From Candidatus Kaiserbacteria bacterium RIFCSPHIGHO2_01_FULL_54_36 (GTDB lineage Bacteria > Patescibacteriota > Minisyncoccia > Phycocordibacterales > UBA2100): DNA of 64,000 bases. The position numbers and the translations under genes are program-made. The notes below the pieces were generated by a model. The model was not told the DNA's origin. It made no database searches and saw only the letters and a list, made by a program, of their open reading frames with translations. Below are positions 1-64,000 of this stretch, one piece after another; position 1 is the stretch's first letter; the number at the start of each line of letters is the position of its first letter. The stretch is taken from positions 4,912 to 68,911 of the forward strand of contig MFKV01000007.1 in the NCBI GenBank assembly GCA_001781105.1. The letters run 5' to 3'.

Positions 1-189
1 GAGCTCTCGCAAGAACTTACCGAAGCCGACCTCGCGCTTGCGAAAGAGATCTCCAAAGAGCCCGGGGTGACCTCTGGCACGCTCCAGAAACTTCTCGAAG
101 CATACTCACAGACTGCGTACGCCGCCGTGCCGCATCTGCCGCTAGAGCTTGCGATCATAGATATATGCGAAAAAGACAAAAAAGAATAG
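1..189 (+). CDS. 3' end of a gene that starts upstream of the window; product unknown
   Basis: Frame 1 is open from base 1 to TAG at 187-189 (...LELAIIDICEKDKKE*). No domain recognised. Confidence 0.3.
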   Translation, partial: ELSQELTEADLALAKEISKEPGVTSGTLQKLLEAYSQTAYAAVPHLPLELAIIDICEKDKKE

Positions 190-227
190 AGCGAAAAAGA
201 GTAACGCCAGCCGCGAAGCTGGGAAAG

Positions 228-980
228 ATGGAAACAACCTCCTGGGGGCACGTCGCCAATTGGTACCACGACCACGTCTCGGAGAACGACGATACGTACC
301 ACGAGAAGATCATTAAGCCGAATCTCTTGCGCGTGCTCGGAGATGTACGCGGCAAGCACGTGCTTGATGTGGCATGCGGGCAAGGATTTTTCTCGCGCGC
401 CGTTGCTTCTGCAGGCGCGCGCATGACCGGCATCGATATCGCAGCTCCGCTCATCGCACTTGCCAAAAAGCAGGGCCCGCCGGATATTTCCTACATCGTC
501 GCGTCCGCCGAGCGTATTGCTCTTCCGGACACCTCGTTCGACGCAGCGATATGCGTGCTCGCACTGCAGAATATCAAAGACCTCTCCGGCACCTTGGCCC
601 AAATCTCACACTTGCTAAAAAGCGGCGGCTCATTCACGATCGTCCTCAACCATCCTGCCTTCCGCATTCCCCGCCATTCACAGTGGGGTTTCGATCCTGA
701 CGCCAATGTTCAATTCCGGCGACTAGATGCCTATCTTTCTGAAAGTGCCCACCAGATACGCATGCACCCCGGTTCGGCGCCAGACGTCATCACGATGTCG
801 TACCACCGACCGCTGCAGCTCTATATGAAAGAGCTCGCGAAGCACGGCTTCGCATTGTCGGCGCTTGAGGAATGGATCTCGCATCGTATGAGCGAGAAGG
901 GCCCGCGCGCTGCGGCAGAAGACCGCGCGCGCAAAGAATTTCCACTCTTTCTAATGCTCAGTGCGCGCAAAGTAACTTGA
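228..980 (+). CDS. class I SAM-dependent methyltransferase
   Basis: VLDVACGQGFFS glycine-rich SAM motif. Start taken at METTSW after a GGGAAAG RBS; the ORF track begins at 165. Confidence 0.8.
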   Translation: METTSWGHVANWYHDHVSENDDTYHEKIIKPNLLRVLGDVRGKHVLDVACGQGFFSRAVASAGARMTGIDIAAPLIALAKKQGPPDISYIVASAERIALPDTSFDAAICVLALQNIKDLSGTLAQISHLLKSGGSFTIVLNHPAFRIPRHSQWGFDPDANVQFRRLDAYLSESAHQIRMHPGSAPDVITMSYHRPLQLYMKELAKHGFALSALEEWISHRMSEKGPRAAAEDRARKEFPLFLMLSARKVT

Positions 981-986
981 GGGTGT

Positions 987-1604
987 ATGGCGACTTTTCA
1001 TCGTTTGGATCGTCGTCTAGTCCTCAATATATATTTGACGATCGTTGGCATCCTCTTTGTGGCAATCGCCGCGTGGTTTTTGTATGGCGACACGTTTGGG
1101 CGCCAAGAAAGTTTCATTGGTGTTGCAACTACGACTCAAACAGTCATATCCACAGCATCGCACCCCATACAATTAGTTATTCCCGCAGCAGGCGTGGACG
1201 CAGAAGTAGAAGAGGTTGGCGTCACTTCGAGCGGAGCGATGGCAACGGCGAAAAAAATAAAGAACGTCGGGTGGTACAAGTACGGCGTTGTACCCGGGCA
1301 AATGGGAAGCGCGGTCATTGATGGGCACGTGGATGATTGGGTGGGGCTTGCCGGGGTGTTCCGGAATCTCAAGGATCTGAAAGTAGGGGATGATGTGTAT
1401 GTGGATGCTGAGAACGGAGAGCGCCTGCACTTCGTCGTTACCGACATCCGTATCTATCCGTACAAGAGCGTGCCGGTCGAGAAGATCTTCATAAGCAATG
1501 ACGTCCCCCGCCTCAACCTCATCACCTGCACCGGCGCGTGGATCCGCAGCGAGAAGACCTACGACCACCGCCTCGTTGTCTATACGGAATTACGAAACAA
1601 ATAA
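987..1604 (+). CDS. sortase family transpeptidase
   Basis: N-terminal TM anchor, catalytic His region and LITCTG (TLxTC) active-site motif. Confidence 0.85.
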   Translation: MATFHRLDRRLVLNIYLTIVGILFVAIAAWFLYGDTFGRQESFIGVATTTQTVISTASHPIQLVIPAAGVDAEVEEVGVTSSGAMATAKKIKNVGWYKYGVVPGQMGSAVIDGHVDDWVGLAGVFRNLKDLKVGDDVYVDAENGERLHFVVTDIRIYPYKSVPVEKIFISNDVPRLNLITCTGAWIRSEKTYDHRLVVYTELRNK

Positions 1605-1617
1605 ATGCCTTGTTTGT

Positions 1618-1640
1618 TTATTCAATTGAATTAGCAAATA
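1618..1640. promoter_or_regulatory. palindromic operator-like site (TTCAATTGAATTAGCAAATA) downstream of the first ArsR gene
   Basis: TTCAATTGAA palindrome plus a GAATTAGCAAATA motif shared with the site at 1971..1994. Confidence 0.4.
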
Positions 1641-1673
1641 AGGCGGATAGTGACAGATTGGGGTCAGCCTCGT

Positions 1674-1964
1674 CTAGAGCATTTTCAGCGCAGTATCGAG
1701 GCCGGGATGTCGATTTTTTGGCAGTGAATAATTGACGGTAGTATTTACCTGCTCGCTCTCGATAAGATCTACGCCCGCCAGCACACGCAGGTGGCGCGAG
1801 GTTGCTGCAAATGAAAGTCGTATGTGTTCTGCAATTTTACCGACGGATGCTGGGCCTTTTGTGTGGAGAAATTGCACTATCGCAAGACGTCGCCGGTTGG
1901 CCAACGCTTTTAGTACTCGCTCCGACTCAATGATCCGATTGCGTCTCTCGCTCATCAAGCTCAT
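1674..1964 (-). CDS. ArsR/SmtB family transcriptional regulator
   Basis: wHTH core LKALANRRRLAIVQFL...SFAATSRHLRVL. Paralogue of 15079..15345. Confidence 0.8.
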   Translation of the reverse strand: MSLMSERRNRIIESERVLKALANRRRLAIVQFLHTKGPASVGKIAEHIRLSFAATSRHLRVLAGVDLIESEQVNTTVNYSLPKNRHPGLDTALKML

Positions 1965-1970
1965 TATTTG

Positions 1971-1994
1971 TTAATTCAAACGAATTAGCAAATA
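1971..1994. promoter_or_regulatory. palindromic operator-like site (TTAATTCAAACGAATTAGCAAATA) just upstream of the first ArsR gene
   Basis: AATTC-n4-GAATT inverted repeat 7 nt from the ArsR start. Typical position for ArsR autoregulation. Confidence 0.45.
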
Positions 1995-2045
1995 CATTTA
2001 TACACTGGTGGAATATTGTGAGATGTTTGGTATTCTCTAAGTGTT

Positions 2046-2116
2046 TGGGGGATCGTCTAATGGTAGGACATCAGGTTTTGGTCCTGAGTATCTAGGTTCG
2101 AGTCCTAGTCCCCCAG
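2046..2116 (+). tRNA. tRNA-Gln (anticodon TTG)
   Basis: Manual cloverleaf: acceptor TGGGGGA/TCCCCCA, D-arm GTCT/GGAC, anticodon stem TCAGG/CCTGA with loop TTTTGGT, T-arm CTAGG-TTCGAGT-CCTAG, discriminator G. No encoded CCA. Confidence 0.8.
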
Positions 2117-2157
2117 TCAGCTTATGCTAAGTCAGGTGACTGAGGCGAAAAGACAGC

Positions 2158-3855
2158 TCAGGGTAAAAGCTTTTTGAACATCTCGCTGAGTTCTTTGATG
2201 CCGATCGGTTTCGTGAGGTGTGCAGAGAAACCCGCATCGAGGGCTTTTTGTTTGTCTTCGCGAAGACCGTACCCTGTAAGCGCGACCACGGGTGGTGGAG
2301 GTATGCCACGTGCCTTGAGAGCTCGAATAACCTCATACCCATCCATGTTGGGCATGCCGATATCGAGTAGGATGATATCGAAATCCGAAAGTGTCTCGTG
2401 CGCAAGGGCATCAATGCCCGAGTAACGTGCTTCTGCACGACATCCCGACATGTTGAGAAGCTTGACGAGAGAGTCTGCAGCTTGGACGTTGTCGTCCACA
2501 ACGAGCACATGCTGAGTCATTCTCTGCGTACCCGCGTCCGAGCCGGGCTCTGACGCAAAGCTAACGATATCCGTGATGGGAAGCTTGATCACAAATTCGC
2601 TCCCTTTGCCTCTTCCTTCGCTCCGCGCTGCGATAGAGCCTTTATGTAGCTCCACTATTTTCTGCACGAGCGCGAGCCCGATACCCAGCCCGCTCGCATT
2701 GTCCTTGCCGTGCCCTTGAAAATAAATCTCAAAAATATTGGGTAGGTCGGCAGGATCGATGCCTTCGCCATTGTCGCGGATCTTGAGGACAGCGTACTCA
2801 TCTTCCTTCGCGAGGTCGACCCATATGGATCCACCGGAATGGGTAAATTTCACGGCATTGTTGATGAGGTTGCTGGCAGCCTGCTCAAGCCGTGTGTCGT
2901 CCGCCCATACCGGCAGGGGTGTCGAGGGATAGGTAAAATGGAGCGTGATGTCGGATGCACGAAACAAGGCGTCATTGGCTTTCAGTGAGCGCTCGACAAG
3001 CTTACGCAACTCCAGGGTATGGGGTACGATCTCGATCTTTGCCTGAGTGAAGCGGGTTACGTCTAAAAGGTCGCCGAGGAGTTTCGCGAGGTGGTCAAAC
3101 TGATGTTCTATTCCCGCAAGCTCCTCGCGCACATCAGTCGTCATCTCACGAAGTTTCAGAAGTTCAAGAGAGCTCTTAATCGGCGCCAAAGGATTCCGGA
3201 GCTCGTGCGAGAGCGAGGCCAAGAAGAGGTCCTTAGCCGTATCGCGCTTGGCTATTTCGAGAGACAGGCGGCCATTGTCGAGTATGACACCGAGGTCGTT
3301 GCAGAATTCCTGGAAAAATTCGAAAGCGTTCTGCGTGTATACTCTGCCAGACTTCGCGTATCCGAGCGAGAGTGCGCCGAGCGTCTTGCCGTGCGCACAA
3401 ATAGGAATGATCATGAGCGATTTCAGCCCCAGCCTCTGCATCGCCTTCAAATGCTCCGGCGAGCGAGCGCCCTGACGTATCGTCTCGTCGGTAACAACAG
3501 GTACGAATTGTGCTTTCCCGGTCCGGATGACCGCGTAGAGGTCGGCAGAATTTTTCTCGGTGGTGGGAAAACGCTTCTCGAACTCAAAGAGGTAATCGGT
3601 CATTTTCTGGTCCTGATGGATGACCGCGATACGCTCAAGGCCATTGTGCTCGACGAGGACATCGATCGCACACCAGTCGGCGAGCGAGGGCACGGTCAAT
3701 TTGGCTTTTTCGAGAAGCCACGTGCGGAAATCCACCTTCGTCGAAAGGATCTTCGCCGATTCCAGCATGAAACGAAGCTTGTCCTCGCGCGAATTGTTGC
3801 GCGAGACATCCGTTGCACTAATCGTATTTTTCTTCTTAAGGTTGGGTTGGATCAT
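2158..3855 (-). CDS. hybrid sensor histidine kinase (GAF-like sensor, HisKA, HATPase_c, C-terminal REC)
   Basis: H-box SHELRNPLAPI, G-box GLGIGLAL, and a receiver domain with DDNV...LLDIGMPNMDG. Confidence 0.85.
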   Translation of the reverse strand: MIQPNLKKKNTISATDVSRNNSREDKLRFMLESAKILSTKVDFRTWLLEKAKLTVPSLADWCAIDVLVEHNGLERIAVIHQDQKMTDYLFEFEKRFPTTEKNSADLYAVIRTGKAQFVPVVTDETIRQGARSPEHLKAMQRLGLKSLMIIPICAHGKTLGALSLGYAKSGRVYTQNAFEFFQEFCNDLGVILDNGRLSLEIAKRDTAKDLFLASLSHELRNPLAPIKSSLELLKLREMTTDVREELAGIEHQFDHLAKLLGDLLDVTRFTQAKIEIVPHTLELRKLVERSLKANDALFRASDITLHFTYPSTPLPVWADDTRLEQAASNLINNAVKFTHSGGSIWVDLAKEDEYAVLKIRDNGEGIDPADLPNIFEIYFQGHGKDNASGLGIGLALVQKIVELHKGSIAARSEGRGKGSEFVIKLPITDIVSFASEPGSDAGTQRMTQHVLVVDDNVQAADSLVKLLNMSGCRAEARYSGIDALAHETLSDFDIILLDIGMPNMDGYEVIRALKARGIPPPPVVALTGYGLREDKQKALDAGFSAHLTKPIGIKELSEMFKKLLP

Positions 3856-4001
3856 GCATAGTTAGGACTCTGAACCATGCGCAGCACAGTTAGAGGTGCA
3901 GTGTAGCACCCAATCATTAAGGTATGATGAAGACGCGGTGAAGCAGGCTCGAACATCGTACCCTGGCCGGGCAGGCCAAACACCCAGGTCGGTTCTAAAT
4001 A

Positions 4002-5258
4002 TTATGTTGCGGCGGCAGTGCCGGCTACGTAGCCCGTTGTCCAGCACAGCTGCAAGCTGTAGCCTCCCGATGGGCGATTGATATCGAGGATATCGCCGAC
4101 GAGGAAAAGATTTTGATATTTTAGCGAGCGCATCGTTTTGAAATCTATTTCCGTAAGCGCGGCGCCTCCGGCGACGATGACTGCCTTGTCCATGCCGAGC
4201 AGATGTTTGGCATCGAACCCGAGATGTTTGAGCGTTTTCATGAGTCGGATGCGGGCCTCGCGCGTCACGCCGTTGCAAAAAGCCTCTGGATCGATCTGCG
4301 CTTTTTGGAGCACGAGTGGGACGAGCGCCGGTGCGAGAAATTCGCTAAGGGAATTCTTGATCATTTTGTTGCTGTTGTGCTTGAGTGCGTTTTGGAGCAC
4401 GGCATTCACTTTTTCGTATCCCATATCGGGCAGGAGATCGATCTCAAGGTGCACCGCGCCGTATTTTAGAAGCTCACCGATCTCGTGGCTCATATTGAGA
4501 ATGCCGGGGCCACTGAGGCCTACATGCGTAAAAAGTATTTTACCTCGTGCCTGCGCCTGCTGTACCTCATTCTGATAGAGCGTGATCTTGGCATTTTGCA
4601 CGCTCACGCCCGCAGCGCGCTTCGCCGGATCCATGAGTGCGATGGGTACGAGCGCGGCGCTCGCACCTAGCACCGTGTGGCCGAGATCACGCAGCCACGC
4701 ATATCCATCGCCGGTCGATCCTGTCTCTGGATGCGACAGACCGCCGGTCGCGAGGATGAATTTCTTTGCGCGGATCGTCTTACCGCCTTTCAACTCTGCC
4801 TCCGTAATATTGCCACCGCGGTGCTGGAGGCGGACGACTGTGGCGCTTGGCATCACCGTCACGTTCGTCGTTTCCAAATAGTTCACAAGTGTATCCCAGA
4901 CGGATCGAGCGGTATTGGAAAGCGGGAAGACGCGCTGATTTGCCTCCTCTTTGGTGGGCATGTTGCGAGAATGGAAAAATTCGAGGGTTTTGTCCACGCT
5001 CCACTGCGAAAAGGGGGAGAAAAGGAATTTACCGCTGTCTTTAAATTTGGCGAGGAGCTTTTTATTGTCGAGCTCAGCATTGGTCACGTTGCACCTGCCA
5101 CCGCCGGTGATGAGTAGTTTCTTGCCGAGCGACTTGTTCTTTTCGATGAGGATGACCTTAGCCCCTTTTTCGGCCGCCCTGCCGGCTGCCATCATGCCTG
5201 CCGGTCCGCCACCGATGACGGCGACGTCCCAGATCTCTTCCTCGGCCCTTGCTTTCAT
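4002..5258 (-). CDS. NAD(P)/FAD-dependent oxidoreductase, HI0933/BaiN-like flavoprotein family
   Basis: N-terminal VAVIGGGPAGMMAA Rossmann motif and typical length. Confidence 0.75.
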   Translation of the reverse strand: MKARAEEEIWDVAVIGGGPAGMMAAGRAAEKGAKVILIEKNKSLGKKLLITGGGRCNVTNAELDNKKLLAKFKDSGKFLFSPFSQWSVDKTLEFFHSRNMPTKEEANQRVFPLSNTARSVWDTLVNYLETTNVTVMPSATVVRLQHRGGNITEAELKGGKTIRAKKFILATGGLSHPETGSTGDGYAWLRDLGHTVLGASAALVPIALMDPAKRAAGVSVQNAKITLYQNEVQQAQARGKILFTHVGLSGPGILNMSHEIGELLKYGAVHLEIDLLPDMGYEKVNAVLQNALKHNSNKMIKNSLSEFLAPALVPLVLQKAQIDPEAFCNGVTREARIRLMKTLKHLGFDAKHLLGMDKAVIVAGGAALTEIDFKTMRSLKYQNLFLVGDILDINRPSGGYSLQLCWTTGYVAGTAAAT

Positions 5259-5319
5259 AGCAGCATACTATCAGTTCCATTTCTTCGGAGCTTGTATATC
5301 ATTACAGCATTCGTGACGT

Positions 5320-5559
5320 ATGTATTTTGTGTATCTATTGAAGTGCAACGACGGCTCTATTTATACGGGCATAACCAATGATCTGGTAAAACGTTTGCAT
5401 AGCCATAAAACCGGCGTAGGCGGAAATTATACCCGGGCAAAAGGCGCAGTGAAGATCTTGTACTCTGAAAAAGCCTCGGGTCGCGGCGCAGCTCTCAAGC
5501 GTGAGGCCGAGATCAAAAGCTGGACACGACAAAAGAAACTTGCACTTGTCGCGTCCTAA
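5320..5559 (+). CDS. stand-alone GIY-YIG nuclease-domain protein
   Basis: VYLLKC..GSIYTGITNDLVKRLHSHK is a GIY..YIG module with conserved R and H. Paralogue at 51455..51706. Confidence 0.75.
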   Translation: MYFVYLLKCNDGSIYTGITNDLVKRLHSHKTGVGGNYTRAKGAVKILYSEKASGRGAALKREAEIKSWTRQKKLALVAS

Positions 5560-5613
5560 TACTCGACATCGGACCAAACTCGCAGTCAGAACAAAAGAAA
5601 CAGCAGGAACCCG

Positions 5614-6236
5614 TCAGTACGGACTCCTGCTAGTGGTGACGGGGAACCGTTGGATTGTGACCTTAGTGCCGGTGTCGTCGATGATCCTGACCTCTTCGGG
5701 CCATGGAAGTGCTTCGAGATCAAGGCCAATCTGCTGCACCTGGGTGACACTCAGGATGTCGGCGTAGACACTCGACTCGTGCTCGGAGAACTCCGAGCGG
5801 CCATCCCAGTGAGACGCGGTGAACGTGGTGTCGAGCTGGTCACGGCGGATCTGGAGACCGAGCTCTTGGCGAAGGCCGCGGACAGCGGCTTCGACGTCGC
5901 TTTCGCCACGCTTGCGCGTTTCGCTTATCGTCGAGCTCTTGACCTTCGGAATGATGCGCTTCTTGCGCACGTACTCCCGTTGGATCTCACAGTATCTTGC
6001 ATTGCAGCGCAAGACGGTGACAAAGATCGCCACCCCGAGCGCCACACGCACGACGCGTCCGGTGCTGGTGTAGTGCAGCTGCACCTCGCTGCCTCGGATC
6101 TCCGCGAAGAGATCCGCCAGGGTCTTCGTGCTGCGCCGGTCGTACGTCGCGAGGTTGATCTTTCTGCCCGTGGGCCCTCTCCCTTCGGAGAGGAATTCGA
6201 GCATTTGCGCGTAGGTCACGATTTGAATCGTCATGA
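5614..6236 (-). CDS. NUDIX-like protein with a degenerate Nudix box
   Basis: E-x7-R..LRQELGL resembles GX5EX7REUXEEXGU but lacks the first Gly and has EE changed to QE. High GC3 codon usage unlike its neighbours. Start taken at the internal MTIQIV, because the upstream part overlaps the kinase gene. Confidence 0.4.
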
Positions 6237-6319
6237 CCGCTCTCCTCTCTGTTGGGATTTGTGTCTGTGGCTCTATCGCCCAGCGAAAGAGTACTCGGTG
6301 GGCACTATTTTGCAACCCG

Positions 6320-8398
6320 CTACAATTCCGGCAGAACGCGCCGCAGATCGACAAGCCCGGCGGGTTTTACAAGGTAATCGTCGATTCCCGAATTTCTGAA
6401 GTGTTTTTTTGCCTCGCCAGTACTGTAACCCGTAAGCGCGATGATACGCCCTGTAAAACCATGCTTCCTAAGCTTCTTTGCTACTGCATAGCCGTCTTGA
6501 TCAGGCAGACCTATATCCAAGAGGACAGCGGCTGGAGAGAGGCTGAATGTATTTTCGATCGCTTCTTTGCCGTCGTATGCATATGCGACGGAGTAGCCTT
6601 GCAACTCGAGAAGTCGCCCGATACCTGCGGCTGCAGCGTCGTTATCGTCCACGATCAGAACGAGAGGGCCGGGTTTTTTTGGTGCCTTCGCTGGTTTCGA
6701 TCCCTGATGTTCTTCGGTTATCGAGATATCATCAGCAGGCAAAACAGGGAGGCGAACGGTGAAGCGGCTGCCCGCTCCTATGCCCTCACTTTCAGCAGAG
6801 ACGGCACCTCCGTGCATCTCTACAAAATTGCGTACCAGTGCAAGGCCAATGCCAAGTCCTTTCTCGCTGCGTTCGCCCTGTTCGATCTGCTGGAACGGCA
6901 AAAAAATAGTTTCAAGCGCATGAGGACTCAATCCCACGCCTTCGTCGGAGACTTCTATTTCGGCGAGGCCTTGTTCCTCTCGTACGAGAAGGGTAATCGT
7001 GTCACCTGAGTTGGAATACTTCGAAGCGTTCGTAAGGAGATTGGAGAAGATCTGCTCTATCCGTACCGAGTCACCAGCGACATAGAGCGGCCGGTTTGCT
7101 CCCCTGAAGACCAGTGTCTGATGCAATTCCTTACGGTGGTGTTCGGTCGAGAGTATTGCACTTTTGAGCGCTGATTCGAGTTCGACCTGTTCTTTTTTCA
7201 GGCTGATCTTCCCTTCAGAAATGCGCGAGACATCGAGCAGGTCATCGAGAAGTCTGCGCACGGTTGCCATCCGATCCGCCATCATATCGAGCCCTTCCTT
7301 CTCCTCCGCATCGCGCGGACCTTTGAGTTGCAGTAAATCAATCGTGGAAACGATAGGCGCCAGAGGATTGCGGAGCTCGTGTGCGAGAATAGCGATAAAA
7401 TCGTTTTTCGCTCTTGATTCTGAGCTGACACGGGCAAGCATATTCTCAAGCGTCGCAAGTTGGGAGAACATGATATTCCTGTTGACGCGCCTATCTTCCG
7501 CAAGCGAGGAGATAAGGAGAAAGCTTGCGCTGAGCGCGATCAGAAATAACTCCACCTCAAATAAACGCTGTGCAAGCGCGACACTCTCTGTGGATGCGAG
7601 GGTGCCTGCGATGGCGAACAGGGAGGTTATACAGAGAGCTAGAGTCACGAAACGTGGACGGAGCCTGAGCGCTATCACAAAGAGCGGAATGAGAGGGAGA
7701 TACATCAGGTAGATGCCTAGAATAGTCTGCGTGCCATCGACGAACAGCATCCAGTCGATCCCAATAAGGAGGATAAAGATTCCAACTGTTTCGACCGCTT
7801 CCAGCAGAGTGCGGCGAAATCGGGGTTTTGCGGACCAGCGAAGGATGAGCGGCACCACGATAAAGGAAGAGGACAGCGTTGCGACATACCCGTAACCCCA
7901 CATCCCGAGGGTGTACGGAAGCCCTCCTACCGCGCTAGTCGCGGCTTCTACGGTAGGGACAAGCAGGGATACAAACCCCAAGACCGCAAGGGTCGCGAAC
8001 GCATCGCGCATATGTCTGAAAAGCGGATCAAGCCGTACTCTTCGAAGCAGGTACGAGCCCGCGCTTGCAAAGGCGACAGCAATGACCGGTGAGACGACGA
8101 GAGTCTGATCGGGTACCTGTCCGAGCAAGCCGCCGATGAGCGCCGCTCCCAAAACTACTGGCCAAAGTCGTAATCCGCCAAAAAAAAGAGCGCAGAGCGC
8201 GATCATGTTCGCTGGATTGAGAGAAGCGGCTGCGGGCAAAAGAAGGACCGAGCCTACATACACCGCCACATATGATACGAATAGTATGCTGGCAACTCGC
8301 CACTCGTGTTTGCTGTACAACTGGAGGTATGATGAATGAGCACTCAGGGTCATAGCGAAGTTTGCATATAGTATCAGGAATATTGGGTTTTCCTTCAA
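6320..8398 (-). CDS. membrane-bound hybrid sensor histidine kinase (polytopic N-terminal sensor, HisKA, HATPase_c, REC)
   Basis: About 8 TM segments, then H-box AHELRNPLAPI, G-box GLGIGLALV and a receiver LVLIVDDN...LLDIGLPDQDG. Confidence 0.85.
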   Translation of the reverse strand: MKENPIFLILYANFAMTLSAHSSYLQLYSKHEWRVASILFVSYVAVYVGSVLLLPAAASLNPANMIALCALFFGGLRLWPVVLGAALIGGLLGQVPDQTLVVSPVIAVAFASAGSYLLRRVRLDPLFRHMRDAFATLAVLGFVSLLVPTVEAATSAVGGLPYTLGMWGYGYVATLSSSFIVVPLILRWSAKPRFRRTLLEAVETVGIFILLIGIDWMLFVDGTQTILGIYLMYLPLIPLFVIALRLRPRFVTLALCITSLFAIAGTLASTESVALAQRLFEVELFLIALSASFLLISSLAEDRRVNRNIMFSQLATLENMLARVSSESRAKNDFIAILAHELRNPLAPIVSTIDLLQLKGPRDAEEKEGLDMMADRMATVRRLLDDLLDVSRISEGKISLKKEQVELESALKSAILSTEHHRKELHQTLVFRGANRPLYVAGDSVRIEQIFSNLLTNASKYSNSGDTITLLVREEQGLAEIEVSDEGVGLSPHALETIFLPFQQIEQGERSEKGLGIGLALVRNFVEMHGGAVSAESEGIGAGSRFTVRLPVLPADDISITEEHQGSKPAKAPKKPGPLVLIVDDNDAAAAGIGRLLELQGYSVAYAYDGKEAIENTFSLSPAAVLLDIGLPDQDGYAVAKKLRKHGFTGRIIALTGYSTGEAKKHFRNSGIDDYLVKPAGLVDLRRVLPEL

Positions 8399-8503
8399 TG
8401 CATAACGGTTGCCTCTTCATCCTATCTACATCCTATTCTTCATACTCTTAGCTGCACGCCCGCGGCGCGGGATTATAAGATTAATTATTTCTCAACAACA
8501 TTT

Positions 8504-8752
8504 ATGGAACTTATCGCATTTTTGGTGCTCGGAGGTATCGCAGGTTGGCTTGCGTCTCTCTTTATGGGTACCGACGCGCAACAGGGCATTATCCTCAATA
8601 TCGTCGTGGGAGTCGTCGGCGCTTTCTTAGGCGGATGGCTGTTCACAACGTTTGGCTCCGTGGGCGTAACGGGCTTCAACTTCTACAGCCTCATTGTCGC
8701 CGTCATCGGTGCAGTACTTCTGCTCTGGATCGTGCGACTTGTGCGCCGCTAA
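8504..8752 (+). CDS. GlsB/YeaQ/YmgE family small membrane protein
   Basis: 82 aa with two TM helices and the GxxGW pattern typical of the transglycosylase-associated family. Confidence 0.75.
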   Translation: MELIAFLVLGGIAGWLASLFMGTDAQQGIILNIVVGVVGAFLGGWLFTTFGSVGVTGFNFYSLIVAVIGAVLLLWIVRLVRR

Positions 8753-8827
8753 CAGCTCAACGGAACACAAAAGCGCCCTTGATCGCATCTTGGGCGCTTT
8801 TGTCTAAATCCGGTAAGATGAGCGGAT

Positions 8828-9799
8828 ATGCTCGTAGATGACGTTACAGTGCGCCTTGAGGCGGGCGCGGGCGGGCGCGGCTCTGTCGCGTTCAATAAGG
8901 TACGACTCGCGCTTGGCCCCACGGGCGGCGATGGGGGGCAGGGCGGCAGCATCTATTTCGAAGGCGTTACCGACATCAATGCGCTCTCGCGATACGCACA
9001 TAGGCAGCCGATCCTTGCGGAGAAGGGAAAGGACGGCCGCGGGCAATTCCTAGACGGCCGCGGCGGAGAGGACCTCCTGTTGCAAGTGCCCACTGGCACT
9101 ATGATCATCAATACGCAGACCGGTTTTGCGCGCGAAATAGTAAAGGTGGGAGAGCGGATGCTTGCTGCGGGAGGTGGCGAAGGCGGAAGAGGGAATTTCA
9201 AATTCCGCTCCTCGACCAATACATCTCCAAAAGAATACGAAGATGGAAAAGTGGGAGACAGAGCGACGTATCGCCTGGAACTTCGGCTTATCGCTCACGT
9301 GGGGCTTGTGGGTTTGCCGAATGCCGGCAAATCGAGTTTGCTCAACGAGCTCACGGCAGCAAAAAGCCGGGTCGCCAATTACGCGTTTACCACACTCGAG
9401 CCGCACCTCGGCGCGTACTATGAGCTCATACTCGCGGACATTCCAGGGCTCATCGAAGGGGCGTCTGGCGGCAAAGGGCTTGGCTTCAAATTTCTCAAAC
9501 ACATCGAGCGCACCAAAACGATCTTCCACCTTGTCACGAGCGAATCAGACGACCCCGTGCGCGATTACGGAGTAGTTCGCAGCGAACTCACAAGCTACAG
9601 CCCCGCGCTCGCGGACAAGGAAGAACATATTTTTCTTACAAAATCCGACATGGTCACGCCAGAGCGAATTCGCGAAATTGTCGCATCCTTTGCCAAGCTC
9701 GACAAAAAAGTAACACCGATCTCTGTCCTCGATGCGGAAAGTTTGAAAGTGGTGAAAGCAATACTGAATACGATAAAGGACGGGCTCGGAAAGGTTTGA
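8828..9799 (+). CDS. obg: GTPase Obg
   Basis: Gly-rich Obg fold (GGDGGQGGS, GGGEGGRGN) followed by a G domain with GLPNAGKSSLL. Confidence 0.9.
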   Translation: MLVDDVTVRLEAGAGGRGSVAFNKVRLALGPTGGDGGQGGSIYFEGVTDINALSRYAHRQPILAEKGKDGRGQFLDGRGGEDLLLQVPTGTMIINTQTGFAREIVKVGERMLAAGGGEGGRGNFKFRSSTNTSPKEYEDGKVGDRATYRLELRLIAHVGLVGLPNAGKSSLLNELTAAKSRVANYAFTTLEPHLGAYYELILADIPGLIEGASGGKGLGFKFLKHIERTKTIFHLVTSESDDPVRDYGVVRSELTSYSPALADKEEHIFLTKSDMVTPERIREIVASFAKLDKKVTPISVLDAESLKVVKAILNTIKDGLGKV

Positions 9800-9823
9800 A
9801 ACCTTTGCTGCCTGCGTCACTCG

Positions 9824-9851
9824 GAAATGCAAACGCACGCGTTTGCATTTC
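9824..9851. other. 28-nt near-perfect palindrome GAAATGCAAACGC-AC-GCGTTTGCATTTC after obg
   Basis: 13-nt arms seen directly. No U-tract, so it may be a protein-binding site rather than a terminator. Confidence 0.4.
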
Positions 9852-9876
9852 GCTCGCTATCCTCGGCAGATAAAAC

Positions 9877-9901
9877 AAAAGCGCCCCATAAGGGCGCTTT
9901 T
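9877..9901. terminator. bidirectional intrinsic terminator (AAAA-GCGCCC-cataa-GGGCGC-TTTT) between convergent obg and csp
   Basis: GC stem flanked by A- and T-tracts. Confidence 0.7.
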
Positions 9902-9917
9902 GCTCAAACCGTTAGGT

Positions 9918-10121
9918 TTAGGAAACCCGGCTGACCTTGACCGCGTTGGGTCCTTTCGGACTCTCGGCGATCTCAAAGCTGACCTTGTCGCCTTCGCGAA
10001 GCTCATCGAACTGTACGTTCAAGAGCTCGTTGGAGTGGAAAAAGAGATCTTTTTCACGACCTTCGACTTTGATGAACCCGAATCCCTTATCGGTGAGACG
10101 GGCAATAGTTCCTTCTTGCAT
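9918..10121 (-). CDS. cold-shock protein, CspA family
   Basis: RNP motifs KGFGFI and VFFH in a 67-aa protein. Confidence 0.9.
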   Translation of the reverse strand: MQEGTIARLTDKGFGFIKVEGREKDLFFHSNELLNVQFDELREGDKVSFEIAESPKGPNAVKVSRVS

Positions 10122-10275
10122 AGCAATTGAGAAAAAATTTCGTTTGTAATTGTATCAAGACAGGAGACTGGAGTGGAAGCTCGATCCTTACTTCTCTGGA
10201 TCAGGCCCCGGTTTGATGCAGCAAATCTATCATAGGGCTTTTCCCTTGTCAAGCTATTGTACAGATGGTGATAGT

Positions 10276-10512
10276 ATGAGGTTCATGGCGAAGAAAACTG
10301 CTCGTACAAACAAATATACCCATTACCACAAAGATGGGAGTATTTGGGCGAAGGGAAGGACGAAAGGCGGGAAGATGAATGGGTATTGGGAGTGGTTCAG
10401 GAAGGATGGCTCGAAAATGCGCTCAGGATATTTCAAAGGCGGCAAACAAACGGGCAAATGGACGACGTATGACAGGAAGGGGAAGGTTGTAAAGGTCAGT
10501 GATATGAGTTGA
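10276..10512 (+). CDS. MORN-variant repeat protein (YwqK-like immunity/antitoxin family)
   Basis: Repeated G-x-W-x-x-Y/F..G MORN-like units (GSIWAKGRTKGGKMNGYWEWFRKDG...). Start taken at the internal MRFMAKK. Confidence 0.55.
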   Translation: MRFMAKKTARTNKYTHYHKDGSIWAKGRTKGGKMNGYWEWFRKDGSKMRSGYFKGGKQTGKWTTYDRKGKVVKVSDMS

Positions 10513-10568
10513 GAGTTCATGAAGCCGAGGTGAAAGAGTGCCAAGCTGTTGCCGTCTCAAGAATACGA

Positions 10569-11603
10569 ATGCAGTATTTATTTCGTTTTGTAGCTACGTG
10601 GTTTGTTGCTGCGCTGGTACTGGCGCCGGCTTTTGCTTTGGCGCAAGCGACGACCACTGGGCGAGGGGAAGGTGGATGGTGGTATCGCCAGTCCAGCGAA
10701 TTTAAGCAGAAGGTCGCAGCACTCGGCGACGTTGCAGATCCCGTTATCACGATGCCGATACTTTTTGGCGTCGACATCACCAAGCTTTTGCACAATTACG
10801 GCGAAGTGCGCGCGAGCGGGCGCACGCACGAGGGCGAAGATATCATGGCGCTGAAGGGTACCCCGATCGTCTCCCCGACGGCCGCTGTCGTCACGCGCGT
10901 GGATTACGGAGCGGGCGAAGGGAATGCCGTCTACACCGCCAATCCCGGAGGAGAGATATTTATTTATTACCATCTCGATCGCGTCGCAGAAGGCCTCGCT
11001 GCGGGCCAGGTGCTGGAGCGAGGAGCACTCATCGGCTACGTGGGCAATACGGGAGATGCTTCAGGAGGGGCCTCGCACTTGCACTTCGAAGTCCGCAAGA
11101 CCGAAGGCAATACGCCGACCGATCCGTCCGTGCGCCTCACGCGCGAATTTACTCCGGAAGAGAAGATGTTGTATCTATCGAAAATCCTCACGCAGACAAC
11201 CGACCCAGATGCGATGGCGCAATTCCTCGCCTCCAATTTTCGTGGTCCATTTACCGTAGCTCTGGGCAGAGGTGTACCACTGCCGCCCCTTATCGCAGCG
11301 CTGATCAATCCGGCGCCGGTGGATGCCTCTGTCCCTGCGGCGATCCCTCCGAGCGGCTCGCTCACACGCAATCTGTATCGTGGGACACGCGGCGAGGATG
11401 TACGCCTGCTGCAGAAACTTCTCAATCGCAACGGCTTCGCCGTGGCCGCTTCGGGCCCCGGCTCCATAGGAAATGAGACGACATATTTTGGCCCTGCGAC
11501 CCTGGCAGCAGTTATTAGGTTCCAAAGTGCACGCGGGATTTCTCCCACGATTGGCTATGTAGGCCCGCTGACGCGGGCGAGCCTTGCACAGCTTTCAATC
11601 TAA
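10569..11603 (+). CDS. secreted M23 family metallopeptidase with a C-terminal peptidoglycan-binding domain
   Basis: Signal peptide, HEGEDI and HLHFE Zn-binding motifs, and a PG_binding_1-like C-terminus. Confidence 0.8.
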   Translation: MQYLFRFVATWFVAALVLAPAFALAQATTTGRGEGGWWYRQSSEFKQKVAALGDVADPVITMPILFGVDITKLLHNYGEVRASGRTHEGEDIMALKGTPIVSPTAAVVTRVDYGAGEGNAVYTANPGGEIFIYYHLDRVAEGLAAGQVLERGALIGYVGNTGDASGGASHLHFEVRKTEGNTPTDPSVRLTREFTPEEKMLYLSKILTQTTDPDAMAQFLASNFRGPFTVALGRGVPLPPLIAALINPAPVDASVPAAIPPSGSLTRNLYRGTRGEDVRLLQKLLNRNGFAVAASGPGSIGNETTYFGPATLAAVIRFQSARGISPTIGYVGPLTRASLAQLSI

Positions 11604-11696
11604 TGGTGCGCTGTAATCAATCTAAGTCTCATTCGTCCTAGTACTAGCCGTCCAAACACATACAGGGCGGCATCGTTATAAGTTCAAAAAAACATC

Positions 11697-12494
11697 ATGA
11701 AGAAAAGCAATAAGGTAAATAAGTATCTTCTCGCATCTGGTGCTGCAGCACTTGCCCTGCTCGTCGCTTTGCCCGTGCTTGCCGACTCGGATCGCGAGGA
11801 TCGATTACTAAGGGTAAAGGAGAACTTCGGCTTCGGCGCGATGGTCAAGTTGTTCGACAACGATAACGACGGCAACAGTGGCCGTGAGAATCGCGACCGC
11901 AATAATCGCGATGGCCGAAAGGGTGATAATGGCGCCTCCGCACAGGCGTTAAGCTCGTTGAACTCGGTAAAGAGCTCCGCAGCTATCGCTGGCCACATCA
12001 CGGCGATCAACGGCACGCAGATAACAGTCCAGAGTGCCAACGGCACGATCTACACTGTCGACGCTTCGAACACGGGCTTCGCTGGTAACCTCGGCGCGGC
12101 TGTGATCGGCGACCTTCGCGTTGGCGATCGCGTGGTTGTCCGCGGAGAATTGAACGGTACGGTCATGACCGCCAAGAAGATCCATGACTTCTCCCTCATG
12201 CAGCGCACAATCCTCAATGTGGTCGGCGCAGCGGGCGCCGGGGTCGTGTCCTCTATCGACGGGCAGACATTCACGATTCATCCGATCAGTAAGCTGGCTA
12301 CGACGACGGTAACGACGGATGCCACAACGGTCTTCCGTGTGAACGGCGTTGCGACGACATCGGATGCGCTCGATGTGGGCTCGAGAGTCATCGTCTTCGG
12401 CACCTCGACTTCTGACACAAGCATCACTGCTTCGTTCGTAAGCATCTTGAATCACAGCTTCGGCTGGTTCAAGCACTTCTTCCTCTTCCGATAA
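11697..12494 (+). CDS. secreted protein with repeated small beta-domains (DUF5666-like)
   Basis: Signal peptide MKKSNKVNKYLLASGAAALALLVALPVLA and repeats of the form ITAINGTQITVQSANGTIYTVD. Confidence 0.55.
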   Translation: MKKSNKVNKYLLASGAAALALLVALPVLADSDREDRLLRVKENFGFGAMVKLFDNDNDGNSGRENRDRNNRDGRKGDNGASAQALSSLNSVKSSAAIAGHITAINGTQITVQSANGTIYTVDASNTGFAGNLGAAVIGDLRVGDRVVVRGELNGTVMTAKKIHDFSLMQRTILNVVGAAGAGVVSSIDGQTFTIHPISKLATTTVTTDATTVFRVNGVATTSDALDVGSRVIVFGTSTSDTSITASFVSILNHSFGWFKHFFLFR

Positions 12495-12514
12495 GGTAAG
12501 AGTGAAATAGAAAA

Positions 12515-12550
12515 CAGCCCCGACGTTCCGTCGAGGCTGTTTTCTTTCTC
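12515..12550 (+). terminator. intrinsic terminator
   Basis: Bulged hairpin CAGCCCCGACG-ttc-CGTCGAGGCTG followed by TTTTCTTTCTC. Confidence 0.6.
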
Positions 12551-12753
12551 CCATCTCGCCGCCGCACACCCGATCGCTCGTCTCGTCGGGCGGCTCCACC
12601 TTCTTTTCATCATCTGCTTTCTTAGGTGCGGGCTTCTTGACTTTTTCTTTCGCCGCTTTGCGCGCCGCCTCGTCCCGCAGCCATTCCTCGTGCTCGTAGT
12701 CTGGTGCCATGTGCCAATTATACTCCGCGACGCACAATGCTAGAATTGCTGAC

Positions 12754-13542
12754 ATGAGCATTGTGTTCTTGGGACTGCCGGGGCGTGAGCAGCGAGCATT
12801 TGTAAATGCGCTGAACTATGCGACTAGCGGGGCAGTCGAACTCGCGATCATCCGCCACCGGGAACCTCGCACTTTGGCTGATCACTTGAAGCGTGCATGG
12901 GAAGTCGCGAGCGCGCCTGGGCTCCTGCAAGAGCTTTGGTACGCAGTGGCTTTGCGTCTCAGCAAGAAAACACGCCTTGCGCTCAAGTATTTTCGGGGAT
13001 CAAGCCTGAAAGATGGTCCGCCGGAGTTTGACCCACCCAGGCTCGACGTCACCGACATGAATGGGGCCGAAGTGCACGAAATTCTAAAAAAAATCGCGCC
13101 CAAACTTATCGTCGTCTGGTGCAGCGCGATCTTAAAGCCGCACATTCTCGAATGTGCCCCGTACGTCATCAATTTCCACACCGGTATCTTGCCGTACTAC
13201 CGCGGCGCAGTGGCGAACCAGTTCGCAGTATTGCGCCGCGACGAGAAACACATCGGAAGCACTATCCACCTTGTGACACCCGGAGTCGACAGGGGCGACA
13301 TCATCGCGCAAATATATGGCGACACGAATAAGCCGCCGCGTGAAATGTTTCGCGAGGTCAACGACAAGAGTCTCGCGCTATTTATCGAGATCGCGCAAAA
13401 GATTCTTGCAGGCGAAAATGTCCCGCGCCAGCAGCAGGATCAAACCAAGGGCGAATTCTTCCGCCTCAGCCAATGGAGCAACAAACTCCGCTGGATCGTC
13501 GGGCAACAGCTTTTACGGTGGGAAGAGAAGGGCATTTTTTAA
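12754..13542 (+). CDS. formyltransferase-family protein (Fmt/PurN N-terminal fold)
   Basis: Catalytic N/H/D triad context NFHTGILPYYRG...VDRGDII. Confidence 0.65.
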   Translation: MSIVFLGLPGREQRAFVNALNYATSGAVELAIIRHREPRTLADHLKRAWEVASAPGLLQELWYAVALRLSKKTRLALKYFRGSSLKDGPPEFDPPRLDVTDMNGAEVHEILKKIAPKLIVVWCSAILKPHILECAPYVINFHTGILPYYRGAVANQFAVLRRDEKHIGSTIHLVTPGVDRGDIIAQIYGDTNKPPREMFREVNDKSLALFIEIAQKILAGENVPRQQQDQTKGEFFRLSQWSNKLRWIVGQQLLRWEEKGIF

Positions 13543-13543
13543 T

Positions 13544-13876
13544 ATGGCAAAACTAAATAAGATTTTAGAAGAGATTTCAAAAGACCAACTTGGGTTTAAT
13601 ACCAACGATACTATGGGCTTATCTGGCCCGATACATCCCGGAATAATTCATGGGCTCCGACATCCATCCAAAAACGGATTGAGCGGATGGTATGTGTGGC
13701 AAGGTGACTACAAAGAGGATGCCGATTTCTTTAATCCGATTCACATGTCGCATGTAGTACAGGAACATGCAGTACTAGAGAAATACTTTATGCTCCCTCC
13801 CGGTCATCGGTTCTTAATCGATACGACTAATGGCTATGAAGATGTCTGGTACGACGAGAAACTCTTGGATATTTAA
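13544..13876 (+). CDS. hypothetical small protein, possibly DUF2185/Imm33-like, with markedly low GC
   Basis: Starts 1 nt after the formyltransferase stop. About 43% GC against ~57% in flanking genes. W..W.G.Y and LPPGHRF motifs. Family assignment is from memory only. Confidence 0.5.
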   Translation: MAKLNKILEEISKDQLGFNTNDTMGLSGPIHPGIIHGLRHPSKNGLSGWYVWQGDYKEDADFFNPIHMSHVVQEHAVLEKYFMLPPGHRFLIDTTNGYEDVWYDEKLLDI

Positions 13877-13882
13877 TGAGCT

Positions 13883-15025
13883 TCAAAGATCATCGTTTTT
13901 GATGCGTTTGCGAAGTAAGGCGGCTTGGGCGTTGAAGAAATGCAGGTTGTGCAGAGAGCCGAGCTTCATGCCGGTCAATTCCTTCGCGCGCATGAGGTGG
14001 CAGATGTATGCGCGCGTATAGGTGGCGCAGACATCACACACGCACTTTTTGTCGAGCGGCTTCATTTCTTTGAGATAGCGGCGATTGCGGATGTCGAGCC
14101 GGCCTTCTGAGGTGAAGATAATGCCGCGGCGTGCGTAGTGCGTCGGCGCAATGCAATCAAACGTGTCGCCGCCGGCGCTTGCGATGTAGGGAAAATCTTC
14201 GGGGTGCCCGACACCGAGCACATGCCGCGGCTTCTCCTCGGGTAGCGCGTCATGGACTTCACTCAATACCTTCTTGAGCGATTTTTTGTCATAGCCGAAT
14301 TCCCCGCCGATGCCGAATCCTTGAAAGGGAAGCGCACCAATGATGCGCGCGCTCTCGAGCCGCAGGTCCTTGAAGCCGCCGCCTTGCACGATGCCGTAGA
14401 GTGCCTGCTTCGTCTTTTGCGCTTTGAGGCACTCTGTGGCCCAGCGATGCGTGCGCTCAAGCGATCGCTCCATGTAGATGCGATCCGCGAGCGGCGAAGG
14501 GCACTCATCAAGCGCGAATATGATGTCGGCGCCTAGCGCTTCCTGGATGCGAATAGATTCCTTGGGCCCGAGGAAGAGCGGCGTGCCATCGATAGGTGAG
14601 CGGAAGCTCACGCCGTTGTCGGTGATCTTGATGTTGACTGGCTGCGCGCCTTCAGCTATCGAGCGTGCAGGCTCTTTCTTGAGAATTTTTCCGACACCGT
14701 GATCTGTGCCAAAGCCTAAGCTAAATACCTGAAAGCCGCCGGAATCCGTCATGAGCGGCTTTTTCCAACACATGAATTCGTGGAGCCCCCCTGCGCGCTT
14801 CACGATTTTTTCTCCCGGTGCGATGTGCAGGTGATACGTATTGCAGATGAGCACCTGCGAGCCCGCATCTGCTACCTCATCGCTCTCGAGCGTGCGCACC
14901 GTGGCGCGCGTGGCCACAGGGACAAACGCCGGTGTCTCTATCTCACCATGCGGCGTTTTGATAACCCCGAGCCGCGCCCGCGACTTTTTGGAGCGCTTGA
15001 GTATCTTGAACTCGAACATTGGCAA
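13883..15025 (-). CDS. tgt: queuine tRNA-ribosyltransferase (tRNA-guanine transglycosylase)
   Basis: LTDSGGFQVFSL active-site region and C-terminal zinc-binding CxCxxC...H motif. Confidence 0.9.
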   Translation of the reverse strand: MPMFEFKILKRSKKSRARLGVIKTPHGEIETPAFVPVATRATVRTLESDEVADAGSQVLICNTYHLHIAPGEKIVKRAGGLHEFMCWKKPLMTDSGGFQVFSLGFGTDHGVGKILKKEPARSIAEGAQPVNIKITDNGVSFRSPIDGTPLFLGPKESIRIQEALGADIIFALDECPSPLADRIYMERSLERTHRWATECLKAQKTKQALYGIVQGGGFKDLRLESARIIGALPFQGFGIGGEFGYDKKSLKKVLSEVHDALPEEKPRHVLGVGHPEDFPYIASAGGDTFDCIAPTHYARRGIIFTSEGRLDIRNRRYLKEMKPLDKKCVCDVCATYTRAYICHLMRAKELTGMKLGSLHNLHFFNAQAALLRKRIKNDDL

Positions 15026-15060
15026 AGGATACAGGTTCTAAATTCTTCGACAAGCCAATA

Positions 15061-15084
15061 TATGCTAATTCGCGCGAATTAGAA
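15061..15084. promoter_or_regulatory. ArsR-type operator copy between the second ArsR gene and tgt
   Basis: TATGCTAATTCGCGCGAATTAGAA matches the perfect palindrome at 15355..15383 in 22 of 26 positions. Confidence 0.45.
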
Positions 15085-15345
15085 GGTATTGAATACGGCA
15101 GCCAGGATTTTGGGAGCACTTGGGGATAGGTGATAGAACACATTTACACTACGCTGCTCCTTGCCGATGAAACCGGCTCGCTCAAGCATATTTAAATGTT
15201 TGGAGGTCGAGGTAAAAGACAAGCGAATCGCTTGCGAAATTGCCGTTACGTCCGCTTCCTTCTTCCGGCGTAAAAAGTCGAGGATCGCCAGGCGCCTTCT
15301 GTTGGCTAGCACTTTCAGCTCCCGTTCCGCCGCAATACTGTTCAT
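15079..15345 (-). CDS. ArsR/SmtB family transcriptional regulator
   Basis: LKVLANRRRLAILDFL...SFTSTSKHLNML. Start taken at the internal MNSIAAE. Confidence 0.75.
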   Translation of the reverse strand: MNSIAAERELKVLANRRRLAILDFLRRKKEADVTAISQAIRLSFTSTSKHLNMLERAGFIGKEQRSVNVFYHLSPSAPKILAAVFNTF

Positions 15346-15354
15346 CTTCCAACT

Positions 15355-15383
15355 ATATGCTAATTCGCGCGAATTAGCATATA
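15355..15383. promoter_or_regulatory. perfect 26-nt palindromic operator TATGCTAATTCGCGCGAATTAGCATA upstream of the second ArsR gene
   Basis: Perfect inverted repeat about 10 nt upstream of the ArsR start codon. Confidence 0.5.
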
Positions 15384-15647
15384 AGCATGGGGATTGCATT
15401 GCAGGCGCCATTACGGAAGAGTTGATTTTAGAGCTCGGATGTGGTATTGTTGTAACCCATGAATCTTCCCTCGAAAACCTTCCAGCAAAACGGCCGATGG
15501 ATAGAAAAGCCCAACACCACCAAGGTTGATGTCTGCGCCTGCAAGAACAAGTACATCAAAACGCGCAAGAACCAGGAGCAATGCATCAAGTGCATCTACA
15601 AATCCTCTCGGCACTAACCGAGCAACCTTACCCGGATTTTTGCTACA

Positions 15648-16355
15648 GTGGAGGCGATGGAAACCCTAAAAGCATGGGCGAAATATCTGGAGCCGGGGGC
15701 GTTTTATTTCGCGCTCGCGATCGTGTTCACTATTATGACCTTCGTGCGCGAACCACTGGGATTGCCCGGCATTGATACGCTTGCGGATATCGCGAAGGGA
15801 TTTTTTGATCGATACGGTCTCATCGCACTCTACATATCCGCAGTAATCGAGAGCCTCTTTATGATCAGCTTCTACTTCCCCGGTTCACTCGTTGTCATCT
15901 TAGCCATTCTCGTGTCCGACAGAAGTCCCGAGTCGCTAGCGGTTATCGTCATCATCGGATGGGCGAGCGTGCTCACTGCGACCGCGATTAATTACTGGCT
16001 CGGGAGAGAAGGGGGCTACCGCCTGCTCCTGCATCTGGGATCAGAAGAGAGCGTGCAGCGCATGCAGGCGTGGCTCGAGAAGCGTGGTCCCTGGGCGATA
16101 TTTCTCTCCGCCGTGCACCCCAACATCCTCGCCATAACCAATATTTGCATGGGGATCGTGCGTGCGGGCCTACTGAAGACGCTCGCACTCTCATTTGTGG
16201 CAATACTTTTTTGGATCCCTGTGCAGGTCTACATACTTGGATTCGTTTTGCCCGATCCGCACGACAGCACCGCGCTCTTGCAGTGGGTCATCGTCGGCGG
16301 ACTTTTTTTGTGGGGCGTTCATGCAGTGCGGAAAAAACAGACCAATATAGTGTAA
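15648..16355 (+). CDS. DedA/VTT-domain (SNARE-associated) membrane protein
   Basis: Polytopic membrane protein with the conserved F.PG.. VTT motif. Confidence 0.75.
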   Translation: MEAMETLKAWAKYLEPGAFYFALAIVFTIMTFVREPLGLPGIDTLADIAKGFFDRYGLIALYISAVIESLFMISFYFPGSLVVILAILVSDRSPESLAVIVIIGWASVLTATAINYWLGREGGYRLLLHLGSEESVQRMQAWLEKRGPWAIFLSAVHPNILAITNICMGIVRAGLLKTLALSFVAILFWIPVQVYILGFVLPDPHDSTALLQWVIVGGLFLWGVHAVRKKQTNIV

Positions 16356-16364
16356 ACTAAGCCG

Positions 16365-16619
16365 ATGAATAAAGAGCTCAAACGAATACTTCTCATCGCA
16401 GCCGCGGTGATCTTCATCATCCTTGGCCTCATCGGGCTTGCGCTTCCCTTCTTGCAAGGATTTCTTTTTCTCTTTATCGGCGTGGCACTCCTCTCGCTTG
16501 TCTCGAAGCGCATGCGTGAGTGGTTGGAAGTGCACACGCGGCGGTACCCTCGCGCCCACAAGTTTGTCGAGCGCATACACGCCTGGATGATGAAAAATAT
16601 CGGAGATGCAGGGGAGTAA
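16365..16619 (+). CDS. small two-TM membrane protein (YbaN/DUF454-like)
   Basis: 84 aa with a hydrophobic hairpin and a basic C-terminus. Confidence 0.45.
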   Translation: MNKELKRILLIAAAVIFIILGLIGLALPFLQGFLFLFIGVALLSLVSKRMREWLEVHTRRYPRAHKFVERIHAWMMKNIGDAGE

Positions 16620-16620
16620 T

Positions 16621-17901
16621 ATGGAATCAATTCAAAGTCGCCTCGCGATGATGTTCTCGTCGCTCAAGATCCGGAATTACCGGCTCTATTTTATTGGGCA
16701 GGGATTTTCTCACATCGGAAATTGGATGCAGACAGTGGCGCTCGGCTGGCTCGTGCTCGAGCTTACCGGCTCCGGTGCGCAATTGGGTGCAATCCTTGCA
16801 TTCCGGTTCGCGCCACTCCTTCTTGCAAGCCCCATTGCCGGCTCGCTCGTGGATTCTTACGAAAAGCGGAAGCTCTTGTATGCGACACAGTGGATCTCCT
16901 TTGCGCTTGCCCTCGGAATGAGCGCACTCGTCTTTACCGATGCGATCGAGATCTGGATGCTCTACGTTGCCGCGACACTCCTTGGACTAGTGGATGCCGT
17001 TGATCGCCCGCTCCGGCAAACCTTCGTGCACGAGATGGTCGGACGAAAAGAGCTTCGCAACGCCGTCACGCTGAGCTCGACCGAGGCGAATCTTGCGCGA
17101 ACGATCGGGCCGGTCTTTGCCGGTACGCTCATTGCGAGCGTGGGGACCGCATTTTGCTTTTTTGCCAACGCGCTCTCGTTCGTAGTAGTGATCGCAATGC
17201 TCTTGCGACTTCGATCGAGCGAACTTCATCAAGAGGCGGAAGTCTCCGAAGGGCCGAAGGATTGGCTTTCAGGCCTGCGCTACGCAGCATCAGTGCCGAT
17301 GATACGCACCATTCTAATCCTCATGGCTATCATTGGTACGTTCGCGTACGAATTTCAGGTCAGCTTGCCGCTCTTCGCGCAGCAAACCTTTCACGGTTCA
17401 GCAGCGGACTATGCCGCGCTGCTTTCTGCAATGGGCGCAGGCTCCGTCGCCGGCGGGCTTTTTACCGCGAGCCGGCGAGAGGTGACCGCGCTGGAATTCG
17501 CCATATCCGCACTTCTTTTTGGACTAGCGCTGTGCGTGAGCGCCGTGATGCCCACCCTCGCTTTGGCAACCGTCGGGATGATTTTCGTGGGTTTTTTCTC
17601 CATCACGCTCACATCCGTGGGCAATACGATACTCCAGCTCGAATCACCCTCCTACATCCGCGGGCGTGTCATGGCGCTCTGGATGACGGCGCTTTTTGGC
17701 TCGACGCTGATCGGTGCACCTATCATAGGGCTCATCGGGCAATACGCCGGCGCGCGCTGGGGCCTTGCCGTTGGCGGTATCGCAGCGGTAGCCGCAGCTG
17801 CCTTTGGCGCACGGGAGCTTCTTCGCCACGATCGGTTGCGAAGCGTCCCCATAGAGGTGGTTGTAGCAGAAGAAGAGACGGCAGAGAATGCGACACTCTA
17901 G
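16621..17901 (+). CDS. MFS transporter
   Basis: 12 predicted TM segments and an MFS-type loop 2-3 motif. Start taken at MESIQ. Confidence 0.8.
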   Translation: MESIQSRLAMMFSSLKIRNYRLYFIGQGFSHIGNWMQTVALGWLVLELTGSGAQLGAILAFRFAPLLLASPIAGSLVDSYEKRKLLYATQWISFALALGMSALVFTDAIEIWMLYVAATLLGLVDAVDRPLRQTFVHEMVGRKELRNAVTLSSTEANLARTIGPVFAGTLIASVGTAFCFFANALSFVVVIAMLLRLRSSELHQEAEVSEGPKDWLSGLRYAASVPMIRTILILMAIIGTFAYEFQVSLPLFAQQTFHGSAADYAALLSAMGAGSVAGGLFTASRREVTALEFAISALLFGLALCVSAVMPTLALATVGMIFVGFFSITLTSVGNTILQLESPSYIRGRVMALWMTALFGSTLIGAPIIGLIGQYAGARWGLAVGGIAAVAAAAFGARELLRHDRLRSVPIEVVVAEEETAENATL

Positions 17902-18036
17902 GCATGAAAATCTCATCGGTACGCGCGCGCCGTCCGCGGCGCTGCGGGTGGGGGAATTTTGAATGCTGAGCTCGCATATAAAAAAATTTGTTGCAGTAAA
18001 CGGCGCCGAACAAGTCGGCGCCGCAGGCTAATCCGC

Positions 18037-18357
18037 TCAATACCACGCGTGCTTCGTATTCCGAGACCAGCGATGCCATGTGCTGGACGGTTTCTTCTCA
18101 TCATGCTTTTTGACGCTGCACTTAGCATTGAGCTTGAGGGTTGCAAGCACATCCAGAATAGGAGCTATGAGTGGCACGATATCCCGCTTGAGGACTTCAT
18201 TTTCCTCCAGTTCAACCATGACGCTGATCTCGTGTTCGGTGATCGCTGAGCGAACGAACTTTACACGCGAATCGTGAGCTTCCGCGATTGCCGTTAGGAT
18301 ATCTTTCTTGAACATTGCACGTTTGCGGACAGGCACGCCCGCGTAGACGATTCGCAT
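18037..18357 (-). CDS. hypothetical protein
   Basis: GGAGAA RBS 6 nt before the ATG at 18357. The track's longer ORF begins with TTG at 18405. No domain recognised. Confidence 0.4.
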   Translation of the reverse strand: MRIVYAGVPVRKRAMFKKDILTAIAEAHDSRVKFVRSAITEHEISVMVELEENEVLKRDIVPLIAPILDVLATLKLNAKCSVKKHDEKKPSSTWHRWSRNTKHAWY

Positions 18358-18417
18358 GAGAGTTCTCCATTGGGTTGCGAAAAGAGCATGCGGGTTTTTG
18401 CCCAAAACAAAAACTCG

Positions 18418-18450
18418 CCCTTATAACACAAAAGTCTTGTGCTATAAGGG
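18418..18450. other. long hairpin CCCTTATAaCACAA-aagtc-TTGTGcTATAAGGG in the 300-nt zwf upstream region
   Basis: 13-bp-arm inverted repeat. On the minus strand it is followed by a T-rich run. Confidence 0.4.
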
Positions 18451-18676
18451 CGAGTTTCTCGCGGTGCCACCTTGTTTATACTCACCGACGCCGTATACGG
18501 TATCGGTTGCCTCTGTTACGGGAGAATCCCGGGCGTTCACTTTCGCAAAAGCCTGCCTCCCCGGACGGAAATCCGACCAACGTCGGGAACCGGATCAATG
18601 GCTTTCACTATCTTCACAATACCCGGCATACGTTGTTCGTCAAGCGTATCTCTGAGTGGTATATAATGAGCCCGCC

Positions 18677-20116
18677 ATGGCTGCGCCAACCAGTAACATC
18701 CCGACCATTTTTGCGGCCTTCGGGGCAACGGGAGATCTCATGCGGCGCAAGGTATTGCCCGCGCTCTACTATTCGTACAAACACGGCGAGCTACCCACAA
18801 TGTTTAAGGTCGTTGGATTTTCGCGGCGCGAGTGGAGCGATGAGGAATTTCGGGCGTACGTGCAGGAGACGCTTGAGGAACATGCAAAAGGCAAAATCGC
18901 GGATACGACACTCGCGCCGTTCCTTTCGATGTTCAAATTCCAGCGTGGGGAATTCGGCGACAAGTCGAGCTACGACGGATTGAAAAAGACGTTCGATACG
19001 CTCGATACTGAGTGGGGCGTGTGTTCCAACAAACTCTTCTACTTATCGGTCGCCCCGGAATTTTACGAACTGATACTCGGCGAATTATCACGCTCTGGCC
19101 TCACTGACCCATGTGAGCCCGACCAGGGGTGGACACACGTTATCGTCGAGAAGCCTTTTGGGATGGATCTCGGCACCGCCAAGCAGATAGACGAATTTCT
19201 CGCAAAGCTTTTCACTGAGGACCAGATCTACCGGATCGATCATTACCTTGCTAAAGAGATGCTCCAAAACATTTTGACGTTCCGCTTCTCGAATAACCTG
19301 TTCGAGCTTTCGTGGGACAACGGGTTGATCGAGAATATCCACATCAGAGTCCTCGAAAAAATAGGGGTCGAGAAGCGGGGGCCCTTCTACGATGGCGTGG
19401 GGGCATTTCGAGACGTTGGGCAAAACCATCTCCTTCAAATGCTTGCGCTCGTTACCATGGATCATCCGGAGAGCTTTGAGGCAGGCGCGATACAAAAAAA
19501 GCGCGCGGAAATTCTAGAGGCGCTCGAGATTATCCCCGAGAAAGAGATGAAGAGTGCCACATTCCGCGGGCAGTATGAGGGATACCGCGCGATAGTAGGT
19601 GTCGTACCGGATTCTGACACGGAGACCTACTTCAAGGTGCGAGCGACTCTCAATTCGCCGAAATGGAAGGGTGTGCCGATAGTCATGGAAAGCGGGAAGC
19701 GGCTCGGAGCGCCTCTGAAGGAGATCGTCGTTACGTTCAGGCACCCCACTCCTTGCCTGTGCCCACCCGGGGCGCACCATAAAAATGAAGTCATATTCCG
19801 CATGGAACCGCGTGAGGAAATACTCATCGAGTTCTGGTCCAAGAGCCTTGGATTTACCTTTGCGACAGAGCGGCGCGAATTCCATTACATGCTGCGCGAG
19901 CAATCAGAGCACGTGCCGTATGTCGAAGAGTACGCAAAGCTCCTCCTCGACTGCGTGCGCGGCGATCAGACACTTTTTATCGGCACCGAAGAGATCCGCG
20001 CAATGTGGCGCTTCACCGATCCTATACTTGCGGCATGGAAGGATGGTGTCGTACCATTGCAGACATATGCACCTGACAGCAAGGAAGTCCTAAAAAACGC
20101 AGACTATGTCAAATAA
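18677..20116 (+). CDS. zwf: glucose-6-phosphate 1-dehydrogenase
   Basis: GATGDLMRRKVLPAL NADP motif and RIDHYLAKE active-site motif. The first in-frame ATG is at 18677; the track starts at GTG 18656 inside a TATAAT box. Confidence 0.9.
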   Translation: MAAPTSNIPTIFAAFGATGDLMRRKVLPALYYSYKHGELPTMFKVVGFSRREWSDEEFRAYVQETLEEHAKGKIADTTLAPFLSMFKFQRGEFGDKSSYDGLKKTFDTLDTEWGVCSNKLFYLSVAPEFYELILGELSRSGLTDPCEPDQGWTHVIVEKPFGMDLGTAKQIDEFLAKLFTEDQIYRIDHYLAKEMLQNILTFRFSNNLFELSWDNGLIENIHIRVLEKIGVEKRGPFYDGVGAFRDVGQNHLLQMLALVTMDHPESFEAGAIQKKRAEILEALEIIPEKEMKSATFRGQYEGYRAIVGVVPDSDTETYFKVRATLNSPKWKGVPIVMESGKRLGAPLKEIVVTFRHPTPCLCPPGAHHKNEVIFRMEPREEILIEFWSKSLGFTFATERREFHYMLREQSEHVPYVEEYAKLLLDCVRGDQTLFIGTEEIRAMWRFTDPILAAWKDGVVPLQTYAPDSKEVLKNADYVK

Positions 20117-20160
20117 CCCCATTAGAAAGCTGCAACGTTAATCTAAATACTATTTTTGCT

Positions 20161-21090
20161 ATGGCTTCTAACGGGGTAAAAAAAGAGATCGGCATCATAG
20201 GGCTAGGTAAAATGGGAGGCAACATAGCGAGGCGCCTCATAGAGAAAGGATGGAAAGTGAGTGGATACGACCCAGCGGAGGAGGTGATGGAGCAGCTCGC
20301 AGGTGAGGGTATGACCGTGGCCGGCTCTCCGCTTGAATTGGTAGATGCACTCTCCACGCCCCGACTCATATGGGTCATGGTCCCGGCGGGCAAGCCAGTG
20401 GATGAAGTACTCTTTGGGCCGACTGGCATTGTGACCAAGCTCGCCGGACGCGACACCATCGTCGACGGCGGAAATTCGTACTACAAAGACTCGATCGCTC
20501 GCTCGGAGAAGCTCGAGAAGCTAAGCATTCGATTTATCGACGTCGGGTGCTCAGGCGGGCCATTCAGCATTCTTAAAAGCGGCGCCTGCCTGATGATCGG
20601 TGGAAGCGAAGAAGCATTTAAAGAGGATGAGGAGCTGTTTCGAGATCTCTCCCTCAAAGACGGCTATACATTTTTCCCCGGCGCTGGTGCAGGCCACTTC
20701 GTCAAAATGATCCACAACGGAATCGAATACGGCATGATGCAGGCGATCGGAGAGGGGTTCGCCATACTGAAAAAGTCGCCATACCTTTTCTCACTTACGA
20801 AGGTCGCCGACATGTATAACCACGGCAGCATCATCGAATCGCGTCTTGTGGGGTGGATGAGGTCGGCGTTTGAGGAGTATGGTGAGGATCTGGATGCGAT
20901 TTCGGGCTCAGTAGGGCACTCAGGCGAAGGCGAGTGGACGGCAAAAACGGCCAAAGAGCTCGACGTGCCGGCAAAGATAATCGAAGAATCATTCAAGTTC
21001 CGTGTGGCGTCCGCCGAGAATCCCAGCTACATCGGCAAGCTTGTCTCGGCACTGCGTGGGCAGTTTGGCGGGCACGCTATTAAAAAGTAG
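20161..21090 (+). CDS. gnd: 6-phosphogluconate dehydrogenase, decarboxylating (short Gnd/YqeC-like form)
   Basis: IGIIGLGKMGGNIARRL Rossmann motif, a 6PGD catalytic core, and adjacency to zwf. Confidence 0.85.
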   Translation: MASNGVKKEIGIIGLGKMGGNIARRLIEKGWKVSGYDPAEEVMEQLAGEGMTVAGSPLELVDALSTPRLIWVMVPAGKPVDEVLFGPTGIVTKLAGRDTIVDGGNSYYKDSIARSEKLEKLSIRFIDVGCSGGPFSILKSGACLMIGGSEEAFKEDEELFRDLSLKDGYTFFPGAGAGHFVKMIHNGIEYGMMQAIGEGFAILKKSPYLFSLTKVADMYNHGSIIESRLVGWMRSAFEEYGEDLDAISGSVGHSGEGEWTAKTAKELDVPAKIIEESFKFRVASAENPSYIGKLVSALRGQFGGHAIKK

Positions 21091-21106
21091 GTTTATAATC
21101 ACTGGT

Positions 21107-21517
21107 ATGACCAATGTGGACTGGAATCGGGTCGCGATGTTCGTCCTCAGGCTCGGTGTGGCGTTTGCATTCCTCTATCCGGCTATCAATGCGTGGACCA
21201 ATCCATCGGATTGGATAGGGTACTTTCCACCGTTTACGCGCGGGATAGTTGATGACGCAACGCTGCTGCACGCCTTCGGCATTGTTGAGATCGTAATCGC
21301 GGTCTGGATCATCTGGGGCAAGTATATTTTCTGGCCATGCGTTGCCGCGACCGTCATGCTCGTGGGGATAGTCGTGTTCAATATGAACAATTTCGTCGTC
21401 ATCTTCCGCGACCTCTCGATAGCTGCAGCATCCCTTGCGCTCACACTTATGAACCTGCCGCGCTCTGCTCCTCCCTCGTCACATTCAAGCTCAAGATTGC
21501 CACAAGATACTTGGTAA
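21107..21517 (+). CDS. DoxX-family membrane protein
   Basis: 4-TM topology. Start taken at MTNVDWN just after the gnd stop. Confidence 0.55.
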   Translation: MTNVDWNRVAMFVLRLGVAFAFLYPAINAWTNPSDWIGYFPPFTRGIVDDATLLHAFGIVEIVIAVWIIWGKYIFWPCVAATVMLVGIVVFNMNNFVVIFRDLSIAAASLALTLMNLPRSAPPSSHSSSRLPQDTW

Positions 21518-21575
21518 AAAGCTGCTGCTACAGCAGCGTGCTCTTGTACTGGCTTTCTTCGGGGAGCCCATCATT

Positions 21576-21944
21576 TTATTTACTTTTTGAATATTCGAGC
21601 CAATCGCCGGAATCGATTCGTATCGCATCATCAGGCGGAGAGTCTTCACGGTAGAGATATGCCCACGCGACTTTCTTTTCACCCGATTCCGTAGTTACGT
21701 CGATTTGTGCGCGTTTGTATTCGCGGCCCTCGAACGGGTCAAGGATATTAAACGCTTCGGCTTCGTCCACAAGCTCGACAAGTTCGCCGACGATCCTTGT
21801 GCCGCCGGCTTTGAGGAGGAGGGGATATTTGCCCGATAGATATAGTGAGCCTAGGGTCGCTGCGGACTGGGAGGATGAGAGAAGTCCTTTTACTTTGCTC
21901 CTATTTTTCGCGCCCTCGCGTAGCGTCCCGTAGATAAAAAGCAT
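21576..21944 (-). CDS. gamma-glutamyl cyclotransferase-like (AIG2/GGACT family) protein
   Basis: N-terminal YGTLREG motif and conserved catalytic Glu. Confidence 0.7.
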   Translation of the reverse strand: MLFIYGTLREGAKNRSKVKGLLSSSQSAATLGSLYLSGKYPLLLKAGGTRIVGELVELVDEAEAFNILDPFEGREYKRAQIDVTTESGEKKVAWAYLYREDSPPDDAIRIDSGDWLEYSKSK

Positions 21945-22199
21945 AGAGAGGAATAGTAGCAGATGTTGCGAAAAATGAAGGCTATGGTATTCTCAACACA
22001 CATGCTTTCAACGACACATAACGCCCGACGAACAGCTTCTTTTGAGGCTGTTTAGAGCATTTGTAACACTACGAATTTTCCAAACGGCCTCGAAAGGGGT
22101 CGTTTTCGTTAGATGCGTACGAATCAACCGGAACGCATCTGGCGATGCGTTCTTTCACACGACGTTCTCTCGTCGCTACTCAAGTCGAAAGGAAGGGTT

Positions 22200-22520
22200 A
22201 TGGCAGAGAAAAATCGCTGCTCTCGCTGTGGAAGTCCTCTCAAAAGTCTGGATGGTAACGTGATGCACGTTCATCGGGAGGATGAATGTTACGAAATCAC
22301 AGAGCACTACGAGACGAAGGTGCCAAATTCGTTTCGTGACTTGCCATCGTGGCAGGTTCATCAACAGACATGTTCCCTCTGCAGAGCCCCGTTCGTTATT
22401 ACTGACGGACGTGTCCAGGTATGGCTCGGAAAGGATTTTCGTCATTACTACTGCTCACCGGAGCATGCCGCCTTTGGCGTGGAAGGATTACGAAAACTGA
22501 CGAAAGATGGCCTGCGGTAG
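22200..22520 (+). CDS. Cys-rich zinc-finger protein, function unknown
   Basis: CSRCGS...C..H...CSLC motifs. Strong RBS GGAAGGG before the ATG. Confidence 0.45.
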   Translation: MAEKNRCSRCGSPLKSLDGNVMHVHREDECYEITEHYETKVPNSFRDLPSWQVHQQTCSLCRAPFVITDGRVQVWLGKDFRHYYCSPEHAAFGVEGLRKLTKDGLR

Positions 22521-22625
22521 TGAGCGACAACACGGACGCACGCGGTTAACCGCGTGCGTCCACTCTTTATCCACCTATTCCGGACGTTTACGGCGAGGTT
22601 TTTTGTGGTACAATCCCCTTTTCTC

Positions 22626-24095
22626 ATGCAGAACCTCGGAGAAAAATGCGCTGTGTTCGGGGTCTATGGTACAGGCCTCGACGTCGCGCGGCTCTCCTTC
22701 TTCGGGCTCTTCGCGCTCCAGCACCGCGGGCAAGAATCTGCCGGCATCGCCGCAGCCAACGGCGAGACTATTCGGGTGCACAAAGGCATGGGCCTTGTAT
22801 CCCAAGTTTTCACCGATGAGCTCGTCGGGAGCCTCAAGGGCCACATAGCAGTAGGGCACAATCGGTATTCGACGACCGGCGGCTCCAAGGTCAAACATGC
22901 CCAGCCAATGCTTGCGGCCGGCTCCACCTCACTCCAAAAGAAAGACTATGGCGACACTAGCCCCAGCTTGCTAGATTCTGTCTCACTTTCATCGGCTCCA
23001 GATGACGGAGCTATTGCGATCGTGCACAACGGTAATTTGCCGACCACCGAGGCGCTCGACGCTTTCTTGAAGGAAAAGGGAATAGACACCGCCGAATTCT
23101 CAGACTCGCGCATGATGGTTGAAGCGATCGCGGTAGCTATGCGGGAGGGGAGCGAACTTGAGGATGCTATCAAGAAAACCTACTCGCTTTTCACCGGCGC
23201 TTTTTCCGTACTCATTATGTCAAAGGACAAGCTGATCGCCATCCGCGACGAGTGCGGCATACGCCCGCTCTCGCTGGGGGAGATCAATGGCGGATATGTC
23301 ATTGCTTCAGAGACGTGTGCTTTTGCGCCCATCGGTGCCACATTCCTTCGCGATATCGAGGCCGGAGCAATGTTGGTGATAGACGAAAAAGGTGTACGCA
23401 GCGAACAGCTAATACCGGCAAATCCCAAAATGGATATTTTCGAATTCGTGTACTTCGCGCGCCCCGATAGTCAGCTCCTTGGCAAATCGGTCTACGAGGT
23501 ACGGCACAACTTTGGCGTGGAATTGGCCAAAGAGTATCCGCTTGAAGCCGATGTCGTGATCCCCGTGCCTGAAACAGCGATTGCCTCCGCGATAGGCTAC
23601 GCGCGTGAACTTGGTATACCCTTTGAAATGGGCATCGCGAAGAATCGTTACATCCATCGCACCTTCATTACCCCCGAACAGCACGTGCGCGAACAGGGCG
23701 TGAAAGCGAAGCTCTCGCCGATAGTAGAAGCTATCAACGGGAAACGGGTGGTTATTATCGATGACTCAATTGTACGGGGGACAAGTTCGCGCCAGATAGT
23801 AAAAATGCTCTTCGACGCCGGAGCAAAAGAAGTTCACTTCCTCGTCGCTTCGCCGCCAGTCAAGTATCCGGATTTTTATGGCATCGATACCCCGAAGCAG
23901 ACCGACCTTATCGCGGCGACGAAGTCGGTCGAGGAGATAGAGAAGTATCTGGGCGCCACATCACTACGCTACCTCTCATACGAGGGCATGATCCGAGCCA
24001 CGGGCATCTCAGAAGATCTACTTTGCACGTCGTGTTTTACAGGCATATACCCCATAGACATAGGCGATCGGGCCAAGGAGGTGCGGTTGACATAG
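22626..24095 (+). CDS. purF: amidophosphoribosyltransferase
   Basis: N-terminal Ntn nucleophile (M)CAVFGVYG, PRTase motif VVIIDDSIVRGTS, and a lineage-specific insertion of about 45 aa. Confidence 0.9.
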   Translation: MQNLGEKCAVFGVYGTGLDVARLSFFGLFALQHRGQESAGIAAANGETIRVHKGMGLVSQVFTDELVGSLKGHIAVGHNRYSTTGGSKVKHAQPMLAAGSTSLQKKDYGDTSPSLLDSVSLSSAPDDGAIAIVHNGNLPTTEALDAFLKEKGIDTAEFSDSRMMVEAIAVAMREGSELEDAIKKTYSLFTGAFSVLIMSKDKLIAIRDECGIRPLSLGEINGGYVIASETCAFAPIGATFLRDIEAGAMLVIDEKGVRSEQLIPANPKMDIFEFVYFARPDSQLLGKSVYEVRHNFGVELAKEYPLEADVVIPVPETAIASAIGYARELGIPFEMGIAKNRYIHRTFITPEQHVREQGVKAKLSPIVEAINGKRVVIIDDSIVRGTSSRQIVKMLFDAGAKEVHFLVASPPVKYPDFYGIDTPKQTDLIAATKSVEEIEKYLGATSLRYLSYEGMIRATGISEDLLCTSCFTGIYPIDIGDRAKEVRLT

Positions 24096-24215
24096 GGCAA
24101 TATTGCCAGTAAGAGACGCCTATCTAGGCCGTCTTCATGATGTAGGGTCTTACTCTCGAGCATCGAGAATATGGCTCCAGATCAAGCTATTACAAGCCAA
24201 ATCAAGTATTAGATT

Positions 24216-25070
24216 ATGGAAATCATTCGTAAGACAACTGCGGCTATGGCCGCTCTCGTTCTTTCCTTTGGCATCGCGCTTCCAGTCTCCGCACTCGATG
24301 CCTACGGCAACGTGGACTCAGCGACGGAGGGTAGCGTGAACGTCGGTACTGGTAATACTAATGCAGATGTCGGTGTCGACGTTACCGTCGGCTCACAGAC
24401 TTCTGGTTCTGGCACATCCGGCAGTGGCTCGGTAGAAGGTTCCACGAATGTGGACACATCCGTGCAGACATCTGGCAATATCAACGTTGCTGGCGACACG
24501 GTCGTCATTACCCGCGCCGACATCAAAGCGGATACCGTAACCACTTCTTCGGTTGCTCCGGCATCGGTGAAGACCAACGCTGACCTCTCAGGCTATGTCG
24601 CAGCGCAGATGAAAGCTGATGAGAATATCTCAGCTGTAGAATCTGCGTCCGACTCTGTCGCAGTAACGTACAAGCAGAAGGCGAAGCTTTTCGGATTTAT
24701 TCCGGTCAAAGTGAATGCCACCGCGACTGTGGATGCTGCAGGCAACGTAACCGTGCGCTACCCGTGGTACGCCTTCCTCATGGCGACCAACAAGGCTGAT
24801 CTCGAAGCTCGACTTCAGGATCGCGTAGACGCAGTCTTTGCAGCGAACGTTGCAATGAATACCGACGCTTCGGCGAGCGCCAATGCAGCAGCTGACGTCG
24901 CAGCCGATGTGAACGCCACGGCAGAGGCTTCAGGCGAGCTCACCGCCGCTCAGCAAGCTCTCATCGTCCAGGAGATCCGAGGGGCAATGCAGGCTGAGCT
25001 AGAGGCTGCGGTAGATGCTTCCGCGGACGCTCGGGTGAACAAAATCGACGGCATGACGGTCAAGCAATAA
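24216..25070 (+). CDS. secreted low-complexity (Ala/Thr/Ser/Val-rich) protein
   Basis: Signal peptide followed by compositionally biased repeats. Confidence 0.5.
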   Translation: MEIIRKTTAAMAALVLSFGIALPVSALDAYGNVDSATEGSVNVGTGNTNADVGVDVTVGSQTSGSGTSGSGSVEGSTNVDTSVQTSGNINVAGDTVVITRADIKADTVTTSSVAPASVKTNADLSGYVAAQMKADENISAVESASDSVAVTYKQKAKLFGFIPVKVNATATVDAAGNVTVRYPWYAFLMATNKADLEARLQDRVDAVFAANVAMNTDASASANAAADVAADVNATAEASGELTAAQQALIVQEIRGAMQAELEAAVDASADARVNKIDGMTVKQ

Positions 25071-25111
25071 TTCTCAAGCCCACGAAAATCGTGCAGTAGG
25101 TTGCATGACGC

Positions 25112-25136
25112 AAAAAGCCCTATCATAGGGCTTTTT
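25112..25136 (+). terminator. intrinsic terminator AAAAAGCCCTAT-c-ATAGGGCTTTTT
   Basis: Perfect stem flanked by A- and T-runs. Confidence 0.7.
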
Positions 25137-25169
25137 GCGTGTTCGTGTGGGACGTAGTAGGCTAGTGCG

Positions 25170-26420
25170 ATGTCATTCAAACAACCGCATCACCCATCCA
25201 GCGAAATATTAAAAAAGTATGCCGACGTACTCGTGAATTTCGCGCTCGGCGGAGGCAAGGGGATCAAGAAAGGGGAAGTCGTGCGGGTCATGTCGAGCGA
25301 GAGCGGAAAGCGTCTCTTTACTTCCGTGTGCAATGCCATCGTCATGAGCGGGGGCCATGTGATTTCCAATTATTCGCCGGATGACGAGCAGGGCGATAAG
25401 CGTCGCGCCGAGAGCTTCACGCGCTTCTTCTACGAACACGCGCAGCCGCACCAGATCACCTTTTTCCCAAAGAAATACTTGAAGGGCATGGCCGAACAGA
25501 TCGACCACTCAGTCTACATCCTTGCTGATGCCGATCCGCGCGCGCTGCAGGGTGTCGACCCCAAGAAGATCATGCAGCGTGGCAAAACACTGAAGCCTTT
25601 CAAAGATTGGCTCAATAGGAAAGAGTGGGCCGGAAAATTCACGTGGACGATCGCAATGTACGGCACGCCGGCAATGGCGCGCGAGGCAGGGCTCAGCGAG
25701 AGGGAATACTGGCAGCAGATCATCAAGGCGTGCTTCCTCGACCAGAAGAATCCGATCGCCAAATGGAAGCAGGTATACCGAGAGATCGAGAAATATCGCT
25801 CGCGCCTCAATAAGCTCTCGCCCAAGATCGACAAGCTGCACGCGGTCGGGCGCGACATGGACATCTGGTACACGCTTGGAGAGAAACGTGCCTGGCACGC
25901 AGGATCGGGCCGCAACATCCCGAGCTTCGAGATCTTCACTTCACCTGATTGGCGAGGGACCAATGGCTGGATACGGGTCAATCAGCCCCTCTACCGGTAT
26001 GGCAACAAAGTCACGGGCATCGAATTGTGGTTCAAAGACGGGCTCGTGGTGAAGTCGAAGGCGAAGACGAATGAAAAGCTCTTGAAAGAAATGATCGCGA
26101 CACCCGGCGCCAACAAGATCGGTGAATATTCACTTACCGACAAACGGCACTCACGCATCACGAAATTCATGGCAGAGACGCTTTTCGACGAGAATATGGG
26201 CGGACCCTACGGCAACTCCCACATCGCGCTCGGCATGAGCTATCGCGACACCTACGCAGGCGACGTATCCAAGCTTACCGACAAAGAAGCAAAGCGACTT
26301 GGATTCAATGATTCGTCGGTGCATACCGACGTCGTTTCCACCACCAATCGCACCGTTACTGCGCACCTCAAGAACGGGAGCAAGAAGGTGATCTACAAGA
26401 ACGGAATGTTCGTCCTCTAG
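25170..26420 (+). CDS. aminopeptidase, M29 (AmpS/PepS) family
   Basis: Overall length and conserved HE...E metal-ligand context of the thermophilic metalloprotease family. Confidence 0.75.
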   Translation: MSFKQPHHPSSEILKKYADVLVNFALGGGKGIKKGEVVRVMSSESGKRLFTSVCNAIVMSGGHVISNYSPDDEQGDKRRAESFTRFFYEHAQPHQITFFPKKYLKGMAEQIDHSVYILADADPRALQGVDPKKIMQRGKTLKPFKDWLNRKEWAGKFTWTIAMYGTPAMAREAGLSEREYWQQIIKACFLDQKNPIAKWKQVYREIEKYRSRLNKLSPKIDKLHAVGRDMDIWYTLGEKRAWHAGSGRNIPSFEIFTSPDWRGTNGWIRVNQPLYRYGNKVTGIELWFKDGLVVKSKAKTNEKLLKEMIATPGANKIGEYSLTDKRHSRITKFMAETLFDENMGGPYGNSHIALGMSYRDTYAGDVSKLTDKEAKRLGFNDSSVHTDVVSTTNRTVTAHLKNGSKKVIYKNGMFVL

Positions 26421-26421
26421 C

Positions 26422-26772
26422 ATGGATAAGGTCTTCGTCGAGCAACTCAAGCTGCAGGGTAAGCATGGCATTCATGCGCACGAACGTGCGAGTGAGCAAG
26501 AATTCCTGATCGATATCGAGGTGGAGTTCGATACACGGGTCGCAGCAAAATCCGACGACATAGCAGACACGGTCGATTACAGAAAATTCTGCGAGATCGC
26601 GCGCGATGCGGTCGAGGGCAACTCCTTCTACCTGATTGAGAAGCTCGGCGACACGATCGCGCTGAAGATCCTCGAGGATACGCGCATCGCGCGCGTCGAG
26701 GTCGTGATCCGCAAGCCCGCGGCGCTCGAGAGCGGCGTAGCGGGGGTCAAAATTATCCGCACGCAAGAGTAA
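26422..26772 (+). CDS. folB: dihydroneopterin aldolase
   Basis: Conserved IFVEQL..G..G tunnel-fold motif and E..Q/K catalytic residues. 116 aa. Confidence 0.8.
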   Translation: MDKVFVEQLKLQGKHGIHAHERASEQEFLIDIEVEFDTRVAAKSDDIADTVDYRKFCEIARDAVEGNSFYLIEKLGDTIALKILEDTRIARVEVVIRKPAALESGVAGVKIIRTQE

Positions 26773-26776
26773 GCCA

Positions 26777-26817
26777 CCCCGACGTAAAAAGTCGGGGCCC
26801 CGACCAAAGCGTCGGGG
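26777..26817 (+). promoter_or_regulatory. two abutting hairpins with identical arms (CCCCGAC-gtaaaaa-GTCGGGG then CCCCGAC-caaagc-GTCGGGG) between folB and pyrB
   Basis: Seen directly. The arms are interchangeable, so alternative pairings are possible. No U-tract follows. Confidence 0.45.
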
Positions 26818-26854
26818 TTGCGCATCCGGGGAAATACCCTACACTTACTCTTTA

Positions 26855-27766
26855 ATGCGGCATCTTACAAAGACTCAGCAGTTTACCCGAGCCTCCCTCC
26901 AACAGCTTTTCGAGCTTGCCGACCGTCTAGAAAAGGAACCAGATGATTCACTGAAAGGAAAGATCTTGGCATCGCTCTTCTATGAACCGTCCACGAGGAC
27001 GCGTTTTTCTTTTGAGAGCGCCATGATGCGCCTAGGCGGCAATGTGCTTTCGATGGAGAGCGCGAGCCAATCATCATCTGCGAACAAGGGAGAAACTATT
27101 GAAGATACGATACGGGTAGTGAATCACTATGCGGATATCATTGTTCTTCGCCATCCAGAATCGGGCGCTTCAGAACGTGCAGCGAAAGTCTCCAACATAC
27201 CGGTGATAAATGCAGGAGATGGAGCGGGTCAGCATCCCACCCAAGCGCTTCTCGATCTCTATACGATTTACCGAGAGTTGCCCAAGGTAGATGGTATACA
27301 TATGGCCATCATAGGTGATTTGCGATACGGCCGCGCCGCTCGCTCGATCGCGTATCTTCTCGGAAAATACAAAGACATCCACTTTACACTCGTCTCCTCG
27401 CCGGAATTGCGAATGAGCGACGACGTCAAAGACTATTTAAAGCGCCACAACATTACGTTCGAGGAAACCGAGTCACTAGAAAAGGCTATGAAATCAGTTG
27501 ATGTCGTGTATCAAACACGCGTCCAAAAAGAGCGATTTCCCAGCGAAGCAGAATATCTCCGATTCAAAGGTCAATACATTATCGATCGTCGACTTGCTGA
27601 CGGCATGAAAGAAGGCGCTATCATCATTCATCCACTACCCCGAGTAGGCGAGATAGAATCAGAAGTTGATGATTCACCTCACGCTGTCTACTTCAAGCAG
27701 GCATTCTACGGCTTTCTCGTCCGCAAGGCGCTTTTGAAGACAATGCTCAGCGGGAAGAAGTCTTGA
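26855..27766 (+). CDS. pyrB: aspartate carbamoyltransferase catalytic subunit
   Basis: STRTR carbamoyl-phosphate motif, HPLP and HCLP-type motifs. Confidence 0.9.
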   Translation: MRHLTKTQQFTRASLQQLFELADRLEKEPDDSLKGKILASLFYEPSTRTRFSFESAMMRLGGNVLSMESASQSSSANKGETIEDTIRVVNHYADIIVLRHPESGASERAAKVSNIPVINAGDGAGQHPTQALLDLYTIYRELPKVDGIHMAIIGDLRYGRAARSIAYLLGKYKDIHFTLVSSPELRMSDDVKDYLKRHNITFEETESLEKAMKSVDVVYQTRVQKERFPSEAEYLRFKGQYIIDRRLADGMKEGAIIIHPLPRVGEIESEVDDSPHAVYFKQAFYGFLVRKALLKTMLSGKKS

Positions 27767-27767
27767 C

Positions 27768-28304
27768 TCAACGTCTCTCGATTTTTTGTACGACCATAAC
27801 TCCGACCCATGCGCAGAAAGCGCCGAGCGCTAGCCCTGCAATGACGTCACTCGGGTAATGGACTCCCAGATATACGCGACTAAATCCAATTCCTGCGATC
27901 ATGAGAGTGAGGCCTGCCATGGCCAGTGTGCGCCACATCCCTGGAGGTACCGTTCGGTACACGAGATACATGCAAAACCCATAGAAGGCGACCGAGAGCG
28001 CCGCATGCGCACTTGGAAAGGAATACCCGGCCTCCGTATATGCGCGATAGAGATGTTCAGGTCTCGCGCGCTGCACCAATTCTTTGATCATGAGCACCAG
28101 GCTGCCTGTGAGTACGACACTGATGAAAAGTCCGGTCAGGTATGCGTACTTCCGCTGGAGAAAGAAAACAAGACAAAGGCAAAGCGCGAGACCGCCGATA
28201 AGGAGCGCCTCGCCGAGTTCCGTAATGCCGATAAAGATGTCGATGCTCAATGCATTGCGCATTGCTTCAAGCGCCTCGAGGATGCTGATGTCGAGCGCGG
28301 TCAT
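27768..28304 (-). CDS. PAP2-family phosphatase (undecaprenyl-diphosphatase/PgpB-like)
   Basis: KxxxxxxRP, PSAHA and SRVYLGVHYPSD motifs. Confidence 0.8.
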   Translation of the reverse strand: MTALDISILEALEAMRNALSIDIFIGITELGEALLIGGLALCLCLVFFLQRKYAYLTGLFISVVLTGSLVLMIKELVQRARPEHLYRAYTEAGYSFPSAHAALSVAFYGFCMYLVYRTVPPGMWRTLAMAGLTLMIAGIGFSRVYLGVHYPSDVIAGLALGAFCAWVGVMVVQKIERR

Positions 28305-28660
28305 GAGAGCGCTGCAAGATAGGGAATAAATATGATGGCGCCGACGATGAGCGCTACGAATGAGGCGATAAGTACTGCCGCGGCAGCGAGGTCCTTGATC
28401 TTCCCGATGTGCGGATCGGGATCGGCCTTGTACTTATCGCACAGCTCTTCGAGCGCCGTATTAAATACCTCTGCAGAGAGAACAAAACTAATTGTCAAAA
28501 ACAGGAAGAGCCACTCTGTCGTTGTGATACCAAAGTATGCCCCAAACAAAAGGGCAAGCAGCATCGCCACGACCTGTACCCGAAAGCTGAACTCTTCTTG
28601 CCATGCAAGATACAGCCCAGAGAGCGCATAGCGAACGTTGTTGATTTTCTTGTGCAGCAT
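28301..28660 (-). CDS. dgkA: diacylglycerol kinase (DgkA) family protein
   Basis: Three-TM DgkA topology with EVFNTALEEL-like motif. Start taken at MLHKKINN. Confidence 0.65.
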   Translation of the reverse strand: MLHKKINNVRYALSGLYLAWQEEFSFRVQVVAMLLALLFGAYFGITTTEWLFLFLTISFVLSAEVFNTALEELCDKYKADPDPHIGKIKDLAAAAVLIASFVALIVGAIIFIPYLAALS

Positions 28661-28726
28661 GGTATGTACAATAAGTATAGTATGAAATTTCGTAAAGGAC
28701 ATATACTTTGCGTGCCTCGCTGAATT

Positions 28727-29488
28727 ATGCTTGAGATACTCTTGGCTTCTCTCCTCGTCATGCTCGCGTCGCTCTCGGGCAAGCTTGTCACCTCCCGGCA
28801 TGCGGGGCCTCTCATCGAGCGCAATCTGCATTTTTTTGTAAGTTTCGCGGCCGGCGTCCTTCTCTTCACCATCTACAATCTTTCGTCAGAGATCATTGAA
28901 CACTCCGGATCGCTCGCGACCGGCTTGCCATGGATCGTCGTGGGATCGCTCGTTGTGCTTGTGGCGTTCAGATACCTCCCCGATTTCCACCACCACCATG
29001 ATGTGCAAGCTCCTGATCACGCGCACTCTCGTCTTGATGCCAAACGCATTCTTTTGAGCGATGGCATACACAATATTGGCGACGGAGTGGTTATCGTCGC
29101 CGCTTTCGCTGCCTCTCCGCTTCTTGGGATTGCGAGTACTATAAGCATCCTAGTGCACGAAATGCTCCAAGAAATATCAGAATTCTTCGTCTTGCGGCAA
29201 GCGGGGCTCTCCGTACGGACTGCACTTACCTATAACTTTCTTGTGTCCTCGACCATCCTCATCGGCTCGTTGGGCGGTTATTTTCTTCTTGAGCAATTCG
29301 AGGCTCTCGAAATACCGCTCCTCGGCCTTGCTGCGGGAGCGTACCTCATCGTGGTATTCCATGACCTGATCCCGCATTCGATCAGCACGGCTACCGAATG
29401 GGGGCACTACATGAAGCACATTATTTTTTTCGTGGTCGGGCTCGTTCTCATGGCTGCCCTCATCAATGTTCTTCCGCACGCGGAATAA
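28727..29488 (+). CDS. ZIP family metal (zinc) transporter
   Basis: His-rich loop HHHHD..PDHAH and conserved HNIGDG and HE..QE motifs. Confidence 0.8.
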   Translation: MLEILLASLLVMLASLSGKLVTSRHAGPLIERNLHFFVSFAAGVLLFTIYNLSSEIIEHSGSLATGLPWIVVGSLVVLVAFRYLPDFHHHHDVQAPDHAHSRLDAKRILLSDGIHNIGDGVVIVAAFAASPLLGIASTISILVHEMLQEISEFFVLRQAGLSVRTALTYNFLVSSTILIGSLGGYFLLEQFEALEIPLLGLAAGAYLIVVFHDLIPHSISTATEWGHYMKHIIFFVVGLVLMAALINVLPHAE

Positions 29489-29527
29489 TCCTAGTGTATA
29501 AGGGAAGAAGGAGAGCCAAATATTTTT

Positions 29528-30067
29528 TCAAGCTTTAGTGTACACAACCCCAGCTCCAGTTTTGCCGACTCTCCTTACCCGTCCTTCTTTCACGAGGATC
29601 GAGAGGTAGCGTGTAGCCGTTGCATCCGAGACGTGCAAAAGTTTCTCGACATCGTTGTTGGTTACTTGTGGTGAGCTTGTCGAACCATCCTGTTTCTTCT
29701 CTTCGAACATCGCCATGATCCTATCGAGCTTCTTTTGTTTCCGCTCCTGAGTTTTCGCATGGCCTTTCATGAGCAGCTCACGGTTGCGAGTAATGGCGGG
29801 AGTTGAAGCACTCGTTGGCGGAGTGGTAGGCGGCTCCTGCGGTGGGGTAAACGGCTCAGTCTGGATACTCAACGGCTCATCGACCGGTCGATGAGCCGTT
29901 CCCACTTCCGGCTGAGCCGTTTTACCCTGAGCATCGTCGATGGGTTGCTCCGCTGGCTCTGCCGGGGCTTCCTGTGACGGCGTTGCTGGCTCCGACGCGC
30001 CTTGCCCTTCCGTAGCCTCGGGCGAAGGAGGGGTTGCAGCGGGCTGCGATGTATCGTCGTCGGCCAT
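29528..30067 (-). CDS. DNA-binding protein with a Pro/Ala/Glu-rich disordered N-terminus and a C-terminal winged HTH
   Basis: C-terminal VEKLLHVSDATATRYLSILVKEGRVRRVG HTH. Start ambiguous. Confidence 0.5.
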   Translation of the reverse strand: MADDDTSQPAATPPSPEATEGQGASEPATPSQEAPAEPAEQPIDDAQGKTAQPEVGTAHRPVDEPLSIQTEPFTPPQEPPTTPPTSASTPAITRNRELLMKGHAKTQERKQKKLDRIMAMFEEKKQDGSTSSPQVTNNDVEKLLHVSDATATRYLSILVKEGRVRRVGKTGAGVVYTKA

Positions 30068-30220
30068 GACTCAATTCTAACTCGTTAGTTGGCGTACGCG
30101 GTAAGTGTTCAGACATTGTTGCACATTTGACAAAGAGATAGCCGCCACAGCATAGTACGTCGGGCTAATACGTGTTCTCTATCAGCTTGAGTAAGTTCAA
30201 CCAGCGAAGGGAGTCCGATC

Positions 30221-31540
30221 ATGGACCAAGCGATTACGCCTCGGGAGATGTTCGACCTCCCGAATACGGCTCTGCGCTTCCTCTTTGACGAGAGGCAGGC
30301 GCAGACAAGTGCGGTGCTCCTCTTACAATGGTGCATCGACACTGACGCAATGCAGTACCTGCGTGAGCATCAAATCGACGATCCGCTTCTCGTCATCACC
30401 GTCGTCAGTCCGAACGGGAAAGAGAACCGGCAGATCGTCCAGCTCTCGCAGATGCAAGTGATGCTCCAGTTCCATCGGTCCGGCGTTCACAAGATCCTGG
30501 GCCGGATCCTCTGGGGTGTCGACGCGAAGCAGAAGAAGGAAATCCTGAAGTGGTATCGACGGGGCGAATACGAAATGCACCTTGACGCCATCAAGGATCG
30601 CGAAGCCGCGCTCGGCAACGCCGAACTCGAAGTCGACGTGCCGCCCGATTTCTTCGCGAAGGAGCTATCGGCGTGGCACCAGTGGTGGCTCACCCTTTGG
30701 CTCGGCGAGCTCTGGGACGAGTGCAACATGCGTCGGCGATTCGCGTTCGCCTATTTCGTCCAAGGCCCGCTGGTCCTCATCTGGGTCGTCTTCAACTGCT
30801 TCTTCCGCCTCATCGTGGCAGCGAGCCTGACCGGCCTGTTGCTGCAACGGAAGGTGCATTGGGAGGCGGTGCTTCACCCGTTCCAGCACGACTTCGACTG
30901 GGTTTGGGGCGGCGAGTATCACTACGGCCGCACGAAGCAAGACCGAAGCGTCGGCTCACTCATCCGATACGACGACGCCGGACATGAGCGGCACAAGTCG
31001 GCGTGGATCGCCTGGTTGATTTTCCCTCCCATCCACCTGGCGCTTCTGGTCATTGCGGTGCTGTTTTCGCGGTTCCGCGACGTTCCGATTACCGAGAGTG
31101 TGAGCGGAACGTACACGGTGACGACCCTCTTTGCGGTGTCAGTGACGGCTATAATCGGCATCATCGTGCTCGTTCTCGCCGTCGGTGGAGCGGTTCTCAG
31201 TCCGGTGCTCGAACGACGAGCTGCGGAGCGTCAACGAGACCGCGAAGGAAAACAGAAACCCTACGTCCCGAAGCCGCCGAATCGTTTCTACCTGTGGCTG
31301 CAACGCGTCGGCAAGGTAATTTGGACGTTCCTCTACGGCCCGTTCAAGGCATACGGGGAACACCTGGCACATGCCGCCGACGAACGCAGACGGTTGCTGT
31401 ACGAGGAACTCGCGTGCACGAATGCGCCTGAACACGGCATCCGTCCCATGACTTCGATGACGTTCTCGATTTCACGGGCTCGGCGTCTGCTCTACCAGGA
31501 GGTGAAGGCGAAAATCTGCAAGCCAGTGGCCCGAGGCTGA
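30221..31540 (+). CDS. hypothetical polytopic membrane protein with no recognisable domain and atypical codon usage
   Basis: About 170-aa soluble N-domain, then at least 3 TM helices and a basic C-tail. C-ending codons clearly enriched relative to neighbours. Confidence 0.5.
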   Translation: MDQAITPREMFDLPNTALRFLFDERQAQTSAVLLLQWCIDTDAMQYLREHQIDDPLLVITVVSPNGKENRQIVQLSQMQVMLQFHRSGVHKILGRILWGVDAKQKKEILKWYRRGEYEMHLDAIKDREAALGNAELEVDVPPDFFAKELSAWHQWWLTLWLGELWDECNMRRRFAFAYFVQGPLVLIWVVFNCFFRLIVAASLTGLLLQRKVHWEAVLHPFQHDFDWVWGGEYHYGRTKQDRSVGSLIRYDDAGHERHKSAWIAWLIFPPIHLALLVIAVLFSRFRDVPITESVSGTYTVTTLFAVSVTAIIGIIVLVLAVGGAVLSPVLERRAAERQRDREGKQKPYVPKPPNRFYLWLQRVGKVIWTFLYGPFKAYGEHLAHAADERRRLLYEELACTNAPEHGIRPMTSMTFSISRARRLLYQEVKAKICKPVARG

Positions 31541-31568
31541 CGGACCATTCACGATCTTTCCAAGTGGT

Positions 31569-31602
31569 GCCGCGCCGGACATTTCCGGCGCGGTTTTCTT
31601 TA
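31569..31602 (+). terminator. intrinsic terminator GCCGCGCCGGA-cattt-CCGGCGCGG-TTTTCTTT
   Basis: GC-rich stem plus T-tract. Confidence 0.7.
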
Positions 31603-31636
31603 CTTTCGCTAGAAAACGTTGTAAGGTGCGGCCCTT

Positions 31637-32587
31637 ATGGCAGCCTCAGCTATCGCAGTACAGAACATCCAGAAATCATACGGTAATGTCCATGCGTTGC
31701 GCGGAATTGATCTCGAAGTAGAGAAAGGTACCATTCTCGGCCTCCTCGGGCCCAATGGCGCGGGCAAGACCACCTTGGTGCGTATCCTCACGACCTTGCT
31801 GCAGCCAAGCGGCGGAAGTGCATGGGTAGAGAGTTTTAATGTCGTCAAAGATGCGGCATATGTGCGCCAGCTCATCGGTCTCGCTGGCCAGTATGCGGCA
31901 GTCGATGAAAACCTGACTGGACGAGAGAATTTGATAATGGTAGGGAAGCTTTACCATCAAACGCTTCGCGAGGCGGCGGCGCGGGCGCACGAGCTCCTCG
32001 TGCAATTCGGCCTCGAAGACGCTGCTGATCGCAGGCTCAAGACCTACTCCGGTGGCATGCGCCGCCGCCTCGACCTCGCAGCATCATTAGTCAACAAGCC
32101 GCCCGTGCTTTTTCTTGACGAGCCAACGACCGGCCTTGACCCCGGCAGCCGGCTTGCACTCTGGAAAATAATCCGCGACCTGGTGCGCGACGGCACAACG
32201 GTACTCCTCACAACGCAATACATGGAAGAGGCTGATCATTTGGCAGATCGGATCATCGTGATCGACAAAGGAAAGATCGTCGGGAGTGGCACGCCAGCGG
32301 AGCTCAAAAGAATGGTCGGAGGCGACGTCCTTGAGATCCACCTCGTTGATCCATCACGCACAGCAGACGCTGCGATCGCGTTGCGCTCGCTTGAGAACGG
32401 AGCGATCGAAATTGATGCCGAGCAGGGGATCCTCAGGATGCCTGTCGAAGACGGGACGGGAACCTTGCCCAAGGCGATCCGCGCGCTCGATATTTCGCAC
32501 ATTGCGATCGTAGACCTCTCGCTTCGTCGACCGACGCTTGATGAAGCTTTCTTGAAACTGACCGGCCACCGCGCCGACATGATGTAA
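31637..32587 (+). CDS. ABC transporter ATP-binding protein (DrrA-like)
   Basis: Walker A GPNGAGKTT, signature LSGGMRRRL, Walker B LLFLDEPT. Confidence 0.9.
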   Translation: MAASAIAVQNIQKSYGNVHALRGIDLEVEKGTILGLLGPNGAGKTTLVRILTTLLQPSGGSAWVESFNVVKDAAYVRQLIGLAGQYAAVDENLTGRENLIMVGKLYHQTLREAAARAHELLVQFGLEDAADRRLKTYSGGMRRRLDLAASLVNKPPVLFLDEPTTGLDPGSRLALWKIIRDLVRDGTTVLLTTQYMEEADHLADRIIVIDKGKIVGSGTPAELKRMVGGDVLEIHLVDPSRTADAAIALRSLENGAIEIDAEQGILRMPVEDGTGTLPKAIRALDISHIAIVDLSLRRPTLDEAFLKLTGHRADMM

Positions 32588-32589
32588 AT

Positions 32590-32725
32590 ATGCCCGGCAG
32601 GACAATTTCGAATTGCTTTGTATGAATATTCATCAACGTATGAAAGAAAGACTAACCAATGATTTTTGCAAAACGTTCGCAGTTGAAACTGCAGCAGGAA
32701 TTATTCGAAATTGTACTAGCCGGGT
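32590..32725 (+). mobile_element. MITE-like intergenic repeat, copy 1 (136 nt, imperfect ~22-nt terminal inverted repeats)
   Basis: Starts ATGCCCGGCAGGACAATTTCGAAT 2 nt after the ABC ATPase stop. Ends ATTCGAAATTGTACTAGCCGGGT, immediately followed by the permease ATG. Confidence 0.7.
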
Positions 32726-33526
32726 ATGAACAAGCAACTGAAACGCTGGAACCCATGGTGGACACTTACTGACCTCCTCACGATGGTGGAGCGCAACATC
32801 ACCGGCTATCGCCGGGTGCCGCAGCTCCTTATCTTTTCTACCATTCAGCCAGTCATGTTCCTTTTGCTTTTTACCTATGTCTTCGGAGGCGCGATCCGCA
32901 CCGGCGGGAGTAGCTCGTACATCAATTATCTTTTGCCTGGTATCCTTGCGCAAAGTGCGGTCTTCGGAGCGATACAGACGGGTGTGGGCCTCACCGTGGA
33001 TCTCTCACGGGGACTCATCGATCGTTTCCGCTCGCTGCCGATGGCACGAAGTGCCGTCCTTTTGGGCCGCACGATCGCAGACATGCTGCGTAATGTGTTC
33101 GTGATACTCCTCATGCTCCTCGTGGGCTACCTGATAGGTTTTCGACTGGAAGGTACGATTTCAGACGCCGTCTCTGCGATCGCGATCCTGCTTCTCTTTG
33201 GTTTTGCCTTCTCCTGGGTCTCGGCCTGCATCGGCATGGTCGTCAAGAATACAGAGACAGCACAGGTCGCCGGATTCATCTGGGTATTCCCACTCGTTTT
33301 CGCAAGCGCCGTTTTCGTCCCCGTCGAATCTATGCCCGACTGGTTGCAGCATTTTGCAAAGTGGAATCCGGTGACGATCACAGTGAATGTAGTGCGCGCG
33401 CTTCTTCTAGATTCTTCGAGCGCGCAAGACACCGCCACGTACGCGTGGGAAGCACTTGCCTGGATCGCGGTCATACTCATCGTCTTCATGCCTTTGGCAA
33501 TTTGGCTGTATCGCAAAAGTGAATAA
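32726..33526 (+). CDS. ABC-2 type transporter permease
   Basis: Six TM segments and ABC-2 family architecture, directly downstream of the ATPase. Confidence 0.8.
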   Translation: MNKQLKRWNPWWTLTDLLTMVERNITGYRRVPQLLIFSTIQPVMFLLLFTYVFGGAIRTGGSSSYINYLLPGILAQSAVFGAIQTGVGLTVDLSRGLIDRFRSLPMARSAVLLGRTIADMLRNVFVILLMLLVGYLIGFRLEGTISDAVSAIAILLLFGFAFSWVSACIGMVVKNTETAQVAGFIWVFPLVFASAVFVPVESMPDWLQHFAKWNPVTITVNVVRALLLDSSSAQDTATYAWEALAWIAVILIVFMPLAIWLYRKSE

Positions 33527-33669
33527 GCCGGGTGTGCCCGGCAGGACAATTTAGCATAGCTTTTGTCGTGGCCTAGTTCGTACAGCGTTATATCTATTTC
33601 GGTCTCCGGAAATGTAACGTACCGCGAATATCCTGCAGCAGAGACCATGCCAAATTGTACTAGCCGGGT
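33527..33669 (+). mobile_element. MITE-like intergenic repeat, copy 2 (diverged interior, conserved ends)
   Basis: Begins immediately after the permease stop with GCCGGGTGTG-CCCGGCAGGACAATTT. Ends CCAAATTGTACTAGCCGGGT followed by GTG. Confidence 0.6.
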
Positions 33670-33718
33670 GTGCATACTGCCGTTCCCAACAGGGGGGCAG
33701 TTTGGTATTCTTCAGCCC

Positions 33719-33925
33719 ATGTCAGATGACGAGTATCAGGACGATCCCACGCTCCCGCGATTTATAAATAGATTCATCGGCCTCTCCGAGCGCCTGCTCG
33801 CCTCACAAAAGAGCGCCAACCTCTTGATCATCGTGCTTATCCTTCTCACCATTATTCCGGCATTCGGCGTTGGCATACTCGTGACGCGTCTGGCGGCACC
33901 TCACCCAACACAACAATCCAATTAA
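33719..33925 (+). CDS. possible small single-TM protein
   Basis: MSDDEY...LLIIVLILLTIIPAFGVGILV. Weak RBS. Confidence 0.3.
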   Translation: MSDDEYQDDPTLPRFINRFIGLSERLLASQKSANLLIIVLILLTIIPAFGVGILVTRLAAPHPTQQSN

Positions 33926-33968
33926 TTCGGTTCACCATTGTGCGCAGGATTTGGTATCATGAAGCCTC

Positions 33969-35435
33969 ATGTCGGAGCAGGATATACGCGCTGAGCGGCT
34001 GAAGAAGCTCGAACTTCTGAAGGAGGCGGGCATGGAGGCATACCCGACTTCAACCGCGCGCGACGCTTCCATCGCGGATTTTTTGAGCGTTTTCAAGGAA
34101 TTAGAAACAAGCGGCCGGCAATCAGTGATTGCCGGCCGCGTCATGTCTTTGCGCGGGCAGGGCGGTATTACATTTGTTGACCTCTTTGATGGAACAGGTA
34201 AAGTCCAACTTGTTCTCCAAAAGTCCAAATCCGATGAGGTGACACCTCATCGGTTCCAACTGTTTGTAGATGTCGTTGATATGGGAGATCTTATCGAAGC
34301 CGCTGGTGTTGCGTACGTCACGAAGCGCGGAGAGCAATCACTTAAAGTACAGGAGTGGAAAATGCTTGCAAAGTCCCTGTTGCCGATCCCGACAGAGCAT
34401 TTTGGTATCAAAGACGAAGAACTGATCCTGCGCCAGCGATACCTCGACATTCTTCTCAACGAAGACGTGCGCAAAATGTTCGAACGCCGCGCGCGATTCT
34501 GGCAGGCGGCACGAGAGTTCTATCTCTCTCGGGGATTTCTCGAGGTCGAGACGCCGGTTCTCGAAACGACGCCAGGCGGCGCCGACGCGCGTCCATTCAA
34601 GACGCACCACCACGCACTCGATATCGATGTGTACCTGCGCATTTCCGTAGGCGAGCTATGGCAGAAAAAACTCCTCATCGCTGGATTTCCGAAAGTATTC
34701 GAGATCGGGCGCGTATTCCGCAACGAAGGCCAATCCCGCGAGCACTTGCAGGATTACACACAACTTGAATCATATGAGGCATATGCTGATGCGAAAGCAG
34801 GGATAGAATTCCTCAAAGAGTTCTATCGGTATATTGTGAAAGAAACGTACGGGCAGTACACTTTCAAGATAGGCGAGCACGAAGGTGATTTTGCAGCAGA
34901 GTGGCCATCCATTGATTTTTGCGAAACGATACAAAAGGAGTACGGCATAGACCCGGTTACCGTTTCTGAGGACGACGCCATTGCCGCGGCGAAGAGTGCG
35001 GGCGTGCAATTCGGCGAAGCGCCAAATAAACTGCGAGCATTAGACGGATTATGGAAACTCATACGCAAGAAGATCTCTGGCCCGGCATTTCTGACTGGCG
35101 TACCGGTATTCCTCGAGCCTCTGGCAAAGCGCGTTCCAAGCAATCCAAATATCGTGGATCGTATTCAGGTGATCCTCGCTGGCTCCGAAATGGGGAAGGG
35201 GTACAGTGAGCTCAACGACCCGCAGGATCAACGCGCGCGCTTCGAGGAGCAGCAGAAACTGCGCGACGCGGGCGACGACGAAGCGCAGCGCCTCGACGAG
35301 GATTACATTCGGGCGATGGAGTACGGCATGCCGCCAGCTTTCGGTTTCGGCGTCTCTGAGCGACTTTTCTCGTTCCTCGAAAATCGCCCGGCCCACGAGG
35401 CGCAACTGTTCCCACTTGTACGCCCGAAAAAGTAG
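33969..35435 (+). CDS. lysS: lysine--tRNA ligase (class II)
   Basis: N-terminal OB-fold anticodon-binding domain and class II motifs (motif 2 FRNEG, motif 3 GFGxGxxRL). Confidence 0.9.
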   Translation: MSEQDIRAERLKKLELLKEAGMEAYPTSTARDASIADFLSVFKELETSGRQSVIAGRVMSLRGQGGITFVDLFDGTGKVQLVLQKSKSDEVTPHRFQLFVDVVDMGDLIEAAGVAYVTKRGEQSLKVQEWKMLAKSLLPIPTEHFGIKDEELILRQRYLDILLNEDVRKMFERRARFWQAAREFYLSRGFLEVETPVLETTPGGADARPFKTHHHALDIDVYLRISVGELWQKKLLIAGFPKVFEIGRVFRNEGQSREHLQDYTQLESYEAYADAKAGIEFLKEFYRYIVKETYGQYTFKIGEHEGDFAAEWPSIDFCETIQKEYGIDPVTVSEDDAIAAAKSAGVQFGEAPNKLRALDGLWKLIRKKISGPAFLTGVPVFLEPLAKRVPSNPNIVDRIQVILAGSEMGKGYSELNDPQDQRARFEEQQKLRDAGDDEAQRLDEDYIRAMEYGMPPAFGFGVSERLFSFLENRPAHEAQLFPLVRPKK

Positions 35436-35501
35436 CATTGGCACTATTAAATCGATGATGCTATAGTCGCGTTCGTTGCGAGTAGTGTAGGAGTACGCAA
35501 A

Positions 35502-35702
35502 ATGAGCGAAGGATTTCGTGAAGATACGTCGGTAGAAGGGCCCTGCAAGCGTTGCGGAGATGCTGCGCTTAAGGATATGGGTTCTGTGATCCAATGTGGG
35601 GCATGCTTCTCTCTTGTGTGCCTCTCGCCCCTGGAACTTTCTTTGATGGGCGGACGATGGTCGGACGACAATGGAACACCGCCCACGCCCGTAGCGACCT
35701 GA
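35502..35702 (+). CDS. small zinc-ribbon-like protein
   Basis: CKRCG...CGAC motifs. AGGAG RBS 8 nt upstream. A GC hairpin follows at 35701..35725. Confidence 0.45.
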   Translation: MSEGFREDTSVEGPCKRCGDAALKDMGSVIQCGACFSLVCLSPLELSLMGGRWSDDNGTPPTPVAT

Positions 35703-35738
35703 GCCCGCAGCGCAGCTGCGGGCTCAGCACTTATTGAT

Positions 35739-36293
35739 ATGATGTACCTCATGGCCACAGCAATTTTTGGAGGGGGATGTTTTTGGTGTACAGAGGCTGT
35801 ATTTCAGATGCTTAAGGGGGTAGAGAAAGTTGAATCTGGATACGCAGGTGGTTCGACAAGCTCACCACAAGCGGCACCGACGTATGAGCAGGTTAGCTCA
35901 GGAACAACAGGACATGCGGAAGTCATTCGCGTGACGTACGATCCCGCAGTTATTTCATACGAAGATCTGCTCACCGTTTTTTTCGGATCGCACGACCCGA
36001 CGACGCCGAATAGACAGGGCGCTGATGTAGGGGAGCAATACCGGTCCGTAATTTTCTACTCCGATGAACAGGAGAGGCAAGAGGCAGAAGCCAAGATAAA
36101 AGAGATACAGGACAGTCTGACTGACGGTACTCGAGTGGTAACTCAAGTTGTTCCGCTAGAGAAGTTCTTCCCTGCGGAGTCGTACCATCAGAATTACTAC
36201 AAATCCAACACATCGGCACCCTACTGTCAGCTCATCATCGAGCCAAAGATCGAAAAAGTGCGAAAGCGATTTTCCGAACTTGTAAAACAGTAA
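35739..36293 (+). CDS. msrA: peptide-methionine (S)-S-oxide reductase
   Basis: GGGCFWC active-site motif. Confidence 0.9.
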   Translation: MMYLMATAIFGGGCFWCTEAVFQMLKGVEKVESGYAGGSTSSPQAAPTYEQVSSGTTGHAEVIRVTYDPAVISYEDLLTVFFGSHDPTTPNRQGADVGEQYRSVIFYSDEQERQEAEAKIKEIQDSLTDGTRVVTQVVPLEKFFPAESYHQNYYKSNTSAPYCQLIIEPKIEKVRKRFSELVKQ

Positions 36294-36300
36294 TCCTCAT

Positions 36301-36332
36301 CCCGATACTTCACGAGATCGTGAAGTATCGGG
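36301..36332. terminator. perfect 15-bp-arm palindrome CCCGATACTTCACGA-g-TCGTGAAGTATCGGG after msrA
   Basis: Seen directly. Weak T-run follows. Confidence 0.5.
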
Positions 36333-36345
36333 ATTCCTGAAAAAC

Positions 36346-36735
36346 ATGAAGCGTATTGATTTCGAAAAGTTAGTTGCTGAAGGATTCGAGCGCCTGCCCG
36401 AGTGGGTGCGGGAGAAGATAAAGAACGTTGCGCTTTTGGTGGAGGATGAGCCGGCGGGGGAAGATCGCAAGGCAGAAGGGCTTTCGGACGATGAAACACT
36501 ACTGGGGCTCTACAAAGGTATTCCGCTTTCTGCGCGCGGCGATATGTACGGCGTCGGGATGACTATGCCCGATACGATCACGCTCTACCAAATTCCTATC
36601 GAGGAGGCGGCACAAGAAGACGGCAAGGACGTTCGCGATGTCGTCGCCGAGACGATCTGGCACGAATTCGCGCATCATTTTGGTATGGATGAGGGGGAGG
36701 TGAGGGAGCGCGAGCAAAAGCGGGACACGGAGTAG
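36346..36735 (+). CDS. zincin-like metallopeptidase-fold protein (DUF1025-type)
   Basis: HEFAHHFG zinc-binding motif in a 129-aa protein. Confidence 0.65.
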   Translation: MKRIDFEKLVAEGFERLPEWVREKIKNVALLVEDEPAGEDRKAEGLSDDETLLGLYKGIPLSARGDMYGVGMTMPDTITLYQIPIEEAAQEDGKDVRDVVAETIWHEFAHHFGMDEGEVREREQKRDTE

Positions 36736-36747
36736 CGTGGTATAAAG

Positions 36748-38004
36748 GTGGATATGGCAAAATTGTCGGAAATACTGAAGTCGCGCGGTTACATCTATCA
36801 ACACTCTTCCGAGAAACTTTCGGAGATTACCGACGGCGACAAACGGACCGTTTACTTGGGTGTGGATCCGACCGCCGATTCTATACATGTCGGTAACCTG
36901 GCCGTCTATATGCTTTTGCGCCGATTCGCCGAAGCAGGTCACAAAATTATCCTCCTCATCGGCGGGGGGACGGCGCTCGTCGGGGACCCTAAGCCCGACG
37001 CCGAGCGAGCCTTGAATGATGCGTCGGTCGTTGCAGCCCGCGCACAGATGCTGCAGTCGCAAGCCGAGAAACTTCTTGGGGGGGTAGAAGTCAGGGTCGT
37101 CAATAATGCGGATTGGCTCACACAGCTCAATCTTATGGAATTTCTCCGCGACACGGGCAAGCACTTCACCGTCAACAACCTCATAAAGAAAGATGCCATC
37201 AGTGCCCGCATGAAAAGCGACGAAGGGATCTCATACACGGAATTCTCGTATCCGCTTTTGCAGGCCTACGACTATTGGCATCTGTATGATCAGTATGGTT
37301 GCGATGTGCAGATAGGCGGCTCCGACCAGTGGGGCAACATCGTCGCCGGCGTGGATCTCATTCGCCGCAAGGAGAACGCGACCGTCTTTGCGCTCTCGTG
37401 CCCCTTGGTCCTCGATAAAGCTACAGGGAAAAAATTTGGCAAAAGCGAGGACAACGCAGTGTGGATAGATCCGAAGATGACCTCTCCGTATGCCTTCTAC
37501 CAGTTCTGGCTCAATGCGAGCGACGAGAGCGTCGAAGACTACCTTAAGCTCTTTACGCTGCTCGAGGACATGGAGGTCGCCGCGATCATGGAGCTGCAAA
37601 AACGCGATGCCAAGGAACGCCACGCGCAAAAGACACTCGCGCGCGAAGTGACTACGCTTGTGCATGGCACTGATGAAGCGGCAAAAGCCGAGCGCGTCAC
37701 ACAAGTGCTTTTCGGCGAAGCGAGCCTAGCGGAATTGGACAAAGAAGGTACTGCCACATTGAAAGCAGCGGCTCCAACGTGCATGGTGAAAGCAGGAGCG
37801 CTTGTCGCCGACGCTCTGATAGTGAGCAAGCTTGCGACCTCCAAGCGCGAGGCGAAGCAATTTCTCAAAGACAGGGCAGTCATTTTGAATGCCGAAGTGA
37901 TCGCGGATGACAAAAGAAAGCTCGAGGCAAGTGATTTCCACATGGGGCTCGCGCTCCTAAAGCGCGGCAAGCGCAATGTGTGCGTGTTGCAACTAGAAAA
38001 CTAG
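36748..38004 (+). CDS. tyrS: tyrosine--tRNA ligase
   Basis: HIGH motif HVGN, KMSKS variant KFGKS, C-terminal S4-like domain. Confidence 0.9.
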   Translation: MDMAKLSEILKSRGYIYQHSSEKLSEITDGDKRTVYLGVDPTADSIHVGNLAVYMLLRRFAEAGHKIILLIGGGTALVGDPKPDAERALNDASVVAARAQMLQSQAEKLLGGVEVRVVNNADWLTQLNLMEFLRDTGKHFTVNNLIKKDAISARMKSDEGISYTEFSYPLLQAYDYWHLYDQYGCDVQIGGSDQWGNIVAGVDLIRRKENATVFALSCPLVLDKATGKKFGKSEDNAVWIDPKMTSPYAFYQFWLNASDESVEDYLKLFTLLEDMEVAAIMELQKRDAKERHAQKTLAREVTTLVHGTDEAAKAERVTQVLFGEASLAELDKEGTATLKAAAPTCMVKAGALVADALIVSKLATSKREAKQFLKDRAVILNAEVIADDKRKLEASDFHMGLALLKRGKRNVCVLQLEN

Positions 38005-38036
38005 TAAGAGAAGTAGAAAAAGAGTAAAGTAGGCAA

Positions 38037-40055
38037 GTGAAATTTAAGATCAGATCACACTATAAACCCGCCGGCGATCAGCCGACAGCTATTGCTGCAC
38101 TCGTGAAGGGCTTGGAGGGAGGCGTGCGCGATCAGACGCTATTGGGTGTCACCGGCTCGGGCAAGACATTCACTGTGGCCAATGTCATCGCCCAGGTGCA
38201 GCGCCCGACGCTGGTGATCGCGCACAACAAGACGCTCGCGGCGCAGCTCGCTGCCGAGTACCGCGAATTCTTCCCCGATGCAGCCGTACACTACTTCGTT
38301 TCCTACTACGATTACTACCAACCAGAGGCCTATGTGCCCGTTACGGACACGTATATTGAGAAGGAAGCACAGGTCAATGAAGACATCGAGCAGCTGCGGC
38401 ATGCGGCTACGCAGGCCCTGCTCACGCGAAAAGACGTGATCATCGTAGCCTCCGTATCCTGCATCTACGGCCTCGGCAGCCCCGTCGAGTATGAGAAAGT
38501 GAATTTGAAACTGACAAAAAGCGAAGCGATGACTCGCGCCACGCTCACCCGCAAGCTCATTTCTATTTATTTCGATCGAGTGACTGGTGATCTGAAGCCC
38601 GGCACCTTCCGCGCGCTCGGGGCTACTGTAGAGATCATGCCGGCAAGTGAGCGCGTGATATATCGAGTAGATCTGACGGGCGGGAAGATCGCGAAGATAG
38701 AAGAGATCGACGCAACAACGCGTGAAATTCAAGGCAAGCAGGAGGCACTCTTTATTTTCCCGGCACGGCAGTATGTGACGCCAAAAGACGTACAAGATGC
38801 AGCCCTTGCCGATATCGAGCTCGAGCTTGCAGAGCAGCTCAAGAAGTTCGATACACAAGGCAAGATCCTCGAAGCGGAGCGCCTCAAGCGTCGCACGCGC
38901 CAAGATGTCGCGATGATACGCGAGTTCGGCTTCTGCAATGGCATCGAGAACTACTCGCGGCATTTCGATAGGCGAAAGCCCGGCGAGCCGCCGTATACAC
39001 TTCTCTCCTACTTTCCAAGAGATTTCCTGACGGTCATTGATGAGTCGCACGTGACGGTGCCCCAGATCGGCGGCATGTATGCCGGCGATCGCTCGCGCAA
39101 GAACACGCTCGTCGAGCACGGCTTTCGCCTGCCAAGCGCCGTAGACAATCGACCCCTGCAGTTTGAAGAATTCCGGGAGCGGACAGGGCAGACGCTTTAT
39201 ACCTCGGCGACACCCGCACAGTTTGAGCTCGAGAAGAGCGGCGTGCCTGTGTCACAAGTTATTCGCCCGACCGGGCTCATAGACCCCGAGATCATCGTTC
39301 GCCCAATAGTCAGCGGTTCAAAATATGGACACGGCGTGTCCATATTTCCTGGACAAGTGAAAGATTTTATCGCCGAGGCAGAGGCGGTAACGAAGAAAGG
39401 CACTCGCTCGATGGTGACGGTGCTTACCAAGAAAATGGCGGAAGACCTGACGGCGTTCCTCGTAGAAAAACACATCAAGGCGCGGTATGTGCACAGCGAT
39501 GTTCTCACTATCGAGCGCATTGAGATATTGCGCGATTTCCGCAAAGGGGTCTTCGATGTCTTGGTAGGGGTCAACCTCTTGCGCGAAGGACTCGACTTGC
39601 CGGAAGTTGAGCTAGTGGGAATTCTCGATGCCGACAAAGAAGGCTTCCTGCGTTCTGAGACATCGCTCATCCAGACTATAGGGCGGGCGGCGCGCAACGT
39701 GCATGGCCGCGTCATACTGTATGCAGATCAGATGACGGGCTCGATGGAGCGTGCGATTGGCGAGACCAATCGCCGTAGGGTTATTCAGGTAGCGTACAAC
39801 AAAAAGCACAAGATAACGCCAAAGACGATCATAAAGCGCATCCACGACATCGTGGGCGATATCGAACGTGCCCGCAAGCGCGCAGTCGCCGATCTGGTAG
39901 CCTTGGATAAAGCAGCCTTCGGTGGCGACACGGCGAAGCTTCTTCGCGAAAAGCGCCGCCAAATGCACGACGCAGCGGATCGGCTCGACTTTGAGACTGC
40001 AGCGCTCCTGCGGGATGAGATACTTACCCTTGAGAAGGGTGTGAAGAAGAAATAG
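38037..40055 (+). CDS. uvrB: excinuclease ABC subunit B
   Basis: GVTGSGKT Walker A, helicase motifs, and a C-terminal UVR domain. GTG start. Confidence 0.95.
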   Translation: MKFKIRSHYKPAGDQPTAIAALVKGLEGGVRDQTLLGVTGSGKTFTVANVIAQVQRPTLVIAHNKTLAAQLAAEYREFFPDAAVHYFVSYYDYYQPEAYVPVTDTYIEKEAQVNEDIEQLRHAATQALLTRKDVIIVASVSCIYGLGSPVEYEKVNLKLTKSEAMTRATLTRKLISIYFDRVTGDLKPGTFRALGATVEIMPASERVIYRVDLTGGKIAKIEEIDATTREIQGKQEALFIFPARQYVTPKDVQDAALADIELELAEQLKKFDTQGKILEAERLKRRTRQDVAMIREFGFCNGIENYSRHFDRRKPGEPPYTLLSYFPRDFLTVIDESHVTVPQIGGMYAGDRSRKNTLVEHGFRLPSAVDNRPLQFEEFRERTGQTLYTSATPAQFELEKSGVPVSQVIRPTGLIDPEIIVRPIVSGSKYGHGVSIFPGQVKDFIAEAEAVTKKGTRSMVTVLTKKMAEDLTAFLVEKHIKARYVHSDVLTIERIEILRDFRKGVFDVLVGVNLLREGLDLPEVELVGILDADKEGFLRSETSLIQTIGRAARNVHGRVILYADQMTGSMERAIGETNRRRVIQVAYNKKHKITPKTIIKRIHDIVGDIERARKRAVADLVALDKAAFGGDTAKLLREKRRQMHDAADRLDFETAALLRDEILTLEKGVKKK

Positions 40056-40056
40056 T

Positions 40057-40980
40057 ATGGCACTCCAAGTAAAAGAAAACGTTCCGCTTGCGCCACTCAC
40101 GACCTTTGAGATAGGCGGGTCGGCAAAGTATTTTGTTGATGTAAAGACCGAAGATGAAATTCGCGAAGCGCTCGCGTGGGCGAAAGAAAAGGGAATCAAG
40201 TTTGTAGTACTTGCTGGCGGGAGTAATGTGCTGGTGCCGGATGAAGGACTCAATGCGCTTGTCATTCATATTGCCGGCGGCGAGCACTCGTTTGCCGAGT
40301 GCGAACTTATTGCTGATGCCGGCTGCGATCTTTTGGAGCTCATCAAAACGGCCGGAAAAAGGGGATTGGGCGGATGGGAGAAACTCTCGGGCATTCCAGG
40401 CACTATCGGAGGCGCGGTACGAGGCAATGCGGGAGCATTTGGGCCGGAGATAAGGGATTTTGTCGTAAGTGTTGACGCTCTCAACGCCGAAACAGGAGAG
40501 ACGAAAGAATTCTCAAATTCGGAATGTGATTTCTCATACCGCCACAGCTTTTTCAAAGATCATCCTGAGTGGATAATCACGAAGGTTCAACTTCGACTCA
40601 CTCCCATTTCTATCGATATATCGATACATTTGGTCGAAGAAACAATTCGAGAACGAGAAAAAAGGCATATTCAAAACGTGCGCGCTGCGGGATCGTACTT
40701 CGTAAATCCTGTTGCGCCAAAAGAGATCCAGGAGATGTTTGAAAAAGAGAAGGGAATGAAATCGCGTGAAGGTCGCGTGCCCGCGGGGTGGCTCATCGAG
40801 AAAGCTGGTATGAAAGGAGCAACGGTGGGTGGCGCCATCGCCTCGCTCCAGCACCCCAACTACATCGTCAATCAGGGAGGCGCGACCTCACATGACGTTT
40901 TGAATCTCGCGCAAACGATACTGTCGCAAATAGAAACCCAGTTCGGTGTCGAGCTTCACGAAGAGGCTGCAATTCTGTGA
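40057..40980 (+). CDS. murB: UDP-N-acetylenolpyruvoylglucosamine reductase
   Basis: FAD-binding PCMH domain (GGGSN) and MurB C-terminal domain. Confidence 0.9.
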   Translation: MALQVKENVPLAPLTTFEIGGSAKYFVDVKTEDEIREALAWAKEKGIKFVVLAGGSNVLVPDEGLNALVIHIAGGEHSFAECELIADAGCDLLELIKTAGKRGLGGWEKLSGIPGTIGGAVRGNAGAFGPEIRDFVVSVDALNAETGETKEFSNSECDFSYRHSFFKDHPEWIITKVQLRLTPISIDISIHLVEETIREREKRHIQNVRAAGSYFVNPVAPKEIQEMFEKEKGMKSREGRVPAGWLIEKAGMKGATVGGAIASLQHPNYIVNQGGATSHDVLNLAQTILSQIETQFGVELHEEAAIL

Positions 40981-41040
40981 CTGTGATATACTGCCCATAC
41001 CAACCCCTAGCGCAAAGCGGGGGTCGGAACTATTTGCGAT

Positions 41041-43683
41041 ATGGCAGAAAAAGATATAGGGGCAGATAAGATCGTCATAAAAGGCGCACGGACACATAAT
41101 TTGAAAAATGTGTCAGTGGAGATTCCGCGCAATAAAATGGTGGTGTTTACGGGACTTTCAGGCAGCGGCAAGTCCTCGCTTGCGTTCGACACGATCTTTG
41201 CCGAAGGGCAACGAAAGTACGTTGAGTCTCTTTCAGCATACGCGCGACAATTTTTGCGCCAAATGCAAAAGCCCGATGTTGACGAGATATCCGGCCTCTC
41301 ACCGGCAATTTCTATCGACCAAAAGAGCCGCTCCAACAATCCTCGCTCCACCGTCGCGACCATAACTGAGATCTACGACTACCTGCGTGTCCTCTACGCT
41401 CGCGTCGGGAAGCCGCACTGCATAGAGTGTGGGCGAGAAGTGCGAAAGCTTTCCAACGAGGAAATCCTGGAGTCTGTGCTAAGCATCGTTGAAGGCGCGA
41501 GAAAGGGCGATGGTCGACCTCGTAGGTCGACCATGCTGACGAAAGGAGTTTCGAATGCGAAGATCCGCATCAGTGCTCCGGTCGTGGTGGGCCGCAAGGG
41601 CGAGTACTACCAGCTCCTCTACGACATGCTCAATAAAGGATTTGAGAAAGTTATTATTGATGGACAAGAAACGTCACTACGCACACGAATAGATCTCAAG
41701 AAACATTTCAAGCACGACATAGATATTGTGGTAGACGAAATATTCATCTCTGAGTTTACCGATGATGCAAAAGCCGCACACGAGCGCGCCAGCGAGGCTA
41801 TTGAGCGGGCGCTGCATGAAGCGGGCGGCCTGGTAAAAATTACCGACGCAGAAGGGCAATCACGCATCGTATCCGCAAAATTCATGTGCCCGTACGACGG
41901 GTTCTCGTTCCCCGAGATAGAGCCGCGGCTCTTTTCCTTCAACTCGCCATACGGCGCGTGCCCGGAGTGCAAAGGCTTGGGCACGAAGTATTTTTTCGGC
42001 GATGAGCCGTGCGATATATGCCAGGGCGCCCGCTTGCGTCCCGAGGCGCTCAATGTGTTTCTGGGCAAAGTGGAGGAGCCGGCAGAGCACAATGGTCCAG
42101 CCATAGGGACCAATATCGTACATCTTTCGTCGCTTTCGATTGAGGACGCGATGGATTTCTTCAACGGGCTGAAGCTCACCAAGAAAGAACAAGAGATCTC
42201 AAAGGCCGTCATCAAAGAGATCACGAGCCGCCTCCAATTCATGCTCAATGTCGGTATCGAGTACCTAACGCTCGATCGTAAGGCCAATACGCTCTCAGGG
42301 GGTGAGGCGCAGCGCATTCGGCTTGCTTCTCAACTCGGTAGCGGGCTTGTGGGTGCCTTGTACGTGCTCGATGAGCCCACCATAGGACTTCACCAACGCG
42401 ACAACGACAAGCTCATACAGACCCTTCAGCGCCTGCGCGATCTCGGCAACACCGTGCTCGTCGTCGAACACGACGAAGACACGATATTCGCTTCTGATTA
42501 CATCGTGGATCTTGGCCCCGGTGCCGGTGTACACGGCGGTGAGATCGTCGTGTCGGGATGGCTAGACGATCTTTTGACCGCGAAAACCAATAAGTCGGGC
42601 TCTCGAACGCTCGGATATTTGCGCGAAGAGGAAGCCATTCCTATACCGGAGAAACGTCGCACCGCCGACCGAGGGAAGATAAAAATACGCGGCGCTTCCA
42701 AATTCAATATCCAGAATATGAATATTGATGTACCACTCGCGAAGTTCGTCGCCGTTTCGGGAGTTTCCGGCTCGGGCAAGTCCACATTTCTGTATGAAAT
42801 TCTCCATCGCAACCTGCAAGCACGCTTCGACAAGCGTTATCGAACTGCGAAAACCTACAATGCAAAAGAATTTTCCGGCACCGAGTATCTCGGCCGGGCG
42901 ATATTGATAGATCAATCGCCGATCGGGCGCACGCCCCGCTCGAATCCTGCCACCTACACGGGAGCCTGGACCCACATCCGCGATATGTTCGCGATGTCGG
43001 AAGAGGCCCGAGCGCGCGGTTGGGGCCCCGGGCGCTTCTCGTTCAACGTGAAAGGTGGGCGCTGCGAAGCGTGCCAGGGCAACGGCCTCATTGCCGTAGA
43101 GATGCACTTCTTGCCGACCGTGTATGTCACCTGCGACGTGTGCAACGGCAAGCGATTCATGAAAGAAACACTGGAGGTCAAATTCAAGAACAAAAACATT
43201 CACCAGATACTTTCGATGACCGTCGAAGAAGCGCGAGCATTCTTCGATGATATTCCCGCAATCGCAGACCGCCTGCAGAGCTTATCTGACGTTGGGCTCG
43301 ATTACCTTGAGCTCGGGCAAAGCGCGACAACGCTTTCCGGCGGGGAAGCACAGCGCGTGAAGATCGCCTCAGAGCTGTATCGCCCACTCATCCAGAAGAG
43401 CATCTACTTGCTCGATGAGCCGACGGTCGGCTTGCACTACGACGACGTCGCGAAGCTTATCCAAATACTGCAGAAGCTTGTCGAGCGTGGCAACACGGTC
43501 GTCACGATCGAGCACAACCTAGATGTCTTGAAATCCGCGGATTACATCATTGATATGGGCCCGGAAGGCGGATCCGCGGGCGGCGACATCGTCGCGAAGG
43601 GGACTCCTGAAGAAGTTTCTAAAACTGATGGTTCGCACACAGGCTATTACTTGAAACGAGTTTTGAAAAAATCCCGCAGGTAG
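41041..43683 (+). CDS. uvrA: excinuclease ABC subunit A
   Basis: Two ABC ATPase modules ([18 protein letters not shown]), zinc-finger CxxC pairs, LSGGE signatures. Contains the in-frame 25-nt palindrome at 41510..41534. Confidence 0.95.
41510..41534. repeat. 25-nt perfect palindrome ATGGTCGACCTCGTAGGTCGACCAT, in-frame inside uvrA (encodes DGRPRRSTM)
   Basis: 10-nt arms containing two SalI-type GTCGAC cores. Identical copies at 47670 and 60160; a compensatory variant at 45770. Confidence 0.85.
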
Positions 43684-43835
43684 TGTATATTCAGTGGGAC
43701 CTGTTCTCCTAGCCAGAGACACGTCTCCCGCGTAGCGTTTGGGAAGCTGTTGTTCTGTAGCGTTTGTTCGTTGCGTCTGTCAGTAGTAGCCCCGATCAGT
43801 AGCGTCAGTTGTTGGCGTAGATCGGGGTTTGTTGT

Positions 43836-46800
43836 TTATGAACGATACTCCTCCCACGACTTCGCTTTCAACCCATTGCCTTTCTGTTCCGCAAGCGCTG
43901 TCACGAAGGCCTCTGCGAGCTGGCGGTTGGTGATGAGCGGAATGTTCATATCTACCGCTTTGCGGCGGATGATGGAGCCGTCGGTCGTCTCGCCGGCGAA
44001 GGCACGCGTCGGGATATTGATGATGAGATCCATTCTACCGAGCGCCTCGGAGACATTGGGCGCTTTTTTACTGCTGATCTTGTAGAGCTTTTCACATGGC
44101 AGGCCAGACTCATGCAAATATTCTGCAGTATGCTCTGTCGCAAAGAGTTTGAATTTCGTATTAGAAAGCAGTTTCATCGTTTCCAGTAGCTTCACCTTGC
44201 TCTCCTCGCCGCCGATTGAGACGAGGATATTTTTGCGCGGCAAGCGAAAGCCGGCAGCCATCATGGACTTGAGGAGTGCTTCAGAGTAGGAATCCCCGAA
44301 ACAGGCGACTTCGCCTGTGGACGCCATTTCTACACCTGTCCGTGGGTCAGCGCCTTTGATGCGGCTGTATGAAAATTGTGGCGATTTGACTGCAACACAA
44401 TCGAGTTCGACCGTGCGGTAGTTGCCCGAGACATCCTTGCCAAGCATTGCACGCGTAGCAATGTCAATGAAATTGTGTCCGGTGACTTTGGAAACGAAGG
44501 GGAAGCTGCGCGAGGCGCGCACGTTGCATTCGATGACTTGCAAGCGATTATCCTTTGCTATGAACTGCATGTTGAAGGGCCCGGTGATCTTGAGGGCTTT
44601 GATAATTGCTTTGGTGATCTCTTTGGCACGGCGGATAGTCTCCAGATACGTGCGCTGCGGAGGAAGCACTACCGTAGCGTCACCAGAGTGCGTGCCGGCA
44701 TTCTCCACGTGTTCGGTAATGGCATAGATAGCGAGTGTGCCGCGAGAAGCGACGCCATCGATCTCGATCTCCCGCGCGTTCTCTATGAATTTGGATATGA
44801 CGACCGGATGTTCAGGCGACATGATGGCCGCGCGGTCCAAAAAATTCTGAAGCGTTTTCCTGTCGTACGCGACCTTCATTGCCGCGCCTGACAGGACGTA
44901 TGACGGGCGCACGAGTACGGGGTACCCGATTGTCTCAGCGACAGCTGCTGCCTGTGAGGGAGAGGTGACTTCCGTCCATGCCGGCTGCTCTACTCCGAGC
45001 GTATCGAGAAGCTTGGAGAACACATGCCTGTCTTCCGCGCGGTCGATATCCTCCGGATTCGTGCCGAGAATTTTGATCTTGTTCTTATGGAGTTTAAGCG
45101 CAAGATTGTTGGGGATCTGGCCGCCGGTCGAGACCACGACCCCCTCGGGCTTTTCGAATTCCACGATATCGAGAATGCGCTCGAGCGTAAGCTCTTCGAA
45201 GTAGAGCCGATCCGACATGTCGTAGTCGGTCGAGACAGTCTCCGGATTCGAATTGATCATAATGGTGCGCTTACCGCAGGCCTTCAGCGTCTTCAGCGCC
45301 TGCACGCACGACCAGTCGAACTCGACCGATGACCCGATGCAGTATGGGCCCGAACCCAGCACTGCAACCTGCTTTTTTCCCGGGATGACGTCGTGTTCAG
45401 TGCCATGATAGGTGAGATACAGATAGTTCGTCTGCGCGGGGAATTCGCCTGCGAGCGTATCGATCTGTTTGACTACCGGCAGAATCCTTAGCTTTTTGCG
45501 CAGTGCGCGTACAGACTCTTCGTTAATCTTTTTTATCACTGCAATTTGCGCATCAGAAAATCCGAGCTTCTTTGCTGCTTGCATCGTTTGCTTATTGAGG
45601 CGGTTCTTCGAGATGTGACGCTCGAACTCTACGATGTTGCGCATCTTCTCCAAAAACCACCGATCGATCCCCGAAAGTTTGTGAATCTTCTCTACCGACG
45701 TTCTTCTACGAAATGCCGCTGCGATCGCAAAAATTCTTCGGGTCGTAGGTATCCTGACCTCTTTTTCGCATGATGGACCTCGTAGGTCCATCATTGTTGC
45801 CGGAAGCGAGAATCCACTCGCACCTACATTTAGCATGCGAAGCGCTTTTTGCAGCACCTCTTCGAACGAGCGGCCGATCGCCATCACTTCGCCTACGCTT
45901 TTCATTTCTGTCCCGATACGTTGTGCGGCATTCTCAAATTTGCCCAAGTCCCAACGCGGCATCTTGAGCACCAAATAATCGAGCGCTGGCTCGAAGCAGG
46001 CGGTCGTGATACCCGTGACGGAATTTTTGATCTCGGGCAGCGTGTAGCCGAGTGCGAGTTTGGCCGCGACGAACGCCAACGGATAGCCGGTCGCCTTCGA
46101 AGCGAGTGCCGATGAGCGGCTTAGGCGCGCATTGACCTCGATGACGCGGTAATCTGCTGTCTCGGGGTGCAGTGCATATTGGATATTGCACTCGCCGACG
46201 ATTCCCAAGTGTCGAATGGTCCTGATAGAAATTTCGCGCAGCCGATGGTATTCCTCATTGGAGAGTGTTTGAGAAGGAGCGACTACCATGCTCTCGCCTG
46301 TATGTATTCCCATCGGATCGATGTTTTCCATGTTGCACACGGTGATGCAGTTATCGGCCCTGTCGCGCACGACTTCGTATTCGACCTCCTTCCAGCCGCT
46401 TAGGTTTTCCTCGATGAGTACTTGCGGAGTCGACCTGAATACTTCCGAAAGCTTCGCGGACAGTTCCTCCGTATTTTTTACCATTCCCGACCCTTCACCA
46501 CCGAGAGCAAATCCCGCGCGCATCATGACGGGGTAGCCAATGTCCGCCGCGGCTGCGAGTGCCTCTTTCGTATTTTTTGCAGCGCGGCTGCGAGCAGTCT
46601 TTACTTCTATCTCATGGAGGCGCTTCACGAAAAGGTCGCGATCTTCCGTGTCGCGAATCACCGATACAGGCGTACCAAGTACGCGCACGCCGAATTTCCT
46701 GAGAGTGCCACTTTTCTCGAGCGCGAGGCCGAGGTTGAGCGCTGTCTGGCCACCGAATGAGAGAAGGATCGCGTCAGGCTTTTCTTTCTTGATCACCTGC

Positions 46801-47018
46801 GTTGCGAAGTGCTCGGTAAGGGGAAGGAAGTACACGGTATCTGCCAGGCCTTGGTCGGTTTGCACGGTCGCGATGTTGGGATTCATGAGCACTACCTCGA
46901 TCTTTTCTTCCTTCAGTGCCTTGATCGCTTGTGAGCCGCTGTAGTCGAATTCTCCCGCCTGGCCGATCTTCAGACCACCGCTGCCAAGCAATAATACTTT
47001 TTTGAGTTTATGCTTCAT
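43836..47018 (-). CDS. carB: carbamoyl-phosphate synthase large subunit
   Basis: Duplicated ATP-grasp halves, oligomerisation domain and MGS-like domain. 1060 aa. Confidence 0.95.
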   Translation of the reverse strand: MKHKLKKVLLLGSGGLKIGQAGEFDYSGSQAIKALKEEKIEVVLMNPNIATVQTDQGLADTVYFLPLTEHFATQVIKKEKPDAILLSFGGQTALNLGLALEKSGTLRKFGVRVLGTPVSVIRDTEDRDLFVKRLHEIEVKTARSRAAKNTKEALAAAADIGYPVMMRAGFALGGEGSGMVKNTEELSAKLSEVFRSTPQVLIEENLSGWKEVEYEVVRDRADNCITVCNMENIDPMGIHTGESMVVAPSQTLSNEEYHRLREISIRTIRHLGIVGECNIQYALHPETADYRVIEVNARLSRSSALASKATGYPLAFVAAKLALGYTLPEIKNSVTGITTACFEPALDYLVLKMPRWDLGKFENAAQRIGTEMKSVGEVMAIGRSFEEVLQKALRMLNVGASGFSLPATMMDLRGPSCEKEVRIPTTRRIFAIAAAFRRRTSVEKIHKLSGIDRWFLEKMRNIVEFERHISKNRLNKQTMQAAKKLGFSDAQIAVIKKINEESVRALRKKLRILPVVKQIDTLAGEFPAQTNYLYLTYHGTEHDVIPGKKQVAVLGSGPYCIGSSVEFDWSCVQALKTLKACGKRTIMINSNPETVSTDYDMSDRLYFEELTLERILDIVEFEKPEGVVVSTGGQIPNNLALKLHKNKIKILGTNPEDIDRAEDRHVFSKLLDTLGVEQPAWTEVTSPSQAAAVAETIGYPVLVRPSYVLSGAAMKVAYDRKTLQNFLDRAAIMSPEHPVVISKFIENAREIEIDGVASRGTLAIYAITEHVENAGTHSGDATVVLPPQRTYLETIRRAKEITKAIIKALKITGPFNMQFIAKDNRLQVIECNVRASRSFPFVSKVTGHNFIDIATRAMLGKDVSGNYRTVELDCVAVKSPQFSYSRIKGADPRTGVEMASTGEVACFGDSYSEALLKSMMAAGFRLPRKNILVSIGGEESKVKLLETMKLLSNTKFKLFATEHTAEYLHESGLPCEKLYKISSKKAPNVSEALGRMDLIINIPTRAFAGETTDGSIIRRKAVDMNIPLITNRQLAEAFVTALAEQKGNGLKAKSWEEYRS
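45770..45794. repeat. variant 25-nt palindrome ATGATGGACCTCGTAGGTCCATCAT, in-frame inside carB (encodes MMDLRGPS)
   Basis: Same central CCTCGTAGG. Arm changes are compensatory (G-to-A with C-to-T, and C-to-G with G-to-C), so the palindrome is preserved. Confidence 0.8.
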
Positions 47019-48112
47019 ACCTTCTTCAATGAGCGGATGAAGTCGTCGAAGATCCAGGCGGTATCTGTGGGGCCGGGCGAGGCCTCGGGGTGGAATTGCA
47101 CCGAGCGCCAGGGCTTGCTCTTGTGCCGTATCCCTTCGTTGGAGCCGTCATTGGCGTTCACAAACCACTCTTCCCACCCTTCGGGAAGCGTTTTTCCGTC
47201 TACGGCGAAGCCGTGATTTTGGGAGGTGATGTAGCATTTACCCTGAGCGGAGTCGAAGGGCCGGCCACCCTTTAGTTCAATGCATGGCTGGTTTTGGGAG
47301 CGATGGCCGTATGTAAGCTTGTACGTCGAGGCACCCGCCGCGAGCGCCAAGAGCTGGTTGCCAAGGCACACTCCCAGTATCGGTTTGTTGTCCTTCATAG
47401 CTGCGCGAATATGCCCTATCGGGATGCCGCACTGCGTCGGATCACCAGGGCCGTTGGAGAGAACGAGCGCATCGTACTTATCGGAAGTGAAGTCGTAATC
47501 CCACGGTACTCGCGTCACGGTGGTTTCGGGTCGTATGAGCGAGCGGACGATGTTCTCTTTCATTCCGCAATCGAGCGCAATTATTTTGATCGGGCCAGTA
47601 CCGTATGTCTTCTTTTTCCTCGGACTGACTTTTGCAACAAGATTTTCGTCGTTTGGATCCTTGAACTCCATGGTCGACCTCGTAGGTCGACCATGCTCCA
47701 ATCGCCCCAGCATTACCCCGTGTTCGCGGAGCTTCTTCGTAAGTGCGCGGGTGTCTACTCCAGTGATCGCCGGCACACCGGAGGCTTTGAGCCATTCGGC
47801 AAGTGAGTGCTTGGCATCGTGATGAGAATAGTTCTCCGAGTATTCCGAAACGACGAGCCCTGCTATTTGTATCTTGGACGACTCGAAGTTTTTGTCGGGC
47901 TTGCCCTTCGAAGCCTTGGCGAAGGAGGGCACGCCGTAGTTGCCGACCAGCGGATAAGTGAGTACTACGATCTGACCGGCGTATGAAGGATCTGAAAGAC
48001 TTTCAACGTAACCCGTCATCCCAGTGTTGAAAACGACCTCACCAGGGACGTTCTTCGGAGCACCAAAGCTCTGGCCCTCGAACACTGAACCGTCTTTGAG
48101 AATCAATTTCAT
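47015..48112 (-). CDS. carA: carbamoyl-phosphate synthase small subunit
   Basis: CPSase small-chain N-domain plus class I GATase (Cys-His-Glu triad context GVCLGNQLL). Overlaps the carB start by 4 nt. Confidence 0.95.
   Translation of the reverse strand: MKLILKDGSVFEGQSFGAPKNVPGEVVFNTGMTGYVESLSDPSYAGQIVVLTYPLVGNYGVPSFAKASKGKPDKNFESSKIQIAGLVVSEYSENYSHHDAKHSLAEWLKASGVPAITGVDTRALTKKLREHGVMLGRLEHGRPTRSTMEFKDPNDENLVAKVSPRKKKTYGTGPIKIIALDCGMKENIVRSLIRPETTVTRVPWDYDFTSDKYDALVLSNGPGDPTQCGIPIGHIRAAMKDNKPILGVCLGNQLLALAAGASTYKLTYGHRSQNQPCIELKGGRPFDSAQGKCYITSQNHGFAVDGKTLPEGWEEWFVNANDGSNEGIRHKSKPWRSVQFHPEASPGPTDTAWIFDDFIRSLKKV
47670..47694. repeat. 25-nt palindrome ATGGTCGACCTCGTAGGTCGACCAT, in-frame inside carA (encodes HGRPTRSTM on the gene strand)
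   Basis: Identical to the uvrA copy. Lies in the linker between the CarA N-domain and the GATase domain. Confidence 0.85.
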
Positions 48113-48140
48113 AGTAAGGACCCTTCGACTACGCTCAGGG

Positions 48141-48268
48141 CAAGAAAAAGCCCGCTTTGGGCGGGCTCAAAATCGAGATAAAAAAATGCACCCTCGTGGG
48201 TGTTCTTTGTTGCAAACTTCTTGGAGGCCATTAAAGCTGAATTATAACCGATTGAAGTCCACTGTCAA
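48141..48268 (-). promoter_or_regulatory. carA promoter and leader: -35 TTGACA (48263..48268), 16-nt spacer, -10 TATAAT (48241..48246), then two hairpin+U-tract terminator-like structures before the carA ATG
   Basis: Reverse complement reads TTGACAgtggacttcaatcggtTATAAT. Leader hairpins are CACCC-acga-GGGTG+UUUUUUU (48179..48202) and AGCCCGC-ccaaa-GCGGGCU+UUUUUCUU (48141..48167). Confidence 0.55.
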
Positions 48269-48306
48269 CTCTGCTATTGTCTCGCTGGGACTAGTCGGAG
48301 GTTATC

Positions 48307-48615
48307 ATGAAAAAGCACTATCCTGTCGGCCCGTGGATGATCACGGGATTCGCCTCGGTCGGCTTCGAATACGAACCTCGTGTCGTTATCGAAGCCTTGC
48401 GTAGGCGCTTTAGAATACCGCGGCAGGGTACCGGGGAAACGGTATTCAAGGCAGTAGTCCAATGTTGCGTGAGGCGGGAATTCCCGAAAAGAAACAAGCG
48501 CCTTCGAAAGAAGGCCGTCAACAGGGCGCTACGCCTCTACGAGCGGTACAACACGCTGCCCCAGTACGTCATGGCGATTTACTGGGGCAAACCCGCGAAG
48601 CTCATCGACCACTGA
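48307..48615 (+). CDS. hypothetical basic protein
   Basis: GGAGGT RBS 6 nt before the ATG. An intrinsic terminator follows at 48629..48665. Confidence 0.5.
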   Translation: MKKHYPVGPWMITGFASVGFEYEPRVVIEALRRRFRIPRQGTGETVFKAVVQCCVRREFPKRNKRLRKKAVNRALRLYERYNTLPQYVMAIYWGKPAKLIDH

Positions 48616-48628
48616 AGTTTTGTGTGCT

Positions 48629-48665
48629 CGTGCCGCGATCGGTTGGTCGCGGCACGTTTTTTTTG
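48629..48665 (+). terminator. intrinsic terminator CGTGCCGCGA-tcggttgg-TCGCGGCACG-TTTTTTTT
   Basis: Perfect 10-bp stem plus T8. Confidence 0.75.
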
Positions 48666-48677
48666 TATGGTTAGGGG

Positions 48678-49946
48678 ATGCAGCGGGATCATCTCAAAAA
48701 ATCCAAATTGCCGGATGAGCCGGGAGTTTATATGTTTAAGAAAGGGAAGAAAATACTCTACATCGGCAAAGCGGCGAGCTTGCGCGACCGGGTACGAAGC
48801 TACTTTTCTTCGGATCTGGGCAAAGGCCGCGCGCCCACTATTGTGAAAATGGTCGAGGATGCCGATTCGGTCGACTGGCAGACGACTGATTCGGTCCTCG
48901 AAGCCCTAATCGTTGAGGCCAATCTCATCAAGCGACACCAGCCACCCGCCAATGTGGATGAGAAGGACAACAAGAGTTTCAACTATCTTGTCATCACCAA
49001 AGAAAGTCCGCCAGCCGGCGGATTCCCTCGCGTACTTATCGTTCGCGGTCGGGAACTGTTTCAGGGATGGAAGGAGGCAGACATCAAAAATCTGTTCGGA
49101 CCGTTCCCGGGCGGCTTGAGCCTCAAGGAAGCGATCAAGATCGTCCGTAAGATCTTCCCGTTTCGCGACTCCAAGTGCATTCCTTGTATTGACCAACTAA
49201 AAACTAAAAACTTGAAACTCAAAACTGCTTGTAAGCCGTGTTTCAATCGTCAGATCGGGTTGTGCCCGGGAGTTTGTACGGGCGAGATAACAGCACAGGA
49301 GTACAGAAAAGTTGTTCGCAACATTTGTGAACTGTTCTCGGGCAATTTCCACGGGCTCAAGCGGCGCCTGGTAAGCGAAATGAAAGCAGCGTCCGAAGGT
49401 GAAAGATACGAACAAGCAGCGAGATTGCGCTCACAAGTACATGCGCTCGAGCACATCCGCGACGTCTCTCTAATCAAAGATGAACTTCGTGTGGCGCCGG
49501 GTGGCGGAGTGCGCATCGAAGCATTCGACGTCGCGCATACCTCGGGCACTGAGACCGTGGCGGTGATGACGGTTGCCAACAACGGGGAGATGGTCAAGGC
49601 GGCGTACCGCATGTTCAAGATCAGAAGCGCAACCAACGATGACGTCGGCGCGCTCGCAGAAGCCCTCTCCCGCAGGCTCAACCACCCAGAGTGGCCATTA
49701 CCGAGGGTATTTGTCGTCGATGGCGGTAAAGGGCAGATGAATGCCGCGAGAAAAATACTGCAAGAAGCGGGCATCGAAGTACCGCTTGTAGGCGTCGTAA
49801 AGAACGAATTTCACAAGCCTGAGCGATTGATTGGAGATGAGCGCGCGATCGTAGCGTATGAGAAAGATATTCTGCTTGCCAACTCTGAGGCGCATAGATT
49901 TGGTATAACGTGGCACCGGAAACGCAGAACACACGCCTTGTTCTAA
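48678..49946 (+). CDS. uvrC: excinuclease ABC subunit C, short form without the C-terminal HhH domain
   Basis: N-terminal GIY-YIG (GVYMF..GKKILYIGKA), UVR domain (ERYEQAARLRSQVHALE), and RNase H-like endonuclease domain (FDVAHTSG). Ends at 422 aa with no (HhH)2. Confidence 0.85.
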   Translation: MQRDHLKKSKLPDEPGVYMFKKGKKILYIGKAASLRDRVRSYFSSDLGKGRAPTIVKMVEDADSVDWQTTDSVLEALIVEANLIKRHQPPANVDEKDNKSFNYLVITKESPPAGGFPRVLIVRGRELFQGWKEADIKNLFGPFPGGLSLKEAIKIVRKIFPFRDSKCIPCIDQLKTKNLKLKTACKPCFNRQIGLCPGVCTGEITAQEYRKVVRNICELFSGNFHGLKRRLVSEMKAASEGERYEQAARLRSQVHALEHIRDVSLIKDELRVAPGGGVRIEAFDVAHTSGTETVAVMTVANNGEMVKAAYRMFKIRSATNDDVGALAEALSRRLNHPEWPLPRVFVVDGGKGQMNAARKILQEAGIEVPLVGVVKNEFHKPERLIGDERAIVAYEKDILLANSEAHRFGITWHRKRRTHALF

Positions 49947-49972
49947 CGTTCGTTGGTATACTGGAGAGCGAT

Positions 49973-50428
49973 ATGCGCAGTACACTGTATACGTTTCTAG
50001 TTGTGGGAATCATCCTGTTGTGCGCGGGGGCCTACTACTTCCACCGGACTGCACAAGCCAATAAGCTCTCGCACATCGAATCTCTTGCCGCTACGCGGAA
50101 TGTTCCAGCAACCGTATGCGAGTTTACGGAGGGAGATTTTGAAGGCGCCCGTGGGGGACTATTGTATGTGCGCAATGCACGCATCGTGTTGCACACGATG
50201 TACGTCGAAGGTAATTACGCGGGACGTCTCCACGTCTTGATCGAACCCGACAGTACGTACTTTATCGATCCTGCGACCATGGACACGATACCGATCGGTT
50301 TGAGTGCCGAAGAACAGATCACACTGATCAACGATGAGATCTTAAGACCCACGTGGAAATGCTCACCGTGGTGGTTTCCCGACGATTCAATATTTGATAT
50401 CCCGAAACCAGCACCCGAAGAAGAGTGA
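49973..50428 (+). CDS. hypothetical membrane-anchored protein
   Basis: N-terminal TM helix LYTFLVVGIILLCAGAYYF. No domain recognised. Confidence 0.45.
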   Translation: MRSTLYTFLVVGIILLCAGAYYFHRTAQANKLSHIESLAATRNVPATVCEFTEGDFEGARGGLLYVRNARIVLHTMYVEGNYAGRLHVLIEPDSTYFIDPATMDTIPIGLSAEEQITLINDEILRPTWKCSPWWFPDDSIFDIPKPAPEEE

Positions 50429-50440
50429 TATAATTTTGGT

Positions 50441-51412
50441 ATGACACGCACGAGCGTCGGCATTTTGCGCGGCGGGACATCGAGCGAATACAACCTCTCG
50501 CTCAAATCCGGCGCTGCGATGATGGCGGCGCTTCCTGAGGATCGCTTCGACACGCGCGATATTTTCATAGACAAGCGAGGGTACTGGCACATGAGAGGCC
50601 AGCCCGTGGACGCTGCCCGCGCGCTTTCGCAAATTGACGTCGTTCTCAATGCACTTCACGGCGGAGTGGGCGAAGATGGCACAGTACAGCGCATCGTGGA
50701 GCGCGCGGGCGTCGCTCACGCCGGCGCCTCACCCCTTGCCTCGGCCATTGCCCTAAATAAGATCCGCGCTCGCGAGATCTTGCAAAGAGCTGGCATTCGT
50801 ATGCCACGCGCTGTCTCATTTTCATTGAACAATGACCTCGACACCGGAGAGATGGCACGTTTTGTGTTCTCCCAATTTGGCCCGCCGTATGTCGTGAAGC
50901 CCGCAAGCGAAGGTGCATCATTTGGCATCCGGATCGCCATGACGCCGCTCGAATTACCCGATACCTTGGGTGACACGCTCGATGCATATGGCTCCGCGCT
51001 CGTCGAAGAATACATGCGCGGGCAAGAGGCGAGCGTGGGCGTTATCGAGAATTTCCGCGGAGAAGATCTCTACGCGCTTCCGCCGGCGCACGTCATCGCT
51101 CCCGAGGGCGCTTGGATGCTACACCCGATCCATCACGAAGAGGGAACGTTACGCCACCTGGTCCCGAGCCAATTTTCCCACTCGGAGAAACAGGCGCTTG
51201 CCGACCTCGCGCGCGCGGCACACCGCGTGCTCGGCCTCGGGCATTTCTCTCGCGCTGACATCATCCTCACCCCGCGTGCCCCGTACCTTTTGGAAATGAA
51301 CGCCATACCCGGCCTTTACCCAGGCGCATCATTCCCGCCAATGCTCGAATCGGTCGGCTCCTCCGTGCGCGAATTCCTAGAACATGCTATAAGTCTTGCG
51401 AAGGGTAGATGA
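50441..51412 (+). CDS. ddl: D-alanine--D-alanine ligase
   Basis: ATP-grasp fold with the Ddl N-domain and conserved E..G.E...N motifs. Confidence 0.9.
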   Translation: MTRTSVGILRGGTSSEYNLSLKSGAAMMAALPEDRFDTRDIFIDKRGYWHMRGQPVDAARALSQIDVVLNALHGGVGEDGTVQRIVERAGVAHAGASPLASAIALNKIRAREILQRAGIRMPRAVSFSLNNDLDTGEMARFVFSQFGPPYVVKPASEGASFGIRIAMTPLELPDTLGDTLDAYGSALVEEYMRGQEASVGVIENFRGEDLYALPPAHVIAPEGAWMLHPIHHEEGTLRHLVPSQFSHSEKQALADLARAAHRVLGLGHFSRADIILTPRAPYLLEMNAIPGLYPGASFPPMLESVGSSVREFLEHAISLAKGR

Positions 51413-51454
51413 GAGGGGTCAGCCCCCGTCACCAGAAAAGCTCTTGTGATTTGT

Positions 51455-51706
51455 ATGCACTACGTGTATCTTCTCAAGAGTGAGAAAGACGGTCTGCTGT
51501 ATATTGGTTATACAAATGATCTGAAAAGGCGTTTCGCGGAGCACAACAGTGGCCTCAGCAAGGCAACAAAACCGAGAGCACCTTTTCAGCTCGTTTATTA
51601 CGAAGCATACAAATCACGGGCTGATGCATTGTTTAGAGAGAAAAATCTGAAACGATACTCCAGAAGCTATCAAGAGTTGAAAAAGCGAGTAAAGGGTAGC
51701 ATCTAG
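51455..51706 (+). CDS. stand-alone GIY-YIG nuclease-domain protein (second paralogue)
   Basis: VYLLKSEKDGLLYIGYTNDLKRRFAEHN motif. Confidence 0.7.
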   Translation: MHYVYLLKSEKDGLLYIGYTNDLKRRFAEHNSGLSKATKPRAPFQLVYYEAYKSRADALFREKNLKRYSRSYQELKKRVKGSI

Positions 51707-51722
51707 AGCTTTTCAGGTGAGG

Positions 51723-51794
51723 GGGCCAGTAGTTCAGTGGTAGAACGTCTCATTTGCAATGAGAAGGTCGGGGGTTCGATTCCTCTCTGGTCCA
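51723..51794 (+). tRNA. tRNA-Ala (anticodon TGC)
   Basis: Manual cloverleaf: acceptor GGGCCAG/CUGGUCC with the G3:U70 alanine identity pair, anticodon loop TTTGCAA, T-loop TTCGATT, discriminator A. No encoded CCA. Confidence 0.8.
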
Positions 51795-51797
51795 CAA

Positions 51798-54032
51798 ATG
51801 AAAAATCTCTACGAGCATATCGCAACCGTTGCGAAAGCTGAGCCGAAAAAGGTAGCATTGATTGGAACAGATGAGAAGGGAAATAGCGTCGAGGAGATCA
51901 CGTATGCAGAACTGCTAGAGAAAATACAGGCAGCGGCGGCAGAGCTAAAAGAGTTAGGACTTGAAAGAGGTGACAGGATAGCGCTCGCATTTCGTAATTC
52001 CCCCGTGCTCCTTATATGGAGCTGGGCGGCTTGGGCGAGTGGGATCGTGACGGTGCCAATGGATACCAAGCGCGATACTCCCGAACTTTACGAATACAAG
52101 ATTAATCTCAACAAAGCCAAAGTCCTTATCCTCGAGCGCGGCATCCAGGCAGTGAAGCTCCCCGGCGTCCGCATCAAAGTCCATACTGAATTTGATTCAC
52201 GGCAAGGCAAGGCCTTGCCGTACCCTGTTGGCTGGGAAGGGGGGCTTGGGCATCAGGCGCTTGTTCTTTTCACTTCTGGCACGACCGGACACCCGAAAGG
52301 TGCCATGCTTTCGCTTGAGAATCTCATTGTGAACGCCGAGGGAATCCGTGAATGGCTGCGCATCACGGGCGACGATACATTTCTCGTCAACCTTCCGCTC
52401 CACCACATCAACTCCACCACCTTTTGTCTTTCTGTACTCCTCGCGGGAGGCACCATCGCTATTCCGCCCAACTATTCCAATTCGCATTTTTGGCATCAGA
52501 TGGGAAAGACAGGTGCGACTATCTCGTCGGTCGTGCAATCGATTGTATTCGACCAGCTCCACCGCAAGGCGGAGTTCGAGGCCCTGAAAGACAAGATCAA
52601 ACTCAACAGGATCCAGATCGGTTCGGCGCCGGTCGTCGCGCAATCGGTGCAAGAATTCAAAAAGCAATTCGGCATCCCGCTTTATCAAGGTTACGGTCAG
52701 ACGGAAACAGCGCTTCGCGTCACGGGCGTACCCATGGACATTCCGGATCCACTGTATGCGCAGTTGGTTGACGAGAATTCGATAGGTACTCCGATGGCAT
52801 GGGCAGACCTGCAAATCACCGATGACGAAGGCAAGATACTGGGCGAGGGCGGTGAGGGTGAGCTGGTGGTGAAAGGCCCTGCGGTGATGGAAGGATATCT
52901 CGGGCGCGAGCCGGCGTTCCGCGACGGATATTTTCTCACGGGCGATATCGGCTACTACAAAACAATTGATGGCAGGAAATACTTTTATCTCAAGGGCCGG
53001 AAGCGCGAGATCATCATCAAGGGCGGCGTCAATATTTCACCGGTTGCGGTAGAGAACTCCCTGAAGCGAATTTCCCCGGACATCGAGCAAGTCCACGTGG
53101 TTGCTGTGCCAGATGAGCGCTACGGTGAGGAAGCCGGTGCTGTCATCTCGTGGAAAGAGGGAATTGACGAAGATCGTGCGAAGCGGCAGCTCAAAACTGC
53201 GCTTCTACTCGGCTCTCCATATATCAGTGCATACGAGACGCCCAAGTACATTACCTCGCTTCCAGTCGCAGAGCTCCCGATGACTTCCACAGGCAAAGTC
53301 CAGCGCAGCGTCCTCAAAACACAGCTTCCATACGAAAAATTCGAATCGATCTACGGCCTCCTCAAGACTACTGACTATCGCTTCACGGTTTTGCATCGCT
53401 ATTCGAGGTGGCAACAAGCGTCCCTCGATCTCCACAACCAATGTTGGGCGCCGCTTAGAATGGACAAAGGGGAATATGACAAATTCATAACCCGCCCACT
53501 GACTATTCTTGCCGCCAATCCCGATGAGTCTCTTGCCGGACAGATCGCCGTTGTTCGTACCAATCTTTCCGAAGCAGAGATCCTCAAGAAAACATATTCA
53601 GAGTTGGTTGCCGAAAGCTTCGACAGGACAGGCAATACGCTTGTGTGTGTTTCTATTTGCAGCGCCGACTATTCGCCAAAGACAATTCCTGATGTAACTA
53701 AGCATCCAAGCGCAGACGACGTTCGCGCGTATGTAGAAGCAGGCACCGACCCAGTAATGAAATTCCATCAGAAGCCAAAAGGTGGGCTCTCGGAAGGTGC
53801 GAAACTTATAGATGTTATCGAAAATGGCCGGCCGGAAGACAGAAGCTCGCTGGGGTACAACATGCTCCTCAAATATCCTGAGCCCTCGGATAACGTTGCG
53901 ATAACTCCCGGGGCCCCGATCTCCAACCAGCTTATCGAAATCGTTTTGCTCATCGCGCGCGATCTCGGCATCAAAAACGTCTACGCCTACTCTCGCCCCG
54001 GTGGCTTGGCTGCGTATTTATCCCGAGCGTAG
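51798..54032 (+). CDS. AMP-dependent synthetase/ligase (adenylate-forming) fused to a ~240-aa C-terminal domain of unknown function
   Basis: TSGTTGHPKG and YGQTE adenylation motifs in the first ~500 aa; the C-terminal part has no recognised motif. The ATG lies 3 nt after the tRNA-Ala discriminator. Confidence 0.75.
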   Translation: MKNLYEHIATVAKAEPKKVALIGTDEKGNSVEEITYAELLEKIQAAAAELKELGLERGDRIALAFRNSPVLLIWSWAAWASGIVTVPMDTKRDTPELYEYKINLNKAKVLILERGIQAVKLPGVRIKVHTEFDSRQGKALPYPVGWEGGLGHQALVLFTSGTTGHPKGAMLSLENLIVNAEGIREWLRITGDDTFLVNLPLHHINSTTFCLSVLLAGGTIAIPPNYSNSHFWHQMGKTGATISSVVQSIVFDQLHRKAEFEALKDKIKLNRIQIGSAPVVAQSVQEFKKQFGIPLYQGYGQTETALRVTGVPMDIPDPLYAQLVDENSIGTPMAWADLQITDDEGKILGEGGEGELVVKGPAVMEGYLGREPAFRDGYFLTGDIGYYKTIDGRKYFYLKGRKREIIIKGGVNISPVAVENSLKRISPDIEQVHVVAVPDERYGEEAGAVISWKEGIDEDRAKRQLKTALLLGSPYISAYETPKYITSLPVAELPMTSTGKVQRSVLKTQLPYEKFESIYGLLKTTDYRFTVLHRYSRWQQASLDLHNQCWAPLRMDKGEYDKFITRPLTILAANPDESLAGQIAVVRTNLSEAEILKKTYSELVAESFDRTGNTLVCVSICSADYSPKTIPDVTKHPSADDVRAYVEAGTDPVMKFHQKPKGGLSEGAKLIDVIENGRPEDRSSLGYNMLLKYPEPSDNVAITPGAPISNQLIEIVLLIARDLGIKNVYAYSRPGGLAAYLSRA

Positions 54033-54146
54033 TCGAGGGATTTGTCCACAAAGAAAGATTGAAGCTTTTGATGCGTCTGGTATATTGAAAGCACCTAGAG
54101 TTCCTTAATCAGCTTGATAGCTGGTCAACCCACAAGGAGGCCCAAG

Positions 54147-54332
54147 ATGGCCCAAGCCCCCACACGTACCCCACCATGCGCCGATTCGGCAGTTCCCGGC
54201 ATCTACGGGAGAACTTCCGGTGACGCCAAAAACTCGCAGGCAAATACACCTACAGCGAGCCCATCGTCCGTTGTTCCTCACGTTGAGGACGTCAACCAAA
54301 TGGACCCTAAAGCCAGGGCCGACCTTTGCTGA
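54147..54332 (+). CDS. small Pro/Thr/Ala/Ser-rich ORF (61 codons) with a near-perfect Shine-Dalgarno
   Basis: AGGAGG at 54135..54140 followed by cccaag and ATG. Low-complexity peptide ending ...ARADLC. Confidence 0.35.
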   Translation: MAQAPTRTPPCADSAVPGIYGRTSGDAKNSQANTPTASPSSVVPHVEDVNQMDPKARADLC

Positions 54333-54572
54333 GCACTGTTGCTCGGCCTTGCACCTTCTGTACCTTCATCAACGCCACCATTTGCTTTTTGCTTATGGTG
54401 GTGTTCATTTTTCCATATTTTGAGCCATTTTTGCCGATGTCCACCTACATCATGAAAATGTGTTGCGTATTTTCATGGATGCGATAGGATTGCCGCGAAT
54501 GTAAGTTTTCCATATTAAAACACGTGGAAAGGTTGGTTTACATCATTTTAGACGAACACACACAAAAGGATC

Positions 54573-54917
54573 ATGGCTAAGAAGCTATACGTCGGAGGAT
54601 TGCCTTACGCAACGACCGACTCTGAGCTCAAAGACGCTTTCTCGCAAGCGGGAGCCGTCGAGTCTGCCGTTATCATCATGGATAAGATGAGCGGCCGATC
54701 GAAGGGTTTCGGCTTCGTCGAGATGTCTTCCGACGAGGATGCACAGAAGGCGATTGAGATGTGGAATGGAAAAGATTTCGGCGGACGCTCCCTCACGGTA
54801 AATGAGGCGCGCCCGATGGAAGAGCGCCCACGACGCGATTTCCGCGGCGGTGGAGGCGGGGGTGGTGGTGGATACGGTGGCGGACGCGGCGGAAACGGCG
54901 GCGGACGCAGCTGGTAA
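54573..54917 (+). CDS. RNA-binding protein with an RRM domain and a Gly-rich tail
   Basis: RNP2 LYVGGL, RNP1 KGFGFVEM, and a C-terminal RGG/GGGYGGG tail. Confidence 0.9.
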   Translation: MAKKLYVGGLPYATTDSELKDAFSQAGAVESAVIIMDKMSGRSKGFGFVEMSSDEDAQKAIEMWNGKDFGGRSLTVNEARPMEERPRRDFRGGGGGGGGGYGGGRGGNGGGRSW

Positions 54918-54941
54918 CATCCCACTCAGGATTTGAGTGAC

Positions 54942-54976
54942 AGCCCCGCCTTTGGCGGGGCCGTTTCGTTTGTCGC
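54942..54976 (+). terminator. intrinsic terminator GCCCCGCC-tttg-GCGGGGC followed by a CGTTTCGTTTGTC T-rich tail
   Basis: GC stem followed by a U-rich tail. Confidence 0.7.
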
Positions 54977-55030
54977 ATACATATCCACACGATCGCGCAT
55001 TTAATCGCAATTTTGGGTGATAATAGATGA

Positions 55031-55396
55031 ATGAAATACGCGGCACTCCTCGGATGGGGTATTTGTATATATGCGGTCATGACGCTCGCATGGGCAGGGA
55101 TCGCGCTCTATGGGCTCGGAGGCACATTGACCGGCCGTATACTCGGGCTCATTGTGCTCATAGTCACGCTCACTATCGCCGGGCGCTCGCTCAAATTCCA
55201 TTCGTGGAAAGACATCGTGCCATATTCGCTGCTGTGGGTCGTCATCATGGCCTTATTTGACGCGGTCTATAGCGTGCCGTTTGGCGGGTGGGGGATCTAT
55301 GCCGATTGGAACTTGTGGGTGGGCTATGCGCTCGTGGCGGCAGTCCCGATGCTTGCACCCCTAACGAGAATAGTGCCAGACGGGAGCAGGGCCTGA
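55031..55396 (+). CDS. hypothetical 4-TM membrane protein
   Basis: Hydrophobic profile only. Its stop TGA is immediately followed by MITE-like copy 3. Confidence 0.45.
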   Translation: MKYAALLGWGICIYAVMTLAWAGIALYGLGGTLTGRILGLIVLIVTLTIAGRSLKFHSWKDIVPYSLLWVVIMALFDAVYSVPFGGWGIYADWNLWVGYALVAAVPMLAPLTRIVPDGSRA

Positions 55397-55397
55397 C

Positions 55398-55534
55398 ATG
55401 CCCGGCAGGACAATTTCGAATCGCCTTGTATGAATATTCACCAGCGTGTGATGGAAAAAAGTGCGACAGTTATTTTGCAAACCAGAAATAGTCGAATCTG
55501 CGGCAGGAATTATTCGAAATTGTACTAGCCGGGT
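55398..55534 (+). mobile_element. MITE-like intergenic repeat, copy 3 (137 nt)
   Basis: Starts ATGCCCGGCAGGACAATTTCGAAT and ends ATTCGAAATTGTACTAGCCGGGT, followed by the ATG of the next gene. About 85% identical to copy 1. Confidence 0.7.
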
Positions 55535-56689
55535 ATGCGCTCGCTCGCACTTCACAGGTTCCTTTTACGCTTCGCACTCGCGGGGGCAAATGTCTTTGCC
55601 TGGATATTCATATTTCAATTTTTCTACCTCATCGAGCCCGATATCGGGCACGCGCTCGCGCGCGTCGCGCTGCTCTACGCGCTTTCGCAGGTGATCACCT
55701 GCCTTTTGACGCCCTATGCCGTGCAAACGCTCCGCGACGGAGCCCGCCCGCTTTTGCTTATCGCCGTTCTTTTCGCGTCGTCTGCGCTGGTCCTTCTTGG
55801 AGGCACCTTCGCAGCGTATTGGAATGCTTCTTACGCGTCGGTGGGTATCGCGGCGTATGCTATAGCGCTTGGCGCGTACCGTGCGTTCTATTTCGTCCCG
55901 TATGAGATAGAAGTGCGTGGGAATGCTAAGCGACCCCGCAGCAGATCCGCAGCTTCGGAACTTCTCATCGCTCTCGCACCGTTCATCGCAGGCATTTTTA
56001 TTGTAAGCACAACACATGGCCCCGTCTGGGTCTTGTATATAGCCGCCGGGCTCATTGCGCTTTCCGCTATCCCACTGCTATACCTGCGCGATATACACGA
56101 AGGCTTTACTTGGGGGTATCGCGAAACGTTCGAGCGACTTTTCCTTCCGTCGCATCGCCCGCTCCTTCGCGAGGCCATTATGGAGGGAATTTCAGGCGCG
56201 GCGTTGCTCCTCTTCTGGCCTATCGCCGTGTTCCTCATTGCAGGATGGTCATATGGGATGGTCGGCATAATTCTCTCACTCACCTTTCTCATCGCGATCC
56301 TGGGCCGCAAACTTGTGCGCAGAGGTATCCGCCGAGCCGGTTTACATCGATCACAGATCCTGAACGCGACCTTCGCCGCCACTCCATGGTTGTTCCGCAT
56401 CGTCGTCGGCAACCCGTTGGGTGTCATATTTGCCGACTCGTATTTCTATACGACGACGCCCCGGCGCATAGGCGTTGATGCCCTTGTATTCGAGCAGGCC
56501 GCCGACGCAGGCTCATACGTGGATGAATACACTGCGCTGAAAGAGATGGGGCTAGCGCTCGGAAGGATCGCGGCATGTATCCTCGTTGCAGTGGTTTCTC
56601 TCTATGTATCGCTCCCGATCGCGCTCGTCGCAGTATTTCTCTTGGCAGCACTCGCCTCCGTCGTCGTCGCTCTGCGCCCGCGTTCATAA
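55535..56689 (+). CDS. hypothetical polytopic membrane protein (about 10-12 TM, transporter-like)
   Basis: Hydrophobicity pattern. Its start codon is supplied at the end of the repeat. Confidence 0.5.
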   Translation: MRSLALHRFLLRFALAGANVFAWIFIFQFFYLIEPDIGHALARVALLYALSQVITCLLTPYAVQTLRDGARPLLLIAVLFASSALVLLGGTFAAYWNASYASVGIAAYAIALGAYRAFYFVPYEIEVRGNAKRPRSRSAASELLIALAPFIAGIFIVSTTHGPVWVLYIAAGLIALSAIPLLYLRDIHEGFTWGYRETFERLFLPSHRPLLREAIMEGISGAALLLFWPIAVFLIAGWSYGMVGIILSLTFLIAILGRKLVRRGIRRAGLHRSQILNATFAATPWLFRIVVGNPLGVIFADSYFYTTTPRRIGVDALVFEQAADAGSYVDEYTALKEMGLALGRIAACILVAVVSLYVSLPIALVAVFLLAALASVVVALRPRS

Positions 56690-56695
56690 AAAACA

Positions 56696-56736
56696 AAACC
56701 GCCCGGTACTTACGCAACATTCCGGGGCGGTTTTTG
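56696..56736. terminator. bidirectional intrinsic terminator AAAACCGCCCGG-loop-CCGGGGCGGTTTTT
   Basis: GC stem with flanking A- and T-tracts between convergent genes. Confidence 0.7.
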
Positions 56737-57084
56737 GTGGACGGGGAGGTCCAGCGGTAAGAGCGGGCGACGCTTGGCTCTTCGGCGAGCTTCGGCTCGC
56801 TCGATCTTTCGCGCAAGCAGCCGCTTCCGAAGGGCTTTATTGCGCTTCTTGGTCTTCGCAGCTTTCTTGCCCCACTTTGAGCGGATAGCAGACTCCATTC
56901 TCCCCGCACGCAACACGATCTCGAGGGGTGCCTGGTCTTCCTCAGGTACCTTCGCGAAACGTCGCAGGTATCGAACGAGGACCTTGAAGAGTCCGCGCTT
57001 GTGCTTGAACGCTTCTTTGTCTCGCGCTTCCTGCCACTCAGGGCTTGCGAAAAACTGCGCGATAAAGTTCGCATCGTCATGCAT
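56710..57084 (-). CDS. hypothetical protein with a very basic C-terminus
   Basis: GGAGG RBS 8 nt before the ATG at 57084. KR-rich tail. No domain recognised. Confidence 0.45.
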   Translation of the reverse strand: MHDDANFIAQFFASPEWQEARDKEAFKHKRGLFKVLVRYLRRFAKVPEEDQAPLEIVLRAGRMESAIRSKWGKKAAKTKKRNKALRKRLLARKIERAEARRRAKRRPLLPLDLPVHQKPPRNVA

Positions 57085-57430
57085 GACGCGAACCTCCTTG
57101 CTCTGCTACCCGACGCTCTTTACACTTAACCCTCGAATCGTCCCCGAAGATGAAGAAGTGAAAGAGCATGTGGTGATACGCCCGGTACTCCCCAGGCGTT
57201 CGATCCTCGATACCGCACTCCCGCAACGTACGCGGCACGGTACCGTCGATGAGCCCATTGCCTGTGCGAATGCGCTCGGCGTGTTGCATCACACTGTACC
57301 AATCAGCTCTGATGCGAGAGCTGTAAGGCTCCGGCAGGCCCTTGAAGGTCCGCCAAGCGTGAAGGGAAATGACCTGCATGCGCCACCTGTGGGTGTGCGT
57401 TGTAGGGAACGCGGTTCTACTCCGGATACT

Positions 57431-57886
57431 CTACGAGGAAACTACACTTTGCACAACCTCTTTCACAAGATTTCCGTCGGCTTGCCCGGCGAGCTCTTTC
57501 ATCACGGCGCCCGTGAGTTTACCTGCGCCTGAGGCATCGGTGATGCCAAGCTCTTCTTTCTTCGCGCGCGCGACTTTTTCTATCTCTTCACGACTGGCAC
57601 CTTGTGGCAAATATTCCTCGATGATCTTCAGCTCGTTCAGTTCTTTTTCCGCCAGCTCTACGCGGTTGCCTTTTGTGTACACATCGGCAGCTTCCTTACG
57701 TTGTTTCGCCAGCCGTTTCAAGACCGTAATCGCGTCAGCGTCGGCGATCTCTTCGGTAGGCTTTCTGCCTTTAGCAACGAGCTCGTTGGTAAACGCAGCT
57801 AGCGCCCCGCGGAGCGTGTCTACTCGTAGCGAGTCCCGCGCTTTCATCGCAGCGGTCATGTCGGTACGGATAGTTTGGTTTAGCAT
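57431..57886 (-). CDS. GatB/YqeY domain-containing protein
   Basis: Full-length similarity to the YqeY fold (MKARD...LRGALAAF...). Confidence 0.85.
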   Translation of the reverse strand: MLNQTIRTDMTAAMKARDSLRVDTLRGALAAFTNELVAKGRKPTEEIADADAITVLKRLAKQRKEAADVYTKGNRVELAEKELNELKIIEEYLPQGASREEIEKVARAKKEELGITDASGAGKLTGAVMKELAGQADGNLVKEVVQSVVSS

Positions 57887-57943
57887 TCGGACAGTATATC
57901 AAAAATTATTACCGCCGGGTTGGCCCCGGCGGCGTTTTCTTGG

Positions 57944-58033
57944 CTACCACCCGAAGGCAGTAGCGATAGATGGCCCCCAGCTGATGACGAGAACGAACAC
58001 GAACGTTGCCGCCACCATCAGCGGGTAATGCAT
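57944..58033 (-). CDS. possible 29-aa hydrophobic micro-protein
   Basis: GGAGA RBS, single TM segment, followed by a GC hairpin at 57911..57936. Short and unconserved, so speculative. Confidence 0.2.
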   Translation of the reverse strand: MHYPLMVAATFVFVLVISWGPSIATAFGW

Positions 58034-58189
58034 CGCTGTTTCTCCCTGATTGCGTTCCCCGATGTTGGGTGTACAGCCCGCGATTTTTCTTGTGTGAGTC
58101 TGCGTCAAACGCTAACAGTCGAAAGATGAACGAATTATGAATTATTTAGTGGATAAAACAGCAGAGTAGCGGTGTGATAGAATCCGCAC

Positions 58190-59230
58190 ATGGAATGGCT
58201 CGTGATCGCACTTCTTGTGGCAAATTTGGCGCTCTTGGCGTTCCTTTTTATGCGCAAACCTGCTGCACCCCTACAAGATCAGAGTGGGATGATTATGTTG
58301 CAGCAGCAGATGCAGGATCTTTCAAAGACACTCGACGCGCGAGTCGCAGAATCTTCAAAAACCATGCAAGAGAATTCTCATCGGCAATTCTCTGAGTCCG
58401 CTCGTCTTATTAAGGAAATCACCCAAGAAGTCACTTCGGTAAAGGAGATCGGGAGACAGACGGGAAAATTTGCTGAGCAACTTCAAAACTTACAAGATAT
58501 CCTCAAGAACCCGAAACAACGTGGCATCCTCGGCGAATATTACCTCGAGACCGTGCTCAAAAATGTCCTCCCTCCCGGCATGTACCAAATGCAGTACCCC
58601 TTCAAAAACGGCGAGATTGTCGACGCCGCCGTCTTTATCAACGAGAAAATTGTCCCTATCGATTCCAAGTTCTCACTTGATAACTACAACCGTCTTGTCC
58701 ATGCTCCCGATGCGGAGAGACCTGCATTTGAAAAAGCTTTCGTGAACGATCTCAAGCTTCGCATTCAGGAAACGGCTAAATACATTCGACCAGAGGAGAA
58801 TACAATGGACTTCGCCTTCATGTTTATCCCATCGGAAGGTATCTATTACGATTTGCTCACCAATCAGGTGGGTGCAGGCGAGGAAGAAAACCTTATCCAA
58901 CGTGCGGCCGGGAAGTACAAGGTCATCATTGTTTCGCCGACGTCATTCCTAGCCTACCTTCAGACGGTCATGCAGGGCTTAAAGGCTCTTCAAATAGAGA
59001 AACGCGCCGAAGAGATCCAAAAGCGTATAGGTGAACTCGTTAAACACATCGAATCCACGAACTCTTTCTATATAAAATTAGGTGCGGCGCTTGTAACTGT
59101 TGTATCTCATTATAATTCTGGCCACAAAGAACTTGCAAAAATCGACAAGGACGTTTATCGGATATCAGGTGACAGGGCAGAAGTTGAGCCCATCCTTCTA
59201 GAGAAGCCCAACCTCTCAATCGACGATTAA
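58190..59230 (+). CDS. rmuC: DNA recombination protein RmuC
   Basis: N-terminal TM helix, coiled-coil, and RmuC nuclease-like C-domain. Confidence 0.85.
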   Translation: MEWLVIALLVANLALLAFLFMRKPAAPLQDQSGMIMLQQQMQDLSKTLDARVAESSKTMQENSHRQFSESARLIKEITQEVTSVKEIGRQTGKFAEQLQNLQDILKNPKQRGILGEYYLETVLKNVLPPGMYQMQYPFKNGEIVDAAVFINEKIVPIDSKFSLDNYNRLVHAPDAERPAFEKAFVNDLKLRIQETAKYIRPEENTMDFAFMFIPSEGIYYDLLTNQVGAGEEENLIQRAAGKYKVIIVSPTSFLAYLQTVMQGLKALQIEKRAEEIQKRIGELVKHIESTNSFYIKLGAALVTVVSHYNSGHKELAKIDKDVYRISGDRAEVEPILLEKPNLSIDD

Positions 59231-59275
59231 AAAGAGTGCCCGCGCACGCGCGAGGGCAGTTGTCGGGAGGACCGG

Positions 59276-59389
59276 CTATTTGAATTGTTTGTACCAGGGG
59301 TTCACCCAATTGTGCGTCAAGTCATGGCCGATCACGGCAACGACGTAGACGACGGCGAGTGCCCCCAGGCCATACCCGAGGACGTTCAT
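59276..59389 (-). CDS. possible 37-aa single-TM micro-protein
   Basis: GGGAG RBS 8 nt before the ATG. Hydrophobic core GLGALAVVYVVAVIG. Confidence 0.3.
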   Translation of the reverse strand: MNVLGYGLGALAVVYVVAVIGHDLTHNWVNPWYKQFK

Positions 59390-59499
59390 GGCATTCTCCC
59401 TGCCTTGCCCCAACCGCGAGCATAATGGCTCAGGGTAGAAAAAGTGCAAGTGGCAATTGCGTAAATGGTGGATATCCGGTATAGTGCGCCGACAAATAT

Positions 59500-59818
59500 G
59501 GCTAAAATAGCTATCATCGAGACAGGTGGCAAACAATACGTTGTCGCAAAGGACAGCGTTCTCTACATTGAGAAATTGCCTGGCGAGCACAAAGTTGGAG
59601 CGAAGCTCACGTTCGACAAGGTTTTGCTTACTGATGACGGGAAAGCGACTCTGTTGGGCGCGCCATACGTCTCAGGCGCCAAAGTTTCTGCTGAGCTCGT
59701 GGAGGAAGGCCGCGACAAAAAAGTGACCGTCATCCGCTATCGCCCCAAAAGCCGCTATTTCAAAAAGAAAGGGCACCGCCAACCGTACGCGAAAGTGAAG
59801 ATCACGGCTTTGTCATAG
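59500..59818 (+). CDS. rplU: 50S ribosomal protein bL21
   Basis: MAKIAIIETGGKQYVV.. N-terminus and length diagnostic for bL21. Start taken at the internal MAKIAII. Confidence 0.9.
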
Positions 59819-59858
59819 TTTGATAAGAGGGAACCCCTGGCCGTGTACGACGAGGGGC

Positions 59859-60017
59859 TTAGGCGAGCAATCGAAGGAGCCATACTGTGCAGTACACGCC
59901 GGTGAAAAGCCACACAATGGCAAAACCCCGATTGCCTTGATCTATATTTTTTGTGAACATATATACACAGAAGCAACCCACCGCGAAGTAGACGTAAACG
60001 ATCGTCGGGTTGTACAT
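59859..60017 (-). CDS. possible 52-aa two-TM micro-protein
   Basis: GGAGGTG RBS 5 nt before the ATG. Hydrophobic hairpin. Confidence 0.4.
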   Translation of the reverse strand: MYNPTIVYVYFAVGCFCVYMFTKNIDQGNRGFAIVWLFTGVYCTVWLLRLLA

Positions 60018-60061
60018 GGTGCACCTCCGACCTTTGAGAGTAGACCTGTCCAACTCTAACG

Positions 60062-60664
60062 TCAACGCCTGCTTTCTATCGCGCTCTTGATGGTGTCGGG
60101 ATCTGCGTATTCCAATTCGCTGCCGGTCGAGAGCCCGCGGCCCAGCGCCGTAATCTTCAATGGTCGACCTCGTAGGTCGACCATTTTCTTTCTGACTTGT
60201 TCTGCAGTCGCGTCGCCCTCGGGATTCGCAGGGAATGCGAGTATGATTTCCATTAATCCCGCTTTTGTTCGAGCGGGCACGGCCTCAAGAAGCTGCTTCA
60301 TGCGCAAATTGTTGCCCGTATCGCTTGCGAGCGAGACAGTACCGCCGAGTACAAAGTAGTGCCCGCGGAAATTATGCGAATGTTCGAGGGCGGCAAGGTC
60401 CGCGTCACTTGCGACGACAGCGAGAAGTGAGGCATCACGTCCAGGATCCGTACAGATCGCGCAGACTTTCTCTTTTCCGCTAAAGAAGCGCATGCACTCT
60501 GCACACTGGTGCACCGAGCCGCCAAGCGATTGCACCGCATCCATTAGTTCGCGACGCGTCGCAGCGGAGGAGCGCAGCAAAAATTGCACGAATCGTTGCG
60601 CTTGGCGCGGACCGATACCGGGAAATCTTTCGAATAATTGAGTCAGTCGTTCTATCGAGTCCAT
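60062..60664 (-). CDS. recR: recombination protein RecR
   Basis: HhH motif FPGIGPRQAQR, C4 zinc finger CAECMRFFSGKEKVCAIC, Toprim domain. Contains the in-frame 25-nt palindrome at 60160..60184. Confidence 0.9.
   Translation of the reverse strand: MDSIERLTQLFERFPGIGPRQAQRFVQFLLRSSAATRRELMDAVQSLGGSVHQCAECMRFFSGKEKVCAICTDPGRDASLLAVVASDADLAALEHSHNFRGHYFVLGGTVSLASDTGNNLRMKQLLEAVPARTKAGLMEIILAFPANPEGDATAEQVRKKMVDLRGRPLKITALGRGLSTGSELEYADPDTIKSAIESRR
60160..60184. repeat. 25-nt palindrome ATGGTCGACCTCGTAGGTCGACCAT, in-frame inside recR (encodes MVDLRGRP)
   Basis: Identical to the uvrA and carA copies but read in a different frame. Confidence 0.85.
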
Positions 60665-60671
60665 ATATATG

Positions 60672-60761
60672 CCAATCTACGAATCATACGAATTCTACGA
60701 ATAACTACAAATGAACTACTATTCGTAGCCATTGGTAGATTGGAATTCATTTGTAAATTGG
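60672..60761 (+). repeat. composite inverted-repeat unit A (~90 nt) filling the recR-dnaB intergenic gap
   Basis: Ends CCAATCTACGAAT ... ATTTGTAAATTGG are inverted repeats. Internal 9-mers TCTACGAAT and ATTCGTAG are reiterated in both orientations. Confidence 0.65.
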
Positions 60762-60765
60762 AACT

Positions 60766-62160
60766 TCAAAACGGCGATTCGCCAGAGCCTGCAACTTCCG
60801 TTTCTTCAGGTTTGTAATCGCCGAAGTCGCTCCTATCAATAGAGAGGAAGGTCGTCTTTTCTTCGTCGAAGCGGAGCTCCACTTTGCCGACCGGCCCGTT
60901 GCGATGTTTTTCTACCAAGATCTCGGCAATGCCGGGCCGGTCGGAATTCTCATTCATCTTGTCGTCACGATGGATGAACATTACGACATCGGCGTCTTGT
61001 TCGATGGAGCCCGAATCGCGAAGATCCGATAGCCGTGGGCGGCCTCGTCGTTGCTCAACCGCGCGTGATAACTGCGAAAGTGCCAAGACGGGGATCTCAA
61101 GCTCGCGCGCCATAGCCTTGAGTGAGCGGGAGATCTCAGTGATCTGCTGTACCAGATTGTCGCTCGAGCGCGAATAGGTGGGGGTGATGAGTTGCAGATA
61201 ATCCACGATGATGAGCCCGAGGTCTTTTTCCATTTTGAGCCGGCGCGCGACACTACGCATTGCAAGGACGGTCGTCGAAGCCTTGTCGTCAATATAGATC
61301 GGTGCCTCAGCCAAAACTCCCATACCTGACTGCAATCGCTCGAATTCGTCTTCATCTTTTATCTTGCCGGTGCGAAGCCGCCATGAGTTGACGCCGGCCT
61401 GCGCGGCAAGCATGCGATCCACAAGCTGCTGGGAGCTCATCTCGAGCGAGAAGATGCCGACGGGCACGTTGTACTTCGTTGCGCTCTGGCGTGCGATGTC
61501 GAGCGCAAGGGCGGTTTTGCCCATTGAGGGGCGGGCGGCGAGTATGACGAGGTCGGATTTTTGGAAGCCGGCGAGCAAATTGTCGAGCTGAGGAAAGCCC
61601 GATGGCACGCCGCGAATGGAGCCGCTGTGCTTCTGGAGTCCCTCAAGCCGCTCCCATGCTTCAGCGAGCTCGTCTTTGATGGCAGTGAAAGAGCGCAGCA
61701 TCGGCGTCTGCGTCACGGAGAAAACTGCAGACTGTGCCTCGTCGAGGATCGTCTCGATATCCCGGTCCTCTTCAAAGCCCAGTTCTCCGACCTTCGCCGC
61801 GGCATCAATAAGGCTGCGCAATACGAATTTCGTCTGCACCCCTTGCGCATAATGCCGTGCCGAGCCGGGGCTCGCGGCTGCACCAACCATCTCGGAGAGG
61901 TATGCCGCCCCACCGATCTCGTTCAAGAGTTTGCGCTCCTTGAGCTTGCTAGAAAGCGTTACGACATCGATCGGTTCACCCTTCGCAAAAAGCGCAAGCA
62001 TGGCGTCGTATATAGTGCGATGTTTGCCGGCATAGAAGGAGTCCACGCCGACCAAGTCTGCGACCTCGTAGATCGCATTTTGGTTGAGCATGAGAGCTCC
62101 AAGGAGAGCTCGCTCCATTTCTATGTCTTGCGGCGGCGCTTTTACGCTGCTGGTTCCCAT
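60766..62160 (-). CDS. dnaB: replicative DNA helicase
   Basis: Walker A GARPSMGKT and DnaB N- and C-domains. 464 aa with no intein. Confidence 0.95.
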   Translation of the reverse strand: MGTSSVKAPPQDIEMERALLGALMLNQNAIYEVADLVGVDSFYAGKHRTIYDAMLALFAKGEPIDVVTLSSKLKERKLLNEIGGAAYLSEMVGAAASPGSARHYAQGVQTKFVLRSLIDAAAKVGELGFEEDRDIETILDEAQSAVFSVTQTPMLRSFTAIKDELAEAWERLEGLQKHSGSIRGVPSGFPQLDNLLAGFQKSDLVILAARPSMGKTALALDIARQSATKYNVPVGIFSLEMSSQQLVDRMLAAQAGVNSWRLRTGKIKDEDEFERLQSGMGVLAEAPIYIDDKASTTVLAMRSVARRLKMEKDLGLIIVDYLQLITPTYSRSSDNLVQQITEISRSLKAMARELEIPVLALSQLSRAVEQRRGRPRLSDLRDSGSIEQDADVVMFIHRDDKMNENSDRPGIAEILVEKHRNGPVGKVELRFDEEKTTFLSIDRSDFGDYKPEETEVAGSGESPF

Positions 62161-62241
62161 TGGTCCATCCTATCACGGTCGACTTTCCACGTTGCCGTGA
62201 GGCCGGGTCTAATATGTGTCTTTCGTGGGGACAATGAAGTC

Positions 62242-62337
62242 CTAATCTACGAATCATACGAATTCTACGAATGTCTACAAATTCGCGTGTATTTCATTCG
62301 TAGCTATTCGTAGATTGGCATCCATTTGTAGATTCGG
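62242..62337 (+). repeat. composite inverted-repeat unit B, upstream of dnaB and of the divergent HTH gene
   Basis: 29 nt identical to unit A (AATCTACGAATCATACGAATTCTACGAAT), then the same 9-mer motifs. Confidence 0.65.
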
Positions 62338-62424
62338 ACACATGGCTTGACTCTAGGCCATATCTTTGATAAAACGAAGCCACATTGGCTGAAATAGTCA
62401 ATATACCCAAAAAGACTACTGAAT

Positions 62425-63447
62425 ATGCTTTCATTTTCACCTAAGTCCGCCGCCAAAGACCTCCTCGCGGGGCTTCCTGAGCGATCCCGCCGGGTACTCG
62501 TTGATCGCTTTGGCCTGGGCACAAAGGGCGAGCGCCGCACCCTTGATGCGATCGGCCAGGAGTACGGGATAACCCGCGAACGCATCCGCCAGATCGAGAA
62601 TCACAGCATTACCTCGGTACGGGATTCCGATGCGTACGCTGCCCTCGTTCAGAACTGGGAGAATTTGAAAGCGGCCGTTGCCGCGCTTGGCGGTGTGCTC
62701 TCTGAAGAGACGATCCTTCACGAGCTTGCCAAAAATGAAGCCGACCGCAACCACCTTCTGTTCCTTCTCAGCGTCGGTCACCAATTCGACAACCGCCGTG
62801 AAGATGCGGATTACAAGGCTCGCTGGCACGTTGACGAGCAACTGGCAGAGGCGGTGGAAACGGCACTTTCCAATTTGTATGAATCGATCGAACCCAACAA
62901 GCTCACCGGGGAAGAGGAGTTCCTCGACCTGTTCGGCAAGCACTTGAAGCAAGAGGGCGTAAAGAACAAAGCACCGGAGATGCTCCCGCGCTGGCTTCAG
63001 ATCTCGAAGCGCATCGGGCGCAATCCGCTTGGCGAATGGGGCAGGCAAGATTCTCCGCACGTGCGCATCAAGAACACCCGCGATTTCGCGTATCTCACGC
63101 TCAAACGCCACGGCTCGCCGATGCACTTCACCGAGGTCGCAAAAAATATAGAAAAATTGTTCGGGCGCAAGACGCATCCTGCAACGACCCACAACGAGCT
63201 CATCAAAGACGGCCGATTCGTGCTCGTAGGCCGCGGGCTCTATGCGCTCAAGGAGTGGGGGTACGAGCCGGGCGTCGTGCGGGATGTCATTTCCGGGATA
63301 CTCAAGCGTGAAGGCCCCCTCTCGCGCGAAGAGATCGTCGAGCGCGTAAAGCGCGAGCGCTACGTGAAGGACGCGACCATCGCGGTCAATCTCCAGAACC
63401 CAATGTTCACTCGCACTTCGGAAGGGAAGTACTCGCTTTCAAAGTAA
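62425..63447 (+). CDS. DNA-binding protein with an N-terminal sigma-70 region-4-like HTH and a C-terminal HARE-HTH-like domain
   Basis: RRVLVDRFGLG...RTLDAIGQEYGITRERIRQIE is a region-4 signature. C-terminal ...RFVLVGRGLYALKEWGY matches the HARE-HTH pattern. Confidence 0.65.
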   Translation: MLSFSPKSAAKDLLAGLPERSRRVLVDRFGLGTKGERRTLDAIGQEYGITRERIRQIENHSITSVRDSDAYAALVQNWENLKAAVAALGGVLSEETILHELAKNEADRNHLLFLLSVGHQFDNRREDADYKARWHVDEQLAEAVETALSNLYESIEPNKLTGEEEFLDLFGKHLKQEGVKNKAPEMLPRWLQISKRIGRNPLGEWGRQDSPHVRIKNTRDFAYLTLKRHGSPMHFTEVAKNIEKLFGRKTHPATTHNELIKDGRFVLVGRGLYALKEWGYEPGVVRDVISGILKREGPLSREEIVERVKRERYVKDATIAVNLQNPMFTRTSEGKYSLSK

Positions 63448-63539
63448 GTTCCAATCTACAAATAACACCAATCTACCAATGGCTACGAATAGTGGCTCAT
63501 TTGTAGTTATTCGTAGTATTCGAATGATTCGTAGATTGG
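63448..63539 (-). repeat. composite inverted-repeat unit C (reverse-complement orientation), immediately after the HTH gene stop
   Basis: The reverse complement is about 90% identical to unit A over ~90 nt. Confidence 0.65.
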
Positions 63540-63744
63540 TACATGCTAAAATTAGCATGTGATCCATGAACACGAACAGACCGGTATCACGAGCGGGTCG
63601 AGATTGAAAGGATCATTTCTTGGCCCCCTTTTTAGTTTCAATCTACACTCGTTCGTAGACGACTTTTGGGGCAATGGGTGGGGTATTTCCCGATGCCTCA
63701 TTCTGAGCATCATTTTCTGGGGACTTTTTGCAGTCCTTGGGAAC

Positions 63745-64000
63745 ATGATCCCAAATCTTCCGCTTTTCGCCTTCGAGTGGCTCCTCGGCACGGCGCCTAT
63801 ATGGCTTCCCGTCGTACTACTGGTGAGTGCCTGGAAGATCTGGATGTGGTACATACACAGCAACTACATCTTCAAGCGCGATACGATGCTTCTCGAGGTA
63901 AAGATGCCCCGCGAGATCACCCGCTCGCCGCGCGCCATGGAGAACGCTTTGTCCAAGTTATGGACGGACTCAGGCGAGACAACGTTTTTCAATACCGCGT
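63745..64000 (+). CDS. 5' part of a hydrophobic-protein gene running off the window end
   Basis: Open frame MIPNLPLFAFEWLLGTAPIWLPVVLLVSAWKIWMWY... with no stop before the window edge. Alternative TTG/GTG starts lie upstream. Confidence 0.35.
   Translation, partial: MIPNLPLFAFEWLLGTAPIWLPVVLLVSAWKIWMWYIHSNYIFKRDTMLLEVKMPREITRSPRAMENALSKLWTDSGETTFFNTA

What the first reader, a model, noticed from the sequence alone, without database searches (positions are those of the whole stretch)
51723..54332. Adenylating enzyme fused to an unknown C-terminal domain starts 3 nt after tRNA-Ala and is followed by a 61-codon ORF with a perfect SD
The 744-aa protein has a canonical ANL adenylation core (TSGTTGHPKG, YGQTE) and a ~240-aa C-terminal extension with no motif I recognise. 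Its ATG lies 3 nt after the tRNA-Ala discriminator base with no Shine-Dalgarno, implying co-transcription with, and processing from, the tRNA. Immediately downstream, 54147..54332 encodes a low-complexity peptide of 61 aa, rich in Pro, Thr, Ala and Ser and ending in Cys, behind AGGAGG-N6-ATG, by far the strongest RBS in the window. An adenylating or acyl-transfer enzyme, a tRNA and a small peptide in one unit is the kind of arrangement seen in peptide-modification or aminoacyl-transfer systems. ddl lies just upstream. It is speculative but uncharacterised.
Basis: partly seen in the sequence, partly recalled or inferred. Interest (0 to 1): 0.6.

Follow-up and report, generated by a model that had tools for sequence, protein, structure and literature searches.

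The report
CoA ligase fused to GNAT-like decarboxylase
A conserved enzyme of ultra-small bacteria and archaea joins an acid-activating (CoA ligase) domain to an unannotated domain that resembles malonyl-thioester decarboxylases; the tRNA in front of it probably only supplies its mRNA start, and the small peptide gene behind it is a separate unit.

Summary
tRNA-Ala(UGC) occupies 51723..51794, and an ATG follows 3 nt later and opens a 744-aa ORF. That ORF has a full ANL adenylation core plus about 240 unannotated residues. A 61-codon ORF with AGGAGG-N6-ATG follows.

The C-terminal domain gives a confident AlphaFold model (pLDDT 93) with a GNAT fold. Its best structural matches, and its only sequence matches in the PDB, are the GNAT-like decarboxylase domains of SxtA, CurA and GphF. 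The CurA/malonyl-CoA-decarboxylase His, Tyr and Ser/Thr positions are conserved.

The fusion occurs across Patescibacteria and in DPANN archaea. I read it as a bifunctional acid-CoA ligase and acyl-thioester decarboxylase with an unknown substrate; the activity is inferred, not shown.

The tRNA is not a functional partner. It appears only in the Kaiserbacteria clade, on either strand, or is absent. Where it lies on the same strand, the ATG sits 2-4 nt after the discriminator base. This genome also shows clear leaderless-promoter signatures, so tRNA 3' processing probably creates a near-leaderless mRNA.

The small ORF has its own conserved promoter, leader and SD in about 25 related loci, but its sequence is hypervariable. 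It is probably a real, separate gene. The peptide-modification reading is not supported.

The parts
51723..51794 (+). tRNA-Ala(UGC). CCA is not encoded; the discriminator base is A51794.
   Evidence: ARAGORN; Rfam RF00005, 71.4 bits; sequence read.
51795..51800 (+). Junction CAA followed by the ATG start codon of the enzyme gene. There is no SD and no room for a promoter. This is the proposed RNase Z-type cleavage site that would leave a mRNA with a 3-nt leader.
   Evidence: The same 2-4-nt junction is seen in L001, L004, L005, L008, L011 and in L062, L080, L082, L099.
51798..54032 (+). 744-aa ANL / GNAT-like fusion gene (stop codon included).
   Evidence: More than 100 full-length homologues, about 690-810 aa and 52-80% identical.
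51828..53297 (+). ANL adenylation / CoA-ligase module (residues 11-500). Motifs present: TSGTTGHPKG (159-168), YGQTE (299-303), TGD, GRxKxxIIKGGxNISP, and the A10 lysine K500.
   Evidence: Pfam PF00501 2.8e-64 and PF13193; PDB sequence matches and alignments.
53298..53357 (+). Flexible linker, residues about 501-520.
   Evidence: pLDDT 58-68 over the first 20 residues of the model.
53355..54029 (+). GNAT-like (CurA/SxtA/GphF-type) domain, residues about 520-744. Conserved residues in protein numbering: C617, S619, C621, H657, Y693, S732-R733-P734.
   Evidence: AlphaFold model pLDDT 93; Foldseek against PDB; profile against PDB sequences; conservation.
54059..54086 (+). Promoter-like TTGAAG-16-TATATT (with TG before the -10 box) for the small-ORF unit.
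   Evidence: The TTGAc-17-TAnAnT boxes align across relatives.
54100..54125 (+). Leader: GTTCCTTAATC, the window's variant of the conserved GTTCGTTCATC, followed by the small palindrome AGCTTGATAGCT.
54135..54140 (+). Shine-Dalgarno AGGAGG, 6 nt before the ATG.
   Evidence: duplex energy -11.4 kcal/mol.
54147..54332 (+). 61-aa Pro/Thr/Ala/Ser-rich small ORF. It belongs to a hypervariable but positionally conserved small-protein family and is a separate unit from the enzyme gene.
50441..51706 (+). Upstream genes on the same strand: ddl (50441..51412, with TGATATAAT 6 nt before its ATG) and an 86-aa GIY-YIG gene (51446..51706). Together they are the likely source of the transcript that reads through the tRNA.
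   Evidence: No terminator-like site was found between 51300 and 51800.

Best explanation
The 744-aa protein is probably a bifunctional enzyme. The N-terminal ANL module (residues 1-500) would adenylate a small polar carboxylic acid, most simply a malonate-type dicarboxylate, and ligate it to CoA. The C-terminal GNAT-like module (about 520-744), joined by a flexible linker, would then decarboxylate the beta-carboxy-acyl thioester. It would use the His/Ser-Thr/Tyr machinery known from CurA, GphF and SxtA GNAT-like domains and from malonyl-CoA decarboxylase. The product would be acetyl-CoA or a related short acyl-CoA. This amounts to MatB plus MatA chemistry in one chain, conserved in Patescibacteria and DPANN archaea.

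Shown: domain identities, fold, the conserved catalytic-type residues, and the taxonomic spread.
Inferred: CoA as the acceptor, the decarboxylase activity, and the substrate class.

Expression in this genome. The gene has no promoter or SD of its own. It is transcribed through tRNA-Ala from upstream. Cleavage at the tRNA 3' end would leave a mRNA with a 3-nt leader, which would be translated as a leaderless-type message. This organism appears to use that mode widely. The tRNA is a punctuation mark, not a substrate. The 61-codon ORF is a separate small gene with its own promoter.
For: Fold. The AlphaFold model of residues 501-744 has pLDDT 93 and pTM 0.88. The top Foldseek PDB hits are SxtA MT-decarboxylase 7uci (1e-7), CurA GNAT_L 2ref/2ree (1.5e-6 and 1.4e-5) and GphF GNAT-like decarboxylase 6mfc (7e-6). 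Ordinary N-acetyltransferases score only about 1e-2. Malonyl-CoA decarboxylases 4ksf and 2ygw are also listed.

Sequence. Profiles of the domain searched against all PDB sequences match SxtA (E 0.0016) and CurA (0.077) at the top, and with the A4 profile return only those two. They share the motif DPxxxFH..GA..x8..RPxD..G..L..Y.

Catalytic residues. In those alignments H657 falls on CurA His389 and Y693 on Tyr419. The C617-x-S619-x-C621 strand falls on the Thr355 strand. PMC3701320 describes His389/Thr355 as the decarboxylase dyad and Tyr419 as the residue that holds the His. The same paper says canonical GNATs carry Tyr at the His position. H657, Y693 and C617 are invariant, and S619 is at least 90% conserved, across bacterial and archaeal members. 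They are largely kept in stand-alone homologues as well.

ANL module.
- All core motifs are intact.
- The closest solved relatives include oxalate-CoA ligases (9.5e-45, 2.9e-43) and the malonyl-CoA synthetase MatB (4e-39), together with feruloyl-/fatty-acyl-CoA synthetases.
- The pocket motif LPLHHINSTT and the Q in YGQTE are polar and near-invariant.

Genomic context is CoA-centred.
- A stand-alone homologue lies directly after an MFS transporter and a family III CoA-transferase that is most similar to dicarboxylate CoA-transferases.
- In 9 loci the gene sits in the order PPAT/dephospho-CoA-kinase fusion, GreA, ANL-GNAT.
- In 5-8 loci tdh and kbl follow it; those two enzymes produce acetyl-CoA.

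Expression. The tRNA-ATG gap of 2-4 nt is conserved in about 10 loci. An extended -10 box, TGnTAnnnT, ends 6-11 nt before the ATG in 9 of 59 genes, against about 0.15 expected. SD use is weak, with a median of -2.65 kcal/mol.
Against: - No activity has been measured for any member of the family.
- Sequence similarity to CurA and SxtA is marginal (E 1e-3 to 1e-1). Foldseek TM-scores are only 0.42-0.48.
- The register of the Thr355-equivalent strand is uncertain by 2 residues: it could be C617, S619 or C621.
- The characterised GNAT-like decarboxylases listed in PMC11685415 are described as carrier-protein dependent, and no ACP gene is seen near this gene.
- The domain carries an extra C-terminal helix-strand-YSRPGG element that is absent from CurA and has no assigned role.
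- The ANL module scores far below the curated cut-off for malonyl-CoA synthase (203 bits against 558) and for every other named ligase.
- The oxalate-binding His319 of AAE3 is Leu here.
- No source of malonate-type acids is evident for these organisms.
- The gene-neighbourhood evidence comes from sub-clades and could reflect inherited synteny alone. No neighbour is conserved across the whole family.
- The tRNA-processing and leaderless-translation steps rest on sequence only.
Confidence: 0.5

Rival explanations
1. Ligase plus acyltransferase. The ANL module makes an acyl-CoA (or acyl-AMP) and the GNAT-like domain transfers the acyl group to an amine or hydroxyl acceptor such as a cell-envelope sugar, a lipid or an amino acid. 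It would work like an N-acyl amino acid synthase, or like Aas, where an ANL domain is fused to an acyltransferase.
For: The fold is GNAT, and most GNATs are acyltransferases. In several sub-clades the neighbours are glycosyltransferases, DegT aminotransferases, hexapeptide acetyltransferases and a carbamoyltransferase, which suggests surface-glycan modification. In this window ddl lies upstream. The C-terminal YSRPGGLA fits the GNAT motif-A pattern R-x-x-G-x-A (this is my own reading).
Against: No Pfam acetyltransferase model matches, even at E 0.1. Canonical N-acetyltransferases are far weaker structural matches than the decarboxylase domains. The position of the canonical general-acid Tyr is an invariant His, as in CurA and MCD. 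No acceptor-related neighbour is conserved across the family.
Confidence: 0.22
2. The C-terminal domain is a catalytically silent GNAT-like module, like the pseudo-GNAT of AprA. It would serve as a CoA- or acyl-CoA-binding, regulatory or oligomerisation domain of an ordinary acyl-CoA synthetase that supplies these organisms with acyl-CoA.
For: The ANL core is complete and highly conserved at 52-80% identity. The gene is linked to CoA-biosynthesis genes. That GNAT-like domains can lose activity in PKS loading modules is my own background knowledge.
Against: The residues that are invariant across bacteria, archaea and stand-alone homologues are exactly those aligned to the CurA catalytic His and Tyr and to the Thr strand. 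Stand-alone copies of the domain exist, which argues that it has an activity of its own.
Confidence: 0.12
3. Enzyme, tRNA-Ala and the downstream peptide form one peptide-modification or aminoacyl-transfer system. Either there is a Fem/MprF-like use of Ala-tRNA, or the small protein is adenylated and ligated. Many of the small-protein homologues end in Gly-Gly or Gly-Ala.
For: The three elements are adjacent in this window. The small ORF is positionally conserved next to the enzyme gene in about 25 Kaiserbacteria-clade loci. Several homologues end in ..FLDGG..LNGG..FLDGA or ..PRGGA, and these tails are written with different codons.
Against: - tRNA orientation and presence vary within the clade, and the tRNA is absent elsewhere.
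- The domain is a single GNAT-like module, not a Fem or DUF2156 double domain; the L-PGS structure ranks only 38th.
- The small ORF has its own promoter and leader.
- It is absent in L011 and in every locus below about 64% identity, where the enzyme is still conserved.
- The window's own peptide ends in ..ADLC, not GG.
- The whole uvrC-ddl-ANL-RRM block is syntenic in this clade, so adjacency carries little information.
Confidence: 0.04

Closest known systems
GNAT-like decarboxylase domains of polyketide-synthase loading modules (CurA GNAT_L, GphF, SxtA DC)
   Same: These are the best structural matches and the only sequence matches in the PDB. They share the DPxxxFH...GA...RPxD...Y motif. The His389, Tyr419 and Thr355-strand equivalents are conserved.
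   Different: Those domains sit inside PKS modules next to an ACP and are described as acting on carrier-protein thioesters. Here the domain is fused to a free-standing ANL ligase with no ACP or KS nearby. It carries a KPKGG insertion and an extra C-terminal helix-strand-YSRPGG element. It occurs in organisms with minimal metabolism.
MatB (malonyl-/methylmalonyl-CoA synthetase) plus MatA / malonyl-CoA decarboxylase (MCD)
   Same: The proposed two-step chemistry is the same: an ANL ligase makes a malonyl-type CoA thioester, and a GNAT-fold His-Ser/Thr decarboxylase removes CO2. MatB is among the closest solved ANL relatives, and MCD structures appear among the fold hits.
   Different: MatB and MatA are separate proteins. 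MCD has an N-terminal helical domain and large inserts. The ANL module here is not a MatB orthologue (203 bits against a cut-off of 558). No natural fusion turned up in the literature search.
Pat/PatZ-type protein acetyltransferases (acyl-CoA-synthetase-like domain fused to GNAT)
   Same: A CoA-thioester-handling synthetase-like domain and a GNAT domain lie in one polypeptide. This comparison rests on my own background knowledge.
   Different: In Pat the synthetase-like part is of the NDP-forming type, not ANL. Its GNAT is a canonical lysine acetyltransferase. Here the canonical Tyr position is His, and no acetyltransferase Pfam model matches.
tRNA punctuation of mitochondrial transcripts; bacterial tRNA-mRNA co-transcripts such as the tufB operon
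   Same: An mRNA is released from a precursor by tRNA end-processing. In mitochondria the released mRNAs are leaderless, as proposed here.
   Different: This is a single bacterial gene whose start codon lies 2-4 nt from the tRNA 3' end. The tufB comparison is from background knowledge: that mRNA keeps a normal leader and SD. The arrangement here is facultative, because close relatives have the tRNA inverted and give the gene its own upstream region.

Membership tests
ANL superfamily (class I adenylate-forming enzymes) | AMP-binding and AMP-binding_C domains score above the curated cut-offs. | tested here: met
   PF00501 scores 217.8 bits (cut-off 29.9). PF13193 scores 27.6 bits (cut-off 24.5).
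ANL superfamily (class I adenylate-forming enzymes) | Core motifs A3 (T/SSGTTGxPKG), A5 (YGxTE), A7 (TGD), A8 (GRxxD/KxIxxxGxNxxP) and the A10 catalytic Lys. | tested here: met
   TSGTTGHPKG at 159-168, YGQTE at 299-303, LTGDIG, GRKREIIIKGGVNISP, and PMTSTGK500VQR. All are read and are conserved in the family consensus.
ANL superfamily (class I adenylate-forming enzymes) | The second half-reaction uses CoA, i.e. the enzyme is a CoA ligase rather than an acyl-AMP ligase or amide synthetase. | not testable with these tools
   There is only indirect support. The nearest solved relatives are CoA ligases, and the gene is linked to CoA-biosynthesis genes in 9 loci.
GNAT-like decarboxylases (CurA GNAT_L / GphF / SxtA DC; MCD catalytic domain) | A GNAT fold whose closest structural neighbours are these decarboxylase domains. 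| tested here: met
GNAT-like decarboxylases (CurA GNAT_L / GphF / SxtA DC; MCD catalytic domain) | A catalytic His (CurA His389) replaces the canonical GNAT Tyr and is held by a conserved Tyr (CurA Tyr419). | tested here: met
   H657 and Y693 align to His389 and Tyr419 in the HMMER alignment. Their roles are taken from PMC3701320. Both are invariant in 38 bacterial and archaeal sequences.
GNAT-like decarboxylases (CurA GNAT_L / GphF / SxtA DC; MCD catalytic domain) | A Ser/Thr partner of the dyad (CurA Thr355, MCD Ser329) on the neighbouring strand. | tested here: inconclusive
   The strand LVC617-V-S619-I-C621-S aligns with CurA VVAVT355LC. The register differs between methods: S619 by HMMER, C621/Thr by MAFFT with the stand-alone homologues, and C617 if the shared DYSP motif is used as anchor. 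All three side chains face the same side of the strand and all are conserved.
GNAT-like decarboxylases (CurA GNAT_L / GphF / SxtA DC; MCD catalytic domain) | Decarboxylation of a malonyl-type thioester. | not testable with these tools
   This requires an enzyme assay.
GNAT-like decarboxylases (CurA GNAT_L / GphF / SxtA DC; MCD catalytic domain) | A PKS loading-module setting, adjacent to an ACP and KS. | tested here: not met
   The domain is fused to an ANL ligase. No ACP or PKS family appears among 146 neighbouring proteins or in the clustering of neighbours. I therefore place it as a new branch or architecture, not as a PKS loading domain.
Canonical GNAT N-acyltransferases | A match to an acetyltransferase family model, and the canonical general-acid Tyr. 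| tested here: not met
   No Pfam or NCBIfam hit for residues 501-744 at E up to 0.1-1. The Tyr position is His.
Aminoacyl-tRNA-dependent transferases (FemXAB, MprF C-domain/DUF2156, L/F-transferase) | A tandem double-GNAT architecture and a family-model match. | tested here: not met
   There is a single module of about 225 aa and no Pfam hit. The L-PGS structure 4v36 ranks only 38th, at E 3e-2.
Aminoacyl-tRNA-dependent transferases (FemXAB, MprF C-domain/DUF2156, L/F-transferase) | An association with the tRNA that is conserved with the enzyme.
   The tRNA lies on either strand, lies at a distance, or is absent within the clade. It is absent in all loci below 64% identity.
MatB malonyl-CoA synthetase (NCBIfam PRK07514) | A score above the curated cut-off. 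| tested here: not met
   202.9 bits against a cut-off of 558.
Oxalyl-CoA synthetase (AAE3 type) | The oxalate-binding residues Ser289, His319 and Lys500. | tested here: not met
   The equivalents are S276, L306 and K500, so the specificity-determining His319 is Leu (alignment; residue roles from PMC8905533).
RiPP-like precursor plus modifying enzyme | A precursor peptide with a conserved recognition (leader) region that co-occurs with the enzyme across the family. | tested here: not met
   The window peptide has no significant tblastn hit in 52 loci. The peptides are hypervariable. The small ORF is present only in the clade at 64% identity or above and is absent in L011.
tRNA-punctuated, near-leaderless mRNA | Same strand, no promoter or SD between the tRNA and the ATG, a gap of a few nt, and recurrence in relatives. 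| tested here: met
tRNA-punctuated, near-leaderless mRNA | A processed 5' end at the tRNA 3' boundary, and translation of that RNA. | not testable with these tools
   This needs 5'-end mapping or ribosome profiling. There is indirect support: extended -10 boxes end 6-11 nt before the ATG in 9 of 59 genes.

The most novel reading that the evidence does not exclude
The hypervariable small proteins encoded just downstream (49-125 aa, often disordered, many ending in Gly-Gly or Gly-Ala) could be substrates of the ANL/GNAT-like enzyme. The ANL module would adenylate, or thioesterify with CoA, the protein's C-terminal carboxylate. The GNAT-like domain would then transfer or process it. That would be a ubiquitin/Pup-like or peptide-activation system built on an ANL enzyme in Kaiserbacteria.
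Probability: 0.03. Interest if true: 0.85.

Novelty: new variant of a known kind. Interest (0 to 1): 0.55.

Why it matters
Patescibacteria (CPR) and DPANN archaea have very small genomes and poorly understood carbon and CoA metabolism. This protein is 52-80% identical across Parcubacteria, which is unusually conserved for these lineages. It is also shared with DPANN archaea. Public records call it only 'acyl-CoA ligase' or 'hypothetical protein', and its C-terminal third has no family model.

If it is a one-chain ligase-decarboxylase, three things follow:
- It would define a third setting for the GNAT-like decarboxylase fold, outside PKS loading modules and malonyl-CoA decarboxylase.
- It would point to a salvage route from scavenged dicarboxylic acids to acetyl-/acyl-CoA in obligate symbionts.
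- It would give a concrete, easily assayed target.

Separately, the start codon sits 2-4 nt after a tRNA in a genome rich in leaderless-type promoters. That makes this a clean natural test case for whether tRNA 3' processing can create translatable leaderless mRNAs in bacteria.

Tried and rejected
- Pfam and NCBIfam on residues 501-744 and on the 61-aa peptide: no hits.
- Single-sequence phmmer of the C-terminal domain against the PDB: only noise.
- Rfam on the whole window (gathering threshold) and on 54000..54600 (E up to 1): nothing except the two tRNAs.
- The word-indexed homology search with the domain alone, or with the A2 profile, returned only gene fragments of the same family.
- The exhaustive representative search used a profile that still contained about 135 ANL C-lobe positions, so roughly half of the listed hits are ordinary ANL enzymes. 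Only hits covering profile positions above 140 were used.
- Contexts of stand-alone homologues were informative for L053 only. L054-L060 gave nothing consistent. The roughly 385-aa proteins next to some of them have no Pfam match.
- Substrate prediction from pocket residues: the oxalate signature is not kept, and the MatB comparison is uninformative. I could not find MatB carboxylate-binding residues in the accessible literature. The key GNAT-like-domain paper (PMC6949403) is not held.
- Literature searches for this fusion in Patescibacteria, and for any natural MatB-MCD fusion, found nothing.
- The contig with 99% identity (L120) ends inside the gene, so it could not be used to test selection on the small ORF.
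- The in-frame ATG at 51759 was rejected as the start. It lies in the tRNA anticodon arm, and the extra 13 residues have no counterpart in homologues.
- A uORF reading of the conserved leader was rejected because no frame is consistent across loci (by inspection).

Full report
1. The observation

ARAGORN and Rfam both find tRNA-Ala(UGC) at 51723..51794 (71.4 bits). The sequence shows the G3:U70 pair and discriminator A51794, then CAA, then ATG at 51798. The frame stays open to the stop at 54030..54032, giving 744 aa.

An in-frame ATG at 51759 lies inside the tRNA and would add 13 residues encoded by tRNA sequence. Homologues align from MKNLYEH onward. An independent public gene call on a 99%-identical contig uses the same ATG. 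I therefore take 51798 as the start.

The 17 nt upstream of the ATG are the tRNA acceptor and T arms. Their pairing with the anti-SD is -2.2 kcal/mol, so there is no SD.

Pfam finds AMP-binding at residues 11-368 and AMP-binding_C at 426-500. Neither Pfam nor NCBIfam finds anything in residues 501-744.

The small ORF at 54147..54332 is as described: 61 aa, AGGAGG-N6-ATG, ending in Cys. Its SD (-11.4 kcal/mol) is one of the three strongest among about 60 gene starts, not by far the strongest. A small GIY-YIG gene (51446..51706) lies between ddl and the tRNA.

2. The protein family

More than 100 full-length homologues were found. They are about 690-810 aa long, 52-80% identical, and cover the query almost end to end. 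Those that carry a name come from Candidatus Kaiserbacteria, Liptonbacteria, Paceibacterota, Minisyncoccia or the 'Patescibacteria group'. They are labelled only 'class I adenylate-forming enzyme', 'acyl-CoA ligase', 'long-chain acyl-CoA synthetase' or 'hypothetical protein'.

A scan of one genome per species returned 52 loci that encode the C-terminal domain. Nearly all carry it fused to the ANL module. They include Giovannoni-, Wildermuth-, Levyi-, Morani- and Beckwithbacteria, and also DPANN archaea (Woesearchaeota, Aenigmatarchaeota). The fusion is therefore old, conserved, and shared by the two radiations of ultra-small cells.

An exhaustive HMMER search gave 64 representative clusters below 1e-30. 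It also found a more distant set of stand-alone proteins of 240-395 aa that consist of this domain alone. These have no Pfam match and no name in any source.

3. The C-terminal domain

AlphaFold2 was run on residues 501-744 with a 48-sequence alignment. The model has pLDDT 93 and pTM 0.88. The first 20 residues are low-confidence, consistent with a linker.

Foldseek against the PDB puts four GNAT-like decarboxylase entries first:
- SxtA methyltransferase-decarboxylase (7uci), E 1e-7
- CurA loading GNAT_L (2ref), 1.5e-6
- GphF GNAT-like decarboxylase (6mfc), 7e-6
- CurA loading GNAT_L (2ree), 1.4e-5

Ordinary N-acetyltransferases follow at about 1e-2, and two malonyl-CoA decarboxylases are also in the list.

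Independently, a sequence profile of 38 bacterial and archaeal domains was searched against every PDB sequence. SxtA (E 0.0016) and CurA (0.077) were the top matches, above three unrelated hits with E values of 0.5 or more. A second profile that included the stand-alone homologues matched only SxtA and CurA. The shared motif is DPxxxFH(..)GAxxxxxxxxxRPxDxxxxGxxLxxY.

PMC3701320 states three relevant points. CurA His389 and Thr355 form the catalytic dyad for malonyl-thioester decarboxylation. His389 is held by Tyr419. The His occupies the position of the general-acid Tyr of canonical GNATs.

In the HMMER alignment, H657 of this protein falls on His389 and Y693 on Tyr419. Both are invariant. The strand L-V-C617-V-S619-I-C621-S aligns with CurA V-V-A-V-T355-L-C. 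The register differs by two residues between methods, so the partner could be S619, C621 (Thr in the stand-alone homologues) or C617. All three side chains face the same way and all are conserved.

The domain also has features that CurA lacks. One is a KPKGG insertion after the His, missing in one sub-clade. The other is a C-terminal helix-strand-YSRPGG element with invariant S732, R733 and P734.

I conclude that this is a new branch of the GNAT-like decarboxylase family with its catalytic-type residues intact. It is not an ordinary ligase C-lobe, and it is not a Fem/MprF-type double GNAT.

4. The ANL module

All core motifs are present, including the A10 lysine K500.

The closest solved relatives are:
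- a feruloyl-/fatty-acyl-CoA synthetase pair (3e-49)
- plant oxalate-CoA ligases (9.5e-45 and 2.9e-43)
- R. palustris MatB malonyl-CoA synthetase (4e-39)
- FadD13 and MenE

No NCBIfam model is reached at its curated cut-off; for example, malonyl-CoA synthase scores 203 bits against 558.

I mapped the AtAAE3 oxalate pocket (V215, H216, C288, S289, A313, M314, H319; PMC8905533) onto the alignment. The equivalents are I204, N205, G275, S276, G300, Q301 and L306. The oxalate-specific His is lost, so this is not an oxalyl-CoA synthetase.

The pocket motif LPLHHINSTTFCLS is nearly invariant and polar. I read that as favouring a small polar acid over a fatty acid. This is an inference only.

5. Genomic context across the family

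Clustering the neighbours of all loci found no universally conserved partner. Three sub-clade contexts nevertheless point to CoA thioester metabolism:
- In nine loci the order is: a fusion of pantetheine-phosphate adenylyltransferase (above the NCBIfam cut-off) with a DUF359 / GTP-dependent dephospho-CoA-kinase-like domain, then GreA, then this gene.
- In 5-8 loci the next genes are a threonine-dehydrogenase-like ADH and glycine C-acetyltransferase Kbl (586 bits against a cut-off of 460). Together these make acetyl-CoA.
- One stand-alone homologue follows an MFS transporter and a family III CoA-transferase most similar to dicarboxylate CoA-transferases. That is an alternative way of making the same kind of thioester.

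Other sub-clades show glycosyltransferases, DegT aminotransferases, a hexapeptide acetyltransferase and a carbamoyltransferase. This keeps an acyl-transfer role in envelope modification open as a rival.

6. Proposed mechanism

Acid + ATP gives acyl-AMP, and then with CoA gives a beta-carboxy-acyl-CoA; both steps belong to the ANL module. The GNAT-like module then decarboxylates it through H657, Y693 and the Ser/Cys strand to a shorter acyl-CoA. This is MatB/MatA logic in a single chain.

The domain identities and conserved residues are shown. The CoA acceptor, the decarboxylation and the substrate class are inferred. I put this at about 0.5.

7. The tRNA

Across 110 loci, tRNA-Ala(UGC) is found upstream only in the clade at 64% identity or above. 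The breakdown is:
- Same strand, ATG within a few nt: about 10 distinct loci. Counted from the discriminator base, the gaps are CAA, ATTT, CC (an encoded CCA overlapping the ATG), CAT, CA and CT.
- Same strand, 420-716 nt away: 3 loci.
- Opposite strand, 40-158 nt away, with its own TTGAAA-17-TATAAC promoter between the tRNA and the gene: about 9 loci.
- Absent, although at least 1.5 kb of upstream sequence is available: 8 loci.

The tRNA is therefore a syntenic neighbour, not a functional partner of the enzyme.

Where the tRNA is on the same strand, the gene has no room for a promoter or SD, and no -10-like box is present. Its mRNA must come from read-through of the tRNA. No terminator-like site lies between ddl and the tRNA.

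This genome uses SD weakly: the median is -2.65 kcal/mol, and only 15% of starts reach -6 or stronger. An extended -10 box, TGnTAnnnT, ends 6-11 nt before the ATG in 9 of 59 genes, including ddl. About 0.15 such cases are expected by chance. That is the signature of leaderless transcripts.

Cleavage after the discriminator base of a CCA-less tRNA would leave 5'-CAAAUG..., a near-leaderless mRNA. That RNase Z performs this cleavage is established knowledge for CCA-less tRNA genes, not something tested here. This is the most economical reading, and it resembles mitochondrial tRNA punctuation.

8. The small ORF

The window peptide has no significant homologue in any locus. The position, however, is conserved. 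In about 25 distinct loci of the clade at 64% identity or above, the region downstream of the enzyme gene holds, in order:
- a promoter-like TTGAc-17-TAnAnT, 30-80 nt after the stop codon (window 54059..54086)
- a conserved leader, (T)TGTTCGTTCATC (window variant at 54100)
- usually a short palindrome containing AATAG
- an SD
- an ATG opening a 49-125-aa ORF

This is supported.

The ORF sequences are hypervariable, but several motifs recur:
- C-terminal tails ..FLDGA..FLDGG..LNGG..LNS and ..P(R/E)GGA, written with different codons
- an internal AAA(V/I)S(G/D)R motif
- a Cys-rich subgroup

The window peptide ends in ..KARADLC.

L011 lacks the unit, and all more distant loci have other genes at this position.

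I conclude that this is probably a real, fast-evolving small-protein gene with its own promoter. It is not part of one unit with the enzyme gene. Its adjacency carries little information, because the whole uvrC-ddl-ANL-RRM-membrane-protein block is syntenic in this clade. A link between the GG/GA tails and an adenylating enzyme cannot be excluded, but nothing supports it beyond adjacency.

9. Verdict

Its central idea of a tRNA-plus-peptide-plus-enzyme system is not supported.

What is present is an uncharacterised, widely conserved CPR/DPANN enzyme architecture that combines two known enzyme kinds. It is expressed here through an unusual tRNA-punctuated, near-leaderless start. It is a new variant of a known kind, and of moderate interest.

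Noticed in passing
window 54059..54332; L001-L007, L010, L062-L095 just downstream of the enzyme gene: A positionally conserved small-gene unit: promoter-like boxes, the conserved leader TGTTCGTTCATC, an AATAG-containing palindrome, an SD and an ATG. It encodes hypervariable proteins of 49-125 aa. Many end in ..FLDGG, ..FLDGA, ..LNGG or ..PRGGA. One subgroup is Cys-rich. Function unknown; no Rfam or Pfam match.
   Followed up: partly
window, whole length; e.g. 50426..50443 (ddl), 58175..58192, 62160 (-), 33953..33971: An extended -10 box, TGnTAnnnT, ends 6-11 nt before the ATG in 9 of 59 gene starts, against about 0.15 expected. SD pairing is weak overall. Leaderless mRNAs seem to be a routine mode of expression in this Kaiserbacteria-like genome.
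   Followed up: partly
window 32590..32728 and 55398..55537 (partial copies at 33535..33563 and 33633..33673); also L001, L007, L083, L014: A repeated element of about 140 nt (81% identity between the two copies) ends exactly at the ATG of two unrelated membrane-protein genes. Terminal inverted repeats of 21-24 nt form a long stem that includes the start codon (MFE -46 kcal/mol, z about -5). There is no Rfam match. It is either a MITE or a 5'-UTR RNA element that sequesters the start codon.
   Followed up: partly
L002, L003, L006, L072, L074, L083-L086, L114 compared with window 51723..51794: The tRNA-Ala(UGC) gene keeps its place between ddl and the enzyme gene but is inverted in about half of the related genomes. 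In those genomes its own TTGAAA-17-TATAAC promoter faces away from the enzyme gene. The mechanism of the inversion was not examined.
   Followed up: partly
L024, L026, L100, L105, L106, L107, L109, L116 (two genes upstream of the enzyme gene): Bacterial (Patescibacteria) genes encode a fusion of pantetheine-phosphate adenylyltransferase with a DUF359 / archaeal-type GTP-dependent dephospho-CoA-kinase-like domain. That is the last two steps of CoA synthesis in one protein.
   Followed up: partly
window 54362..54572 and 54573..54917: The glycine-rich RRM RNA-binding protein gene is preceded by 100-200 nt that are conserved at the nucleotide level in all Kaiserbacteria loci (77-95% identity), while the rest of the spacer is not. 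This is likely a conserved 5' UTR or regulatory region.
   Followed up: no
window 51446..51706; L011, L120: The 86-aa stand-alone GIY-YIG gene lies between ddl and the tRNA only in this genome and a few relatives. It appears at other positions in L012 and L014, which suggests a mobile or variable insertion.
   Followed up: no
L032, L036, L040, L042, L046, L050: The full ANL / GNAT-like fusion is present in DPANN archaeal MAGs at 38-49% identity to the bacterial protein. This implies transfer between the two groups of ultra-small organisms.
   Followed up: no

Follow-up and report, generated by a model that had tools for sequence, protein, structure and literature searches.

A mobile inverted-repeat element on gene start codons of Candidatus Kaiserbacteria that may be tolerated inside operons through termination-reinitiation

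The Correia (NEMIS) elements of Neisseria, the ERIC (IRU) sequences of enterobacteria and the RUP elements of S. pneumoniae are MITEs of 100-150 bp found in transcribed intergenic regions; they duplicate TA, insert in both orientations and are not tied to start codons. The element described here, from the metagenome-assembled genome of Candidatus Kaiserbacteria RIFCSPHIGHO2_01_FULL_54_36 (CPR/Parcubacteria), has in common with them its size, its hairpin-forming terminal repeats, its short duplications, its many copies, co-transcription with its neighbors and the lack of a transposase of its own, but it differs in its placement, which coincides exactly with a start codon in 70 of 74 cases, and in its single orientation. 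We know of no Correia, ERIC or RUP element with a maintained chain of ORFs ending at the downstream start. A second point of comparison is provided by the Rickettsia palindromic elements (RPE) of Ogata et al. (2000), which reportedly lie in frame inside protein-coding genes and form part of the protein. Our element resembles RPE in being a palindromic repeat of a small, dense genome that appears to survive where it would be translated rather than disruptive; unlike RPE, it is intergenic and would be read as separate, throw-away mini-ORFs, since it is set apart from the gene by a stop codon, either an in-frame TAG or an overlapping TGA. Finally, termination-reinitiation (TeRe) is known to couple the translation of neighboring genes at ATGA or TGATG overlaps (PMC6728339, PMC10666635, PMC12548453). 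The junctions created by our element are likewise ATGA overlaps or gaps of 1-6 nt, and one of its empty target sites, between two ABC transporter genes, is itself an ATGA overlap; in known TeRe, however, two real genes are joined, whereas the relay that we propose would pass through one to three non-conserved mini-ORFs of a mobile element.

The window, by which we mean the whole 64,000-nt stretch of DNA analyzed here, contains three copies of an inverted-repeat element of about 137 nt (Table 1). Direct-repeat search and alignment delimited copies of about 139 nt each, all on the + strand. The 22-mer GCCCGGCAGGACAATTTCGAAT occurs three times in the window when up to three mismatches are allowed, against 0.00 occurrences expected from shuffled sequences, and the first 22 bases of the copy at 55398 are seen again at 32592 and, differing at two positions, at 33536. 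Within the window, a family covariance model recovered exactly three copies and no decayed ones. An earlier note on this DNA had described the third of these as a MITE-like copy lying between the TGA of a 4-TM protein gene and the ATG of a 384-aa membrane protein gene, with ends identical to those of copy 1 and an interior about 75% identical. Both the position and the identity of the ends (TGCCCGGCAGGACAATTTCGAAT ... ATTCGAAATTGTACTAGCCGGGTATG) were confirmed; overall identity to copy 1 is 81%, and that of the interior is slightly lower than had been claimed (71%). The general layout of the element is (T/C)ATG, CCCGGCAGGACAATTTCGAAT, a variable stretch of about 90 nt, ATTCGAAATTGT-ACTA-GCCGGG T, and ATG. 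Its core, CCCGG...CCGGG(T), measures about 131 nt, and family members range in length from 135 to 141 nt.

Table 1. Positions of the element copies, their parts and the adjoining genes in the window.
Feature	Coordinates	Strand	Remarks
Copy 1	32590..32728	+	Between ABC ATPase (31637-32587) and ABC-2 permease (32726-33526)
Copy 2	33534..33672	+	Spacer after the permease stop; GTG/GTG flanks; no gene starts at its 3' end
Third copy	55398..55537	+	Flanking ATG triplets included
-10-like box GATAAT	55019..55024	+	6 nt before the ATG of the 4-TM gene; candidate promoter
121-aa 4-TM ORF	55031..55396	+	Stop TGA at 55394-55396
5' ATG	55398..55400	+	Left one of the two copies of the start triplet, 1 nt past the upstream TGA; start of mini-ORF 1
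Left arm	55401..55421	+	CCCGGCAGGACAATTTCGAAT; pairs with the right arm
Variable interior	55422..55511	+	71% identical to copy 1; unalignable with the L019 and L030 copies of this junction
Right arm plus T	55512..55534	+	ATTCGAAATTGTACTAGCCGGG plus T; the ACTA bulge holds an in-frame TAG
Mini-ORF 1	55398..55433	+	MPGRTISNRLV, then TGA; reads through the left arm
Mini-ORF 2	55430..55528	+	32 codons (MNIHQRVMEKSATVILQTRNSRICGRNYSKLY), then TAG; continues through interior and right arm
384-aa polytopic membrane protein gene (MFS-like family)	55535..56689	+	ATG at 55535-55537, the right copy of the duplicated triplet

The third copy is predicted to fold into a hairpin of -44 kcal/mol (z = -3.8), with its arms forming a stem of about 22 bp. 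The arms are 21-22 nt long with one small bulge, and 98.5% of cells were paired across 37 copies. In the same 37 copies, double-sided changes were seen at six pairs, compared with 2.0 +/- 1.0 in shuffled alignments, and none of 500 shuffles scored as high. Thus, in the closing helix CGAAT/ATTCG is replaced by GGCAT/ATGCC and by CCAAT/ATTGG, three further pairs alternate between G-C and A-U, and one variant changes GGC/GCC to GGT/ACC. Comparison of the 37 copies revealed no consensus structure in the interior, only the closing helix being conserved; the interiors form several subfamilies, with no alignment possible between them, and the arms are far better conserved than the interior even among copies that share a junction. 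We found neither a promoter nor a terminator within the element. A conserved, covarying helix placed directly before start codons, with the AUG partly sequestered, would suit a cis-regulatory leader RNA (a riboswitch, a thermometer or a protein-binding operator) that controls a downstream regulon. We consider this highly improbable, because the downstream genes are functionally unrelated and some lie inside ribosomal-protein operons, because the interior lacks a conserved core or consensus structure, and because close species differ in the presence of the element at the same junction and direct repeats flank it. Nor was there a family match: a search of the whole window against Rfam at the gathering score returned only two tRNAs, and the element itself gave, at E values up to 10, only a chance match to RT-2 of 11 bits.

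The element belongs to the Kaiserbacteria/Patescibacteria lineage. A two-ended pattern search of reference genomes identified 30 loci, with at least 24 copies in FULL_53_29 (MFKT01) and others in FULL_55_37 and further Patescibacteria MAGs, and metagenomes contributed at least 80 more. After removal of duplicates, the family comprised at least 74 distinct loci in Kaiserbacteria and related Patescibacteria, a collection that undersamples its diversity because copies were gathered by their exact ends. Viral contigs contained no match to the element. A covariance-model search of 318 kb revealed no diverged or reverse-oriented copies beyond the exact-end copies and one copy of family 3. The element thus has the properties of a MITE: it is small, it is dispersed in many copies, and it carries only non-conserved mini-ORFs and no transposase gene of its own.

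A direct repeat of 3-5 nt flanks every copy, the exact boundary being ambiguous, and the two flanks co-vary. They mostly read ATG/ATG or TATG/TATG, and are GTG/GTG at copy 2, TATC/TATC at locus L017 and GTAT/GTAT at L117, where the element lies inside a -10 box; eight loci have a longer repeat, TATGA or TATGG, at both ends. The base preceding the 5' ATG is C rather than T at 13 of 68 loci, and the 3' side carries T everywhere except at L117. Because orthologous junctions in other species were either empty or occupied by other families, the element is mobile in the manner of a MITE. At the junction of the 4-TM and MFS-like genes, relatives keep the gene order RRM gene, 121-aa gene and 38x/398-aa gene. 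In the closest element-free relative (L038, 66% protein identity), this junction reads TGA-C-ATG-gene, with the ATG at the position of the start in the window, and in L033 and L034 it is also empty and reads TAA-CT-ATG. Family 1, to which the window copies belong, occupies it in the window, in L019, where the interior differs from that of the window copy, and in L030, where the copy sits 17 codons further upstream at the start of a 'long form' of the protein. Families 2 and 3, which have the same layout and unrelated arm sequences, are found there in L031 and L039, respectively. Similarly, the junction between the ABC ATPase and the permease is empty in L122 and L123, where stop and start overlap as ATGA; a family-1 copy is present there in the window, L021 and L121, and a copy of a different family in L120. 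The site of copy 2 is empty in all four of L120-L123. The recurrence of different families at the same two junctions suggests that permissive sites are few. Terminal inverted repeats and presence or absence at orthologous sites, together with the 3-5-nt flanking repeats and the many copies, support the earlier description of the copy as MITE-like.

Two other histories of the 4-TM/MFS-like junction were examined and rejected. The sequence ATG-CCA-ATG in L038 might have been an excision footprint; translation from its first ATG yields a protein that is collinear, residue by residue, with those of the window and L019, and L038 is thus a plain empty site. The idea that the element took the place of the 17 N-terminal codons of the 398-aa 'long form' is at odds with the element-free short forms in L036, L037 and L038. 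Some 'short' database entries (L033-L035) are long forms called from an internal ATG.

These comparisons bear on the origin of the start codon, which had been thought to be supplied by the element. As the empty site in L038 has the same ATG after the same TGA-C, the boundary ATG is, to judge from this alignment, the original start codon of the gene, which became duplicated when the element inserted; the apparent contribution of the insertion is the 5' copy of the ATG, which opens the chain of mini-ORFs discussed below. A different, element-independent start in homologous loci had been named as the observation that would speak against start-codon supply and coupling by the element. Such independence was found in a narrow sense: L036, L037 and L038 use the same ATG with no element present, and the long-form genes of L033-L035 start 17 codons upstream.

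Neither a transposase nor an autonomous partner IS was detected in viral contigs or in about 0.9 Mb of related DNA, made up of the window and 123 loci. The same 0.9 Mb contained no unpaired ends and no longer element with the same ends, and a search for 18-nt inverted repeats 0.5-3.5 kb apart returned only noise and pairs of neighboring copies. We infer that a DDE-type transposase moves the element. This lack of a transposase or longer relative would also fit a mechanism in which a tyrosine (HUH/RAYT-like) or integron-type recombinase moves the element as a folded single strand, which would make the element REPIN-like or attC-like. Like REPINs and attC sites, it has conserved inverted arms around a free, poorly conserved spacer, can form a hairpin as a single strand and lies between co-directional genes; moreover, its strict orientation and the short core (G)TATG(A) common to its 3' end and to empty targets (GGTATGA in L122 and L123) resemble site-specific recombination. 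Unlike REPINs and attC sites, however, it is flanked by direct repeats, and those that are not ATG resemble ordinary target duplications. Its arms lack the terminal GTAG of REP sequences, its ends are CCCGGC ... GCCGGG with no GTTRRRY/RYYYAAC cores of attC, and its copies are dispersed among syntenic core housekeeping genes rather than in cassette arrays; a link to a RAYT or an integrase was not seen. We therefore regard such a mode of movement as unlikely. The near-invariant arms and drifting interiors of the MITE are most simply explained by continued turnover, in which only copies with intact ends move and dead copies are deleted. A purely selfish element accounts for the contrast between arms and interior only via such turnover.

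The position of the element relative to genes is close to invariant. As had been claimed, the boundary of the element is also the exact start of the downstream gene; this holds for the third copy and for 70 of the 74 distinct loci, where GCCGGGT is followed by the ATG of a gene, always in one orientation (binomial p = 2e-21). The ORFs opened at the 3' ATG run for 65-958 codons or off the contig end. At the other end, the 5' ATG lies 1-5 nt past an upstream stop, overlaps it, or lies 6-8 nt past a -10 box: at 48 of 68 loci, an ORF read in the same direction has a stop that overlaps the 5' ATG or lies no more than 12 nt from it, and many of the remaining loci have a TAnnnT box 6-8 nt upstream of it. 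From their N-termini, we take the downstream genes to include those for ribosomal proteins L2, L22, L24, L15 and S8, FtsZ, AspRS, GyrA, TopA, PGK, LeuA/LeuB, RodA and ABC permeases. A preference for membrane and transport genes, suggested by the three window copies, did not survive this wider sample; the 71 downstream proteins listed are functionally unrelated and only about 23% of them are polytopic membrane proteins, which speaks against both a regulon and a membrane-gene preference. The copies before the ribosomal-protein genes (L2, L22, L24, L15, S8) mostly follow the stop of a co-directional ORF by a few nt, and polarity at such positions would presumably be harmful.

We next consider how genes in this genome start. 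Among 59 ORFs of the window, SD-like motifs before the ATG were not enriched (13.6% versus 9.9% background), whereas TAnnnT boxes 5-9 nt before the ATG were enriched about nine-fold (34% versus 3.9% background). The genome therefore appears, from these motif counts, to rely on leaderless initiation and stop-start coupling, and the GATAAT box before the 4-TM gene suggests a leaderless start of a putative two-gene transcript that would include the MFS-like gene. The anti-SD motif is absent from about half of Parcubacteria 16S rRNAs (PMC9297842). As studied in Haloferax and E. coli, TeRe requires overlaps or very short gaps (PMC10666635, PMC6728339), and a gap of about 20 nt nearly abolishes it (PMC10666635). 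Since reinitiation tolerates only such spacing, an untranslated insert of 134 nt between coupled genes should be strongly polar.

The element is, however, open to translation from end to end. In the third copy, the ATG of mini-ORF 2 overlaps the TGA of mini-ORF 1 as ATGA, and its TAG (55526-55528) lies in frame with the true ATG and 6 nt before it, so that successive junctions of the chain measure 1 nt, -4 nt and 6 nt, all within the spacing of TeRe. Copy 1 has mini-ORFs of 11 and 35 codons, and the last TGA overlaps the permease ATG (ATGA). The chain of copy 2 is broken. Among the gene-associated loci, 66 of 70 have an unbroken chain from the 5' ATG, made of one ORF at 34 loci, of two at 30 and of three at 2; relative to the true ATG it ends at +6 at 36 loci, at -4 at 28 and at -7 or -8 at 2. 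When interiors were shuffled, only 23% retained the hand-off (13% with restarts at ATG only), and none of 300 replicates exceeded 16 of 34; indels of 1-2 nt in the interior left 21-31%. Inversion of the core in silico at the same site abolished the hand-off altogether (0 of 59, versus 57 of 59 in the forward orientation), and the inverted left arm reads ATG CCC GGC TAG. Therefore, selection alone could produce the orientation bias. It is the mismatch between the arms (left AGG, right ACTA) that leaves the left arm open and supplies a stop in the right one.

The frame in which the chain ends also follows the gene. The +1 frame, which ends in the TGA overlap, is used at 22 of 29 genes that start with ATGA and at 1 of 30 others (Fisher p = 3e-9, a test that, like the others here, treats copies related by descent as independent and so overstates their independence). 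At least eight ORF layouts and five other families soften the concern over shared descent. In subfamily A (29 copies), the frame in use contains 1 stop in total, compared with 84 and 30 in the other two frames, although the interiors carry 10-38 substitutions from the consensus. ORF 2 is open in 28 of the 29 copies, versus about 52% after an equal number of random substitutions, in a neutral simulation that was started from each real copy since the subfamily consensus mixes 136- and 137-nt forms. No codon-position periodicity was detected in subfamily A; variability is equal at the three positions, and every peptide is different. Judged by these counts, it is the openness of the frame that is conserved and apparently selected, and not the peptide. 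The mini-ORFs resemble uORFs and leader peptides in that a short ORF ends beside the main start, and translation of the main ORF would, in our proposal, depend on it. They are unlike them in having no conserved peptide and no single-pathway logic, and in being part of a mobile repeat present in many unrelated operons.

Other families have reached the same arrangement. In the sister families F2, F3 (three loci), F7 and F8 and in a variant of family 1, a single bridging ORF of 34-47 codons runs from the 5' ATG and stops 4-8 nt before the true ATG; the family F4 copy in L002 runs in frame into the downstream gene. By contrast, family F6 (L041) has no bridging ORF, yet it persists. The chains of copy 2 and L017, which have no gene downstream, are broken, as expected for neutral sites. 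Broken chains also occur in L003 (at 7390) and L081, and the 5' ATG is lost in L025 and L119, and all four copies persist. Because two loci with broken chains, two without the 5' start codon and family F6 persist, the relay is not absolutely required.

These exceptions also fit an ordinary selfish MITE unrelated to translation, whose ORFs, end points and orientation would all result from ancestry and from site- and orientation-specific insertion. Indeed, one ancestor of family 1 could have passed on one open frame, and flanks centered on (T)ATG could reflect a TATG-recognizing integrase acting in a single orientation. Yet GTG, TATC and GTAT flanks argue against a strictly ATG-specific integrase, and ancestry does not readily explain why the hand-off is kept in 66 of 70 loci in the face of the substitutions and indels that their interiors have accumulated, when random substitutions break about half of the chains. 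The frame class, moreover, follows the fourth nucleotide of the gene, and unrelated families have the same bridging ORF. We thus consider pure ancestry and insertion specificity an improbable explanation.

From these evolutionary patterns we infer that the mini-ORFs are translated and that ribosomes reinitiate at the downstream gene, and the most probable explanation, which we hold with some reserve, is that operons tolerate this MITE because ribosomes translate through it by termination-reinitiation. According to this model, the (T)ATG of a gene start is where the element inserts, or the only place where it persists, and the triplet becomes duplicated. The right-hand ATG would remain the start codon of the gene, and the left-hand ATG would take over the old start position, either at the upstream stop or, where the transcript is leaderless, at its 5' end. 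An untranslated spacer of 134 nt would probably sever the downstream gene from ribosomes, and the element would avoid this by being translated: the left ATG would open one to three short ORFs, joined by ATGA, through both hairpin arms, and the last would terminate either 6 nt short of the true ATG, at the TAG in the right arm, or at a TGA that overlaps this ATG (ATGA), after which the ribosome would reinitiate. In the third copy, the predicted path leads from the TGA at 55394-55396 to the AUG at 55398 (11 codons), through the UGA/AUG at 55430 (32 codons) to the UAG at 55526-55528, and on to the AUG at 55535. Tolerance would thus depend on three conditions, namely that the element sits on a start codon, that its 5' ATG inherits the coupled or leaderless position, and that its own ORFs hand over the ribosome. 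The suggestion that the element is retained where it gives coupled expression fits well with such a model, as the chain of mini-ORFs would link the upstream stop to the true start. It counts against the relay that its ribosomes would need to unwind the stem of -44 kcal/mol.

That stem could instead be read as an RNA processing element, an RNase III substrate whose cleavage would separate the cistrons and leave a leaderless-like mRNA with its 5' end at the AUG or a few nt ahead of it. It is long and nearly perfect, its base lies directly at the AUG, and the genome apparently relies on leaderless starts. The Correia elements of Neisseria are cleaved by RNase III, which speaks for this reading. 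RNase III is also a topic of a paper on CPR ribosome biogenesis (PMC12641178). Processing of this kind leaves unexplained the open frames, the ATGA relays and the match between frame and gene context; nor does it explain the absence of the inverted orientation, although the inverted stem would be equally good. We therefore judge it distinctly unlikely as the explanation of the element. RNase III processing could operate alongside a relay.

If the relay is correct, the element offers an example of how a selfish repeat could spread in very small, dense bacterial genomes without killing its host, the proposed survival route being a position on start codons combined with ribosome read-through. We found no description of such elements in CPR/Kaiserbacteria in the searchable literature. 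We tentatively propose, as a possibility short of a probable conclusion, that family 1 and at least five sister families, of unrelated sequence and with the shared layout ATG|CCC..GGG(T)|ATG, form an undescribed class of mobile DNA adapted to SD-poor, leaderless genomes, which would sit with its own relay on start codons inside essential operons, ribosomal-protein genes among them. The host might also have recruited such elements to adjust the ratio of neighboring products. The patterns described above also provide indirect, evolutionary evidence on translation starts in uncultured CPR, favoring leaderless initiation and stop-start coupling over Shine-Dalgarno pairing, and make this idea testable with simple reporter constructs. 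In genome annotation, the element accounts for systematic 137-nt 'intergenic' gaps, spurious small ORFs and some apparent differences in start site between orthologues.

The repeats around the second window copy of family 1, the MITE-like element found on gene start codons, hint that this site may have a layered history. A 12-nt direct repeat, AGCCGGGTGTGC, lies on both sides of this copy (33527-33538 and 33662-33673), with its upstream member directly 3′ of the permease stop. The upstream repeat resembles a lone 3′ terminus from an older element, which hints at a nested or tandem insertion followed by a deletion. In related DNA, a 3.2-kb segment (L006 1074-4276, equivalent to L090 784-3986) is bracketed by two family-1 copies in opposite orientations. 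Each of them precedes its own gene, an arrangement that resembles a composite element.

Sister hairpin families share the layout ATG/CCC...GGG(T)/ATG but have unrelated arm sequences (table). In every sister family except that of locus L041, a single bridging ORF of 34-47 codons crosses the hairpin and stops 4-8 nt 5′ of the true ATG. A further family, of 113-116 nt, has symmetric ends (CCCCGTTAGAAAT...ATTTCTAACGGGG) and is flanked by TGGA/TGGA and TGAA/TGAA. In the L002 copy, the junction creates a GTG, and an internal ATG-led ORF continues across it in frame with the downstream gene; the result is an N-terminal extension of that gene, not a relay.

Positions of the repeated features in the window and in related loci (minus strand, (-))
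Feature	Positions	Remark
TACGAAT heptamer clusters (n=3)	window 60674-60725; 62244-62310; 63484-63535	both orientations
28-nt perfect palindrome	window 41510-41537; 45770-45797; 47670-47697; 60160-60187	
113-116-nt family	L002 4535-4647; L008 3816-3931	
Sister-family elements	L031 2866-3002; L039 549-697; L075(-) 987-1139; L088(-) 4793-4945; L010(-) 4161-4276; L120 ~1071-1200; L041 199-334	

Four unrelated long ORFs of the window, the CarB-like, CarA-like and RecR-like genes among them, contain a 28-nt palindrome (ATGGTCGACCTCGTAGGTCGACCAT.., with the variant form ATGATGGACCTCGTAGGTCCATCAT). Its in-frame readings are 25 protein letters (sequence removed) and MVDLRGRP; it is possibly a very small palindromic insertion element carried in frame. 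The heptamer TACGAAT recurs with a 9-nt spacing within clusters (CTACGAATC ATACGAATT CTACGAATA) that flank a DnaB-like gene (60766-62160) and the ORF at 62425-63447; these clusters may serve as operator arrays or as boxes like those of an origin.

The 384-aa membrane protein family (window 55535-56689; homologues P0001-P0120) exists in both a long and a short form, the former carrying 17 additional N-terminal residues (MRSFSLREPSLASPLRS...), and several database entries listed as "short" are in fact long forms whose start was placed at an internal ATG. For the 757-aa AMP-binding ORF (51759-54032), the mechanically listed start falls within a tRNA-Ala gene (51723-51795). Similarity to the related locus L030 begins at an ATG near 51801, which is probably the true start (MKNLYEH...).

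Follow-up and report, generated by a model that had tools for sequence, protein, structure and literature searches.

REP elements and the RAYT transposases that accompany them (TnpA_REP, 'REPtrons') are well described (PMC2817692, PMC3116915, PMC5581495, PMC8266576). The layout of the RAYT unit and the signatures of its protein, namely an N-terminal Thr and the motif NP(L/V)(R/K)xG, were set out by Nunvar 2010 (PMC2817692), and the manner in which Y1 transposases disseminate REPs is still termed poorly understood (PMC8266576, Corneloup et al. 2021). Di Nocera et al. 2013 (PMC3733652) described REPs that lie wholly within ORFs, many of them in replication and repair genes and including uvrA of Thioalkalivibrio and Opitutus; in-frame intragenic REPs are on record there for Thioalkalivibrio, Opitutus terrae and Rickettsia, and the same authors related intragenic REPs to the RPEs of Rickettsia. 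Intragenic REPs, uvrA included, are thus already known, and what is new in the DNA studied here is a variant in a CPR lineage; our full-text literature search found no report of REP/RAYT in CPR/Patescibacteria.

The window, as we call the whole 64-kb stretch of DNA that was analyzed, contains a recR gene whose product is locus tag A2763_02575 of Candidatus Kaiserbacteria RIFCSPHIGHO2_01_FULL_54_3x. Within this gene lies a 25-mer, ATGGTCGACCTCGTAGGTCGACCAT, which together with the flanking A/T pair (60159-60185) forms a perfect 12+3+12 hairpin, AATGGTCGACCT-CGT-AGGTCGACCATT; its predicted fold as single-stranded DNA has an energy of -12.5 kcal/mol (z = -7.3 against shuffles). A preliminary description had stated that the recR palindrome is the one also found in uvrA, and the two are indeed exact copies, matching at 25/25 positions. 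The 25-mer occurs three times in the window, compared to 0 matches in 100 dinucleotide-preserving shuffles, and its octamer GGTCGACC occurs seven times where 0.99 are expected. When the window was scanned for perfect hairpins having a loop of 3 nt, a fourth member, absent from the earlier list, came to light in carB, where both arms are changed relative to the main type in a compensated manner. This corresponds to 4 copies per 64 kb, all four inside ORFs of 200-1060 aa (Table 1).

Table 1. Positions of the hairpins, of the genes that contain them, and of the 25-mer copies next to the transposase gene.
Feature	Position	Strand	Description
recR host gene	60062..60664	-	200-aa ORF; RecR, 100% identical to P0001; Pfam Toprim_4 and RecR_C
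recR hairpin copy	60160..60184	+	25-mer ATGGTCGACCT-CGT-AGGTCGACCAT; CGT loop on the + strand
uvrA host gene	41041..43683	+	Hairpin in variable-length loop between ...VEGARK and LT.GVS.AKIRIS
uvrA hairpin copy	41510..41534	+	Identical 25-mer; read GGT CGA CCT CGT AGG TCG ACC ATG = GRPRRSTM
carA host gene	47015..48112	-	Hairpin in inter-domain linker
carA hairpin copy	47670..47694	+	Identical 25-mer; minus-strand gene; read GRPTRSTM; linker between N-terminal and GATase domains
carB host gene	43836..47018	-	Hairpin-bearing minus-strand ORF
carB variant hairpin	45770..45794	+	ATGATGGACCT-CGT-AGGTCCATCAT; minus-strand gene; read MMDLRGPS
25-mer copies on metagenome contig L085 (contig coordinates)	1815-1839 and 2544-2568		CGT loop and ACG loop, respectively; around ORF 1846-2528

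RecR with the peptide MVDLRGRP is recorded on 17 contigs (NCBI, JGI, ENA and Logan assemblies), which rules out an assembly artifact as the source of the palindrome. Beyond the 25 nt, no common flanks or target-site duplications were found around the three exact copies. By eye, GGAG can be seen on either side of the carA copy alone, and this is not consistent across copies. Further degenerate copies in the window (7-8/11 pairs, with CGT or ACG loops) did not stand out clearly from the background of hairpins with other loops and were set aside, and a candidate in dnaB at 62056-62080 was rejected because it encodes ordinary DnaB N-terminal sequence. We likewise do not read the element as an intrinsic terminator: on reading the sequence, a T-rich run on the + strand follows the recR copy only, and not the uvrA or carA copies.

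In the sense of its gene the recR copy reads ATG GTC GAC CTA CGA GGT CGA CCA, giving MVDLRGRP; as the preliminary description had noted, this is one frame off from the uvrA and carA copies. When the intragenic copies at all loci are considered, five of the six combinations of frame and orientation are in use. With the loop read as CGT, frame a gives VDLVGR-type and frame c GRPRRS-type peptides; with the loop read as ACG, frame a gives VDLRGR-type peptides, frame b TTYDVV (in a zincin-like gene of the relative L109) and frame c GRPTRS-type peptides. The sixth combination, frame b in the CGT orientation, always contains the stop TCG TA(G/A), which in plus-strand frame 2 of the 25-mer takes the form TGG TCG ACC TCG TAG, and zero cases of it were seen among about 8 independent intragenic sites. 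The earlier statement that the TAG frame is never used therefore holds for the copies as they stand, but it carries no statistical weight: with about 8 sites, one given combination is missed by chance with a probability of (5/6)^8 = 0.23, so that frame usage at these few sites is uninformative as a check for depletion of the stop frame. The absence of stop-frame copies is in any case the expected product of purifying selection.

The same description spoke of frame-agnostic insertion. Its first half is borne out by the use of five combinations, but its second half finds no support in the lengths of the host genes. All four ORFs are intact and in frame, and the net length difference to orthologs is 0 codons for recR, 0 for uvrA, +3 for carA and +1 for carB. 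The carA linker is three codons longer than that of L109 and than those of the shortest orthologs, and in carB about 14 ancestral codons are replaced with 15. Given these values, a unit length (25 nt) that is not divisible by 3, and the lack of a consistent target duplication, a clean insertion is not what is seen. Judged from the aligned sequences, a net change near zero suggests that sequence in hypervariable loops was replaced rather than that 25-27 nt were cleanly inserted; either an insertion would have been followed by compensating deletions in plastic loops, or hairpins would have taken the place of earlier hairpins or of other stretches of about their length. The recR site is itself a hypervariable linker, bounded by ...RVREE and LKIT.LGRGLSTGSELEYAD, and every copy in the window sits in a loop or linker that tolerates indels, so that the claim of a constraint by the absence of stop codons only was too strong.

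The window holds no transposase gene by tblastn. In public collections, a scan for the core pattern GGTCGACCTNNNAGGTCGACC gave 35 genome loci and 69 metagenome loci, and 0 matches in viral contigs. Most of the matches (in high-GC soil bacteria, Eremiobacteria and others) belong to unrelated palindrome families or arose by chance, and were set aside. The metagenome contig L085, to which L092 is identical, has two full copies of the 25-mer that are inverted relative to each other and separated by 729 nt, both identical at 25/25 positions to the three copies in the window. The ORF that they enclose encodes 227 aa (MEVELYH...GNHYHLLV...HYIHLNPLDF...), and its product is 100% identical to P0121, which is locus tag A2763_04250. 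This transposase shares its locus-tag prefix with the RecR of the window, A2763_02575, so that both come from one genome. Inside the CDS of A2763_04250 there is a third copy, TGGTCGACCTCGTAGGTCGAAC, which is slightly degenerate and reads VVDLVGRT.

A2763_04250 matches the Pfam family Y1_Tnp (PF01797, IS200-like transposase) with 27 bits against a cut-off of 23, and the NCBIfam REP-associated tyrosine transposase (NF047646) with 34.6 bits, which is under the cut-off of 80. Among 29 transposase orthologs the residues H82-Y83-H84 (the HUH motif), Y142 and the motif Y-I-H-L-N-P are invariant. Searches of the PDB by sequence, with the transposase alone or with a profile of the 29 sequences, gave no relevant match, and only the fold search succeeded: an AlphaFold (AF2) model predicted from the 29 orthologs, of only moderate confidence (pLDDT 64, pTM 0.62), has as its best Foldseek matches in the PDB the TnpA proteins of IS608 and ISDra2 and, at rank 4, the E. 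coli RAYT in complex with a REP hairpin (4er8). For 2a6m, 2xo6 and 4er8 the E-values are 1e-4 to 4e-4 with a probability of 1.00, and the TM-scores, normalized by target length, are 0.52-0.65. The motif Y-I-H-L-N-P-L-D-F-L-K-G includes NPL without (R/K)xG directly after it, and the N-terminus, LYHxLNRGV, is without the conserved Thr. With the RAYT score below its cut-off, no N-terminal Thr and no exact NP(L/V)(R/K)xG, we call the protein RAYT-like and not a classical RAYT. It is also distinguished by its length of ~225 aa and by an extension at the C-terminus, YRWSSYxDYCGxxNFPS, that is conserved. Homologs are numerous (3614 at E<=1e-10), and those that are named come from Kaiserbacteria, Parcubacteria or Patescibacteria.

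The transposase gene adjoins the gap gene in three genomes (contigs L085, L094 and L107), and in each a hairpin is found just upstream of it, within the CDS (in the same variable loop) and just downstream, with stems and loop orientations that differ. In A2763 (L085) the arm ATGGTCGACCT occupies all three positions; genome 53_29 (L094) has ATATCTGGATTT at the upstream and internal positions and ATGGTCGACCT downstream; and genome 54_24 (L107) has ATGTTCGACCT upstream and internally and ATGTCGGGATTT downstream. Several stem types coexist within one genome, and a rule of 'one transposase, one hairpin sequence' accordingly fails. At the internal site a (D/E)(L/F/I)(R/V/G) peptide is present in 29/29 aligned orthologs. 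In the ~110 nt that lead up to the downstream hairpin, L085 and L094 are 100% identical, compared to about 70% elsewhere in the gene, and the sequences are unrelated directly beyond the hairpin. The downstream hairpin may thus mark a boundary of recombination or of synteny, a pattern in these alignments that fits hairpins acting as recombination junctions.

In recR, the codons that hold the window copy hold other hairpins in other genomes: ATGTCGGGATTT-ACG-AAATCCCGACAT in L105, the same stem with its loop flipped to CGT in L106, AATGATGGGTTT-ACG-AAACCCATCATT in L108 and ATGATCGACCT-CGG-AGGTCGATCAT in L112. In L111 the palindrome lies three codons away and belongs to another family, AACCATCAAGGC-GAC-GCCTTGATGGTT. 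The recR genes of L105 and L106 are only 72% identical, yet 24/24 of their stem bases are the same. The peptides encoded at orthologous sites are unrelated (CRDLRNPDI, CRDFVNPDI, MMGLRNPSL and NHQGDALMV). At the uvrA site, L109, a syntenic relative with 87% amino-acid identity, has a decayed copy with two arm mismatches, GATGTCCGACCT-CGT-GGGTCGAACATC, and L110 has an unrelated perfect palindrome of 40 nt. No palindrome was found at the carA site in L109, nor at the carB site in L109 or L110.

The design common to the family is a perfect stem of 11-12 bp with a T-CGT-A apical loop, the CGT being sometimes flipped to ACG. Over 20 hairpins the CGT loop, its closing T:A pair and the G8:C20 pair are invariant, and 9/11 stem pairs show changes on both sides; these hairpins were selected at >=9/11 pairs, so that the fraction of paired bases is by itself no evidence. 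Among the hairpins that pair at 10/11 or more positions in 166 kb of Kaiserbacteria sequence, 16 have CGT or ACG loops, compared to 27 for the other 62 triplets together.

Taken together, the view in the preliminary description that this is an element of the nucleic-acid level, either selfish or structurally selected, and not a protein motif is strongly supported: the 25-mer flanks a Y1/HUH transposase gene, the orthologous recR codons hold compensated stems with unrelated peptides, and five of six frame and orientation combinations are used. We suggest, with a probability of roughly 0.75, that the palindrome belongs to a family of REP-like hairpins whose cognate enzyme is a RAYT-like Y1/HUH transposase of Kaiserbacteria, the peptide being a by-product. 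What is seen in A2763, a single Y1/HUH gene enclosed by its genome's own repeat in two inverted copies, is the arrangement that defines a REP/RAYT unit. Further points of likeness are the short (20-40 nt) repeated palindromes, perfect-palindrome REPs being a recognized group, and the stem pairing kept through compensated changes. To these may be added a conserved GTA(G/A), although it is placed differently, and the syntenic position of the transposase gene by gap, as would be expected of a vertically inherited RAYT.

The system also departs from the classical one in several respects, quite apart from its host being of a CPR/Patescibacteria lineage. Classical REPs are high in copy number and mainly extragenic, whereas the copies here are few and those in the window are all intragenic, which is a point against our main reading. 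In the classical GTAG-REPs a 5' GTAG head stands outside the hairpin, whereas here T-CGT-A forms the apical loop, and GTAG (in the main type, CGTAGGTC) or GTAA (in the other types) spans the junction of loop and stem and is not ahead of the hairpin. The Kaiserbacteria transposase is divergent and longer, with its C-terminal extension, and falls outside both the NCBIfam cut-off and the classical signatures. A hairpin lies inside its CDS in every ortholog examined, and from species to species the stem type or the loop orientation changes at unchanged codon positions of recR, uvrA and the transposase gene.

Two other systems invite comparison. The RPEs, as far as they are presented in PMC3733652 (citing Ogata et al. 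2000), are similar in being in-frame palindromic repeats in apparently functional housekeeping ORFs of a reduced genome, with the peptide tolerated. Their sequences are unrelated to the Kaiserbacteria hairpins. RPE-1, of about 100-150 bp, is far longer than 25-27 nt and adds tens of residues, as opposed to a net 0 to +3 codons here, and to our knowledge no cognate transposase of RPE-1 has been identified. With the IS200/IS605 elements (IS608, ISDra2) the Kaiserbacteria system shares the predicted fold of the protein and, presumably, the single-stranded hairpin as recognition element, and its spread may likewise be coupled to replication. It differs from them in that the transposase gene, judging from its syntenic locus, does not look repeated or mobile, in that there is no separate left end and right end bearing cleavage tetranucleotides, and in that what is dispersed is a bare hairpin with no cargo.

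We envisage that the element would fold into a hairpin in single-stranded DNA, such as that at a replication fork, and that the transposase would bind the hairpin and cut and rejoin single strands beside it. By way of such binding and cleavage, hairpins might spread between sites, be homogenized, or be swapped for others of equal length; both the catalysis and the mode of spread or replacement are what we infer. In so compact a genome, the copies that survive would be those in surface loops and linkers that tolerate indels, in any stop-free frame and in either orientation, and the encoded peptides (MVDLRGRP in RecR, GRP(R/T)RSTM in UvrA and CarA) would be a tolerated and presumably neutral by-product.

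The main rival to the REP-like reading, and in our judgment an unlikely one, is that the hairpins are structural elements selected by the host at fixed gene sites, acting either on the mRNA (pausing, stability, processing) or on the DNA (binding sites, replication or recombination landmarks), with the transposase serving as a domesticated enzyme that maintains or reads them and not as a mobilizer, and with conservation of site reflecting function. In line with this, a hairpin occupies the same codons in 6/6 recR orthologs (a biased count, as these were picked for hairpin-like peptides), in 3/3 uvrA orthologs and in the transposase CDS at 3/3 loci, and the peptide pattern suggests an internal hairpin in all 29 transposase orthologs; stems are perfect despite flanking-gene identities of 65-72%, and the loop and the G8:C20 pair do not vary. 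The carA and carB sites, however, are without a hairpin in the close and fully syntenic relative L109, the carB site also in L110. The positions of the hairpins are unrelated to gene starts, stops or domain borders. Palindromes of unrelated sequence (a CAAGGC-NNN-GCCTTG family and the 40-nt palindrome) sit in the same loops of other species, so that a 'permissive slot' fits better than a 'specific signal'. Selection on RNA typically leaves a pattern of G:U tolerance, and no such pattern is present; a search of the whole window against Rfam at the gathering threshold returned two tRNAs only, with no family match at the hairpins.

The peptides themselves might be thought to be under selection, since G-R-P occurs in all type-A copies, and RGRP in RecR and GRPRR in UvrA resemble the DNA-binding core of an AT-hook, which would plausibly be useful in DNA-repair proteins (the products of two of the four host genes). 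The nucleotide identity nevertheless extends over 25/25 positions, including every synonymous one, although the peptides differ by frame; G-R-P appears in both frames only because GGTCGACC is contained in both arms; orthologous sites encode LRNPD, FVNPD, GLRNPS, HQGDALM and others with no conserved R-G-R-P; the same 25-mer stands in non-coding DNA on either side of the transposase gene; and the carA and carB products are not DNA-binding proteins. On the identity at the nucleotide level, the frame difference, the non-coding copies and the unrelated orthologous peptides together, we treat a protein motif as excluded and leave it a very small probability. Just as hard to credit is a DNA uptake signal, a conceivable role given that a dependence on DNA uptake is presumed for CPR bacteria, that uvrA and recR (2/4 hosts) are genome-maintenance genes, a class enriched in the uptake sequences of Neisseria and Haemophilus, and that the sequence is over-represented in the window. 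Known DNA uptake sequences occur roughly once per kb, a density that 4 copies per 64 kb falls far short of, and the element has features foreign to a fixed oligomer of 9-12 nt, in that it requires a perfect hairpin, that different stem sequences coexist within a genome and between close relatives, and that it is physically and specifically linked to a Y1 transposase gene. Least credible of all, to the point of being negligible, is an origin by chance or as an artifact of assembly or of linkers; GGTCGACC, present as two octamers in the element, is a SalI linker sequence, and GGTCGACCTNNNAGGTCGACC does occur in unrelated genomes too. Chance and artifact are contradicted by the empty shuffles, by the four intact, in-frame host ORFs, by the orthologous hairpins in other assemblies, and by the presence of the same RecR protein on 17 contigs from four independent sources, with the variants P0002 and P0003 differing by one residue.

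Going beyond the REP-like reading itself, we speculate that Kaiserbacteria keep long-lived 'hairpin slots' at fixed codons of essential genes (recR, uvrA and the transposase gene), the contents of which the Y1 transposase might overwrite or flip by exchanging hairpin cassettes of equal length. This would amount to a frame-preserving, HUH-mediated conversion that continually rewrites short protein loops, and the hairpins inside the transposase gene and abutting its start could then be a site of self-recognition or autoregulation; we put this forward tentatively, as a proposal that is possible and yet rather more likely to be wrong than right.

If the REP-like reading is correct, the range of REP/RAYT-type elements takes in the Candidate Phyla Radiation, where they reside in, and are translated as part of, essential genes of a genome that has hardly any intergenic space. 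It would also explain several hypervariable loops (in RecR, UvrA, CarA, CarB and the transposase) that would otherwise be taken as fast-evolving protein sequence, and loops derived from hairpins can mislead alignments, phylogenies and motif calls, the apparent AT-hook being an example. With conserved positions, swapped stems and flipped loops, these loci offer a tractable natural system for studying how Y1 transposases disseminate and homogenize REPs.

As to the orientation of the copies, CGT lies on the + strand in 4/4 window copies (P = 0.125), from which we draw no conclusion. The GC skew of the window is mostly positive, and its sign changes near recR.

The downstream hairpin at the transposase locus is part of a tract of about 110 nt that is 100% identical between two genomes: L085, the contig of the window's own genome with the RAYT-like Y1/HUH transposase gene A2763_04250, and L094, the orthologous locus in Kaiserbacteria 53_29. 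The tract takes in the transposase gene's 3' end together with the hairpin, and homology between the two loci stops exactly at the hairpin; outside the tract, in contrast, the transposase genes share only ~70% identity. On the 3' side of the upstream hairpin, the hexamer TATACT is conserved 0-8 nt ahead of the transposase start codon in both of these loci and in L107, the corresponding locus of Kaiserbacteria 54_24. TATACT may represent a -10 box of a leaderless transcript; if so, the upstream hairpin would be an operator-like site.

Within the window, the hairpin in carB is a fourth element of the same design as the recR, uvrA and carA copies, and is missing from the preliminary description; its peptide also occurs at the internal site of the transposase orthologue P0237 from another genome. 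In all four window hairpins (41510, 45770, 47670 and 60160), the GTAG-containing strand with the CGT loop is the + strand, regardless of the orientation of the gene, and GC skew in the window is positive for the most part. This shared orientation may hint at a coupling to replication direction, as in IS200/IS605 elements, with the one-strand bias at P = 0.125 for n = 4.

Positions of palindromes and associated features
Feature	Locus	Position	Sequence or details
Identical tract	L085; L094	2450-2568; 3790-3905	
TATACT region	L085; L094; L107	1840-1848; 3186-3200; 3782-3795	
carB hairpin, same design	window	45770-45794	ATGATGGACCT-CGT-AGGTCCATCAT; peptide MMDLRGPS
CAAGG-core palindrome	window	52199-52221	within 762-aa ORF
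CAAGG-core palindrome	L085; L094; L111	9300-9324; 8346-8370; 10491-10515	
CAAGG-core palindrome	L110	7847-7881; 14507-14535	
Third-family palindrome	window	39321-39347	AAATATGGACAC-GGC-GTGTCCATATTT; within 675-aa ORF
Third-family palindrome, near-identical	L108	9855-9881	AAATATGGACGC-GCC-GTGTCCATATTT
Palindromic core, two copies ~300 nt apart	window	15056-15091; 15354-15383	ATATGCTAATTCGCGCGAATTAG
Imperfect palindrome, 84 nt	window	29844-29927	76% complementary, no spacer
Perfect palindrome, 40 nt	L110 uvrA	about 10475-10515	CAAGGTGCGACCTCGGGGAATTCCCCGAGGTCGCACCTTG
Two overlapping inverted hairpins	L109	4936-4981	ATTAACGACTT-ACG-ATGTCGTTAAT; ATAACGACAT-CGT-AAGTCGTTAT
Arrays of AGGTCGACCT	L010, L026, L008, L012, L031		Omnitrophota SAG AM-312-B13
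Arrays of AGGTCGACCT	L003, L007		Planctomycetia MAG
Arrays of AGGTCGACCT	L006, L013		Gammaproteobacteria MAG

The palindrome content of the window is unusually high: we count ~17 perfect palindromes (arms of at least 10 nt, loops of 1-5 nt) compared to ~0.4 expected from 4^-10, and several of these are located inside long ORFs, e.g. at 34111-34139 and 22534-22561. A second family is built on the core CAAGG(C/T)-NNN-(G/A)CCTTG with variable loops; it is found in carB of L110, a locus from another species, and in the recR linker of L111, a recR locus of another genome, where it encodes the peptide NHQGDALMV. The window copy at 39321 has a counterpart in a second Kaiserbacteria genome (L108), placed between the dnaB stop, which it directly follows, and the downstream recR; the two constitute a third repeated family. 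No long ORF is present in the region of the two ATATGCTAATTCGCGCGAATTAG copies, which look operator-like. The 84-nt palindrome contains repeated AACGGCTCA/TGAGCCGTT units.

In L110, whose assembly has many frameshifts, the 40-nt palindrome occupies the same uvrA loop as the 25-mer in the window. The close syntenic relative L109 is the genome with a decayed uvrA hairpin, and its uvrA (10001-12649) is called as two ORFs of 464 and 408 aa, a split that may be due to a frameshift or a pseudogene. The overlapping hairpin pair of L109, in inverted orientation, is in frame in a zincin-like gene, and resembles a REP doublet (REPIN).

Longer arrays, embedded in larger palindromes and with the 10-bp palindrome AGGTCGACCT recurring every 13 nt, were found in other phyla; their spacers are CGT, ACG, TCG or CGA, and two of the Omnitrophota arrays (L010 and L026) are located within ORFs of ~500 aa.
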